Assembly (NCBI RefSeq): GCF_006345805.1
Contig: NC_043015.1
Location: forward strand, 15,066,001-15,130,000
DNA: 64,000 nt
Origin: Octopus sinensis
Lineage: Eukaryota
Direction: 5' to 3'
In this document: positions 1 through 64,000 of the stretch, one piece after another
How the letters are laid out: each line of letters begins with the position of its first letter
Numbering within the stretch: position 1 is the first letter of the stretch
Notes under the pieces: model-generated
The model's input: only the letters and a program-made list of their open reading frames with translations
Told to the model about the DNA's origin: nothing
The model's database searches: none
Program-made: the position numbers and the translations under genes

Positions 1-71
1 GTATCAGGGTTTGCTTGGCTCCATTTTGTTTTTAGCCAGTCTTCATAACTATTAATACCACAGCAGTCCAG
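1..71 (-). CDS. TSPAN7: Tetraspanin coding exon 5, truncated by the window edge: LDCCGINSYEDWLKTKWSQANPD...
   Basis: Acceptor tttgcttctctttag at 72-86. Encodes the hallmark CCG plus D-W motif of EC2 and continues off the left edge. Confidence 0.93.
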   Translation of the reverse strand, partial: MDCCGINSYEDWLKTKWSQANPD

Positions 72-287
72 CTAAAGAGAAGCAAAAAATAAACAGGCCT
101 CAAGTTAACAATTTTAATGATGTAGTAAAATAGAAGACAAAACTGAAAATTACTTTATTTTTTTAAAAATATTTTTATATTAGTTTAGATTATACATATA
201 TGTGTGTGTGTGTGTATGTGACCACGTGTGTTCCGTTGGCGATTTTTTTCCTCCGTCTTCCCTTCTCTGGATCTTTCCTCTTCCTAT

Positions 288-322
288 GTTTCTGATGAAG
301 TGCTCCGCTCGAAACGTAAAAC
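288..322 (+). ncRNA. Minimal hammerhead ribozyme motif within a dispersed repeat (195-440)
   Basis: gttt-CTGATGA-a-gtgc tcc gctc-GAAA-cg-TA|aaac. Stem I is gttt/aaac. Stem II has one T.T mismatch. Stem III is the palindrome ACGT. Confidence 0.6.
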
Positions 323-412
323 CCTCCTTCTTCCCTTCCTGCTTGAGCATCCAATAATACTATATTTGTTCCACGTCCTCGCATTGTTGTGTTTTCATGT
401 TTGGATTAACTT

Positions 413-443
<31 letters not shown>

Positions 444-619
444 TAAAGAGCCAGTCATCACCAAAAAACGAATATGGCTTCGTAACATGTACCATGTTTT
501 TGCTAATTGTTTTAGGTGTTTATGTAGTTGTGCACTGACATAGACATCCTCTCATTTGTTCCATCCTTTTACTCATCAACACATACAGAATGAGATAGCC
601 AGAGGGAGGGAGGGAGGGG

Positions 620-657
<38 letters not shown>

Positions 658-2424
658 AGAACTGCATTACCACATGGCTGGTATTTATTTTCAGCTGAGT
701 AAACTAGAGCAAGATGAAAGAAGTGTCTTGCTCACAGACATAATGCGGCACCAGGTCTAAGAATTGAACATTATGATTGTGATCCAAACACCCTAACCAC
801 TAGGCCATGTTCACTGTCTTCATTTTACATTTAATTTCCTATGTAGACATGGGTCTGATGAGTTGACACTCTGAATCAATTCTTATTCAGAGTTCCTGCA
901 AGTGTGCATGCATTTATGTATGCATGCAGATGTATAAGTAATCTTATAGACTCCAGGGATTACTTCAAACCTGGTACTTATTTTTACCAGTCTATATTTA
1001 TTGTAAGGTTAACTTACTTTTGACACAACACTGGCTCTCACATCAATAAGCATAAATGCAGACACACATACACACATGTATGCGCATTTGTATGTCTTCC
1101 TTTACCTTTACTAATATAAGAAACAATATCTTATCAAAAATATAATTTAGCTATTCAATAAATATAAGTAGGTATCTATCTTAATAATACTAAAGTTCTA
1201 GGGATGTTTGTGTGTACCTGAAATATCTCAGAAATAGTACATTTTATCTTTTTTTGCATATTTATTTTCATACTTACCTTTGGCAGTGCAGTACAAATTT
1301 TTGTGACATTTAGAACTATATTTATTAATGAAAACAAGTCAACACAATTTTTGTGTTTACTCATAACGTCAACACATACACATATACAGAATACACACAC
1401 ATATAATGAATGTCATGGCAAGTTAATCAACACAAACACATCTGTTATTTGTGACATATACACACACATAACCTTCATGCTAAGTAAAAAAAAATGTTGA
1501 CTTCTTAATGTACACAATCCTTTAGAAATATTTTGAACTGAATGTGATTTCAAAAATGTAAGTTGTTTGTACAGTAAGTATTTATATTTTAGCTTTCTTT
1601 AAACAGACAATATTTTAATGTTCTTTTTTAATTATTTTTCAAGTCATTAATTTCCACAAAATGTTTTTATTTATTTACTTTTATTTCAAAGTGAAAGAGA
1701 GGAGAAAGTGAAAGATATATGTATGTGTATACGAAATGGATATGTGTGTGTAAGAGAGAGAGAGAGTGAAAGGGTCTGTTGTCATGTATATGTACATACA
1801 TCAATACATGTGTGTACATCTTTTTTGTATGTACGTGTTCATGTGTGTGAGTGCATGTGTGGGAGTGATTGAATGTGTGTGTGTTCTCATGTATGTGTAA
1901 GCAGTATTCTCCCTCTCACACACACACATAAACGTCCATTTCATACACCTGTTCATACATTTTTCATGTTCCCCTCTCTTTCACTTTAAAACAAAAGCAA
2001 ATAAATAACATTTTTTATAGAAATTAATGATCAAAACCAGCTGATCTGGATGAGAGTTCTAAGAGTCAAAGCGACAGTTCTGAGAGTCAAAACAAAAGAT
2101 TGCCCCAAAGGAATACCATTACAAAAATTTTTCGAGTGCATTCAACATATCTTAGTTCCAAAGATTTGGCTGCTATTTCTAACACGCCGTGCTACCACAT
2201 GACAGCTATTTGTGATACAGGACCCGAAATACCTGTTATGTAGTAGCAGGGTATGCAAGAAATAGCAGCCAAATCTTTCCTTTTCCAGGGAAAGGAGCTG
2301 TTTATGTGTGATTCTGATGTCACATTCGTTTAAAGCATGCAAAATAGCCTGGAAAAGGAAAAAAAATCCATGAAACAAAACTCCCTCGCTGGGAAATCAT
2401 TAAAAAAAAATTCTGAATACTCAC

Positions 2425-2526
2425 GGTCTTCTGCAAACCATCAATTGCATTACTGCTGGGAGCATAGTCCTTGTCCTCATAGTGATCTAAAGCAGTACGT
2501 AAACCAACTTGGAATCCCTTTTCAAG
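2425..2526 (-). CDS. TSPAN7: Tetraspanin coding exon 4 (EC2 helices A/B): LEKGFQVGLRTALDHYEDKDYAPSSNAIDGLQKT
   Basis: 102 nt, phase 0-0, acceptor ttattctcag, donor GTGAGT. Ends in the typical D-x-L-Q-x-x just before CCG. Confidence 0.93.
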
Positions 2527-2576
2527 CTGAGAATAAATTATGTAAAAATAATAATGTAAGAATATATATATGTATA

Positions 2577-2873
2577 CAATTGCTGCATGGAAGGTGTTTA
2601 TACACACAAATTAGATTCACTTCAACATTTAAATTCAGTTCATCAAAATATTTTCGTCACTTTGAAACCATGACCTGTTCACTGACAAAATTCCATGAGT
2701 GAACAGGTCGCAGCTTCAAGGCGACAAAAATATTTTGACAAATTAAATTTAAATGTTGAAGTGAATCTAATTGTTTTTGTGTTTTTAAATGGCTTATAAA
2801 CACCTTCCATGTTGCAATTGTTTTTGTTTCAGCACACAATCTCAGATCAAGTCACTTGCTATGCAAGTAGATC
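2577..2873. mobile_element. Palindromic dispersed element (244-bp imperfect palindrome plus ~55-bp asymmetric tail)
   Basis: caattgctgcatggaaggtgtttata...tataaacaccttccatgttgcaattg. Second copy at 49347-49629. Confidence 0.8.
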
Positions 2874-2938
2874 TTTGTAATATATATGTATATGTTTTCA
2901 TATAATATAAAATCATATGATGTGCAAATATATGTATA

Positions 2939-3420
2939 CTAGCTGTTGTACCCAGTAAATCCCGGGAAAGCAGGGCTTATCCCTTGGTTCTGTTCTCATA
3001 ATTGTTTTGCTAATCCAATAACAACAATACAAAGTATGTAGCCCTTAAAATGGTTTTTGTGCATTTATAGAGAATACCGAACTGTCTTACACAAGATCTT
3101 GTTTTTGGGAATTCCAAATAAGTTGTGAATACCCAAATTATGAAGTCTGTTATGTAATAACATGAAATTAGTTAACCAATAGTAAGAATTCAAATAAAGT
3201 AGCCCTGAAAAGGGCCCTAATGCATTCCCAGGGTATATAGAACTGAGGAAGAAATACTATAAGGTATGTATACTAAAATCGTGAAGCATGTTATGTAATA
3301 ACAGGCTAATCAGATATGAGATAATAACAGTTCAAAGTAAATAATTCTGAAAAGGGTTTTTGTACATTCCCAGAGAATATGCTGATGAGAAATAAGAGCT
3401 AAAAGCTCAAAATCATATGA
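2939..3420 (-). mobile_element. Helitron 3' end followed by degenerate ~150-bp tandem subrepeats
   Basis: Minus strand: hairpin cccgggatttactggg, 8-nt spacer, CTAG|T (2939-2942). Repeated tagccctg/taaaaggg...cattccca units near 3040, 3200 and 3345. Confidence 0.55.
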
Positions 3421-3667
3421 TATAGGGATATCTCTTGCCTCATTTGTGACTATCACCTGCAATGGCAAGTTAATTTCTTTACTTGTCCCCCAGTTTTTGC
3501 CAGCTTGTGCCTTCGGTGAAATGTTGGTTTATTAGTATTTTTTTACTCTTATTTACAGCAACGTTGGTGCCTCGTGTACTCTCAATTATAATTATCAATT
3601 ATAAAATTTATGGATTTGCTCTTTATTGGTTTTAATGCTTGCTGACTACTTATATTATTGTTATTAT

Positions 3668-3704
<37 letters not shown>

Positions 3705-4769
3705 ATATAAAAGATTAAATTAAAATTTATTAAATTTTTATTCTGAAATTAGTTGAAACACAAGTTTGAAATCTTAAATCAAAGAGGATGCTGCAGAAAT
3801 TGAAAACAATTTCATTTGTTCAATTAATTAGTGAATAATATTAAAAAAATTATGTAAATATAATTTAAAAAAATTATTAATGTGTTGTAAAACACAAAGC
3901 TTCACTATCTTATAGTTATGTATAACATTATAGTAATTTTACAACATCAGGCATCAAATGAGTTTGTACATTTTAGGCCAATTTCAGTTAGATCTTTAAA
4001 TGAACAAATGGGACTTGGATTATCTTCCGAGTAAGAACGATATGGAAGTTGTCTCCCTTGTTAATTACTCCTATATCACGGGCAGTTGTACAGTTGTATC
4101 TTGAAGATAACTTGAGTCTAAAGTGACAATGGTTGCATTAATAAAATCCATTTATTCTCTGCACTATGGAAGGACAAAGTGACTGGAATGTTTCTGTAAA
4201 AATATTTCTTGGTAGAATTATTAATGCACCAGACAAAGTGCTTTGAGGCACTTTTGACTCTTTATGCACAGAGTTCAAATTCCAACAAGGTCAACTTTAC
4301 CTTTCATCCTTTGAGATTGATGAGTAGATTCCTTTGAAACATTTGATGTCTGTAAAGATATATCATGGTATTCTAAAAGAATCTTTGTTTTTGCATACTG
4401 CCTACAGTTAATCAGGAACTATTTATTGTGATTTATTTATTTGAACTATCAGTAAATAGCTTAAAGTGACTAAACCAACATATGGCAAATTGGACGACCT
4501 AGGATTAGTGGACCAGCTGTTGCTGTCATAGTTTTATTTGCAGTTTTACAAAAGATTGTGTTATGCTATGTCCTTCTCACAAAGTTTAAGTGAAATTCAA
4601 TATCTTAAGTCAACAGTGATGCTCTGTCTATTGTTTGTTAATCATTTGAACATTTGTGGGATGGTTTTTGGTAGATGTAATCTATGACTAACAAATCTTC
4701 CCCATCTTTTTTTCTTTTCATACAGCAAAGAAATGTTGAGCCTTCAGTGGGTAGACTTAGGGAATGCTG

Positions 4770-4921
4770 ATGTGAAAGAATTTACAGCTTGCTTACCAAC
4801 CACATAGTTCCAGGTTCAGTCCCACTGCTTGGCACCTTGGGCAAGTGTCTTCTAGTATAGCCTCAGGCTGACCAAAGCCTTGTCAGTGGATTTGGTAGAC
4901 GGAAACTGAAAGAAGCCCGTC

Positions 4922-4978
<57 letters not shown>

Positions 4979-5200
4979 GTACGTGTATGTATATGTTTGT
5001 GTGTCTGTGTTTGTCCCCCCAACATCGCTTGACAACCGATGCTGGAGTATTTTCGTTCCCGTAACTTAGCAGTTTGGCAAGAGACCGATAGAATAAGTAC
5101 TCTGCTTACAAAGAATAAGTCCTGGGGTCGATTTGATCGACTAAAGGCAGTGCTCCAGCATGGCCACAGTCAAATGACTGAAACAAGCAAAAGAGCAAAG
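4770..5200 (+). mobile_element. Near full-length tRNA-derived SINE with internal (TA)n (Octopus OR-type)
   Basis: tRNA-like head (ggttcagtccca B-box-like), core tggatttggtagacggaaactgaaagaagccc, (TA)n at ~4923-4977, and tail ...gactgaaacaagcaaaagag. Several other copies occur in the window. Confidence 0.85.
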
Positions 5201-6945
5201 AGCATATAAGTTTTTGCTGATAGTTTTGTGTTTGATGTTGTTATTGTATCTGAATGACATTGACTGTTACCAATCCTATTTGAGTCATCAGTCTGTTGGG
5301 ATACAGCCTTTTGAGACTTTGTGATATCTAACATGTGACAGCTATAATTTAGTTTCATATATAAGCATGCTGATATCTCCATTTCTGTCTGTGTTGTCTC
5401 AGCTGCAGTTGTGTATGTATGTGTATGTCCTTGTGAATATTAGGATTGTAGTGCCATTGAACTGTGTGGCCATAATGACAGAATATGGTGGATCAAGAAA
5501 TAATCTTGTAAATGGGGACATATCAAATATGGAGCTTCTAATAACTAAAAGAATATTCTTTGCAGTGCACAGCTTCTTAAACATATGCTCACTAATATTA
5601 TTCCACTTAGCCTACAATCTATCTATCTTTCTATTTGATTCTTCATGTTCAAGCTGCTCTATGGTTATGGTTAAATTCTGGTACCATATTAAGACATTCA
5701 AAATAACAAAACACTAAGAGTACAGACACTTGAATTTTATTTATTCCAGTTGCTTGCAGCAGAAGCATATTAGTGTATTGGTGCATCTAGAGCAAGTCTG
5801 CATTATCATTATTATGTAAAACTTCTAAGGCAGAAAACCAGCAGAACAGTTAGCAAATTGGACAAAATGTTTTATGACATTTCTTCCAGCACTTTTGTTG
5901 TTATATTATTATTATTATTATTATTTGTAATTTTGTTGTGAGTACTTTTTAAAGTGTTTGAGTTGGTGTTAATTTTACCAGAAGAGGATCTATGATCTTT
6001 GCAAAGACTGGTTGCTCTTTGATTTTGAGTTCAAATTTCACCTAGGTTGACTTTGCCTTTAATCCTTTTGGGGCCGGTAATATAAGTATTAGTCAAGCAC
6101 TGGGGTCGATGTAATCAATTGGTTCCTTCTTCTAAAATTGCTGGCCTTGTGCCAAAAATTAGAAAAATTTATGTACAACTTTCATCCTTGTAGTGTTGAT
6201 AAAATAAAGAATCAGTCGAGTTCTGAGTTGAATTTATAGACTTATCCTACCTCTAAATTTCAGGCCTGTCTAACTTAGAAATTATTATTGAGCATATGTG
6301 TGACGAGTTTAATTAACAGAAGTTGTACAACATTTTATTTCCTTTTGGAACACAAATCTTATTACAACAGATGTGTGTGTGTGTGTAAAGGTTTCTGCCC
6401 GTGTATCTATTCCCACATCTCCCACTCTTCTTTCTTAGTCCACTTAAACACCTGCTCTCACTTCCTCTTCCCCCATTTCCATCACCTCCACCCAGCCCAC
6501 ATCCATCCACTCCCCATCCAACCCTTACCCACAGTGAGCTAAATCAGTAGTTCTTAAACATGCCTATGGACTCCTTTGGTTCCAATTTTACTCAGGTCTG
6601 ATCTTCAATGCCATTCAATTTTTAAAAAATCCTTTTATATATTTTTATAATTAAATATTATTAGGAACTGTATAAGAAAATTTCTAAAATATTTTGCGTA
6701 TTGTAGAAGTATGATCAATTTATTGTATATAAATTTTTAACAAAAAAATCTTATATGCCCCCCCCCCCCCCAGGCCATATAGACCCTGGTTGAGAATTAC
6801 TGAGGTATATGATGGACTGTGAAGAAATTTATATTTTACTAAGACATCATAATAAATAAAACCATAAAAGAGAAACTATCTATATTGAGTGAGATTTAGG
6901 TTATGAAATGTAACATTACAAAAAGAACAAGATTAGCAAATTTAC

Positions 6946-7020
6946 CTTATTCTTGAAGATAAAGCCTGCAATTCCAGTACTGAGTTCAACCACGAAGACA
7001 ACCACCAAAAATCCAGCATA
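6946..7020 (-). CDS. TSPAN7: Tetraspanin coding exon 3 (TM3): YAGFLVVVFVVELSTGIAGFIFKNK
   Basis: 75 nt, phase 0-0, acceptor caattttcag, donor AAG|GTAAAT. Contains the conserved TM3 glutamate (E-L-x-x-G-I-x-G-F-x-F). Confidence 0.95.
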
Positions 7021-7173
7021 CTGAAAATTGAATCAAAGTAACAAATAATATTCATTAAAAAAACCCAGTTGTAATTGATGTAAGGTAGCTTTAACTGTTT
7101 AAGTCAGGCATATAACTAAACAAAATCACCTTTGATGAAAAGTAATAACTAAAATACCAGCACAATATGGGTT

Positions 7174-7503
7174 ATCATCATCATCATCATCATTTAGCAT
7201 CCGTTTTCCATGCTAGCATGGGTTGGATGGTTCAACTGGGGTCTGTGAAGCCGGAAGGCTGCATCAGGCCCAGTCAGATCTGGCAGTGTTTCTACGGCTG
7301 GATGCCCTTCCTAACGCCAACCACTCCGTGAGTGTAGTGGGTGCTTTTTACGTGCCACCTGCACAGGTGCCAGACGGAGCTGGCAAACGGCCACGAACGG
7401 ATGGTGCTTTTACATGCCACCGGCACGGGGGCCATGCGAGGCTGGCAATGGACACGAACGGATGGTGCTTTTACATGCCACCGGCACGGGGGCCAGGCGA
7501 AAC
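7174..7503 (-). mobile_element. 3' fragment of the RTE-type LINE/SINE with (ATG)n tail and three ~60-bp minisatellite units
   Basis: Homologous to 52754-53000 (ccatgctagcatgggttggatggtt...ggatgcccttcctaacgccaaccactcc). Confidence 0.8.
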
Positions 7504-7779
7504 ATATAAAATGGGTTATGAATATATATATATATATATATGAATGTGTCCCTGTCCTGGAGAGAAAGGCCACTTTACACAAGAACAAAATCCCCAGGGA
7601 GAGGAAAATTCTTAGACTTCATACAAAAATTTCAAATCATCTAAACAAACAAGTTGAAAGCAGTGAAAAATCCCACCTGAAAATACAACTGCTGGAGATT
7701 TTAAAAAATCAGCAACCCTCCCATGTAAAAGTAAGAGCAGACAAAGGAGCCTGGGCTATAGACAGTATGAAATATAAAA

Positions 7780-8395
7780 TTTTCAAGTGATGGTGAGGGA
7801 TGAATGCAGACACAGACACACACATATATATATATACATATACATATATATATATACACATATATATATAATATACATATATATATATACACATATATAT
7901 ATATATATATATACACATATATATATATTATATATATATACCATATATATATATATATATATACACCTATATATATATATATATATACACATATATATTA
8001 TATATATATATACATACACATATATATATATATATATACACATATATATATATATATATATACACATATATATATATATATATACACATAATATATATAT
8101 ATATCACCATATATATATATATATATACACATATATATATATAATATATATACACCTATATATATATATATATATACATATATATATAGATATATATACA
8201 CATATATATATATATATATCACACATATATATATATATATATACACATATATATATATATACACATATATATATATATATATACACATATATATATATAT
8301 ATATATACACATATATATATATATATATATACAACATATATATATATAATATATACATATATAATATATATATATATATATACATATATACATAT

Positions 8396-8437
<42 letters not shown>

Positions 8438-8439
8438 TA

Positions 8440-8519
<80 letters not shown>

Positions 8520-8697
8520 TATACATATATATATATATATATTATATACATATATACAATATATATATTATATATATATATAATATAATATATATATATA
8601 CAACACATATATATATATATACACATAATATAATATATACACACATATATACACATATATATATATATACACACTATATATATATATACACATATAT

Positions 8698-8730
<33 letters not shown>

Positions 8731-8961
8731 CCACACATATATATATATATATATATACACATATATATATTACATATATATAATACACATATATATATAC
8801 TATATATATATATACACATATATATATATATATATATATACACATATCTATATATATATATATATATTACACAATATATATATATAATATATATATATAC
8901 ATAATATATATATATTATATCATATATATATATACACATATATATATCTATATATATATAC

Positions 8962-9010
<49 letters not shown>

Positions 9011-9065
9011 TATATAATATATACACATATATATATATTATATTATATATAATATACACATATAT

Positions 9066-9097
<32 letters not shown>

Positions 9098-9276
9098 TAT
9101 AATTATATATACACATATAATATATATATATATACACTATATATATATATTATATAATATATATATATATATACACATATATATATATATATATATATTA
9201 TATACACACATTATATATATATATATATATACACATATATATATATATATATATACACATATATATATATATATAT

Positions 9277-9311
<35 letters not shown>

Positions 9312-9376
9312 CACATATATATTATATTATATATATAATATATATACACATATATATATATATATATTATATATAT

Positions 9377-9412
<36 letters not shown>

Positions 9413-9423
9413 CATATATATAG

Positions 9424-9489
<66 letters not shown>

Positions 9490-9679
9490 TATATATATAT
9501 ATATAGATACAAATATATATATATATATACACACATATAATATATATATATATACACACATATATATATTATATACACATATATATATATATAGATACAC
9601 ACAATATATATATATATATATACACACTATATATTATATATATATACACACATATATATAATATATATATACACACATA

Positions 9680-9713
<34 letters not shown>

Positions 9714-9791
9714 CCACATATATATATATATATACACATATATATATATATAATACACATATATATATATATACACATATATATTATATAT

Positions 9792-9832
<41 letters not shown>

Positions 9833-10035
9833 TATATAATATATATACACATATAATATATATATATAACATATATATATATAACACATATATATATATA
9901 TAACATACACACATATATATATATATATATGTGTATATATATATAATATATATACACATATATAATATATACATATATATAATATATATACATATATATA
10001 TATATATATATTACATATATATATATATACACATA

Positions 10036-10068
<33 letters not shown>

Positions 10069-10149
10069 TATAATACACATATATATATATATATACACAT
10101 TATATATACAATATATATATGTGTATATATATATATATATATATACACA

Positions 10150-10185
<36 letters not shown>

Positions 10186-10343
10186 ATATATATACACATA
10201 TATATATTATATATATATACCATATATATATATATATATACACATATATATATACACATATATATATATATACACATATATATATATATACAATATATAT
10301 ATATATCCACACATATATATATACATATATATAATATATATAC

Positions 10344-10381
<38 letters not shown>

Positions 10382-10441
10382 TATACACATATATTATATA
10401 TATAACACATATATATATACACATATATATATATATACACA

Positions 10442-10486
<45 letters not shown>

Positions 10487-10565
10487 ATATATATATAATA
10501 TATATACATTATATATATATATATATACACATATATATATATATATATAATATATATATATACAC

Positions 10566-10642
<77 letters not shown>

Positions 10643-10667
10643 TATAGATATATATATATATATACAC

Positions 10668-10701
<34 letters not shown>

Positions 10702-10811
10702 ACACATATATTATATATATATACATATATATACACACATATATATCTATATATATATATATATACACACATAATATATTATATAGATATATATATATAT
10801 ACACACATATA

Positions 10812-10844
<33 letters not shown>

Positions 10845-10935
10845 TATAGATATATATATAGATATACACATATATATAGATATATATATATATACACATA
10901 TATATAGATATATATATATATACACATATATATAG

Positions 10936-10985
<50 letters not shown>

Positions 10986-11186
10986 TATATATATATATAT
11001 ATATATACACATATATATATATATATATATTATATATACACATATATATATATATAATACACACATATATAATATATATATATACACACATATATATAGA
11101 TATATACACATATATATATATATATATATATATACACATTATATATATTATATATATATATATAACACATATATATATATATATAC

Positions 11187-11231
<45 letters not shown>

Positions 11232-11347
11232 TATATATATAGATACACAACATATATATATATTATACACAATATATATATAATATATATATACAATATA
11301 TATATATATATATACACACATATATATATATTATACATATATATATA

Positions 11348-11429
<82 letters not shown>

Positions 11430-11653
11430 TAATATATATATATAATATATATATATATATACACACATATATATATATAGATATATACACACATATATAT
11501 AATATAACACAATATATATATATATATATACACACATATATATATATATATATACACAATATATATATATATATATACACACATATATTATATAGATATA
11601 TATACACATATATATATATATAACACATATATATATAATATATATAACACATA

Positions 11654-11684
<31 letters not shown>

Positions 11685-11880
11685 TATATATATATATACA
11701 CATATATATTATATATAATATATATATACACATATATATATATATATATACACATATATATATATATATATATACACATATATATATATATATACACATA
11801 TATATATATATATACAACACATATATATATATATATATGTGTATATATATATATATATACACATATATATATATACATTA

Positions 11881-11919
<39 letters not shown>

Positions 11920-11925
11920 TACATA

Positions 11926-11957
<32 letters not shown>

Positions 11958-12220
11958 ACACATATATATATATATATACACACTATATATATACACATAT
12001 ATATATGTGTATATATATATATAATATATACACATATATATATATATATATTACATATATATATATTATATATACATATATATATATATATATAACAACA
12101 CATATATATATATATATACACATAATATATACACATATATATTATATATATAACATTATATATATATACATACACATATATATATATATATACATATATA
12201 CATAATATATACATATATAC

Positions 12221-12269
<49 letters not shown>

Positions 12270-12364
12270 TATATACATATATATATATATACACATATAT
12301 ATACACATATATATATATATATACACATATATATATATATATATACACATTAATATATATATAT

Positions 12365-12403
<39 letters not shown>

Positions 12404-12437
12404 TATATATATATATAGTATATATATATATAACACA

Positions 12438-12501
<64 letters not shown>

Positions 12502-12526
12502 TATATATATAATATATATATATACA

Positions 12527-12568
<42 letters not shown>

Positions 12569-12601
12569 CACACATATATATATATATATATATATACACA
12601 C

Positions 12602-12691
<90 letters not shown>

Positions 12692-12757
12692 TAATATATA
12701 CACACACACAATGGGCTTCTTTCAGTTTCTGTTTACTAAATCCACTCACATGGTTGA
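7780..12757 (-). mobile_element. tRNA-derived SINE (microsatellite-bearing family) hosting the 4.9-kb array
   Basis: 12711-12757 (atgggcttctttcagtttctgtttactaaatccactcac) and 7780-7822 match, in reverse complement, the sequences on either side of the internal (TA)n of the copy at 4770-5200. Confidence 0.7.
7817..12710. repeat. ~4.9-kb degenerate (TA)n/(TATATACACA) microsatellite-satellite array in tetraspanin intron 2
   Basis: Almost exclusively A/T with interspersed C on the + strand and rare G. It explains the many YI/IY/CV ORFs in the track. Confidence 0.98.
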
Positions 12758-12859
12758 AAGCACCTATTAATATACATGAAATTTTAACATTGTTAATTAG
12801 TATATTCACAAGCAGAACATTTATCAATAAGATGTCTGGAATGCTGATAGAATACTTAC

Positions 12860-13048
12860 AATGTAAAGCAAACAGGAATTTCCTTTAACAGTACAGCAAC
12901 AACCAATGGATCCAACAAGGACAATGACAGCACCAACTCCAATGAGAACATAAGGAGCTTCTTTATAATACAATGTGGACAATTCCATGTAGAGATATAA
13001 CTGTACTTTTGTCCATATCCCAATAGCAAGAATGGTAATGCCAGTAAT
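12860..13048 (-). CDS. TSPAN7: Tetraspanin coding exon 2: [63 protein letters not shown]
   Basis: 189 nt, phase 0-0, acceptor aatttacag, donor GTAAGT. Encodes the end of TM1, EC1, and TM2 with APYVLIG and G-CC motifs. Missed by the ORF track, which shows another frame. Confidence 0.95.
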
Positions 13049-14796
13049 CTGTAAATTATAAACAAAAATATGAGGTTTAGCAGAAATGCTTCTTCTATCA
13101 ACGATGTAAAAATAAATAAATAAAATTAAACTAAAAAATAAATAACACAGTTTCTTTTCCCTTTTTTATATTTCTTTATATGCATTTGACAAGAATTTTC
13201 AGCACAAAATAGTTGTAAAAAACAAATAACAACTGGTTCACATGTTTATTTTCTTTCAAAGTAGCATTTCCTTTTGGTAATTTCAAATTTTTCTGAAGCA
13301 AGTGTAGTTTTTCTTTGTTGTACTGTCAGATCATCAATGGCCCTTGGAGACTTCCTTGTCAACTGTTGTATGCTTATCATAATTTTAATGGGAGAATATA
13401 AAGATGGTTTACATTGCTTTTTTCAAGTATTTTCCAATACTTATTAGCCAAATACAAACTACTTTACTACACTGCCTGGCTACTGAGAACAAGATGGGGG
13501 TTCGTCCAGATTACTCTGAAAAAAGCATAGGGCCAGTTTCTCAGTTTCTCTGGTGTATATAATTCTCCCTGGATAGAACATTGGTCCTTCACAGGATTAC
13601 TCATTTTTACTAACTGAGTGAACTGGAGCAACATGAAATGAAGTGCTCTGTCCAAGAACACAACTCATTGCCCAGTCTAGGAATCAAAACCACAATCTTA
13701 TGATCATGAGTCCAACACTAAGCCATGCGCTTCCACTCAGAACAACATACTGTGATGCACTTTACACCAAACGCTCTTACACGAATGCATCAACTTGAAT
13801 TGGCTCTATATTTTTAGTAATTCTCAGAACAATCGAAAGTAAAGATGATCTTGGCAAGATTTGAACATATAAAATATATGCCATGTTATCACCAGTTCAA
13901 ATATGCTTGAGGAATGTTCAAACTCATGAGCAAGTCATTTTGTTAAGGAGAAAATTTCTCGCTGTAGACAAATGGTGGCAATAACATTGCATTTATACAC
14001 ATCACTGCTTAATGCTCCCACCCTGTAATATAAAATATAGAGCTTGAACAAAATATCATAAAGCAGTTTATTTATTGCTGTAATGATTCTAATAATTTTC
14101 CACTGTAGCAAGTATGGCACTGAATAGTAAACAACCAAAATATATTCATATTTTAGCTCTTTAGCATTTGCATTTCTTTGTCAAATGTAATGCATATTTA
14201 TTGACATTGTTTTGAATTAATCCCAGATTATCTTGTAGTTTCAAGATTTCAATGGAGTGTTTGTATATTTTTAGAATGATATTGTAGGGTAGGATGAGGA
14301 GATGGATCAGGTCAGTTTTAACATAAAATAGGTAGAATATTTGAGCTGGATACGGCTTAAGGGTTTAACTACATAATTAAAAAATAGCAGCTGTATCACT
14401 GGAATAAACAAAAATAAGTTTCACAAAAAATTACATAAAGATGAGGAAGATTTATGCAATTAAGACAGAGCTTAAGAAATAATGTATTTGCTAAAATGGA
14501 AGAAAATATAATGGTCTGTGACATGTATAAAACAAGAAACACATGTGACAGCAACAAGAGATACTAATGCAATGGAGAAGTTAAAGCAGAGGGTGGCTTC
14601 CGTATATAAAAGCTGAGTTGCTGATTCTGGTAACAACATAAATTCAAAATGAACTGAAAGATTCTAGAAAAATTATTCATAGAAATCTTGATTTGCCTTT
14701 TCTTTCAGGAGTCTTTTTAATAAAGGCCCAAAGTTAATATATGTATAAAGATGATTTTGGCAGGATTTGAACATATAAAATATATATGCCATGACA

Positions 14797-14940
14797 AGAT
14801 CTAGCATACCAACTTGCCACATCATTAAGAGCTCAGACAACGTAAAAGTGCTGAGGTGTCAGCTCACTGTGTGGGATGAATGCACCTTGGCACACAAAGG
14901 AGCTCTTGAAGCTTTAGATTGAACACTAAAAGACATTAAT
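14797..14940 (+). mobile_element. Helitron PIF1-like helicase fragment
   Basis: PTCHIIKSS...VLRCQLTVWDECTLAHKGALEALD*TLKDIN (Walker B WDE region), with one stop. Confidence 0.75.
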
Positions 14941-15058
14941 GTTAGTATTAGTAAATGGATTCTTATTTAACAGACTAATATTAATAGCGTTCAGTTCACC
15001 ACTATACATATCCATCATATTCTGTTAAAATGTCTCATTGACGAGTTTTATTTCTTCA

Positions 15059-15143
15059 TTTCCCTGAAGAGTAGATTACATTGTTTTACACCATTTTATT
15101 CCTTTGGAATAATACCAGTGATATCTTTGAAACGTGTCGGAAG
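15059..15143 (+). ncRNA. Hammerhead ribozyme motif with long stem II
   Basis: ttcc-CTGAAGA-(58-nt irregular stem including tattcc/ggaata hairpin)-GAAA-cgtg-TC|ggaa. Stem III ACGTGT looks like a CpG-decayed ACGCGT palindrome. Confidence 0.58.
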
Positions 15144-15866
15144 TAAAAGAATTTGAATAACACCTGTGTTTAACTCCATTTATTTATTTATACATAGACT
15201 GCTTATCCTGTCTCTCTCATAAGCTGTCTCCTTAAGTATTCAGAATAATTTTTCCATCGTCTTCGCTTAACAGCTCTCATCGTTTGTTTTTACTGTGTTA
15301 TTCTCTTTGTTCTGTCTTTTACTGTTTTTACTTTTTTATTGTTTTTACTGTTTTGTTCTTACTGTCCTGTTCTTGTTACCACTTTCACCCTCCGCAAAAA
15401 ACCCAAATTTTATTTAATTTGCTTTGCGGGAAGGACCGTTTCAACGAAGTCGCGTCTTGTCCTTACCTTCGAAATGCAGAGTAGATAAAACAGGGACAAC
15501 TGAAGAAGGGAAATATTCCTTGTGTCGTATGTCATGTACTCTGTTTTTTCGTTGTTTGAAAAAAAGCTCGTTTCCATGTTTTTGTTTTTGTGATTTTGTT
15601 TCTCATTGTGTTCAACGTTTTTTTTTTTTTTGATGTCCTGTACCCATAAATATTCATGTATATATACATATAGATGTAGGCATGTACATATACATATGTA
15701 TATATGCATATATTTGTATTTTATTTATATTATATATATATATTATATATATATATATATATATATTAATTGTTATCGCCATATTAATATGGCATTCTTA
15801 TAGATATAAGAATAATCGCTGCTGCTGGTTAGTAAGGAGAGACACAAATAAGAAGAAGAAAACAAA

Positions 15867-15911
15867 GGACCACTGATGCGGTCACAGGAGTGTGACGAAA
15901 GAACTCTGGCC
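15867..15911 (+). ncRNA. Degenerate hammerhead-like motif
   Basis: cca-CTGATGC-g-gtcac aggagt gtgac-GAAA-gaac-TC|tgg. 5-bp stem II and 3-bp stem I, but core A9 is changed to C. Confidence 0.4.
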
Positions 15912-16081
15912 GAAATAAGATTAAGATTAATGTAAAAAATAAATAACACTGAAGCAAATAACACCAATATATAGTGCGTGTGTTTTTATTGGCTAAACTG
16001 GCAATATGACCATTCCGAAATATAACAATATCTGTTTCTACACACGACTTCACATAAAAAATCTTGCACAACATATATATA

Positions 16082-16137
<56 letters not shown>

Positions 16138-16255
16138 GCACATGAACACACGCATAGTGCCTTTCTAAAAAGGGTTTTTTCTCAATCTTAAAACTTTGAG
16201 AAAAAAAATCTTCTCTCCAGATGTTATAACTATATCAAGGAATTTCCAAAACACT

Positions 16256-16306
<51 letters not shown>

Positions 16307-18270
16307 AAATAGAATGAAAAAACTCCAGAAGATTTGTATTATATGGTTAAAAAATATATTAAAATTGGTATGTTTAAAAAATGACATATACTTCAGAATC
16401 AATCCATTGATTGTTGGCTATAGTTACAAATAGCTGTAATGATATCAAATTTCATTTGATAATTAAAAAAGTTATTTACAATTGATACTGTTAATAATGA
16501 ATAACATATATTGACGTAACTATGCAGTTTATATTTTCAATCTTCTTGACATTTTCCAAAATAACCTTCCTTTAAGATGGCATTGATTTTTGAGAGAGAA
16601 CTGGCAACTAATTCTATCAGGTTAAATGTCTACATAGACACTCACTCTTAAGCTCATATGTGCAATGCTATTGGTGAAGTTGACAGAAATGCCGTTGAAG
16701 TTAACATTGAATATGGAATCTGTTAATCTGATGGTAGAATTCACCAATGAAGCAGTTTAAAATGAGGATGAGTTTATCAAATAAAGAAAAGTATCATGAC
16801 AGCAGTTAAAGAAATATTTTAGAGCTAAGAAACCATAATAGTGAAGTGAATTATTATATCCATGGTAAAAAGAAGGAAATGATGTGTAAAATGGTTTGAA
16901 GTGTAACTACAACATGTGAAGTTTGTAGGCAGATCTGGAAGCTGGCAGATGAGTTAGGAAAACTCAAGTGATTTTTTTTATTATTGAGAGGAGAGAAAGT
17001 GTTCATTATCAAGATTTTATATATGAGGAATTATGAAGTGAAGAAATACAGAAGGGAGCATATCAGTGAATGATGTCAGAGTTTGAGTTACATTTATAGA
17101 AGGAAGTTCTTTAATCAAACAACATGGGGTTAGTTCTATAATCTGGATTAGTGGTTTGAAGTAAATTTAAAATGAACTTTTCCTTAGATGAGAGAGCAAT
17201 TTATTAATATTTCAAGAAAATTTGATATTCATACTTAAAGATCTTGGTGATCTGGGTCGTTTAGAATAAATCATTATTCCCAGAAATATAACGAAACCTT
17301 GCAAAGGCCTGGCCAACTCGAGTTACATTGTGGGCCACTTTAATCACAAAAAGTTTTTTGAGGGTCACTTGTATACTGACAGAATTGAAAGCATTTTGCT
17401 TTCTCATGCTATTATTACAATAATGAATGAATGAGTGTTGATTCAACATGAAATATTATCATTGCAAAATCAATAGTATCTTTCTTTTTTACCTTTCATT
17501 ACAATCTTTAATTTTTAGTCTGCAGGCCACAGGCCTCAGGTTGGTCAGCCTTGGATTAGAACTAACAAGTTGTAGTCATTTTGACTTCTTAGCAAGGGTA
17601 ACTATGCAATTCATAAAGATTTTTCAGAGTATGTGAACTGAATAGGACAGAATTAATTATTTACATGATCAATTAATATTGTTGAATATGCAGTCAAGGT
17701 TAACAGAAGATCAATATGTACAAAGAGCTGATAGACATCATTTTCTATAGGTAAATATGGTGGTTAAATGCATTAAACTGCCGTGTGGATCAAGTGAGTC
17801 AAGGTAGCTATTCTGATAAGGGATACTGAGTATAGAACTGACTTAAATATCAGGAATTGAAATTCAGCAGAAAAAACAAAAGGCACTACACAGTCAGTCC
17901 TCCTTTGACATCATTTATAGGTTCTTGAGAAGTGGGATTTTAAATGAAATGAAGTAAAGTGAAACTAAATTTACCAGCGGCTCAATCATAAAAACAAGAA
18001 CTACATCCTTCTGATATACTTTTACAGTATTTTCATAGTCAACAAAAACATCAACAAACTTCTGAAAAAAGATTCATCATATTTCCGGTTATAAATATTG
18101 AAGAAATTATTAAATAATAAAAACCAATACAATTATTATTTACTTGGAGTAATAAGTCTCAAATTTGTGGTCATGCACTATTTTCCACAGATTTGGGTAA
18201 ATCCATAAAGTATCCACACATTATTAACTTGCTTTTAAACTCTCTTTGGGAGTCTTTTATATATTTATTA

Positions 18271-18305
<35 letters not shown>

Positions 18306-18439
18306 ATTATTATTATTATTATTATTTGGCGGGGGGGGGTGAAAATGGTCATAGCTTTATTTAAGTATTGGAAAACATCACACAAATTTTTAATCATTAA
18401 AATTCGTGAGGTTCTGCATCCTCTTTCAATCATCTTCAC

Positions 18440-19270
18440 TTATGGTGTTACTCAATCTTTATGAGGTCCTTATTAGATATTTCTTCACCATGAGATTTAA
18501 GTAACTCCACTACATCTTGATTTATTTCATTAAATTTAATCTGGTCTGCCATCTGTTGAGATGATTTCCTGATTAACATTTTGTATTGGTTCTTCATAAA
18601 CCAGAAAGTCTGCAATGCAGTAAAGATAGATCTTAACTATCCAACAAAAATCATTATGGTTGCTTCCACTTGTTGCTCTGCCATAGTCAGATGTTCAATA
18701 GCGTTCATGATACGATAACCATGCTAATGTCCCTTTACTGTTGGTTTAATTTCCCCATCAAAGAATTTAATCAATTGCTTGAAGGTGTGCTGTAAATACT
18801 AGGCACAATGGTCTGTATGTAGAATTAAGTTGGCTGTGTTTGGAGGCAGAAAAGTGACTTAAACATTATCTCTTAGATGGGTAACCTGGAGCACTGTTTG
18901 CAAGAAGCCAAGCTTTATTTTCAAGGCTCTTAGCCTGACAATATCCTTTGACAGCTGGGCAAAAGCACCAAAGTAAACCAGCCTCAGAACACTGTTCTGG
19001 TCACCCACTCGCTTTTTATTTTTATATTTAATTTTCGTATAACAGGAACATGTGAATTAGAGTCTCCTTACAGAGTTATGGTGTTGTAGAATGATAAAAA
19101 AACCAGTGTCTTCAACTTTAGATCTCCTAAGCATTACACTAAGTAGGAGAGTAATTTGGTTTTTGGTAGCCTTGAAATTGAATGCAGATTTTTTTTTTAT
19201 AGAAAACAAAGTAAGGAAGTAAATCTGCTTTTTAAAGCCGACTGATTCAATCTTATTTGATCTTTTCAGC
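18440..19270 (-). mobile_element. Tigger/pogo (DDE_1) transposase remnant
   Basis: Frameshifted peptides FKATKNQITLLL, WVTRTVF.GWF, KAWLLANSAPGYP, VTFLPPNT and DVVELLKSHGEEISNKDL. Confidence 0.75.
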
Positions 19271-20937
19271 AAAGTATATTCTACTCACTGACAAAACTAA
19301 GACTAATCAATATTTACAGGAATAAAGGTATAAAAATACTGTGATGCTCATTATGTTCAAATTTTAATTTTATTGGAGTTATCTCCTTTACTTGTTTTTA
19401 CATCTGAAGCATTCCTAGAGAAAATTTTGTCTGCAGGTTGCATGGATACACTCAGTTAGTCACAATTTTTCATTTCACTGTATTACAAATGTAGAACTAC
19501 ACTATATTTTTTATTTAGTATCCATAATGTTCCTCCCATGTATTTTCCCTTAGCAATATTGTTCATATTCATAATCAGGTGTCACTATATTCTTTCTGTT
19601 CTAAGTCTCGTGAAATGACAAGAATAGTCTTTACTGAGGAGGTCTAATAAAAGTGAAACATACCCAGCTGGCTAAAAAACTAGTTCCAGTATGTTGCATT
19701 TTAAAAACAATTTTCCCTAAGAGTTTCTGTTCATTCATTGCATGGATAATTCAAATGTAATTTCAATTTATCAAAAATTCTCCTTGGTTTCCTACATAAC
19801 GTATGTTAATCCACACTTAACTATATGTTCTTCTTGCAATAGGTTTCCATGGGGGAACTTTCCAATGTCAATATCTTAACGCATAGTGAGCAATTTTTAA
19901 TCAAAATCTCTATCTTCTGAAACTTCTTCAATGGTTTGGTAGTCATGATTAAGATTATACTTTAGTGAAAAAGGCTGATAAACGGAAACAAGTGAAAGTT
20001 GTCACTGTGACTACTAAAGATTAGATTCACTCACCACTGAAAATATCCATTTAATTTTTTGTCAATATAAGTCTAAAATTTTATGTTCTTTGTCCCTCAT
20101 GACAAGAACTACCATTAATGCCATAATTTTATCTTTGTGGTTGAAATTTTGAAATTATATGAAATTCATTACTTCCCACTTGATTATTAAGTTATTCTCT
20201 CACACTAGTGTAAGTAGATCTACTGTTGGCCTTTTGCAGATCAATCCTTCAGTATCGATTTATTTTCACATGAATAATAAAAAGAATCAATCTTACAAAA
20301 AAAAACAAAACATACCCCTCAAAAGAGACTAGCTCTAACAGCTTTAGAAAAAAAAAGCTACAAATGGTTTGATTTTAACTGTAAACCACTGAAACTTGCT
20401 TTAATTAAACAGTATTGTCACAGCATTTTAAATGAAACTTAAATACATCAGGATGTACTGTGCCAGCAAGTGCTAAATGATTTAGTGACAAATACAACAC
20501 ACTGCCAGTGTCAAGGAAGTATATTTTTAAACTACTTACTATTAAATTGCTATTGAAAACAAATTGCCTGTCAACAAAATCTCATTAAACGAAAATTTCT
20601 AACTGAACATACCTAAAATAATTCAGTAACTAAACTTAATATTTTAGAATATTGAATAGTAATAATAACATTTTTAGTAAGATGAAAATTTGTTTGCTTG
20701 TTCGTTTTATGTTTGTTTTATCATGCAAGTGTATAGGTTAAGGGCATCCGTTATTAAGACATTTATTTTATAGGTAGATGCCCTTCCTGATGTTAACCCT
20801 TACCCGTTTTTCAAGTAAGGGATCTCTTATTTCATACAACACTGAAGGCACAAAGTGAGCAGGAAATTGATTGGCAAGAGAAATGCCAACCAGAATCGTA
20901 TGTGAACATTGTGACCTTTGTATGAGTGACAGAAATA

Positions 20938-20974
<37 letters not shown>

Positions 20975-20984
20975 GACAGGCTTC

Positions 20985-21363
20985 TTTTCAGTTCTATCAA
21001 ATCCACTCACAAGGCTTTGATAAGGACTAAGGTTATAGTAGAAGACATTAGCCCAGGGTACTGTGCAGTGGAACTGAATCCAAAGTCACTTGGTAGGAAG
21101 TGAACTTCACCACACAGCCATATGCCATTTACACAAAATACATCTTTGACTTTTTCCTTGTTTCAGTCGTTTGAATGTGGCCATGCGGGGGCACTGCTAT
21201 GGAAAATTTTATACGACCAGTTTCTTTTAGTTTCTATCTACCAAATCCACTCACAAGGCTTTGGTCAGCCAAGACTACAGCCAAGGTGTCATACAGTGGG
21301 ACTGAACTCAGAATCATAAGGTTGAGAAGCAAGCTTCTTACCACACAGCTATGCCTGTGCCTA
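20985..21363 (-). mobile_element. Two 5'-half copies of the microsatellite-bearing SINE (20985-21125, 21228-21363)
   Basis: ttcagtttctatctaccaaatccactcacaaggctttggtc...ggactgaac...cttcttaccacacagc occurs twice. Confidence 0.75.
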
Positions 21364-22969
21364 TATGTAATATGTAATATTTTTTAAAGTTACATCTTTA
21401 CTGAAAGTTTGGCAGAATGAGAGATTGATAGAGTAATGAGCAAAATACCTCTTGGTATTTAGTTACATTCTTTTACGTTCTGAGATCAAATCTTACTGAC
21501 AGTGCTTTACCTTCCGTCTTTCCAAGGATTGATAAGATAAAGTATCAGTCATGTAGTAAATCTCTATAATCAACTAAATTTGAGGTCAGGTGATAATGTC
21601 AAAAATTGAATATTGCTGAAGTGAAAACATTCTCTATGACAATTAGTGCATGAAAGCTTCTTATAATTTTATAGAAAAGATTTTATAAAGTGTAAACTTA
21701 TTAATGTTAAACAGGCATTAAAGCAATGACTACTCTCCAATTTTTATAGAGCACAACACAGATAGTCTACAATCATTTTACTAATTTAACAACGATATGA
21801 AATAACCTTTTATTTCAGTAGAAGGAAAGCATTGTGACGGAAATATTCAATGTGTATTACAATATTATAGGTGATTGCCATCACACACAAAATGTGGTCT
21901 TTATTTTTAAGATTATGGGGAAGTTATTTTAAGACAGTGAAATGGCAGAGTCAGAATAGAATGCTTAGTGGTTTTTGTTCTGACTTCCTGCAGTCTGAGT
22001 TCAAATCTTGCTAAGGTCAACTTTACTTTCTATTCTTTCAAAGTCAGTTCAATATATCAGTCCAGGATAATGGATTAGCAGAATTGTAAGAGTATTGGAA
22101 GAGATACCTTGTGGTATCTGTGCTGAGTTTCAAATTCCACCCCATCTCTGCAAAAGTTGATACTTTTATTAGGAGTTGTGACTAACTGATGGTTTAACTA
22201 ATGTGAAAAACCAATGGATACATAGTTTACTTGGTTTAATCAGAAAATCATCTTTGAGGGAGATTTGGTTATTGCATTTAGCAATTTATATGACTACACA
22301 AAAGCTCTCACATTTTTATCTAATCTGATATATTGGTTTCAAATTGTGGCACAAGGCCAGCAATTTGTGGGAAGGGGTTAAGTCAATTACATTGATCCCA
22401 ATGCTCAGCTGGTACTTTTATTTTATGAACCCTGAAAGGATGGAAAAGTTGACCTCAGTCGAATTTGAACTCAGAATGTAGCAACGAATGAAATGCCATT
22501 AAGCAGTTTGCCCAATGTATGCTAACGATTCTGCCAGCTTTGCGCCTTAAATCTAAAATATTGATTTGTATTTTCTATAAAAACAACACTTTCTAATTGT
22601 TTAGTCTAAAAAGAAAGTAGGGCCTTGCCTGTAGCCTTTGAGGGTGTTCCCAACCGTATAGCTGATGTTTCGCTTGGACTTACTGCAGGTTAATCTTGGT
22701 AGGTGGGGTATGTGAATACCATCATAATCATTTAACATCTACTTCTCCATGCTTGCATGAGTCAGATGGAATATGCTGAGGCAGATTTTGTACAGCCAGA
22801 TGCCAACCTGCACCTATTTCCTAGCAAAGTAAAAGTTTCCCCATGGCTGAACTTTACACACAGGAAAATTGAAATGAACATCTCTTGTATGATGGTGATG
22901 CCCTTTTACAACCAGCACATGATGTCAACACATGAATGAATGACACTTATTCACTTATGACGATGAGTG

Positions 22970-23262
22970 TTCCAGTCAACCAGATCAACAGAACAGCCTG
23001 CTCATGAAATTAGCATGCAAGTGACTGAAAATTCCACAGACACATGTACCTTTAATGTAGTTCTCAGGAAGATTCAGTGTGACACAGAGTGTGACAAGTC
23101 TGGCCCTTTGAAATACAGGTACTACCCATTTTTGCCAGCTGAGTGAACTGGAGCAATGTAAAATAAAATGTCTTGCTCAAGAATACAACACATCAATGGG
23201 AATCAAACTCGAGATCTTACGGCCGAGTCAAATACATTTAACCACTAAGCCATGTGCCTTCA
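22970..23262 (-). mobile_element. Third SINE-like family (gagtgaactggagcaatg...cttgctcaagaacacaac...cactaagccatgtgccttca). Other copies near 660-815, 13560-13735, 24330-24537, 24985-25190
   Basis: Recurrent shared motifs in at least five places. Confidence 0.7.
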
Positions 23263-23424
23263 CTGTCAAGACAAGGGTAGACACAAAGACACGTACATGC
23301 ACATATGGTTTCTGTCCTTTGCAACAGAAATACAAATATGGTTTATGCTGCTTAGATTGTTTGTGGATGATGACTGAGTGTAAAAGCTTATTGAGAAATG
23401 AACAGTAATAATATATTTACAGCA

Positions 23425-23640
23425 GTAAGGCAGTGAGGTGACAGAATCATTATTATGCTGGGTGAAAGGCTTAATGGCATTTCATCCGTGTTTACATTGT
23501 GAGTTTAAATGTCACTGGAGCTGACTTTGCCTTTCATCATTTCAGGGTGAATAAAATAAGTACCAGCTGAGGACTGGGATCAATGTAATCGACTTACCCC
23601 ATCCCCCAGACTTTCTGGCCTTGTGCCAGAATTTGAAACT
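23425..23640 (+). mobile_element. Second tRNA-derived SINE family (gtaaggc...gagttcaaat...gactttgcctttcatcc...tttgaaacc). Other copies at 5835-6155(+), 21945-22040(+), 22335-22548(-), 48530-48730(-), 57225-57410(+), 57455-57665(-)
   Basis: A/B-box-like head, with conserved ctttgcctttcatc and ttggcacaaggccagcaa motifs repeated across the window. Confidence 0.8.
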
Positions 23641-23789
23641 AATATATTTGTAGCATTATGTTAACGGTCATAACACAATCATTTATACTGGGACTCATGT
23701 CGAAAATTTTTGGTGAATTGGATTAAGGCAGTGCTCCAGCATGGACCCAGCCCTACGACTTAAACCATTAAAAGAATATCACTATTTTC

Positions 23790-24125
23790 AATCTTTCATG
23801 TGCAAGTATAGCTGTGTAGTTAAGAAGCTTGCTTTGCAACTATGTAGTTTCAGATTCAATCCTACTGCACAGCACCTTGGACAAGTGTCCCAGGCTGACA
23901 AAATGCCTTGTAAGTGAATTTGGTAGATGGAAACTGTGTAAGTCTGTTGTATATGTATGTGTGTGTGTTTGCTTCTATTCACCTCTGGACAACCAATGTT
24001 GGTTTGTTTACTTCCCTGTAGCATAACAGTTCAGCAAAAGTGACCAACAGAAAAGTATCAAACTTAAAGAAAAGAAAAATATATACAGGAGTCAATTTGT
24101 TTGATAACACCTTTCAAGGTGCAGC
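23790..24125 (+). mobile_element. Diverged copy of the microsatellite-bearing SINE
   Basis: gctgtgtagttaagaagcttgc...gcaccttggacaagtgtc...aatttggtagatggaaactg. Confidence 0.7.
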
Positions 24126-26880
24126 ACAATGATAAGCAAAAGATAAGATATTCTCTGTGTGTCCACAGGAATACCAGATCCCTAATCTCTTTATTGTTTG
24201 AATGATTTGAGAAATAAAGACCTCTTTAGGTCATGAATGACCAATGGATGGCAACTAGAAAGTTACTCTCTGAGGCACAAGTCTGTGCAAAGTTGTTTAT
24301 GGAAGACCAGCAGTCACCCATGCATACCAGCCTCCCCTCTCCATGTCACCAATGTTATCCAAGGGAAACGCAAAGGTCGATACAGCTTGACACCAGTGAC
24401 ATCTCACAGCTGAGTGATCTGGAGTAATGTGACAAAGTGTTTTGCTGAAGAACACAACACAGCCAGGTCTGGGAATCAAACTCACTACCTCATAATTGTG
24501 AGCTTGACACTCTAACCACTGAGCCATGTGCCTTCACAATATGAAAAATAATGGGCAGATTTTATACACATACAAAACAATGATAAAAGGAGTAAGTAAT
24601 AACAAATAAGCAACCCAAAAATGTAGAGCTGGAAGAATATAAATGACTGTTACAAAAACAACTTATCTATAAAAACAATTCTGCTACTTACATCATCTTC
24701 TGGTATCATGCCAGTTATGGCTACTTATGATATATGTCTCTTATAAATTAATTACAAGATTATAATTGAAGATTTCTTTATCGTGGCAGAAGTTTAAACG
24801 ATTTGAAAGTTATCAATCACTGAATCAAATTGAACAGAACAGGATAACAAGGCCACAAATTTCATATTCCCACAAACACTCTTCAATGAAAGAAGAGTTT
24901 GAAATTATGGATGAGATTCAAGTAATTCCAGACAACTGTCAATCTCAACCTTAATTTTAACAGAAAAAGCTTTTGTTCTTTCATATTGGCTTTAACATAG
25001 TAGGCCCAGTCCACTCAGCTGATAAAAATGAGTTTTTCCTGTATTTCAAAGGGCCAGCCTTGTCACGTTCTGTGTCCTGCTGAATCTCCATGAGATTCGG
25101 TGTGTCTGTGGAATGCTCAGCCACTTGCAGGTGAATTTCATGAGCAGGCTGTTCAGTAGATCGAACCAATTGGAGCCCTGGTTGTCATAACATAGTAGAC
25201 ATATACAAGATGGTACAAACTTTAATAATGCTTTAAAATGAAGCAGCCAATGACAAACAGCAGAAAAATCTCCTTCAAACTATATCCTATTATCTTAAAA
25301 GGATGAATATACAGAATATACAGCATGGTTGGAATGCTCATAAAACTATGAAGAATAATTAAAGAAATTAGTAGAGAAAAGAGTTAGATCAGAGAATCAT
25401 TGTTTAAGGGTGTTAATAGGGATCTTGCCCCTCAGATTGAAATATCGTCTAGTACTGAAGAGGTTGGGGAAGAATTTTCATTTGGGGATTGTGTGCATGT
25501 CACCAAATAAGATCACAAAGAGCAGTTTGGGATAGAATTTTTCTGTTTATGTGTGGAATTGGAAGGAAAGGTGATGATTTCAGTCATATGCTTCAGTTTT
25601 GAAAAGGTCAGAGGTAAAGTAGATTTGCTACCAAAAATAATTGGATTAATAGACCTCTAATCAGTTAAGTTGATGAGAAGTCAACAGATAGTTCGAGAGG
25701 CTGAGGATGTTGTGTAGTTGTTGTTTATCCCTAGGCTGGCTCCGATGAAACTGCCAATATACATGGCAAAAAGATAACACACACACACACATGCACAAAA
25801 CACACACCCACAAAATATTCTTCTTCACAGATTCCATCTACCAAATCTATCAAATTGTGGTTGATATATCTGACTAAAACACTTGAAGATGGTACCCCAG
25901 CATGACTTTATTTAATCACAACCATCTAGTCTTTTATAATACATTTTAATGTGTCCTTCATTTTAAAAACAATAAGGTTTAATTTGAAGGGAATTTGGGT
26001 GTTATTTCTAGCGAGTTACAAAACAGCTTGAAAGTGGATTGCATTCACTAGGTAATGAACTAATAATCTTACAGGGTCAAAGGGTTTAATGGCAGAGTAA
26101 GGGAGAAGAAAGATGAGTTAATAAGCTAGATCACAGAAAGAATAGGGGAGGATATGTTTCAACATATATCCATCAACAGTGTTGATATAGAAGGAATGAC
26201 AAAAACAGATGTTAGCTTTGGATTCAAGGAGCAGAAATATTTCAGATGGGGATGAATAGAAATAAAACCCTTCAATTCAGGAGAAAAAATAGATAAATAA
26301 ATAAGATGGTGAGAGTAGCCGCCCTATTTTTACTACAACTGCCACTGTGACAACTGTCTTAAAAGCCAGTGCCAATCAAAAGTGGATAACTTGTCTACCA
26401 TCAGCAGACTGATAATGATTGAGAGCACAGATATAGCTGAGTGGTTATGTTTGCTACATGACCATGTGGTCTCAAACTGAATCCTATTATGTGTAATCAT
26501 GTGGGGGAACTGTCTTGTACCATTCCTTACAGTTGATGAATGGTAAATTAAATTTGGTAGATGGGGAATTATTTATAGAATATGTGATTATATGTACATG
26601 GCTAACACTTAGTGGCAAAAAAGAATTGTGCTAAATGAGAATGATGATGAGTATGCATATTTCAATGGCTAAGGGGTCAGGTACTTCAACCATCACCACT
26701 CCTTGCTACACATTGCAGTCATGTGTTTCACCTGTACACTTCACTAGGGTCCTCCCAGTCATCTTGATGTAATTGTTTCATTTACGTCTTTGTTACTCAT
26801 AAGCCTGTTTTTCATCCATTCAGCCCGAGAATATGGGCCCAGAGGTTCTGAGCCAAATATAGCAATTTTTACTGTCTGAC

Positions 26881-27506
26881 TTCAGAGAAATTGTATATAG
26901 TTAGGTTCCATTTGGATGACAACAAATGAATGAGGAACTTTAAGGAGTTTATACCTGCACAGAGGTATAGAGTTAACAATGTGGACAGAAACTGTACAAG
27001 CTGTGTTGTATGATGTAACCCTAGACAAGACTGAAACATTATATATCACAAAGACATAAATATTCTATTTCCTTATATATTGCAATTTGTAAACAATTGT
27101 CTTGGTTAGAGGTTTCCAATAAATCAATAACTCAATACTTTTCTAATGGTGACAGTGACAAAGGAAGTTTGTAACTTAATGCAGAACAAATATCTTAAAG
27201 GACATTATTTACAAAGCATCATTTTCTTCTTCATTGATAGACAGAAAAGATAATACACCTACATTGTAATGTCCAGTTTTTCCTACTTGCATGAGTTGGA
27301 GGGAGTTTACTGAGGGCAGATTATCTACAATCAGATGCCCTTGCTGTCACCAACACTCACCTGCTTCCCAGCAAGGAAATATTTCCTCATGGCCAGACAA
27401 TTTTCCAGAATATTGGAAACTAGCTTAAGGTGACCTGCTCTATGCACAGGTAAGAGTGTGGTTGTTACTTTCTGTTGCTTCCTTTCTGCTTCTATCACCA
27501 CATTCT
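26881..27506 (+). repeat. 626-bp non-tandem direct duplicate of 27998-28623
   Basis: Constant offset of 1117 nt and near-identity; I saw one substitution (atgAgttgga vs atgGgttgga). Confidence 0.92.
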
Positions 27507-28536
27507 ACAAGTTTTTTCTTCTCATCCCATTTCTTCTAGGATCCGGCCATCCATTCAACTAATCTGCAGCACTCCCTTGTAGCATATCATCTCAAACACT
27601 AAGTCACTTAGTGTCTGCTGGCTTTAGAGCCTATCCTTCATCCATACAATGCTACAAGATAAATCAAAACTTCTAGAAGCTTGAAAATTCTATCACAGTT
27701 GCTTTCTCTTTAACTCAATTGACTTTGTCTTTTGTACTCTTCTAAGGTTGATAAAATGAGTACCAGGTGAAGCAGACTAAAACCCTTGAAAGTGGTGCTC
27801 CTGCATAATCAAAGTACATAGGTGAAAACCAGTAAAAACAATAAAAGGGATTGATGATATGATTCAATAGTGCATTGTTCATCACAAGTAGGAATATGAT
27901 TTGCATGTCTTCTCTATAATTATAGTGACTAAGATTCATTCAACAACTCCAACACAATATCATTATACTCCAATTCAAGGTGTTTTCAAGATCCCAGTTC
28001 AGAGAAATTGTATATAGTTAGGTTCCATTTGGATGACAACAAATGAATGAGGAACTTTAAGGAGTTTATACCTGCACAGAGGTATAGAGTTAACAATGTG
28101 GACAGAAACTGTACAAGCTGTGTTGTATGATGTAACCCTAGACAAGACTGAAACATTATATATCACAAAGACATAAATATTCTATTTCCTTATATATTGC
28201 AATTTGTAAACAATTGTCTTGGTTAGAGGTTTCCAATAAATCAATAACTCAATACTTTTCTAATGGTGACAGTGACAAAGGAAGTTTGTAACTTAATGCA
28301 GAACAAATATCTTAAAGGACATTATTTACAAAGCATCATTTTCTTCTTCATTGATAGACAGAAAAGATAATACACCTACATTGTAATGTCCAGTTTTTCC
28401 TACTTGCATGGGTTGGAGGGAGTTTACTGAGGGCAGATTATCTACAATCAGATGCCCTTGCTGTCACCAACACTCACCTGCTTCCCAGCAAGGAAATATT
28501 TCCTCATGGCCAGACAATTTTCCAGAATATTGGAAA

Positions 28537-29838
28537 CTAGCTTAAGGTGACCTGCTCTATGCACAGGTAAGAGTGTGGTTGTTACTTTCTGTTGCTTCCT
28601 TTCTGCTTCTATCACCACATTCTCCCTCTTTGTTTCTCTCTCCTTTCTCTCCCACTTTCCCACTCTCTTACTCTTCCTTTCTCTCGGACTCTCCCTCGCT
28701 TTCTCTTACTCTCTATCTTTCTCTATCTCTCTCTCTCCCATTTATAAACAACAAAACATCTTGAGTAAGTTGAGAAAGAAATAGTTTGAAAGATCAATCA
28801 TAAATATCAGGCAGTGACAACGGAAAGGCCTGCTTCAAGGCAGACAGCAAAACACTAACATTTAAAAGGGACAGACAAACTTGCAAGCTGAATAAAAATT
28901 AAAAAATATTGGAAACCAAAGTTTGAAGGGATAGAATCTGAGTATAGTAGAGTCATCATAGCTGGCACTTCTTAAAGACGGACAGCAACGTAGTGGCAGT
29001 TTAACGGCTGGTGTAAAATTTTGAACTTGATGTAAAAGAAAATTCCTAAACACCAAGTTTTGAAGTGATTCTTTCTCACGACAGTAGACTCACCATGGCA
29101 AGTATTCAAAACTTCATCATGGACAGCAACACATTGACGATTTAAAGGCTGGCGCAAATTTTTTAGCTTGATGTAACCAAGAATTCCTAACCACCTACTC
29201 CTGTAAATTTTAATCCCCTTCCAGCCCCATTTAGACCCCTTTTCACATTTTTGTTAATATAACCCGATTTCATTTGGGTCTACTCGGGCCACATTTTATA
29301 AGATGAGGAATTTTGTCCTAGAGGTCAAGCTTTTCATTTGAGGAAAAAAATAGTTACCATGCAAACTCGCCAGCACTTTTAACATAGGTGTGCATATTTT
29401 CAGCTCAACCGACCACATAATGCACACATTATATATATATATATAGCCATTAAATATATATATGTACATATATACACATTATATATATGTGTGTGTATGT
29501 ACACATTATATATACAAATGTATACAAATTATATATATATATATACATGTATATATATAAATACAGATATATATACTTTGTATATATACATTATATATAC
29601 ATATTTATATATAGAACACACACACACACATATAAACCCAATAAATATCTGATTCATAATATTTGTTCTCATGATTGTGTGGCGTGGTGGCGATGATAAT
29701 TCTCTCTATTAATGCAGACAGACGGAGAGAGAGAGAGTGTGACAACGCTGGCGAAGGCAGTGGGGGAAAGATAGTAGACGCTGTCAAACGACGTTATAGA
29801 GAGAAAGTGAAAGGAAGGGATGAAAGAGAGAGAGATGG
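28537..29838 (-). mobile_element. 5'-truncated copy of the same Helitron family in intron 1
   Basis: Reverse-complement match to 38656-40052. Hairpin acctgtgcatagagcaggt, 9-nt spacer, then CTAG|T at 28537-28540. Confidence 0.75.
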
Positions 29839-30014
29839 AACAAAAATCTGGCAAGCAAGCACTTCACTTCTGTACTCTAGGCATAACATGTCAGTACTCG
29901 AGACTGACACAACCAGAAACTGATGTGCCCACACAACATTAGTTTTCATCGGGAAAATATAAAGTCTGATACTCTTTGAATGCACTTTGTATATATAAGA
30001 AGGTGTTTGTGTGT

Positions 30015-30195
30015 GTGTGTGAGAGTGTAAAAGGCACTCATACACTCTGTGGAGTGTTTGGCATTAGGAAGAGCATCCAGCTGTAGAAACCAAGCCAAAA
30101 CAGACAAGAGCCTGGTGCAGCTCTTCAGCTTATCTGTTCTACTCAAACCATCTAACCCATGCCAGCATGGAAAACAGATGCTAAATGATGATGAC
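30015..30195 (+). mobile_element. RTE-type 3' end fragment with (ATG)n tail
   Basis: ggcattaggaagagcatccagctgtagaaacc...ccatgccagcatggaaaacagatgctaaatgatgatga. Confidence 0.7.
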
Positions 30196-30629
30196 ATATA
30201 CACACATACACAAGCACAAATACACACATGATCATATGACTGTCTTCTGCACAGTTTCCATTTACCAGATTTTATGCACAGACTATGCGCAAAGCTATGG
30301 TGAAAGATATTTCTCTAAGCTGCAATACAATGGGATCACAGTCTGGAATCACATGGTTGTAAAGTAAATTGCTTAAGTACCAGTCAAACCCGCAACTATT
30401 GATCCCAATCAAATTATGCGGCAACTGCTTCATATACTTATTAATGTTAAAATTGTGATCACCTTCCAATATCAACAGGCAGATAGAATTATGGATTACA
30501 TAAATAATTTCATTTTTAATGATTAGTGTAAAGAATAAACTCGTGCATTTGTAAACATGGGGTCAAGTGAAGTCTTATGAATATAATGTGAAACACAGAG
30601 AGAAAGAGATGTATATATATCTGTCTGCC

Positions 30630-30858
30630 TGTCTGTCTTGATAGATAGATAGATAGATAGATAGAAGGATAGATAGACGGATAGATAAACAGATAGATGG
30701 AGAGTTATAAAGACAGACAGACAGAAAGATAGACAGACAGAAAGATAGACAGATAGAAAGATAGACAGATAGAAAGATAGACAGACAGAAAGATAGAAAG
30801 ATAGAAAGATAGACAGACAGACAGATAGACAGACAGACAGACAAACAGATAGATAGAC

Positions 30859-30895
<37 letters not shown>
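30630..30895. repeat. (AGAT)/(AGAC)/(AGAA)n compound tetranucleotide microsatellite
   Basis: Directly visible; a related run lies at 31805-31895. Confidence 0.95.
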
Positions 30896-31802
30896 TGTTT
30901 CTTTATTAGCCACACAGGGCTGAACACAAAGGGGACAAATTACAAAGAAGAGCTTTTCTTTTTGGAGATAAAAATTTATCTCCAAAAAGAAAAGCTCTTC
31001 AAAGCTCTTCAAAAGTGGGTTGGTTTTCGTTCAAAAGGGATCGTAAATGGAAAGAAAGAGAAAAGCAAAAGAAAAAAAGGAAAAACAAAGAAGAAAAAAA
31101 GTAAAAAGAAAAAATCGATCAATAGGGATCGTTATCACAGAAATGTCAATGTAAAGTGTAAAAGGGAAGACAGGTGAGGTTTACCCATGGAAAGAAAAGC
31201 CTACAGAAAAGACCACGGTAACCTCGGTCAATGAAGTCACATGTTATATTTTTTTACAAATAAGCAACTCTCTGTATTAATTTTTACGGTTCATAGGATC
31301 ATAGTCAAGGTGGCTTCATCATTCATACGTGCCATCCTTGCTACAGTCACCCATCTTTTTTTAAAACATTTACTAGACAAAACTTGCCTCTCTACTTTCA
31401 ATTTCCTTTTCAAGTGATACTTGAAGAAGTTGATGAGAGATTGACCAGAGAGGAAAGTGTTTGTCTCTAATCCTTTCAGGCGCATCCACCAGATACATTC
31501 TTTCGCCATAGCCACAAGTATGATAAAAAATAGCTCTTCCTTCCCGTTTGAAGGAAGGAGGCGTGATGATATTAATGATAGACTTGGCTGATAAACCGAC
31601 TCATCCCACACGTGACAGCAGTCATTCGACATAAGCCCACAGGTCGGAGATTGTTGGACACTGCACGATTGTGTGCAGAACGGTTTCGTCGCTCAGACCG
31701 TATCTCGGGCAGGTTGGCCCCGAGTTTCTCAAGCCATGCCTATAGAGCTTATCCCGAATGGGTAGCACTTCTCGGCAGCACTGCCAGGCCAGGGATCTCT
31801 GG
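30896..31802 (-). mobile_element. 3' portion of a Tx1/L1-clade LINE (zf-RVT region) between (AGAT/AGAC)n runs
   Basis: Translates SLAWQCCREVLPIRDKLYRHG...TCPRYG..DETVLHTIVQCPTISDLWAYVE, the zf-RVT signature, with stops downstream. Confidence 0.75.
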
Positions 31803-32155
31803 CCAGAGATAGATAGATAGACAGACAGACAGATAGATAGACAGACAAATAGATAGATAGACAGACAAATAGATAGACAGACAGATAGATAGATAACATC
31901 CACTTTTCCATGCATACATGGATTAGATGGAATTTGTTGAGACAGATTTTCTATGTCTGAATGCCCTTCCAGTTGCCAACTCTCACCTGTTTCCAAGTAA
32001 GGTAATATTTCCCCATTTCCAAACATATTTTTCACAGAGGACTGGAGCAAGGGTACATTCAACTCATACTCTCCCCCCATATATATTATGAATTAATTGC
32101 ATGGCAATTTTTAACATTTATGTATTAGTCTTGTTATATGTGTATATGTATATTA

Positions 32156-32220
<65 letters not shown>

Positions 32221-32338
32221 TTTGCAATTAAGGACAACTACTTAATAAGGAAAACTTAACAAGAAATTGTCAGGTAGATAGCGTAAAAACCTCATAAGAG
32301 AAAAAATTTCGAAAATAATTATTTCTTATTGAACATAT

Positions 32339-32712
32339 TAATTTATATATAGAGGGCATAATTATACATACATGCCAGGAGGCATTATATATACCTGCCA
32401 AACGCTAAGAGGGACAATCAGTCATTTCTACCAAAAATATTACTAATCCCACCGAATGCAATCTTTCAAAGTAAGACATTTAAAAATATATAGGCCTGTA
32501 TCACAGTGATTTCATACTTACGTAATCATCAGCAGGCCTGAATGTATTATAAATAAACAACGACCTTTTAAATGTCTTACTTTGAAAGATTGCATTCGGT
32601 GGGATTAGTAATATTTTTGGTAGAAATGACTGATTGTCCCTCTTAGCGTTTGGCAGGTATATATAATGCCTCCTGGCATGTATGTATAATTATGCCCTCT
32701 ATATATAAATTA
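32339..32712. repeat. Perfect 147-bp inverted repeat (arms 32339-32485 and 32566-32712) with an 80-bp spacer carrying the hammerhead; probably Penelope pLTR-derived
   Basis: Base-by-base comparison of the arms shows no mismatch. Confidence 0.95.
32492..32539 (-). ncRNA. Type I hammerhead ribozyme motif in tetraspanin intron 1 (sense strand)
   Basis: Minus strand: aggcctg-CTGATGA-ttac gtaa gtat-GAAA-tcactgtga-TA|caggcct. 7-bp stem I, GTAA-capped stem II with a U.U at its closing position, stem III ATCAC-T-GTGAT. Predicted cleavage between 32499 and 32498. Confidence 0.72.
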
Positions 32713-32834
32713 TATATATATATATATATATGATGGGCTTCTTTCAGTTTCTATCTACCAAATCTACTCATGAAGCTTTGGTAGATCTGAGGCTACAGTA
32801 GAAGACACTTACCAAACATACTGGAAAAATGGGA

Positions 32835-32873
<39 letters not shown>

Positions 32874-33869
32874 AGAAAATGACAAGAGAGATGTGAATAA
32901 CTGTAAATAATAAATGGATAAATCTGAGAATCAATTTCGTGCTTGTTCACATCTGTTACACTAATTAATATGTAACAAAAAACATTTGATTATATTTTGA
33001 TTAAAATCTCTTTATTAATAACCAAACAAATAACTTTGGTATGTAGCTGCTTTTTAACCCCAAGTCAACCATCATATTGTAGACCTTTCCTCAAAGACAC
33101 TCCAGCATGACTATCCTGTCTTTATGTATATCAACATTGTCAAATGTACCCCCACATTTTTTTTTTTTTAGATAGGTGTCATTTGTGAGATGTTCACTTG
33201 TTATTTCAACCACATCACTGGCTTTATAACATTAACATCCACATATAATAATTAGCTGGAGTTTGTCACACTAATGAGATAATTGTATGTAGGAGGTTAT
33301 TAGACAACAAATTGAAAGTGTGTGACAGTTGGAGATGTAAAATTAACACTAGCAGAAGGGTGAGATGTTTACCTCACTACTCTGACGTTTTTACTTTCAT
33401 TTTCGTTTTAATATATTACATGATATTGAATATATTTTCTTAAAAAGAAAGAAAAAATTTCATTTGAACACTTGTGCTATTTTCAATAATCAATACAACT
33501 GTCATTTGATGACACGGTTACACTAGTTATTTTATACCAGGTCAATAAGACTAACCAAAGATAAACTATATTGACACTTATATGCCATGAAGAGCTTACT
33601 TTCATTTTGATTTGGAAAATGTCAATGATAGAAAATGTTATGGTGAAGAGGAGCCTAATGATAACAGTGGTTAACAACCAAAATATTTGTGATTATTTAC
33701 CAAATAAAGTGAGGCCTGAGTAACTGAATAAACAACTTCAAGTGATATTTTGTTGCTAATAGATAATCAATAAGAAGATAAACAGATGTTACCACACTGT
33801 TCAAATATCAAATTCTATCTTTCAATATGTTTAGTGTAAAGATATGTACCTATTGAATTATATTTTGAA

Positions 33870-34830
33870 AGGAGAGAAGACTGCAGGAGGGAAGGACAGA
33901 GAGAAGAAAGAAAAGAAAAAGAGAAGTTGAGGACTGAAGATGATTTATAACAAACTGAATTAAGTATGATCAAGAAACTGAGACGAGGCAAGATATAGAA
34001 GAAAATATGAAGGGGGCAGAAAAAAGAGAGTGAAAGGGTAGAGAAAGCAAGAAAGAATAAAAGCGAGGTGGGGTGAGAACAGAAGTAGGTAAGGAAGAGT
34101 TAAGGGAAAGAAAGAGAGAAGAATGAAATAAGGAAAAAGAGACAAAGAGAGAGAGAGAGAGAGAATGTAGTGGATGAGAAGGAAAGATAAAGAAAGAGAG
34201 AGAGAAAGAGAGACTGGTGAAAAGTGATGGCAGTAAAGAGAAGGTTACTGAAGGGTGCGATAGAGAAAGAGTGAAAAGAGAGATGGGTAAAGGGAAAGAA
34301 ACGGATAAAAGAACAGAGATAATGTTATTAAGGAGATGGGGGATAAAAGAATTGAAAAATATGGATAAGTTGAAGGAGAAGAGAGAAACTAGTGAAAGAG
34401 AAGACGTGGAAATAGAGGGACAACGAGAAATGAAATACAGGAGATGGAAAGAAATAGAAAGAGGGATGAAAGAGAAGGAACATGATAGAAAGCGGGGATG
34501 AATGAAAGAAGAGATGGGAGGAGAGACATGAAAGAATGAAAGAAGAAGAAATGCGGCGAAAGATGGATGAAAGAAGAGAAAAAATACGAAGAGCAAAAAT
34601 GGGGAAGGAAAGAAAGAAAATGGAAGTTGTTCTGTATGGCGATGCAGGAAAATGAGAAACGAGGCGATTTAGATGGAGTGAAGCTGAGAGACTGTCACAG
34701 ACGAGACTACAATGAGAAGAGACGTAACAGATGAGTAGAGAGTAAAGGAAGCTTCTAGTGACAATGATAATAATGAATGAGACAGAGAAAAAGAAACGGG
34801 TCAAGAGAGCTTGATACTGAACGAGAATAA
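33870..34830. repeat. ~1-kb purine-rich (A/G) low-complexity tract in intron 1
   Basis: Strong A/G bias on the + strand; produces spurious E/K/R and F/L/S ORFs. Confidence 0.9.
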
Positions 34831-35746
34831 TTACCAGTGTATACATATATTGTACTTTGAAGTATTCTAAAGAGAAGGACACCAGATTAGTCTTCTAGGA
34901 GTATTTTTTAAAATAAACACATACATTATGCTTTATGCATTTTAGTACTTTGCCTTAAATTGTGCTACTTTCCCTCTTTTGAGAGGGAAACATGCGACAA
35001 TGTGTGTGTACATGTATATATCTGAAAGAAAAATGTGTCTCCTTCAGCCGAATCATAATCGATCATAATGATTTAATAACATAATGTTGTCATATTTATC
35101 GGAAATGAAAGTGCAAGACAACAGGTGACTGAATAAACAAAACAAAAATTCGGCGCGAATGTCTGATTGACAGACACAAGTTTCAGAGAACTAAGTGTCA
35201 TTTTTCCAGCAATATCATCCGACAATTATGTTAATGCTATTTATACGTTCGTTTACAAGAGAAAACCAGCCAGTATCGGCAAATAAGCGCAGTTGTGAAG
35301 GCTACGAATGTCAAACATGAATGAATATGAAACACACACACATTTGAATGAACATAGACACACCCTCATATACATAGACATGTAACTTCATTTTAAATAA
35401 ATCTATATTTAATATCAATTTTCAAATAGAGTAAATTGGAAAGAAAATTAACCATTTATTCTGAAATAAAAGTTATTCTAATAAGTAATATTTGTTTTCC
35501 TAAACGAAGAACTATAGCACTATGTTATACTTCTGAAATTACGTCTCAGAATTGGTTTCAATCAAAGACAATCGAGCGAACCTATATTAGAATAAATTGA
35601 TAGTTTATTAAACACTAGCAAACAAGCAGGGGTTTTTTTTAAGGTGCAACATCGATAGTAACAACAACGATGAAAAACTGATATTTAGTGATACAAACTG
35701 GTTGATACAACATAAGATTAAAGACGTCTGTATCATGGTTACTTAC

Positions 35747-35839
35747 CCAAAACATGAAGTTGAAAACCATAAGTAACGTTTTCATACAAGTCACCACTGG
35801 AGCCGACACCATAGCTGACTGCATCCGATTTTTAGACAT
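35747..35839 (-). CDS. TSPAN7: Tetraspanin-7-like (TSPAN6/7 family), first coding exon: MSKNRMQSAMVSAPVVTCMKTLLMVFNFMFW
   Basis: 93 nt, ending TGG|GTAAGT (donor 35741-35746). PVVTCMKTLLMVFNFMFW|ITG matches the TSPAN6/7 N-terminus and TM1 (human TSPAN7 PVITCLKTLLIIYSFVFWITG, from memory). Orthology to TSPAN7 rather than TSPAN6 is not resolved. Confidence 0.9.
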
Positions 35840-36559
35840 TGTGCAACAAACGAAATGGTAAACTGAAGATAAGTAAAAAGGAAGTCCGACCTACAAAACT
35901 ACCAGCTGTCAAATTACGGACTGTAAAGCAAAGCAGTTTGCCTTCAATTAAAAAAAAAAAGAAAGACAAGCAGAAAAAAGACTGCAGAGAGTACGCATGC
36001 GCCAGGGCTTGAGGCAAGATGCTTGTTGCAGCTGCAATTACAGCATAAATTCCCAGTAGTTTTAAATGTAGATGCTAAGTTTTCCGGACAACTACTTAAG
36101 TAAAATAAGTCTGAATGGAAATAATCTTTAAAACAAGTTAACGTCTTCATATCACCACCACCACCATCATCATTTTTCTCGAGTCAACAGGGGAGACTTA
36201 ATGTGATAACTCGATTTGCTTGAAATGGCAGCAATTCAAATCGTTATCTACTGTCTTTAAGAAAAGAAAGAACACATTAGATAATGTAGTCCAAGATGTC
36301 ACTAAATTGACGGGATGGTCACAGTTGGGATATTGTTTGATCACAAGTCTGCTAAAATGGTGACGACCTAGAGTTACAACGCTCATCAATTCTCTAAATT
36401 TATTCTAATTACTTATGCGTTAAGGTTCATGAACTTCACAATAAAACATTTTTAGGTAACTTAGAAACAATATGGAAAGACATTCTGATTATTTTGTCGA
36501 TTAAGTATTCAATTTCCACCTTTATTATTTTCCTTCCCTCATTTCTTGCTCCAGTGTTT

Positions 36560-36850
36560 CATTCTTCTCTCTCTCTCTCTCTCTGTTTGTCTGTCTGTCT
36601 GTCTGTGTCTCTCTGTTTGTCTGTCTCTTTCTCTCTCTCTCGCTTCCTGTTTTTCTGTCTTTCTCTCTCTCTCACACACACAATCTTGTTTTCTTCTTCT
36701 TCTTCGTTTTTTTCTTCTTCTTCGTTTTCTTCTTCTTCTTCTTCTTCTTCTTCTTCTTCTTCTTCTTCTTCTTCTTCTTCTTCTTCTTCTTCTTCTTCTT
36801 CTTCTTCTTCTCCTTCTACTTCTTCTTCCTCTGCTTTTCTCTCTCTCTAT
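36560..36850. repeat. Compound (CT)/(CTGT)/(TTC)n pyrimidine tract upstream of the ATG exon
   Basis: Pure TTC run of about 28 units at ~36727-36811. Confidence 0.95.
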
Positions 36851-37361
36851 AAAAAATAACTCAGTAAATACATTTCTTTACATGAACATATTGGAAAGTA
36901 GAATTTTGATATTTCTACTGTGTATTCTACTATGGTAACATCTGCTATTGTTTTATTGATTACCAATTAACAGTGAAATACCACTTCAAGAAGTTGTTTA
37001 CTTGCATATTCAGCCCATTGCCTACTTGGTAAATTAACACAAATATTTTCATTACTAACCACCATTCTCTCAATTTCATTTTATTTGCTTTGATTTTTTT
37101 CCTTGCTGAAAATTTTTTATCTTAAATATTTACAAGTCAAAGACAATAGGAAATACTTCTGAGAAACTTTAGCATGTTTCTGGAAATATAGTGTTAAAAA
37201 CTGGTGACTTTCATACTGACTTAGTATTGTAAATGTCAGTAATTTGTTTTGTTATTAGTTGTTGTTGCTGTTTTACTCAGAATCAACCCTGATTGAATAT
37301 AACCTATGTTGAAAGGCAATTGAGCTATGGCCAGCCTATCTTTGGTTCAGACATAATGTCT

Positions 37362-37534
37362 TTTACTTGTTTCTGTCATTAGACTGCAGCTGTGCTGTAG
37401 TACCACCTTCATGAATTTGTAGTCAAGTGAATCAACTCCAGTACTTATTTTTTCTTAAGCCTGATACTTATTCTGTTGGTCTCTTTAGCTGAACTGCCAA
37501 GTTACATGGATGTAAACACACTAGCACCAGTTGT

Positions 37535-37585
<51 letters not shown>

Positions 37586-37755
37586 TATAATGAGCTTCTT
37601 CCATTTTTCATCTATCAAATCCACTCACATGGCTTTGGTTGGACCAAAGCTATAGTAGAAAACACTTGCCCAAGGTGCCATGCAGTGGGACTGAACCCAG
37701 AACCATGTTGTTAGGCAGCAAGCTTCTTACCACATAGCCATGCCTGTGCCTGTAT
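37362..37755 (-). mobile_element. Full-length copy of the microsatellite-bearing SINE, here with (CA)n inside
   Basis: Reverse-complement similarity to 4770-5200 on both sides of the (CA)n run. Confidence 0.8.
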
Positions 37756-38420
37756 AGAAATAGTTAACCAATGTATACTTTTCTTTCTCAAGACAAATTT
37801 GTCAAGTGGTATGCATAGCATACCGCACTATTTAGCCCCACTAACCTGAGTTCACACTATTGCAAGAATTCTGAAAGACCCCTGGCCTGAAAATAAATGA
37901 TTCCTTATACCTTATACCTTTTGTAGTACCACTGTTATCAGAAGGTACAAGTGGAGAAGGGACTCCACCAGATAGGATGGGTTCACAGCTTGTGAATAAA
38001 ACCTTGAGCGATGCACCAGCTGGCTTATAATCTTGAATCCTTCTTTCCAGGCTTGTGTCTGATACCCCCCTGAGGAAAGGAATTCAAGAGACCTACCTGT
38101 GACTACTGGCTTCCAGGGATTGATGTAGCAATTGCAGACTCTCTTGAGTTGTCTTCATTCTGCCTTCTCTCTTGGAAAGCTACATGAAAATGAAAATTGA
38201 GCAAATTAAGAAACAAATCTACTGGACAATTCCCACATGAATCTCAGTCTAACGTAGACACCCCACCACCACCAATAATCTACTACTAACCTTTTATTCC
38301 CTTCTGAGCGACTTAGTTTCATCCTCCACCTCTAACACATCACTGCTGCCCAGGCTATACCCCTTATTCCAACTTCGCACTGGAAAGCGATATCTACAGA
38401 TATACATACATACATTCATA

Positions 38421-39019
38421 TCAATATCTATAAATCTGAAATGCGAAAAGTTTGTTTGTCTGGTTTTGGCATTGGAACGGGTTAAAGGCCACTAGATCCC
38501 GTCAGATTGACTCCAAAATTTACAAGGACATGTAAAATGAGGTGAGGATGTGAGTGGGCTAGGTTAGAAATCCTTATCTTAAAAGATGTCATTACTAGGG
38601 CAAAAAACGCACACTTTGACAAGTCTCTTCTCATTCTCTTATCTGCATGTCTTCCTCCGTCTCTCTCTGTTTCCTCCCTTCCCATCACTTTCTCTGTATA
38701 ACGACGTTTGACAGATACTACTATCTCCCCACCCGTCCCCGGTGCATTTGCCAGTGCTGTCCCTCTTTTCCCCACCGCCTCCCTCTCTTTCTCTCTCTCT
38801 CTACGTCTGTCTGTCTACATTCATAGAGAGTTTTATTATCACCACCACAACCACCACACAATCATGAGAACAAATATTATGAATCAGATATTTATTGGGT
38901 TAATTTATATATATGTGTGTGTGTGTTCTATATATAAATATGTATATATAATGTATATATACAAAGTGTATATATCTGTATTTATATATATATATATTAT
39001 ATATATATATATATATATG

Positions 39020-39061
<42 letters not shown>

Positions 39062-41814
39062 GTATACATTTGTATATATAATACATACACACACACACTC
39101 ATATATATATATGTGTGCATTATGTGGTTGGTTGAGCTGAAAATATGCACACCTATGTCAAAAGTGCTGGCGAGTTTGCATGGCAACTATTTTTTCCCTC
39201 AAATGAAAGGCATGACCTCTAGGACAAAATTCCTCATCTTATAAAATGTGGCCCGAGTAAACCCGAATGAAATCGGGTTATATTAACCAAAATGTGAAAA
39301 GGGGCCTAAATGGGGCTGAGTGGGTGTTTAGGAATTCTCTGTTACATGAAGCTAAAAAATTTGCGCTAGCCTTTTAATCGTCAATGTGTTGCCGTCCATG
39401 ATGAAGAAGTTTTGAATGCTTGCCATGGTGAGTCTACTGTCGTGAGAAAGAATCACTTCAAAACTTGGTGTTTAGGAATTTTCTTTTACATCAAGTTCAA
39501 AATTTTACGCCAGCCGTTAAACTGTCAATACGTTGCTGTCCGTCGTTAAGAAATGCCAGCCATGGTGACTCTACTATCCTAAGATTCTATCCCTTCAAAC
39601 TTTGGTTTCCAATATTATTTTATTTTTATTCAGCTTGCAAGTTCGTCTGTCCCTTTTAAATGTTAGTGTTTTGCTGTCTGCCTTGAAGCAGACCTTTCCG
39701 TTGTCACTGCCTGATATTTATGATTGATTGATTTTGATTTTGATTTTTCCAGTTTCAGCTAATGAGCTGTGGCCATGCTGGGGCACCGCCATTTCTTTCT
39801 AAAAATTTTATTTCTCAACTTACTCAAGATCTTTTGTTGTTTATAAATGGGAGAGAGATAGATAGAGAAAGATAGAGAGTAAGAGAAAGCGAGGAAGAGT
39901 CCGAGAGAAAGGAAGAGTAAGAGAGTGGGAAAGTGGGAGAGAAAGGAGAGAGAAACAAAGAGGGAGAATGTGGTGATAAAAAGCAGGAAGGAAGCAACAG
40001 AAAGTAACAACCACACTCTTACCTGCGCATAGAGCGGGTCACCTTAAGCTACTTTCCAATATTCTGGAAAATTGTCTGGCCATGAGGAAATATTTCCTTG
40101 CTGGGAAGCAGGTGAGTGTTGGTGACAGCAAGGGCATCTGATTGTAGATAATCTGCCCTCAGTAAACTCCCTCCAACCCATGCAAGTAGGAAAAACTGGA
40201 CATTACAATGTATGTGTATTATCTTTTCTGTCTATCAATGAAAAAGAAAATGATGCTTTGTAAATAATGTCCTTTAAGATATTTGTTCTGTATTAAGTTA
40301 CAAACTTCCTTTGTCACTGTCACCATTAGAAAAGTAATGAGTCATTGATTTATTGGAAACCTCTAACCAAGACAATTGTTTACAAATTGCAATATATAAG
40401 GAAATAGAATATTTATGTCTTTGTGATATATAATGTTATTGTCTTGTCTAGGGTTACATCATACAACACAGCTTGTACAGTTTTTGTCCACGTTGTTAAC
40501 TCTATACCTCTGTGCAGGTATAAACTCCTTAAAGTTCCTCATTCATGTGTTGTCGTCCAAATATATACAATTTCTCTGAACTGGGATCTTGAAAACACCT
40601 TGAATTGGAGTATAATGTTATTGTCTTGGAGTTGTTAAATGAATCTTAGTCGCTATAATTATAGAGAAGACATGCAAATCATATTCCTACTTGTGATGAA
40701 CAATGCACTATTGAATCATATCATCAATCCCTTTTATTGTTTTTACTGGTTTTCACCTATGTACTTTGATTATGCAGGAGCACCACTTTCAAGGGTTTTA
40801 GTCTGCTTCACCTGGTACTCATTTTATCAACCTTAGAAGAGTACAAAAGACAAAGTCAATTGAGTTAAAGAGAAAGCAACTGTGATAGAATTTTCAAGCT
40901 TCTAGAAGTTTTGATTTATCTTGTAGCATTGTATGGATGAAGGATAGGCTCTAAAGCCAGCAGACACTAAGTGACTTAGTGTTTGAGATGATATGCTACA
41001 AGGGAGTGCTGCAGATTAGTTGAATGGATGGCCGGATCCTAGAAGAAATGGGAGGAGAAGAAAAAACTTGTAGCAACAGTCAGACAGTAAAAATTGCTAT
41101 ATTTGGCTCAGAACCTCTGGGCCCATATTCTCGGGCTGAATGGATGAAAAACAGACTTATGAGTAACAAAGACGTAAATGAAACAATTACATCAAGATGA
41201 CTGGGAGGACCCTAGTGAAGTGTACAGGTGAAGCACATGACTGCAATGTGTAGCAAGGAGTGGTGGTGGTTGAAGTACCTGACCCCTTAGCCATTGAAAT
41301 ATGCATACTCATCATCATTCTCATTTAGCACAATTCTTTTTTTGTCACTAAGTGTTAGCCATGTACATATAATCACATATTCTATAAATAATTCCCCATC
41401 TACCAAATTTAATTTACCATTCATCAACTGTAAGGAATGGTACAAGACAGTTATTGGCACTGGCTTTTAAGACAGTTGTCACAGTGGCAGTTAGTGTTTT
41501 GCTGGCTGCCTTGAAGCAGGCCTTTCGGTTGTCACTGCCTGATATTTATGATTGATCTTTCAAACTATTTTCTTTCTCAACTTACTCAAGATCTTTTGCT
41601 GTTTATAAATGGGATAGAGATAGATAGAGAAAGATAGAGAGTAAGAGAAAGCGAGGGAGAGTCCGAGAGAAAGGAAAAGTAAGAGAGTGGGAAAGTGGGA
41701 GAGAAAGGAGAGAGAAACAAAGAGGGAGAATGTAGTGATAAAAAGCAGAAAGGAAGCAACAGAAAGTAACAACCACACTCTTACCTGCGCATAGAGTGGG
41801 TCACCTTAAGCTAG
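38421..41814 (+). mobile_element. Composite non-autonomous Helitron with captured host sequence
   Basis: A|TCAATATCTATAAATC 5' end. Internal hairpin plus CTAC (mutated terminus) at 40021-40052. Second hairpin plus CTAG|T at 41783-41815. 40053-41492 is reverse-complementary to tetraspanin intron 1 sequence at 26340-28536. Confidence 0.72.
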
Positions 41815-41857
41815 TATATATATATATATGTATATTTGTGTGTATATATATATATAT

Positions 41858-41904
<47 letters not shown>

Positions 41905-42169
41905 TAAATCCCCTCGAAAAAACGAAGAACAAATACAAAAAACAACAACGTGAGGACGTAGTACATGTAAAGTATTAGCTGATGCTCAGGGAAGGAAAGA
42001 AAGGTGTCTTCAGAAGAGAGGAAAGTCCAAAAGTAAAGAAAGACAGAGGAAAAAAAATCACCAATGATTCACATGTGGTTACATTTTTACATATATGTAT
42101 ATGTATACACACACATACACACACACACACATACACACACACACACATATATGTGTGTATATATATATA

Positions 42170-43053
42170 TGAGGTGGTGTCAAGGTTCCTAGACTAATTA
42201 TGCTTAATAAAAAATAAGTTATTTAGCTAAGTTTTAACATCATCACCTTCGAAATAGCCACCTTGTACAGAAATACAGTGTCCCTGTCTCTTTTGGAATC
42301 CGGCCTAGAGTTGTTTCCCTTTTGCATGTTGAGGACCTTCTGTAATTCGCTCTTTATCTTGACAATGGTATTAAAACGGCGACCTTTGAGCTGCATCTTC
42401 ATCTTGGGGAAGAGATGGAAGTCTGCAGGTGCTAATTCTGGTGAATAAGGTGGATGCAGAAGTGATACAGTGTTGTTTTTGTAAGAAAGAGAAGAGCTCA
42501 GTGATAGGGTGCATTGTCGTCATGAAAAATTCAGTCTGCACTCCACTGATTCAGTTGCTTTCAGTGAATCTCCTCCCTCAAACCCTTCAAAACATCATTG
42601 ATTGTCCTCCAACAATCTTCATGCACAAGCTAATAAATTTTCTCCACGTTTCCAGGAGTGACACTCATGGCAGGTCTTCCAGATCGCTCATTGTCTTCCA
42701 GGGACATTCTTCCACTTCCGAAGTGCCCGTACCACTCGAAACAGTGCGTATGATCCATTACATAATCACTGTAAGCTTGACGAAGCATGCTCAGTACAAA
42801 CTTCCCAAGTTTAATGCAAAACTTCACATTGGCTCTTTGTTTCCAACTTGCTGACCATGACAAAAAATCACAGACTGCAGCATCCATGTCATTACAAAAA
42901 CACAAATTTCACAGCTTTCAAAGTAGACACAGTGATATCACTCTCCACACTATCTCTTGAAAGTCACTGCTAGCTCTTACTGTGCACACAACTGTGTGCT
43001 GCCATCTGTGGGTGCACTACAGAACTAGTCTGGGAATTTTTGATACCACCTCA
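42170..43053 (-). mobile_element. Second internally deleted mariner of the same family
   Basis: TA|TGAGGTGGTGTCAA...TTGATACCACCTCA|TA. ORF 42630-42905 gives QRANVKFCIKLGK...LRQAY...FEWY..F.SGRMSLEDNERSGRP. Confidence 0.9.
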
Positions 43054-43663
43054 TACACACACACATATATAGGTAAAAACTTCATAATGTGCATTTAAGA
43101 GCTCCTATGTTGTTATTTGGCTACTACATGTTATGTTACAGTGGGGTATATTCCAGGGATGGATACATATGTAGAACTCCTCTTTGCATAAGATAATACT
43201 AGAATAATATAACACGAGGATGGAGGATATCTGGCTTTCATAGTAGATCACAGCATTTGTTTCAACACTGAACACCAGATTTGAGTCACTGAGTTTACAT
43301 TTATATATCATTATATAAGATTATTCTTTAGAATTACTATATAATTAAATATTTTTCAGAAAGCTGTGTGTGGGTGTTTCCTCAGGAGGAATCCGATCAA
43401 GCACAGTCGGATTTTTTTGCATTTCCTCAGAAATACCACATCCATCATTCTCCACCAATCAGTTTATTAGATTCCAACAACTCATATTGTTATGGTGATA
43501 CAACAAAAATAATTACAAATGTAATATTAAAACAATAATACCAACAACAATAACAATATCAGAATAAAGGTAGCCTAAATTGCACTTGCAATGATTATGA
43601 TAATAACAAAACTAAAATGTATTTAAGTGATAGTGATAATGGAATAGAAATAAAAATAAAATA

Positions 43664-43791
43664 GCTAGAAAAGCACTCGGAGAGGGCAGACCTCTGCCAA
43701 GCAGCTCATTTCCACCCATATACATGCATGCTGAAAATCGCCCAATTTCCCAAACCAACGCTGGCAAAAACATAACCTCCTTGGCAGGGTT
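43664..43791 (+). mobile_element. Short Helentron-associated (HINE-like) element; a longer relative lies at ~44410-44624
   Basis: ctagaaaagcactcggagag..cctctgccaag ... aaaacataacctccttggcagggt (subterminal inverted repeat). Second copy ends aaaacataacctctttctttagtggaggtaat. Confidence 0.5.
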
Positions 43792-43925
43792 AAAAAAAAA
43801 ATAACACAGCCATATGATTTTAAAAAAAGACCCTTTAAAAACAGGAATCATCTGAAGCAGTTATAATACATCATTGACAACAGCAAGCTAGTTTCACCAT
43901 ACAAATAAAAAGAAACAACAATTAC

Positions 43926-44200
43926 CTAAAACTTAAGCAATACACACACTACATCATGGTTGGAAAAGTAACAGTCAGTTATGGTGACTTGTGGATGCCG
44001 ATCCTGGTTCACGTAAATATGATCTAGCAGGCTTCCATAGTCGGTGTTGGATTTTGGGACTAGTTGGTTGAACCCAAACTGGTTCATACTTGTCAAGATC
44101 TCATGGCTAGGGGAATCAATGAGATCCACGTTGAAATCACCAAGGACGATGGTCAGATGATTCCTTGGTAAAGATAAAAGGGGTAGCTGTCTACTTACGA
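43926..44200 (-). pseudogene. C-terminal AP-endonuclease (EEP) fragment, Helentron-type
   Basis: TIVLGDFNVD...FNQLV..SNTDYGSLLDHIYVN....TDCYFSNHDVV, then a stop six codons later. Confidence 0.65.
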
Positions 44201-44899
44201 AACTAAACCTACCTACCTACTTTACATCCCTCTTTGGTCAGTATAGTATCAATCATCTCTCAAGAGTCCATAGATACGCGAGTAAAATTACTAATAGAGA
44301 AACAAAAATAAAACTTTGGAAACAGCAACACCACCATAGGTTACGTGGAAACGATGAACGTGTTTTCAAGGGATATAATCAAAGAACGTAACATTGTAAT
44401 ACTTCATGTAAAGTAAATATAACAAAGGAAAAATCCTCCAAGAATCAATAAAAATTCCCAGATCACTACCAAAATTCCATCATCTGTTCCTTGTGTCATT
44501 ACTAACATTTCCTGCAAGTTTCATCAAATACCGTTCACAACTTTTTGAGTTATTTTGCACACAGATGGACAGACAAACAAACCAATGCCGATGAAAACAT
44601 AACCTCTTTCTTTAGTGGAGGTAATAAAATAAACCTGAAGATGGCTTTTATCAAGTAGTAGATGAAGTATGTCAATGGGTTAAAATATAATAAATAAATA
44701 AATTTACAAGGAATTGTTTTAACTGCTATGCTATCTGTTTACAATCCTAACCATCTCTTTTGAATTATCTATTATAAGAATGAAAATAGAGGTAACCAGG
44801 TTACGAAAATGAAACTAGAAAATGCATCTTCAGAGACAAAAATGCATGTCCTCTGGAGAATTACTATTTAAGAAAGAATATTGTACATAAATGTAAAGT

Positions 44900-45210
44900 G
44901 GAAATAAGTGTGCATACATATGCATATGTAGGTGCAATGAACAACACCTTCACAAGCTGCTTTAGAAACCGCATTGCATCATTTTCTTATAGGTTCAAGA
45001 GTCATTTCACCTCACTCACAGACCTTGTGTGGAAACTTAAAAGGAAAGGGATAGGTTACACAACAGCATATTTGGTATTATGAAATGCAAAACCATATTA
45101 TGTACAGTCAAGAGTGTGCAACTTATGCCTGGAGGAAACTCTAAAGAATTTTATGTAAGGACAAATTAATTAATAAACATTCTGAAGTTATACTTATTAA
45201 AAGTTCTTTG
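44900..45210 (+). mobile_element. Penelope-like element GIY-YIG endonuclease remnant
   Basis: YAYVG...TF..FRNRIASF...TSLTDLVWKLK...AKPY...CNLCLEE...LINKHSE matches the PLE C-terminal EN/CCHH pattern; contains stops. Confidence 0.7.
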
Positions 45211-48200
45211 AAAAAAATAATATAAGGAATTCCAGATGACATTGATTAAAATGATATAACAGTAACTAGAGCGTCAAAGTGGTATATTAATCAGGGATAG
45301 TCATATATTATCAAATATAAAGTATAGTTATGGAAAGTATAAATCTAGAATGCAGAAAAATCACGTAGCACACATAAGGACACAGATGATTCAATATCTT
45401 ATAATATAAATATGTAATGTAAGTTAAACCTGATATATCTTGATAGCAGATCAAATTTATCATTTGAATGTGAAATGAAAAGATCACAAAAATAGGCAAA
45501 TGCAAGATAGAATCATGTGACAACAATAATCCAAAGAAAAATTTAGGATTTTGCTAGAAAGTGCAGCTAAAATAAGATAGAATATTCTTTTGTAGTAGAT
45601 TAAATAAATGCACACAATATAGAATCTAACATTGAAGGAAAGGAAGACTGGACATTGCTTAGTTGTTGTGAAGACATAAAGGTAAAATGTGAGTTAAGTG
45701 TATTTAAAAAGCAAAAGCAGTAAATAGATATATATATAAAATATGGGAAAGAAAATACGTCAGTAATCTAGTAAAGAAAGGCCAGTGGAGATTATAGAGG
45801 TCACTTGAAGACAAACAGTGGAGAGAGAATAAAGGTAATAAATAACTCAAAAGAAATGGCTAGGATCATAAAAAGATAGCACAGCATTAAAACAACCCCA
45901 GGTAAATTTATTTATTTATTTTATTTAACCCATTGACACACTTCACCACTTAGTAGCATTTTATTTTCTATTTTTATTTTATTTTCACTATCACTTTAAA
46001 TACATTTGGTTTTGTTATTATTATGCCTTTAGTAGAAAGGATTATTATTATTATCACTATAAGTACAATTAAGGTCACCTTTATTCTGTTATTGTCATTG
46101 TTGTTGGTACTAGTATTGCAATGTTGCTTTCATTTTTGCTTTTGTATCACTACAACAATGTGTCACCCAGAGCTAATAAACTGATTAGTGGGGATTAACA
46201 GACATGCTTTACCTGAGAAAATGCATCAAAATCTGATAGTATTCAATCAAATTCCACATGAGGAAGCACCCACGCACAGCTGTTGCTGAAAAATATTTAA
46301 TTATATAGTTATTCTAAAAAATAGTCTTATATAAAGATATATGATATATAAATGTAACTTACAGCTGGTGTCTGGTGTGGAAACAAATGTGATTTGCTAT
46401 TAGAACCTGGTATTTTCCATCCTCATGTTATATTATTCCGATATATATATATTTAAGAAAATGAGAGGACAAACAGATAAACAATTATCTTGTGAACTTC
46501 TTACAGTTGTTTCTGCTATAAGATATTGTGAGTCATAGTTGAGTTCCTGAGTAGCACCTTATAGCTCCATCAGAGCTTCAAATATGAAGTGTTATTTATT
46601 TGAGAAAAACAATTACACTCATACTTGGTACTATGGATTAAAAATGGGAACATTGGTCCAATGAAGCTGATTGTCCATAGGTACCAACGCTAAGGTTAGG
46701 TTACATTAGGTGTGGCTAATATCAACAATTACATTACAAAAGACAGAGGAATAAATACAGTACTGTACTTTTAATCAATCACACTATCCAATTTAACAGT
46801 GTAAAGTACCTGTATGCTGTAAATATATACTATAATTCAACATTTTTAATTTAAAATCAAACTTACCAAGGATAGTGAAGAGGTGTTGTTGATATGCTTT
46901 GATTTTGTCTGCTGCTTCCAAAAGTCATTAAAGTGAGGTTCGTAGTACTGAGGTATGAGTGTATATTTATGCATATATACAAGAAAGCATTGCCAATGAG
47001 AAAACATGTATGTAGGTAATGAAATTTGGAAGCTCCTCCCATAATTAGAATAAGATTAATGTTAAAGTACATATAAGGATAGGTATAGTCAGATGTTGGG
47101 AAACAGAAACTAAATCTATCAGAAAAATATATGTATATGTATACATACAAAAAAGATATACCAATAGAGACACACATACATCAGCATGCATGTATATACA
47201 CATGGACATGGATGCAAACAGACATATACAGTCTACTGGCTGCGATTTTTGCTTTTGTTAATATGTTGTCTACTCCTTTATTGATCTTCAAAATAGACAA
47301 AATATCAACACCCAGATAACTGAACTGGTGGAGACTCTTCAATTCTGTCTCACTGATGGGGATGTAAGGTGGGTGTAATCTTCCTGGGGTAGGGAAATAA
47401 CAACTTCTGCCCTATCCCTGGCAAACATTAACACACCAAATATGCTTGATCTGTTCCTCACCTCTAAACTCAACCTTTATCCAACCATCACCATCTCTGT
47501 ACCCAGCAGATCATTCTGTCACCACCTGAGATAACATGCTAAGTCAGTACACTTGCTGGAACCCTACCAGTTCTAAACTGATAATTCTGACACAAATACA
47601 TTTCACCTCTGACCTATTTGAGGCAATAAGCAATGACTGACATCCTTCTTGACATGGCTACTTACTTCCCACATTCAAGCACAAAACCCTAAAGTGGCTT
47701 ATAGATAAGGAACAATGTCTAAAAAAAAAAGCCTCACAACATCACACCTGAAACTAATAAAAAAATTTGTGCCCCTTTACACTTGCATTCAGGTTGACTG
47801 CTTTCTTACTCTTCTTGCTATGCTACTGTTTCCACAATCCCCTTCATCATCAGCTTCAATCTTTCATTTTCTTTAGTAAAATAAATTTTATGGAGTCCTA
47901 TCTATTGGAGATTTTTATGTGTCACTTCCCAATGGACTCCTACCATTGAGAATGTAAGTAAAAAAACAAAAAGCAGAAAAATATTGTTACACTTGACTTC
48001 AACAAAGCCTCTCTTTGACTCTGAAAGGATGAAAGGCAAAGATGACCTCAGAGGAATTTGAACTCAGAACACAAAACACAAAATGTTGCTAAACATTTTG
48101 CCCAACGTGCTAATGACAAAGAAAAAAAAAATTGTTCAGTAACATTTTGTCTTTACATTCTAAATTCAAATTCTGCTGAAGTCAACTTTGCCTTGATAAA

Positions 48201-49346
48201 AGTAATAAAGTTCAATTGTTAGTTTGCTATGAGGAGGGAAAAATCCAACAACTTGGTCACAGATCCTTTGGAGGAATGTGTATGTTGCCATCAACACCAG
48301 TTGGGAAAGTAAAAGAGATAAGAAAGTCTGATATGGCAAGAGAGAACTGTAGGGGAAAAGACAGTGTGAGTGGGGTGAGAAAATGGTGTGAGGAAGTAAA
48401 ATGAAGAGGAAAGGTGATGAAAGTTAGCAGCAAGAAGCTAATCAGTTGAAAAGGGAGGGGATGGGACAATGAGGTCAAGAAAATTATTAGATTTTAGGAG
48501 AGATGAAAGGGGATGAAATAATGGTTTCATTATTGGCAGAAGGTCTGCAATTTTAGGGAAGGGAGTAAGTTGATTCCACCAATTCCAGTGCTTAACAGTT
48601 ATCTTGTTTTATCAACCATGAAATGATGAAAAATAAAGTAGACCTAATCAAAATTTGAGCTGAGAATGTAAAGAGACAGAAGAAATGCCTCTAAGCATTT
48701 TCGTGCTAATGATTATACTAGTTCACTGCCTTAAAGAGTGAAATAAGTAAAGACAAATGGTGTTCATGGATTTGTAGCCAAGGTGACGGGTAATATACAT
48801 AAACAAATGCACACATATGTAAGAAACCATTTCTTGGATTGTTAACCAAGAATTGAAACCTTAGCCTAGATTTTCCTACAAGATTCCTCATGTTGGGGTC
48901 ACCAAATGTAACAAGTTATGTTACCATTAAATTACTCAAATTCTGTAAGACAAAGTAATAATATTGCATACAGTTTTTTATTTGCATCAAGGGCCAGTAT
49001 ACAAGGCTATAATAGTAGTCTGCAGTTTAGAGGTATAAGCAAAAGAAAAAAAATGAACCTTATGCACCCTTAGATGTGTCAGTTAAACAAAAAGCTGCTT
49101 CCTAGAAAGTGAAAGACATACAACATGTAGAAGTAAAAAATACTGACTGTCGATGTTGTCTAAGGGTTCCTAGTTATACCTATTGGACAGGCTTAACATA
49201 TGTCTGAGAATCAAGGAAAGTATATGTCTTATCTATGATAACCTCTAAATGACTGAAAATTCTAACTCAAACAAAGGAACCAAGATAAGTTTGACAGATG
49301 TCCTCATACATTTCCAAGTACTAATGCCAAAAACAAAGGAAAGGAT

Positions 49347-49629
49347 CAATTGCAGCATGGAAGGTGTTTATAAGCCATTTAAAAATGCATAAAAACCATT
49401 AGGCTCACATCAACTTTTAGATTTAATTTGCCAAAATATTTTCATCGCTTTGAGACCGTGACCTGTTCACTGAACAGGTCGTGGCTCAAAGCAATGAAAA
49501 TATTTTGGCAAATTAAATTTAATGGCTTTTGTTAAACCGTTAAATGGCTTATAAGCACCTTCCATGCTGCAATTGTTTTTGTTTCAGTACAAGATCTCAG
49601 ATCAAGTAACTTGCTATGCAAGTACATCT
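49347..49629. mobile_element. Second copy of the palindromic element, loop deleted
   Basis: Centre gacctgttcactgaacaggtc; same tail atctcagatcaagtaacttgctatgcaagta. Confidence 0.8.
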
Positions 49630-49994
49630 CCGTAAAAAGGAAAAGATCTTGTGGGAAAATTTAGACTAGAGTTTCAATTCTTGATTAACAGTTCAAAAAA
49701 CGATTTCTTACTCCTATATCCTCATTGTCATCAAACAAGTTTTTGTTTTCTCTCTCCAACTAAATGGGAGATTTCAACAAATTGACAATTTTTTCACATA
49801 CATTATAATGTCTAAGATCCTCAACTTATTTGTCTAAATCCATGCCTTTAGTGCACTTCAGTTATTTATCCTCATTTTATTTATTTATTAATTTCTTTTT
49901 AATTATGAAATACAAAATACAGCAAACCAATAGCATCTGTACATGGCCAGGTATTGCTTTGATAGAGGACTTTTAATCTATCCAGACTCTGCAA

Positions 49995-50445
49995 ATATTG
50001 CTTTCAAATTTTGGCACAAGGCCAGCAAGTTTGAGAGATGGGAAGAGTCAATGATATCAACCCCAATGCTCGACTGGTACTTATTTTATTGATTCTGAAA
50101 GGATGAAAGGCAGAGTTAGCCTTGGCAGAATTTGAACTTAGAACATAATGACAGATGAAATGCCACTAAGCACTTTGCTTGGCATGCTAACAATTCTGCC
50201 AGCTCACCCACCTTAGACTCAGCAATTACTGGTTTCAAATTTTGCCAGAAGATCAGTAATTTTGGGGGATGGGGTAAGTCATTTACATCGACCTCATTGT
50301 TCAACTAGCACTTATTTTATCGACCCTGAAAGGCTGAAAGGCAAAGTTGACCTCAGCAGAATTTAAACTCAGAAAATAAGGATGGACAGAATGCTGCTAA
50401 GCATTTAACCCGGCCTGCTAATGATTCTGCCAGTTCACTGCCTTA
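49995..50445 (-). mobile_element. Head-to-tail tandem pair of second-family SINEs (49995-50215, 50235-50445)
   Basis: Two consecutive ~215-bp copies with shared gaaaggatgaaaggcaaag / ttctgccagctcac motifs. Confidence 0.8.
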
Positions 50446-51013
50446 GACTGATCTAATATTAGTCACAGACTGGCCAATATCACACGAATCTCTGTTGTTT
50501 ACATCATTCATGTGACCAAAGCTGCATGAGTCATGGAAATGGCAATCCTTGCCAGTATATGCACATGAAGCAATGCAACAGTCAGTCAACAACTTCAAGA
50601 TCACCTTGGTCTCATCACCACTGTTGCTACCACCATTATATTCTTAAATCTGATTTGGGTTTTACAGGTTTGTTGCACTTCCTTGTCATCTCACACAAAA
50701 TACAAGGAACATACCTAATCTCTGTCATTGTTTATATATTTCTTTTGTATAGTTTTTGCTGCTTGATGTCTTTTCATTCCTAACTTCATCATAGCATGGA
50801 CCAGGTGCTACTGGTTATGGCGGTGCTTGTAAATACTAAAGAGACCCCTCTACTTTGTATGAAATGATTCAGAGTTCCTGCTCTCCTAGACAAGTTGCCT
50901 TAAATGCAGCTTGGAGATTCCTCATTGTCTCTCAACTTCATAATTCAAATCATTGTGTAGTTTTCATTCGTGTAGCCCCAGTTACAAATTCATTGCAATT
51001 ATGCATACATTAT

Positions 51014-51539
51014 ATTACATGAAAAAATGCAAGCATGAAAAGTAATATTCTTAAGATTATAAACCTGGAAAAGTATAGGACAAGTTATTATTACACCTGG
51101 AAAAGTATAAGACAAGCTATTACTTCTAGTAAAGTAAAGAACAAGAAACATTTTACTTAAAATATTGCAGCAAAGAATGCCAGTTCTTCTAATTTATCAC
51201 TCTTTACAGTTTTTATCTTTTAAATTTGCTGTACAAAACTGTTCAGTTAATTTCTAAGTTTGTATAATTAGTCACTTTTTTTCTGTATTTAAGGTAATAT
51301 ATTAGTCAAATTCTACTCAAAATAAATATAGTGTTATTTGTAAACTATAATAAAGTAAGTTTTAATATTCAATTTTTAATTTTAGCTGCAATATTTTAAG
51401 TAAAAAGTTTCTTATTCTTTACTTTACTAGAAGTAATAGCTTGTTCTATATTTTTATAGGTGTAATAACTTGTCCTGTACTTTTCCAGGTTTATAATCTT
51501 AAGAATATTACTTTTCATGCTTGCATTTTCCCATGTAAT
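51014..51539. mobile_element. Fold-back MITE with ~160-bp imperfect inverted arms
   Basis: 51014-51172 is reverse-complementary to 51383-51539 apart from a few substitutions and indels. Confidence 0.8.
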
Positions 51540-52753
51540 CCATGATTTTTCCAGGCATTGCTGTTATCAGATAATTAATAATATGTCAATAAATAATTTA
51601 AGATTTTACCTTATAAAATACTGAAAAATAATATTTCAATTTTTCCATGTAAGTGATGATAATATTTCAATTTTTTCATGTTTAATTTAAATATATGTTG
51701 TGATTGAATTATTTGATATTACCCATCCACACCAAATTAATGGCAGGGATTTTTACCATGTTCATTGCACCATGGCTCACCAAAAGTTACAAACAACAAG
51801 ACCCCAAAACCATCAGTTACCAGGCTCACCTTAAGTAACCTAATTTTGCAAGATTAGGAGGTCACAGGAATCCATTCAATGAAAAAAAAATTTTCCAAAG
51901 ATTCCAGGTTTGGGTGGGGGTGGGGGGATTCACCCCACCTCATTTTTTCCAAACCAAAATAAGGGATTTGCAGCATATCAGGAGATCAGGGTACTTGATT
52001 CCACACAAAAAAAAAAAAATCAAATTTGGTGGGTGGGTGGGGGTTCCTAGTAAAAATCGTGTGGGTGTTAGTATAGAAATTTACCACAATGTTGTTATTT
52101 AAACCCAAATCAACCCTGATACTGCAAACCAATCATCAAAGACATTCCAACCTTCAGCAAACCGTCTTTTTAGGGCTAATCTAGGACATTACATACAATG
52201 GGCATGTGATTTAGGATTCTGAATTCCTCATGCATTTTTCTATCATTTAAGCCTAAGGAAAGTATACTTTTAATTTATAATTAAAAAATTTATGCTAATT
52301 GAAGATGAATATCTGCCTTACTGTCCCACTTGAGGTCGCAGATATTTTGATGTAACTTTTTTTCTCCTGAACCAAATATCAAACAATTTATGCCAAAGTG
52401 TAGCTGAGGAGATGTCCTCTTTAAAACTATTAACAGTTGCAATTTGGTTGAGAACTGAACTAGTGGTGAAGCTTGGAATCCGCTGCAATTGATGAAATGG
52501 TGGACTTCAGAATATATTCAACCACTACCGTGGTTGAATGATATATATATATATATATACTGTGGTTGAATGATATATATATATATCTTTTATCATTTAT
52601 TTGTTTTAGTTGTTAGACTAATTCTAATTGAACTGATCAGCCTCAGAACCTATTTTTATCTTTTAAGCCTTGTACTTATTCTATTAGTATCTTATGGGGA
52701 TGTAAACTGGTTGTCAAGCAATGAAGAGAGAAAGACACACAGACACACACACA

Positions 52754-55565
52754 CATCATCATCATCATTTCACACCTGCTTTCCATGCTGGCATGGGTTG
52801 GATGGTTTGACTCAGAACTGGCAAGCCAGGAGGCTGCACCAGGCTCCAATCTGATTTGACAAGGTTTCTACAGCTAGATACCCTTCCTAATGCCAACCAC
52901 TCCAGGTGTGTATGGGTGCTTCAATGTTCCGATGGCATGGGAGCCAGCCAGGTGGCACTGGCATCTGCCACTCGCAAATGGTGCTTTTTTCATGCCCCCA
53001 GCACGGGTGCCAGTCAGGCAGGACAGGCATCAGTCATGCTTGAATGGTGTAATTTACATGTCACTGGCACGGGTGCCAGCCAGGTGGCACACGCATCAGC
53101 CATGCTTGAATGGTACTTTCTACATGCCATTGGCACAGGTGCCAGTCAGGTGGCACTGGCATCGGCCATGCTCAAATGGTGCTTTTTACATGCCACCTGC
53201 ACAGGTGCCAGTGCTGCTGGACTGGCATCGACCATGCTCAAATGGTGCATTTTACATGCCACCAGTATGGGTGTCAGTCAGGCAGCACTGGCATTGGCCA
53301 TGATCACATTCTTGCTTGGCTTGCCGAGTCTTCTCAAGCACAGCATATCACGAAACATCTTGCTCACTTGTCATTGCCTCTGTGAGGCCCAACGTTCGAA
53401 AGTCGTGTTTCATCACCTCATCTCATATCTTCCTGGGTCTACCTCTTCCACAGGTTCCCTCCACTGTTAGGGTGTGACACTTCTTTAGACAGCCGTCCTC
53501 ATCCATATGCATCACATAACCATAACTTTGCAGTTATCTCTCTTGCACACCACAACTGATGTCTCTTATGTCCAACTTTTCTCTCAGGGCACTTACATTC
53601 TGTTGTGTATGCACACTGATATTTAACATCCAATGGAGCATACAAGCTTCATTTCTTTCAAGTTTATGCATGTCCTCAGTAGTCACAGCCCATACTTCAC
53701 TGCTGTATAGCATGGGTGTATGCACACAAGCATCATGCAGTCTATATTTCACTCTGAGCAAGAGGCCCTTTGTTACCAGCAGAGGTAAGATCCCTCTGAA
53801 CTTTGCCCAGGCTATTCTTATTTTAGAGCCATGCTCTCAGAGAAGCCACTCTCTGCTACTGACTTGGTTGCCTAGGTAACGGAAGCTATCAACTACTTCT
53901 AGTTTTTCCCTCTGGCATGTGATAGAATGTTTTGTATACATCTTTGGTGTTTATTGCACCTGTGCATCTGCCACACACAAAAGCTATTTTCCCAGTTAAA
54001 TTTCCTTTGATATTGCTACATCTCTTATGTGTCCATAGCTTACACCGAGTACATCTTATGGAGTTCCTACCTACACCTTTTCTACAGATAAAGCAGGGTT
54101 ATATACCTGAAATGATTTGTGATTTGTCTGCCTTCCTACTTACTAAGACTTTAGTTTTGTTAGGTTAAGTCTAAGGCCCTTCAATTCTAGACCTTGCTTC
54201 CATACCTGAAACTTCTCTAGTTCTTGTAGTGACTCAGCTATTAGAGCAAGGTCATCAGCATAGAAGAGCTCCCAGGGGCAGCCTGTCTTCAATTCCTTTG
54301 TAATTGCCTGGAGGACTATGATGAACAAGAGGGGACTGAAGACTAATCCTTGGTAAACTCCTACTTCTACTTGGAATTTTTTGCTACACTTGTTACCAAC
54401 CCTCACCCTACTGACTGCATCCCTGTACATGGTTTGTACAACTCACCAACCACTCATCTATCCCTCATTTCCACATTGACCACTAGATAAAAGATCAAGG
54501 GGACCCTGTCAAAGGCTTTCTCCAAGTCAACACAAAAGCCAAGTACAGAGGTTTATCTTTGGCTAGGAATTTCTCTTGCAGCTGTCTTACCAGAAATATA
54601 GCATCAGTGGTGCTTTTCCCTGGCACAAACCCAAACTGCATCTCATCTAAGCTAACTCTCTTCCAAATTAGTTGGGCTATGACCTCTCTGTGACTTTCAT
54701 TACCTGATCCAACAGTTTGATTCCTCTGTAATTATTTCTAAGGCATCACCTTTACCTTTGTAGCAGTTGACTATGGTGCTGTTACACCAGTCATTGGGTA
54801 TGACTCCTTCGTACATCACCAGGTTAACTATACAAGTGACTAGACTTTTCCCTAAACTGTCAGATATTTTAAGCATCTCAGCAGTGATTCCTGATGGGCC
54901 AGGAGCTTTCCCTGTCTTCATACTCTTAATTGCTTTATCTGCCAAGGTACTGTAAATTCGGATAACTGGTCCTTCTGTTGGGTTGACATTTGGCAGATTC
55001 TCTTACTCCCATTCATTCTCTTTGTTTAGTAATCTTTAATAGTGACATCTCCAAGTCTCTCACTTTGCAGCATCATTAAATGCAAGTGAGCTATCATCCA
55101 TGTGGACACATCCTCTCCTATGACATCAGGATTTTCTCTCGCACGCTGTCATGCAATTCAAAATACTTCAAGTTTCTGGTCCTCATAGTACAGAACATTG
55201 GCAGATTTCTTCTTATCTGCTTCCCCTCTGGCTAAATAAATCTGTCTCCTAGTTTCCTTTCTGGTGATCTGATGCTACCACTCTTCCAGTCCTTCCATGC
55301 CTTTTACTTTTTCCTAAAGGCCCTGTCAACTACAATGTTCCACTACCATGTCACCTTAGGTCACTAGTGTACTTTGCACCAGCCACAGATCTGGTCAGTA
55401 GCCCAGGTTGTCTTCCACATTATGTGATGCTATATCCTCCTCTTTTTCATCAAAAGCTTCAAGTAATACATCTCTAAATCTCTGTCCATTCAGAGGATCC
55501 TTAAGCTTTCAAACCCTTCTTTTCCACACTGGTTGTTTGGGCAGCCATTTAGCCCTGATCATAAA
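52754..55565 (-). mobile_element. 5'-truncated, frameshifted RTE-clade LINE with 63-bp minisatellite in the 3' UTR and (ATG)n tail
   Basis: RT motifs KAPGPSG, QFGFVPG-like, GVYQGLVFSPLLF, LFYADDLALIA and PMLYSSEVW in ORFs 54700-54945, 54143-54430 and 53534-53761. catcatcat tail at 52754-52766. Confidence 0.9.
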
Positions 55566-55580
55566 GTTGCTAACTACTAA

Positions 55581-55604
<24 letters not shown>

Positions 55605-55650
<46 letters not shown>

Positions 55651-55684
55651 GGTTAGATATATAAATATATAGGTATACAAATAC

Positions 55685-55715
<31 letters not shown>

Positions 55716-55766
55716 TGTATGTATGTATGTATGTATTTGTATATCTATATATTTATATATCTAACC

Positions 55767-55812
<46 letters not shown>
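55605..55812. repeat. Fold-back inverted repeat of (ATAG)n plus unique sequence, with a (TATG)n loop
   Basis: Arms 55605-55687 and 55730-55812 (83 bp, one mismatch). Confidence 0.9.
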
Positions 55813-55813
55813 A

Positions 55814-55876
<63 letters not shown>

Positions 55877-56791
55877 TTTGTATTTCTACATAAGTGATGA
55901 TTTTATATTTGGGTATACACCTTGTAGTATGCTGCTTCAAGCCTGTTCACAGTATTCGGTTACCTGATATCAACAACAGTATGGAGGTATATGCCACTGG
56001 ATTTACTTCAGGAATTCCTTTGTGTTTGAAAAGTTTATAAAAAAAGAGACAAAGAAAATATAATTCATGAGACTCTTTATTCAGAATCACTATGATCACT
56101 TTGACACATCATGCACCAGTACTTTACAGATGAGATGTTGAACAAACAATTACGCATTGTAGGTGCAAATGCATCTTCTCAGATGACTTTTCAAAAAGTA
56201 CCTTGTTTTTTATTTGCTGTTCTGCTTATTTCTATAACAATGTATTTTGGTAAATGTAGTATTCTATTCATCTCCATCAGGAATTGAGATATATAATGAA
56301 CAATTCTTATGCAAGCAATAAAATAAATTGTACAAGAATGAAAGAATAAGGAATCAAAAAATAATATAAATAAATCAAATGAAATGTAATACATTGTTAA
56401 ATACATGTGATCAGAATCGAACAAAAAAAAATCAGACATTCATATTGACTTTCACATTTCATCAAAACATAATTTTGATAGTGATGTTAAAGTTAGACTG
56501 ATATGTTCCTCCAGTTTGGATATATGAAGGATCAGCAAAATTATTATCGATAGGGTAATACCAATCCTTAAATCCAAAATTATATCATCACTGTGGTCTG
56601 ACACTCAGTAGGTAATCAGGTGATTTAAGAAACTAGAGATAAATAAGAGAAGTAAGTTATACAGCTAGACTTAGCTATCTATTACTCCACTATTAATCCT
56701 ATTCTTCTAAATAAGGCCTTAATTTTTGCTATGTGGAGTTCAGGTTTGTCTAGATCAGAGATAGAAATTATATTTAGACATAGAAGAAAGT

Positions 56792-57046
56792 ATGGTAGGT
56801 TTTGATGGGAATCTTTTGAGTAGATCAGATAAAGTAGATTCCTTCTATGCAGCAATAAGATCTAGAGACTCTGCACAAGTCATGGCTTTATTCAGAGTAT
56901 ACAACCAATCCCAAATTGAACCCTGGTTTCCTAAAATGGGAGGTGGTCTATATAGGGATGATACTCTCTTCATAATAGATTGTGGGGATGAGATGAACCA
57001 GAAGGAAGGGGCTGTGAAAAATTTATATAACCATCCAACATTCTGA
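56792..57046 (+). mobile_element. Possible deleted Penelope RT remnant
   Basis: DSFYAAI and GLYRDD resemble PLE RT motifs (DFYPSI, GLYRDD), but their spacing is too short. Confidence 0.3.
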
Positions 57047-57074
57047 CTACTTTATTATTCTCAATATATATAAC

Positions 57075-57230
57075 AGGTTTCTTTCAGTTTCCTTCTACTA
57101 AATCCACTCACAAGGCTTTGGTCAACCCAAGGTTATAGTAGAAGACATTTGTGTGTCACATAGAGGGACTGAACCCAGAACCATGTGGTTAGGAAACAAG
57201 CTTCTTACCACACAGTCTCTCCTGTGCCTC
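57075..57230 (-). mobile_element. 5'-half SINE copy (microsatellite-bearing family)
   Basis: Same aaatccactcacaaggctttggtc...gggactgaacccagaaccatgtgg motif. Confidence 0.75.
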
Positions 57231-58599
57231 ACAGAATTGTTAGCACATTGGACAAAATGGCATTTCTTCCAACTCTCTATATTCTAAGTTCAAATCCTGC
57301 TGAGGTTATCTTTGCCTTTTATTGTTTTTGGCTTGATAAAGTATCTGTCATGTACTGAAGTTGATGTAATTGACTTGTCACTTTCTTTCAAAATTGAACC
57401 TTGAACCTTGCAATGGATTAGTGTCCCATTCAGGGAAATGTTAGCTACTTACATTCTTTTCTACTCAAGGCACAAGGCCTGAAATTTTGGGCAAGGGAGC
57501 CAGTCAATTAGATCAACCCCAGTATGCAACTGGTACTTAAATTTCCGACCCTGAAAGAATGAAAGGCAAAGTCGACTTCAGCGAAATTCGAGCTCAGAAA
57601 GTAAAGACATGAAATACCGCTAAGCATTTTGCCAAGATTACTAACATTTCTGCCAGCTCACTGCCATAGCTAGTTACTTATATTGCCATAGAAACAAGGT
57701 ACCAACCTCATGAGTCCTTGGGCTCAAGATGTATATATGTAATGATTAAATTTTGTTGACGTAATGCTGTGAAGAAATGATTAAGGAACAATATTTGATT
57801 GGTTATTAAAATGGTCACTTGTTAAGTTGATTATAATATTAGTCATTACAATATATAAGAACTATACAACTGTTGCAAGTTGCTTGTGTACACAAGTTGT
57901 TTGTTGCAGTGAAATAAATTCTGGTTTCATGGTTCATTCTGTGTAGGAGATAGCTTCTTCCCTGAGCTGCTAGAGAGATGGAAAAAGTAATAATGCCTTT
58001 ATAATTAGAGAGAGCAATAAGTTTAATCTCATGAATTATTCTTTAACTAGAATCTAGTCAAATGCTCTTGGTTGACACCAGAGTTACCAGAAGAGAAAGA
58101 TAGCTGTTTGCTAGTGTTTTTATAATATTTCTAATTATAGTAAGTCAACTGAGAAGAATTGAATTTCTCCACTATATCTGTTCTGACCCTTCTGTGACTG
58201 GAGAAGGTAAGAGAGGTCAACTCAATCTCATTAATTTGTGAGTGCAAAAAGGCACACATACACTCACCACTCTCTCTCACACATACACACCCTCTCTCAT
58301 ACATGCACATATACAGCACACATGCATGCACACACACGTGCACACACATGCACACATGCATGCACACACACTCTCTCCCTCTCTCTCTCACACACACACA
58401 CAGATACTTAATTTTGCATAGACTGTATATCATTTCATGTTTTAGATGCTTGTTTCATTTTATGTTATATATAGTTTGAGTTTGCATTATTCATTCTTTT
58501 GATTTTTATCCCTTTGTTGATTTATTTTGATTTTTCCTAATACAATTTTGCATACACAAGTTACACACTGAGTAATAATACCATGTGGAAAGAGAAGAG

Positions 58600-58960
58600 G
58601 GACAACAGGGTCAAGAGATGATCACAAACGATTTGGGGAAGTGACAAAGTCAAGGAGACAAGAGGAAACAGCTGAGATGATGGTCATAGAGTCAGGAAAT
58701 ATAAGAAAGAGAGAAAGAGAGAATGAAGAGGATAGGAGTGCACATCTCCAGGATGTGAAACAAAGAAAGAATAGTAGAAACTTAGATCCTCCAAGGCTTT
58801 GCATTGGAAGACAGATGATCATACAAGAAATGCATGAGAATCTAATCATAGTAAAGATCAATGTTGGCGTTATTCAAAAATGACATTGTCATGATTCCTA
58901 GAATTCAGTTCAGTATATGAGAAGATGAAGATGCAGAATGTCTTAATTTAGCTTGACAAA
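58600..58960 (+). mobile_element. Possible Helitron Rep N-terminal remnant
   Basis: RRQEETAE...RERE.E.RS..LQD.KQR, then NVG..Q..HC, resembling the Helitron N-terminal charged repeats plus zinc-knuckle region. Degraded. Confidence 0.35.
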
Positions 58961-59350
58961 TCAGCTTTCCAGCATAACCAACTGTGTGTAGCTTTAAGCT
59001 GAGGAATAAGGAATGAAAATGTAGGAAGGCAGGTCAATCAGAAATGTTATCATAAAAAGCGTTCTACTTCAAGCAGCCAATACGTACAGTTGTCTTACAT
59101 CTTTAATACGGAAAGCATTGTCAATAACCTTCCAGGCAAAGCCTTCATATTCACAATTTTATTCATGCATTTAACAGATTACTATTATAGGAATAGTTCC
59201 AATTAAAGAGGTCAAGAAGTTAGATTAAATATATATATGTAAAACTACCATGATTTCCATTCAACAAACTGGCAAACAATTCAGTATATTATTTACTCAG
59301 TAACACCAGGTAACAAGTCTAGTGTGTGTGTATAAATACATATGTGTATA

Positions 59351-60261
59351 TGAGGTGGTATCAAAAAGTTCCTTGACTAGTTCTGTAGTATGCCAACAGA
59401 TGGCAGCACTTGGTTGCATGTGCAATGACAGCTAGTAGTGACTTTCATAAGGCAGTGTGCCGAGTGACATCACTGTTTACTTAGCAAGTTGTGAAATTTG
59501 TTTTTGTGATTGCATGTATGCTGAAGTCTGCCATTTTTGTCATGGACAGGAAGTTGGAACAAAGAACTAATGTGAAATTTTGTATTAAATTTTGGAAGTC
59601 TGCTAAAGAAATATTGAGCATACTTCGGCAAGCTTACGGCAATGAGGCAGTTGGTTGTACGCAATGTTTTGAGTGGCATGGGCATTTCAAAAGTGGAAGA
59701 ACGTCCCTGGAAGATGATGAGCAAGTTAGAAGACCTGCCACAAGCATCACCCCTGGAAATGTGGTATTGTGCTTTGAGAATTCATTCCCCAGGGCCAAAC
59801 TGTCAATCAAGAGTTCTGCTGTGACATTTTGCAGTGTTTGAGGGAGGACATTCAGTAAAAGTGACTGGATCTGTGGAGCATGGTGAACTGGATTCTTCAC
59901 AATGACAATGTGCCCTGTCACCAAGTTCTCCTCACTCATGAGTTTCTCACCAAAAAACAACATGGTGTCACTTCTGCACCCAATCATCCTATCATCAGAT
60001 TTAGCACCTGCAGACTTCCCAAGATAAAAATGTAGCTCAAAGGTTGCCATTTTAACACCATTGTCGAGATCCTGAGTGAATCGCCGAAGATCCTTGATTT
60101 TCTTACAGAAAACGACCTCCAGGCTGGATTTCAAAAGTGGCAGGAATTCTGAGATCGGTGTAATGCTGCACAGAATGACTATTTTGAAGGAGATGTGTTA
60201 AAACTCAGATAAATAAGTTATTTTTTATTAAACATACCTAGTTTGTTTTGACACCACCTTG
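59351..60261 (+). mobile_element. Internally deleted mariner transposon with TIRs and TA TSD
   Basis: TA|TGAGGTGGTATCAAAA...TTTTGACACCACCTTG|TA. Translates EQRTNVKFC..K.A.E...LRQAYG..FEWH..FKSGRTSLEDD..RP, then GQTVNQEF-like and HDN-like motifs with frameshifts. Confidence 0.9.
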
Positions 60262-62499
60262 TATATATTACTAATGCTTTGAGTTCTATTTCTCTTGTAT
60301 TATCAAACTTCTATATTTATCTCAAGTAATGTAACATCTTATGAATATGTAATTACTTTTATAGTTTACAATCTAAGCATTACTATGTATTATTTAGACC
60401 TGTAATACATTTGTGTGAATTACACTGATTTCGTTTCTTTGTAAGTATGTATTGCCTGTGTGTTATGTGTGTGTGTGTGCATGTGTGTACATTTGTGTAT
60501 GAATAATTGCCCACATCTTGGATATGTATCTTTGTGCATCCTGTATTATATTCATTATTTCACTTTTCTTTCTCTTTCTCTCTCTTTGCAAAGTTCATTC
60601 TTTTGACTTTACCATGCTCTATTTTCAGCTGACCTGGTTAATCTTACTAACTTTAACCCCCCCCCCACCTCTCTTCTCTTCACTTCTTTGTACTACTTTC
60701 CACTCCATTCATACTGTCAAGGATGGATGGATGGGGAGTGGGTCCTATTAGTCTTTCCCTTTAACATTGCCTCCCTATTTCTCTTTTCCTTAGCAACCAT
60801 GCTACTAGCATACATGTTTCTTTTCTCTTCAAAGAAGGATAAAAGTCAGAAATAATTAATTTTTCACTCCTCACAGCAAACCTAAGTTTTGTACTTGAGT
60901 CTGGATCTTACCTTCTTCCTTCCATAGTTGGTCTTATGCCTTTAGTTCTCTTGTTTCATTGTCATACATCTTCTTTAGCATGTTTCCATCAAATCTTTTT
61001 CTTATGTAGAGAGAGGAACTCTTTGCTGTTGATAGATCTGGTTATTCCTACTCTGTATTTTTAGTTAGAGGAGGAAAGATGGTACCCATGGCACTTTTCA
61101 GGCTCTACTACAGGGAGAAAGTTATTTATAGACAGCTTGCAGTAAAGGGGCAGCTCTATCGCATGACTTTTAGAGGACCCCTGCAATTTTTTGTTTCAAG
61201 GCCCCATCCCTTCAATCAAAATTCATAATCTATGCACCTTTTAGTCATAACTATATTTTATTTTATTCTTTCTGAAGTTCAATATTTCACCTTATGCTAA
61301 AAAACATCTATAAAAGTACAACAAGTTAAATTTATTTAGGTCTATTACAAATTTCAATAAGTAAAACTTCCAGATATGAATAAAAGAGCACTTTTATAAT
61401 CCAGGCAACTTTTAAAGACAAACATAGCGCACTTTTCACTTTGTGAAATCATTGATCATTTCAAAATAATCAAGCTGAGAGCTAAGTTTGTGTTCAAAAG
61501 ATATAGACAATCCACAAAGTCTGTTACATGTTTGTGGTAGAATGTAATATTTTTACAAGAACTTTTGCAGTTCCAATATATTACCATTTTATTTCTTGAA
61601 ATTTTCCATTAACATAGTTTAATTCTTGTTCAACATCTTTACCAAAGTAAATAGATGACTCATCTACATACTTTGATCTTAACATGGGGTCCCTCAACTG
61701 CAAAGGCCCCCTGCATCTGTAGGAGTTGCAGGGGCTAAGTGATGTCCCTGCAAAGGGGATTATGCTGAAGGCACCAAAGGGCCAGATACCTTAAACTTCT
61801 TGTCACTGCACTTAAATTCTGAATCCCAAATCATCTCTTGTTCTACATTCTGTCTGAAAAATGGTAGATAACATGATCTTCTCAGTTTCAGTTAGTTGAG
61901 AGCAATTGACACTTTTCAGATGTTTTTATATTTTGGCAGGAAAGAAAAAGAAAAAAAGGGCAAAAACACTGTTTTTATTCCAAGATCTAGATGTCATGGA
62001 TATTATTCTCAGAAACATGGAAGAAGTAAATACCTAGACATAGACTTCAGAGACACGACAATACAAATAATAAATAATAGCCTGAGGGTGATGTTGTGGA
62101 TTTGATCCTGTGTTTTGCTACATAGAAATCCCAATTCAATCATGTGTACAACCAAGATTTTAACTGATGAATGGCCATTTTATCCAATGAATGGTCTAAT
62201 TAGAACTTTCTATCAGCAAGGCCTACAAATACAGCCAAATGGAGGGCCAAAGATTCAAGGTGTCTCAGATTGAGTTGGCATACACTCTCCTAATGCCTGG
62301 AATGATTGTCAAAGGAGACATACCATGGCACCTGAATATGTATTTGATATGTAAAAATTAGCACAAATGTTGACTTTGTAACAAAGACTTTCTATATGTA
62401 TCATATTGAGTTGTTTCATATGAATGTTTCCATTGATTTATTGCATGGACATCTTTACTATTAAACAAATAAATTATTTTTCCAGTACATGAAGAAGCG

Positions 62500-63605
62500 T
62501 TCCTTTGTTACAGAGTCATGAAAATGAAGAGAGAGGCTTAAAAGGATTTGGAAGGAAGGAGGCAGCAGATAACTTTTTCAGGTAACTAGAAGAAAAGCGA
62601 AGGAAAAGTGTTTTATTTAACAAGATAAGATGCAAAAAATAAGAGGTTTGCCAATATTCTTTGGCATAAGCATTAGAAGTGTGAGATGTTCTGGATTGAA
62701 AGGAAGTGTACAAGAGTGAGTTGAAATGTGAGTGAGAAGTGTGTACACATAGATGATGGTGCACATGCACTTAACGGTTCTGCAAAGAGGCATGGAAGAG
62801 CTAGTATGAAAGGCTATGAAATATTGAGAACACATAAGGAGAAAAGGGGTCCCCCAGTGTAGAGCCAACAGAGAGGGATTAACCCTTTTGTTACCGCATT
62901 TATTTTGAGATGCTCTGTGTTTCTTTCAATAACTTTAAATATAACAAAGAATTTAGTAAAATAACTTAGCTATTATTCAGCTAATGTTAGGAACATAAAT
63001 TGTGACTAATGTTTGGTGGAAGATTTTAATTCAAAACTTAGGAAAACAAGACATTTGTACTCAGAGCCAGAGCCGGTTTCAGCCGGGTTGGTAATGAAAG
63101 GGTTAAAGCAATTAAGGATATGAAACCTCTTGTCTATCAAGAGTTACATCTGAGATGCTTAAAATATCTGGGCTGGTCACTCAAACAGTCAGTCAGGTTG
63201 TATAGGAAAGTGTCATACGTGATTACTGGCTAACCAACATCATGGCCAACTATTATAAGAGTAAAACTTAGAGAAGGATAATTACAGAAGTATCAAATGG
63301 GCCATTTCATGAAAATTATAGAATGGGTTATATCTCAGTTGATTAGGAAGTGAGACAGTTCAGTTGAGCTGCAATTCAGCTATGTGCCAGGAATAAATGC
63401 AACTAATGCCATTTTCCTACTGAGACATCTGTGGAAGTACTAAGCAAGAAGCAAACCAATGTACCTTGTGTTTTTTGGCCTGGAGAAAACCTTCAATACG
63501 GTCCTTTGCTCTGTGATCTGGTGGTTGTTGAGGAAGCTAGGTGTAGACAAACGGCTTGTGAGAATCATATAAGCTGTGTATAGAGGTGGTGTCTGCAAGG
63601 TGAGA
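62500..63605 (+). mobile_element. Degraded RTE-clade LINE fragments, interrupted by a MITE
   Basis: 63350-63600 translates QFSYVPG..TNAIFLLRHL..KPMYLVFFGLEKTFNTV..IWWLLRKLGV (RT subdomains). Confidence 0.75.
62883..63102. mobile_element. piggyBac-like MITE
   Basis: TTAA|cccttttgttacc ... ggtaatgaaaggg|TTAA: 13-bp imperfect TIR and TTAA TSD. Confidence 0.75.
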
Positions 63606-63877
63606 GCTAACACTGAACATAATGATGAAGTTTGACCAAGAGGGTGGATTCGAAGTAGTTGACATAGCTTCTGTTACCTAGGTGACATAAGTAGCAGTAG
63701 AAGAAGATACTTTTGAAAGTGTAGATGAATGACAGAGCACAAATGTATCGAGAAAAAAAGGGAAAATAAAAAGAAGACAACAATGTGCACGTATATACAC
63801 ACATATATGTGTGTGTGTATGTATACATACACACACACACACACATATATCCTGAAATCAGTTTTCACTACATGTGT

Positions 63878-63960
63878 ACCTCTGATGAGTGCAGGGTTAC
63901 ATAATTGTGCTGTTACCTAACACTCCATGGAATCCCTAGTGCGAAACCAATTGGTAAGGT
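63878..63960 (+). ncRNA. Type I hammerhead ribozyme motif (Penelope-type, palindromic stem III)
   Basis: acct-CTGATGA-gtgcaggg...ccctagtgc-GAAA-ccaattgg-TA|aggt. Stem I is acct/aggt. Stem II closes G-C with G-U wobbles. Stem III is the perfect palindrome ACCAATTGGT. Predicted GUA cleavage after 63956. Confidence 0.82.
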
Positions 63961-64000
63961 TGGTTGTAATGGATATATAATACTGTACATTTTGATTAAT

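What the first reader, a model, noticed from the sequence alone, without database searches (positions are those of the whole stretch)
38421..41814. Helitron end-bypass capture of host intron with acquisition of a new 3' terminus
Seen: the unit starts A|TC and ends hairpin+CTAG|T. Its first terminator (40049-40052) reads CTAC, whereas the intronic copy has CTAG (28537-28540). Past that terminator it continues for ~1.4 kb as a reverse-complement copy of tetraspanin intron 1 (28536 back to ~26340, lacking 26367-26508 and 26881-27506). It then switches at a 3-nt GTT microhomology (~41490) to a second copy of the last ~320 bp of the Helitron. Established: terminator bypass and new-end acquisition are proposed mechanisms of Helitron gene capture. 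Inference: the intronic copy was the donor and later lost its 5' end; the locus preserves donor and product 9 kb apart.
Basis: partly seen in the sequence, partly recalled or inferred. Interest (0 to 1): 0.8.

Follow-up and report, generated by a model that had tools for sequence, protein, structure and literature searches.

The report
Helitron-like repeat carrying copied intron flank
A non-coding, Helitron-like repeat upstream of a mollusc tetraspanin gene carries 1.44 kb copied from the flank of a sister copy in the gene's first intron, then a second copy of its own tail; the structure is real, but host DNA repair explains it at least as well as transposon read-through.

Summary
Unit A (38421-41814, +) is a non-coding repeat ending CTAC, then 1,440 bp colinear with the reverse complement of tetraspanin intron 1 (28536 to 26337), then a 3-nt GTT junction, then a second 325-bp copy of the repeat's tail ending CTAG|T. 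Copy B in the intron has the same repeat/flank junction, so the flank was copied from a B-type locus into A.

"Helitron" is plausible but unproven. The CTAG|T 3' end is delimited by two different flanks. The 5' A|TC exists in one copy only. The hairpin is no better than shuffled sequence. No other family copy could be reached.

"End-bypass transposition" is not demonstrated:
- A-B divergence is three-tiered (about 6%, 2.8%, 0.6%), not uniform.
- B lacks the 5' end a donor needs, and has no tail copy downstream of the flank.
- The flank/tail-2 junction is a microhomology join.
- The one Helitron tested experimentally does not hop locally.
- B itself has a 626-bp local duplication that crosses the repeat/flank boundary.

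I favour (0.45) an ordinary copy at A that was broken and repaired using inverted copy B as template, over read-through transposition (0.30). Interest is modest.

The parts
38421..40052 (+). Copy A of the Helitron-like non-coding repeat (body plus tail 1). It starts TC after A and ends CTAC.
   Evidence: ORFs within it have no Pfam hit.
38421..38655 (+). 5' segment present only in copy A. It carries the claimed A|TC 5' terminus. An alternative A|TC lies at 38426/38427.
   Evidence: alignment: no homology with B upstream of A 38656 / B 29839; no other copy in the window.
38929..39080 (.). Internal (TA)n microsatellite of the repeat, also present in copy B.
   Evidence: (TRF).
39323..39606 (+). 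Two diverged tandem units of about 144 bp (73% identical) inside the repeat body.
39662..40052 (+). Tail 1. This is the stretch that is repeated as tail 2. It ends with the weak hairpin ACCTGC/GCGGGT and then CTAC.
39729..39793 (+). 65-bp segment found only in tail 1. Together with 39800-39812 it forms a SINE-like patch of about 75 bp (79% identical to 21145-21200). Tail 2 and B's tail share a short common sequence at this position.
40053..41492 (+). Copied flank: reverse complement of tetraspanin intron 1, 28536 to 26337, minus the two B-only segments. The first 150 bp or so is an old dispersed SINE-like repeat.
40653..41492 (+). Distal block of the copied flank, with only 0.6% divergence from B. 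The likely cause is later gene conversion.
   Evidence: maximum-likelihood change point at 40653 (support 40638-40710), 0 of 500 permutations reach it..
41072..41078 (+). 7-bp AGCAACA at the site where B carries the 626-bp duplication.
41490..41492 (+). GTT microhomology at the flank/tail-2 junction.
   Evidence: three-way comparison of the junction with both parents.
41490..41814 (+). Tail 2: second copy of the last 325 bp of the repeat, without the 65-bp patch. It ends CTAG|T against a (TA)n microsatellite.
28537..29839 (-). Copy B of the repeat, in tetraspanin intron 1 and in the same orientation as the gene. It lacks the 5' 235 bp and ends CTAG|T.
26337..28536 (-). Intron sequence 3' of copy B. 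This is the template of the copied flank.
26881..27506 (-). B-only 626-bp duplicate of 27998-28623, with 1 mismatch. It contains the last 88 bp of the tail, CTAG and 535 bp of flank, so it crosses the repeat/flank boundary.
26377..26507 (-). 131 bp present in B and absent from A. The junction is blunt, with no TSD.
35747..35839 (-). Tetraspanin exon 1 (CDS part). Donor site is gtaagt.
12860..13048 (-). Tetraspanin exon 2. It defines intron 1 as 13049-35746.

Best explanation
Two copies of one non-autonomous, Helitron-like repeat lie 9 kb apart in opposite orientation. Copy B is in tetraspanin intron 1. An originally ordinary copy, A0, lay 2.6 kb upstream of the gene, inserted at an A|T site in a TA-rich microsatellite.

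Proposed sequence of events (inferred):
1. A break or collapsed replication fork occurred in A0 at or just upstream of position 39661.
2. The broken end invaded the homologous copy B.
3. Repair synthesis ran through B's tail, past its CTAG end, and 1.44 kb into B's intron flank.
4. The new strand was rejoined to the other broken end at a 3-nt GTT microhomology.

The result is: A0 body, then a B-derived tail (tail 1), then B's flank, then A0's own tail (tail 2). Later gene conversion between the inverted repeats homogenised the distal 0.8 kb. Later again, B acquired a local 626-bp templated duplication.

Shown directly: the architecture, the identical repeat/flank junction in A and B, the microhomology join, the tiered divergence, and the boundary-crossing duplication in B. 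Inferred: the pre-existing A0 copy and the break-repair pathway.
For: - The tail-1/flank junction is identical to B's junction. Unit A is still closed by a canonical CTAG|T, and it opens with A|TC. An ordinary insertion later expanded from inside would look like this.
- The flank/tail-2 join uses 3 nt of microhomology. About 5% of random joins would have 3 nt or more. Such joins are typical of end joining or template switching, not of Rep cleavage.
- A-B divergence steps down from about 6% to 2.8% near 39620-39830. The model predicts a step at or before 39661. Body up to 39661 versus 39662-40652 gives Fisher p = 0.007-0.019. A second step to 0.6% occurs at 40653 (0 of 500 permutations).
- Repair-type footprints occur in the same tract: a SINE-like templated patch of about 75 bp in tail 1 only, and a 7-bp filler at 41072-41078.
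- B's 626-bp duplicate carries 88 bp of tail, CTAG and flank. It can only be a local templated duplication, so this kind of event has happened at this locus.
- B needs no 5' end in this model. It has none.
- A nearby template is expected for ectopic repair. Helraiser transposition shows no local hopping (PMC4778049).
Against: - The three tails form a star, with about 5, 8 and 6 private changes. Tail 2 is not clearly older than tail 1, although the model predicts it should be. Tail 2 versus B's tail is 3.7%, against about 6% for the body. The counts are small, and both values lie within the confidence interval.
- The first change point has a wide support interval (39350-40680).
- Normal synthesis-dependent strand annealing should have re-annealed within the tail homology rather than overshooting by 1.44 kb.
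- The model needs two independent insertions within 12 kb, and the family's copy number is unknown.
- No intermediate (A0 without the flank) has been observed.
Confidence: 0.45

Rival explanations
1. Unit A is the product of one Helitron transposition from the intronic copy. The transposase missed B's CTAG terminator, carried 1.44 kb of intron along, and the unit acquired a second tail copy as its new terminator before inserting at A|T 38420/41815. A variant is chimeric transposition from a donor that already had a tail fragment downstream.
For: - The CTAG|T 3' end is delimited by two different flanks, unit A begins A|TC, and there is no TIR or TSD.
- The repeat/flank junction is shared with B.
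- The three tails form a star phylogeny, consistent with one simultaneous origin.
- Read-through occurs in about 11.7% of Helraiser events, and the right terminal sequence is dispensable (PMC4778049).
- Chimeric elements that end in another Helitron's 3' end are documented in bats (PMC4224331).
Against: - Divergence is not uniform: about 6%, 2.8% and 0.6%. Two later conversion events would be needed.
- B lacks the 5' 235 bp, yet the left terminal sequence is required for transposition.
- B has no tail copy after 26337.
- The mobilised strand is displaced rather than synthesised, so the GTT junction is not a transposase product.
- No local hopping was seen in 701 Helraiser events. A product landing within 10 kb of its donor in a gigabase-scale genome has a prior of about 1e-5.
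- CTAC is a private change in the product, not in the donor.
Confidence: 0.3
2. The repeat is not a Helitron. It is a 5'-truncating retroposon (a SINE or non-autonomous LINE without a poly(A) tail) or an unclassified repeat. Unit A arose by read-through 3' transduction at the RNA level, or by plain inverted segmental duplication with the repeat as a passenger.
For: - Copy B is 5'-truncated while the 3' ends are precise, which is the usual pattern for LINE-type copies.
- The hairpin is not significant.
- The 5' TC is unverified.
- No Rep/helicase is present in the window, whereas LINE reverse transcriptase fragments are.
- B lies in the sense orientation within an intron, so it is transcribed together with its flank.
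Against: - There is no poly(A) or simple-repeat tail at B's 3' end, and no TSD beyond a trivial TA.
- Unit A's right border coincides exactly with the repeat's own 3' end. A passenger in a random duplication would not show this.
- RNA-level transduction does not explain tail 2 or the GTT join.
- CTAG followed by T in two flank contexts fits the Helitron CTRR|T rule (PMC4067079).
Confidence: 0.12
3. Assembly artefact. Mis-joined or collapsed repeat copies created the tail duplication and the 626-bp near-identical duplicate.
For: - The window is extremely repeat-rich and microsatellite-rich.
- The 626-bp duplicate differs from its source by a single base.
Against: - A and B differ by 65 substitutions and many indels, spread along 2.3 kb. 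The three tails each carry private changes. These are therefore distinct loci.
- The junctions are clean and are not located in low-complexity sequence.
Confidence: 0.05

Closest known systems
Helitron 3' transduction by end bypass or read-through (Feschotte & Wessler 2001; shown experimentally with Helraiser, PMC4778049)
   Same: An element ending in CTAG is followed in the new copy by the sequence that flanks another copy's 3' end. The 1.44 kb carried along is similar in size to the 1.6-kb cassette transduced experimentally.
   Different: - The new end is a copy of the element's own tail, joined by microhomology. It is not a cryptic terminator in the flank.
- The putative donor lacks a 5' end.
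- Divergence is tiered rather than uniform.
- The donor and product are 9 kb apart, although Helraiser does not hop locally.
Chimeric or compound Helitrons that use a neighbouring Helitron's 3' end (Tempel 2007; HelibatN539 in PMC4224331)
   Same: The architecture is element, then host DNA, then a 5'-truncated tail ending CTAG.
   Different: In those cases the downstream tail is an independent insertion at the donor locus. Here the donor locus (B) has no tail at the corresponding point (26337). The tail copy in B at 27419-27506 belongs to a duplication that also carries flank sequence.
Templated insertions from ectopic break repair or replication template switching (SDSA with over-extension, BIR/MMBIR)
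   Same: - Copying starts by homology from a nearby inverted repeat and runs off the end of the homology.
- The final join uses a 3-nt microhomology.
- Short templated patches are present.
- A second local templated duplication is present at the partner locus.
   Different: The pathway is inferred from sequence alone. No break site, intermediate or polymorphism has been observed.
Helentron-associated HINE / DINE-1-like elements of molluscs (PMC4067079, PMC7492417)
   Same: Non-coding, with an internal microsatellite and central tandem repeats.
   Different: There are no subterminal inverted repeats, and the insertion context is A|T rather than T|T.

Membership tests
Canonical (non-autonomous) Helitron | 3' terminus CTRR | tested here: met
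   CTAG lies exactly where homology ends, against two unrelated flanks: 41811-41814|TATATA and 28540-28537 (reverse complement)|TTTCCAAT.
Canonical (non-autonomous) Helitron | 5' terminus TC | tested here: inconclusive
   TC is present at 38421-38422, but the 5' 235 bp exists in one copy only, so the boundary is not delimited. A second candidate lies at 38427-38428.
Canonical (non-autonomous) Helitron | 16-20 nt palindrome about 11 bp from the 3' end | tested here: inconclusive
   6-bp stem (one G-T pair), 7-nt loop, 13 nt from the end. Energy is -3.4 to -5.2 kcal/mol, with z-scores +0.17 to -1.02 against shuffles.
Canonical (non-autonomous) Helitron | Insertion between A and T without target-site duplication; no terminal inverted repeats | tested here: met
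   A|TC...CTAG|T for unit A, and CTAG|T for B. There is no TSD beyond a TA that is trivial in a TA microsatellite. The best terminal inverted match is 7 nt, reached by 40-46% of shuffles. No empty site was available.
Canonical (non-autonomous) Helitron | Multi-copy family with shared termini and an autonomous Rep/helicase partner | not testable with these tools
   The source genome and its close relatives are absent from every searchable collection. The window holds only these copies and no Rep/Hel ORF.
Product of Helitron end-bypass transposition | The product carries the donor's 3' flank contiguous with the element end | tested here: met
   Junctions are identical in A and B apart from CTAC versus CTAG: AAGCTA(C/G)|TTTCCAATATTCTGG. 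1,440 bp are colinear.
Product of Helitron end-bypass transposition | Element and transduced flank copied in one event, giving uniform divergence from the donor | tested here: not met
   Body 5.3-6%, tail 1 plus proximal flank 2.8%, distal flank 0.6%. Element versus flank gives Fisher p = 7e-7. The change point at 40653 is reached by 0 of 500 permutations.
Product of Helitron end-bypass transposition | The donor has an intact 5' end (LTS) and, for the chimeric variant, a terminator at the downstream breakpoint | tested here: not met
   B starts at the equivalent of A 38656 and has no 5' segment. B continues as unrelated intron sequence beyond 26337.
Product of Helitron end-bypass transposition | Empty A|T site at orthologous or allelic loci | not testable with these tools
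   The closest tetraspanin relatives found are 70-79% identical gastropod proteins. No alignable non-coding orthologue exists in the collections.
Helentron / HINE (DINE-1-like) | 12-15 bp subterminal inverted repeats; T|T target | tested here: not met
   There are no subterminal inverted repeats, and the flanks are A and T. Criteria are taken from PMC4067079.
Templated repair insertion (SDSA / MMBIR type) | Homologous template nearby, microhomology at the exit junction, additional templated patches | tested here: met
   An inverted copy lies 9 kb away. The exit junction is GTT. There is a SINE-like patch at 39739-39812. B has a 626-bp boundary-crossing duplicate with 1-2 nt junction overlaps. 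These features are consistent with this mechanism but not exclusive to it.

The most novel reading that the evidence does not exclude
The locus preserves, within 15 kb, both the donor and the product of a Helitron 3' read-through event in a mollusc. The new terminator was created by a template switch back onto the element's own tail. This would be a natural snapshot of how multi-terminus, gene-capturing Helitrons are born. It would also be evidence that this Helitron lineage can reinsert locally.
Probability: 0.25. Interest if true: 0.55.

Novelty: new member of a known kind. Interest (0 to 1): 0.3.

Why it matters
Helitron gene capture is usually inferred from end products whose donors are lost. 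A locus that keeps both the template and the copy allows the competing models to be tested base by base.

The base-level evidence here argues for caution. An architecture that looks like textbook end bypass plus a new terminus (element, then host DNA, then element tail) can also be produced by ordinary homology-driven repair between two nearby copies. If that is common, some catalogued Helitron "captures" and "de novo 3' ends" may be repair products rather than transposition products.

The practical consequences for the tetraspanin gene are probably nil. The copied DNA is intronic repeat-rich sequence placed 2.6 kb upstream of the start codon.

Tried and rejected
1. I searched the 5.8-billion-protein collection with a spurious ORF spanning B's repeat/flank junction, hoping to recover other family copies. 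There was no candidate.
2. I searched with tetraspanin exon 1 plus read-through. There was no candidate. The spliced exons 1-3 returned only relatives at 79% identity or less. No orthologous locus was therefore available and no empty-site test was possible.
3. Two exact-pattern scans of metagenome contigs with the 3' subterminal sequence gave 0 hits.
4. The supplement of the Octopus repeat-annotation paper does not hold the terminus.
I found the exons by reading stop-to-stop segments instead.
6. Helentron/HINE and TIR-element classifications were rejected: no subterminal or terminal inverted repeats.
7. CpG decay does not explain the divergence tiers. They persist when CpG sites are excluded.
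8. I looked for a mosaic pattern in tail 1, with the 5' part resembling tail 2 and the 3' part resembling B. None was found. The private changes are interleaved.
9. I considered the 7-bp AGCAACA in A as a remnant of B's 626-bp duplicate. The evidence is too weak: the informative core is 5 nt, and the duplicate is only 0.16% diverged from its source against about 3% for A versus B.
10. I considered CTAC as the cause of the bypass. It is a private change in the product, so it is not informative.
Full report
**What is there**

The window is AT-rich (67%) eukaryotic DNA, full of microsatellites and dispersed repeats.

Unit A lies on the + strand and consists of:
- A non-coding repeat, 38421-40052, ending CTAC.
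- 1,440 bp (40053-41492) colinear with the reverse complement of 28536-26337.
- A second copy (41490-41814) of the repeat's last 325 bp, ending CTAG and followed by T and a (TA)n tract.

Copy B of the repeat lies on the minus strand at 29839-28537. It ends CTAG|T, followed by the same sequence that follows tail 1 in A.

B has two segments that A lacks:
- 131 bp at 26377-26507.
- 626 bp at 26881-27506. This is a near-perfect duplicate (1 mismatch) of 27998-28623.

The junction between the copied flank and tail 2 shares exactly GTT with both parents.

**Gene context**

- Exon 1 of a tetraspanin (ATG at 35839, donor gtaagt), exon 2 (12860-13048) and exon 3 (6946-7020) lie on the minus strand, with canonical splice sites.
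- The spliced peptide hits Pfam Tetraspanin at E=1.8e-22.
- Intron 1 is 13049-35746. Copy B is intronic and in the sense orientation. Unit A lies 2.6 kb upstream of the ATG in the opposite orientation.
- The best database relatives are gastropod tetraspanins at 70-79% identity, so the host is a mollusc with no close relative in the collections.
- From memory the dispersed repeats look cephalopod-like. That is a lead, not a result.

**Is the repeat a Helitron?**

The criteria come from PMC4067079: 5' TC, 3' CTRR, a 16-20 nt palindrome about 11 bp from the 3' end, insertion between A and T, and no TSD.

- The 3' end is well defined. Homology among tail 1, tail 2, B's tail and the partial tail in B's duplicate stops at CTAG (CTAC in tail 1). 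Two unrelated flanks follow, and both begin with T.
- The 5' end is not defined. A/B homology starts abruptly at A 38656 / B 29839, so A|TC at 38420/38421 rests on one copy. Another A|TC lies 6 bp inside.
- The hairpin has a 6-bp stem with a G-T pair, and is no more stable than shuffled sequence.
- There are no terminal or subterminal inverted repeats, which excludes TIR elements and Helentron/HINE.
- The element's ORFs have no Pfam match.
- The window contains no Rep/helicase and no further copies.
- Every attempt to reach other copies or a consensus failed.

Verdict: Helitron-like is plausible. Membership is unproven.

**Direction of copying**

The repeat's 3' end is independently defined by tail 2's flank. 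The B junction (CTAG|TTTCCAAT...) is therefore a genuine insertion junction with intron DNA. The first 150 bp or so of that DNA is an old dispersed SINE-like repeat (74% to 31894-32034), which is host sequence and not part of the element. A's tail-1/flank junction is the same junction, so A's flank was copied from a B-type locus.

**Test of the single-event (end-bypass) model**

If A were one read-through copy of B, then the body, tail 1 and flank should be equally diverged from B. They are not.

| Region | Substitutions | Divergence |
|---|---|---|
| Body 39125-39728 | 32/601 | 5.3% |
| Tail 1 | 12/257 | 4.7% |
| Proximal flank 40053-40682 | 16/630 | 2.5% |
| Distal flank 40683-41492 | 5/805 | 0.6% |

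- Element versus flank gives Fisher p = 7e-7, and 9e-6 without CpG sites.
- The best single change point is at 40653 (support 40638-40710). None of 500 permutations reach it.
- A two-change-point fit gives about 6%, then 2.8%, then 0.6%. The first step is at 39623-39833, with a wide support interval of 39350-40680.
- Body up to 39661 versus 39662-40652 gives p = 0.007-0.019.
- The three tails form a star, with about 5, 8 and 6 private changes and no mosaic. CTAC is one private change of tail 1.

**Mechanistic constraints from the literature**

- Helraiser requires the left end, while the right end is dispensable.
- The intact element reads through in about 11.7% of events. New ends are cryptic sequences in the flank.
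- In bat genomes, de novo ends often come from adjacent 5'-truncated Helitrons (PMC4778049; PMC4224331).
- Helraiser shows no local hopping in 701 re-transpositions.

Against this background, four features of the locus do not fit:
- B today has neither a 5' end nor a tail fragment at 26337.
- The flank/tail-2 join is a microhomology junction.
- In a peel-and-paste mechanism the mobilised strand is displaced rather than synthesised, so such a junction must be a host repair product.
- A 9-kb distance between donor and product is improbable for an episomal intermediate.

**Preferred explanation**

An ordinary copy A0 at the A|T site suffered a break at or upstream of 39661. It invaded the inverted copy B. 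Synthesis ran through B's tail and 1.44 kb into B's flank. The new strand was rejoined to A0's other end at GTT.

This accounts for:
- The canonical outer borders of unit A.
- The shared inner junction.
- The duplicated tail.
- The microhomology join.
- The step in divergence near 39661.
- B's missing 5' end being irrelevant.
- The proximity of the two copies.

Repair-type footprints are present in the same tract: a SINE-like templated patch of about 75 bp, found only in tail 1, and a 7-bp filler. B's 626-bp duplicate carries 88 bp of tail, CTAG and flank. It crosses the element boundary and cannot be a Helitron insertion, so this locus demonstrably undergoes local templated duplication. The 0.6% distal block is best read as later gene conversion between the inverted repeats. 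The 626-bp duplicate, at 0.16% divergence from its source, is later still.

Weaknesses:
- Tail 2 is not clearly older than tail 1.
- The first change point is loosely placed.
- Overshooting the available homology is unusual for strand annealing.
- Two independent insertions within 12 kb are required.

I give the repair model 0.45, read-through or chimeric transposition 0.30, a non-Helitron origin or passenger duplication 0.12, and assembly artefact 0.05.

**Novelty and interest**

Helitron 3' transduction, chimeric termini and templated repair insertions are all established. At most this is a new example in a mollusc, with the useful property that template and copy sit side by side. I class it as a new member of a known kind, with interest 0.3. 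The decisive data are the family consensus and copy census in the source genome, sister-species or haplotype alleles of both loci, and long-read confirmation. None of these is available with the tools here.

Noticed in passing
window 26881-27506 vs 27998-28623: A 626-bp direct duplication inside tetraspanin intron 1, with 1 mismatch (99.84%). It carries the last 88 bp of the repeat tail, CTAG and 535 bp of flank. It is inserted about 490 bp downstream of its source, with 1-2 nt overlaps at the junctions. At the same site copy A has only AGCAACA.
   Followed up: yes
window ~7800-12700: An imperfect TA/TATACA-type microsatellite or satellite tract of about 4.9 kb fills most of tetraspanin intron 2, between exon 2 (12860-13048) and exon 3 (6946-7020). 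It dominates unmasked self-BLAST output.
   Followed up: partly
window 53534-54945 (-): Fragmented LINE-type reverse transcriptase ORFs. The ORF at 54143-54430 hits Pfam RVT_1 at E=6.7e-10.
   Followed up: partly
window 31291-32080 (-): An ORF with a zf-RVT domain (E=3e-6), likely the 3' part of a LINE ORF2, about 1.5 kb from copy B. It is adjacent to a SINE-like repeat (31894-32034) related to the first 150 bp of the copied flank.
   Followed up: partly
window 42163-42905 and 59491-60268: Two diverged mariner-type transposon remnants. Both have weak HTH_48 (Mos1) hits, and 42163-42260 is 80% identical to 60268-60176. The first begins only about 350 bp to the right of unit A.
   Followed up: partly
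window 39263-39285: A perfect 7-bp palindrome, AACCCGA(atgaaa)TCGGGTT, inside the repeat body. It is degraded in copy B. Its function, if any, is unknown.
   Followed up: no
window 26377-26507: A 131-bp segment present in B and absent from A, with blunt junctions and no TSD. It contains a tRNA-like motif (GCTGAGTGGTTA) suggestive of a SINE head. It has no other copy in the window.
   Followed up: partly
window 40026, 40036 and equivalents in tail 2 and B's tail: All three changes in the 3' hairpin arms among the tails are CpG transitions that keep the arms pairable through G-T or A-T pairs. This looks like CpG decay rather than selected compensation.
   Followed up: partly
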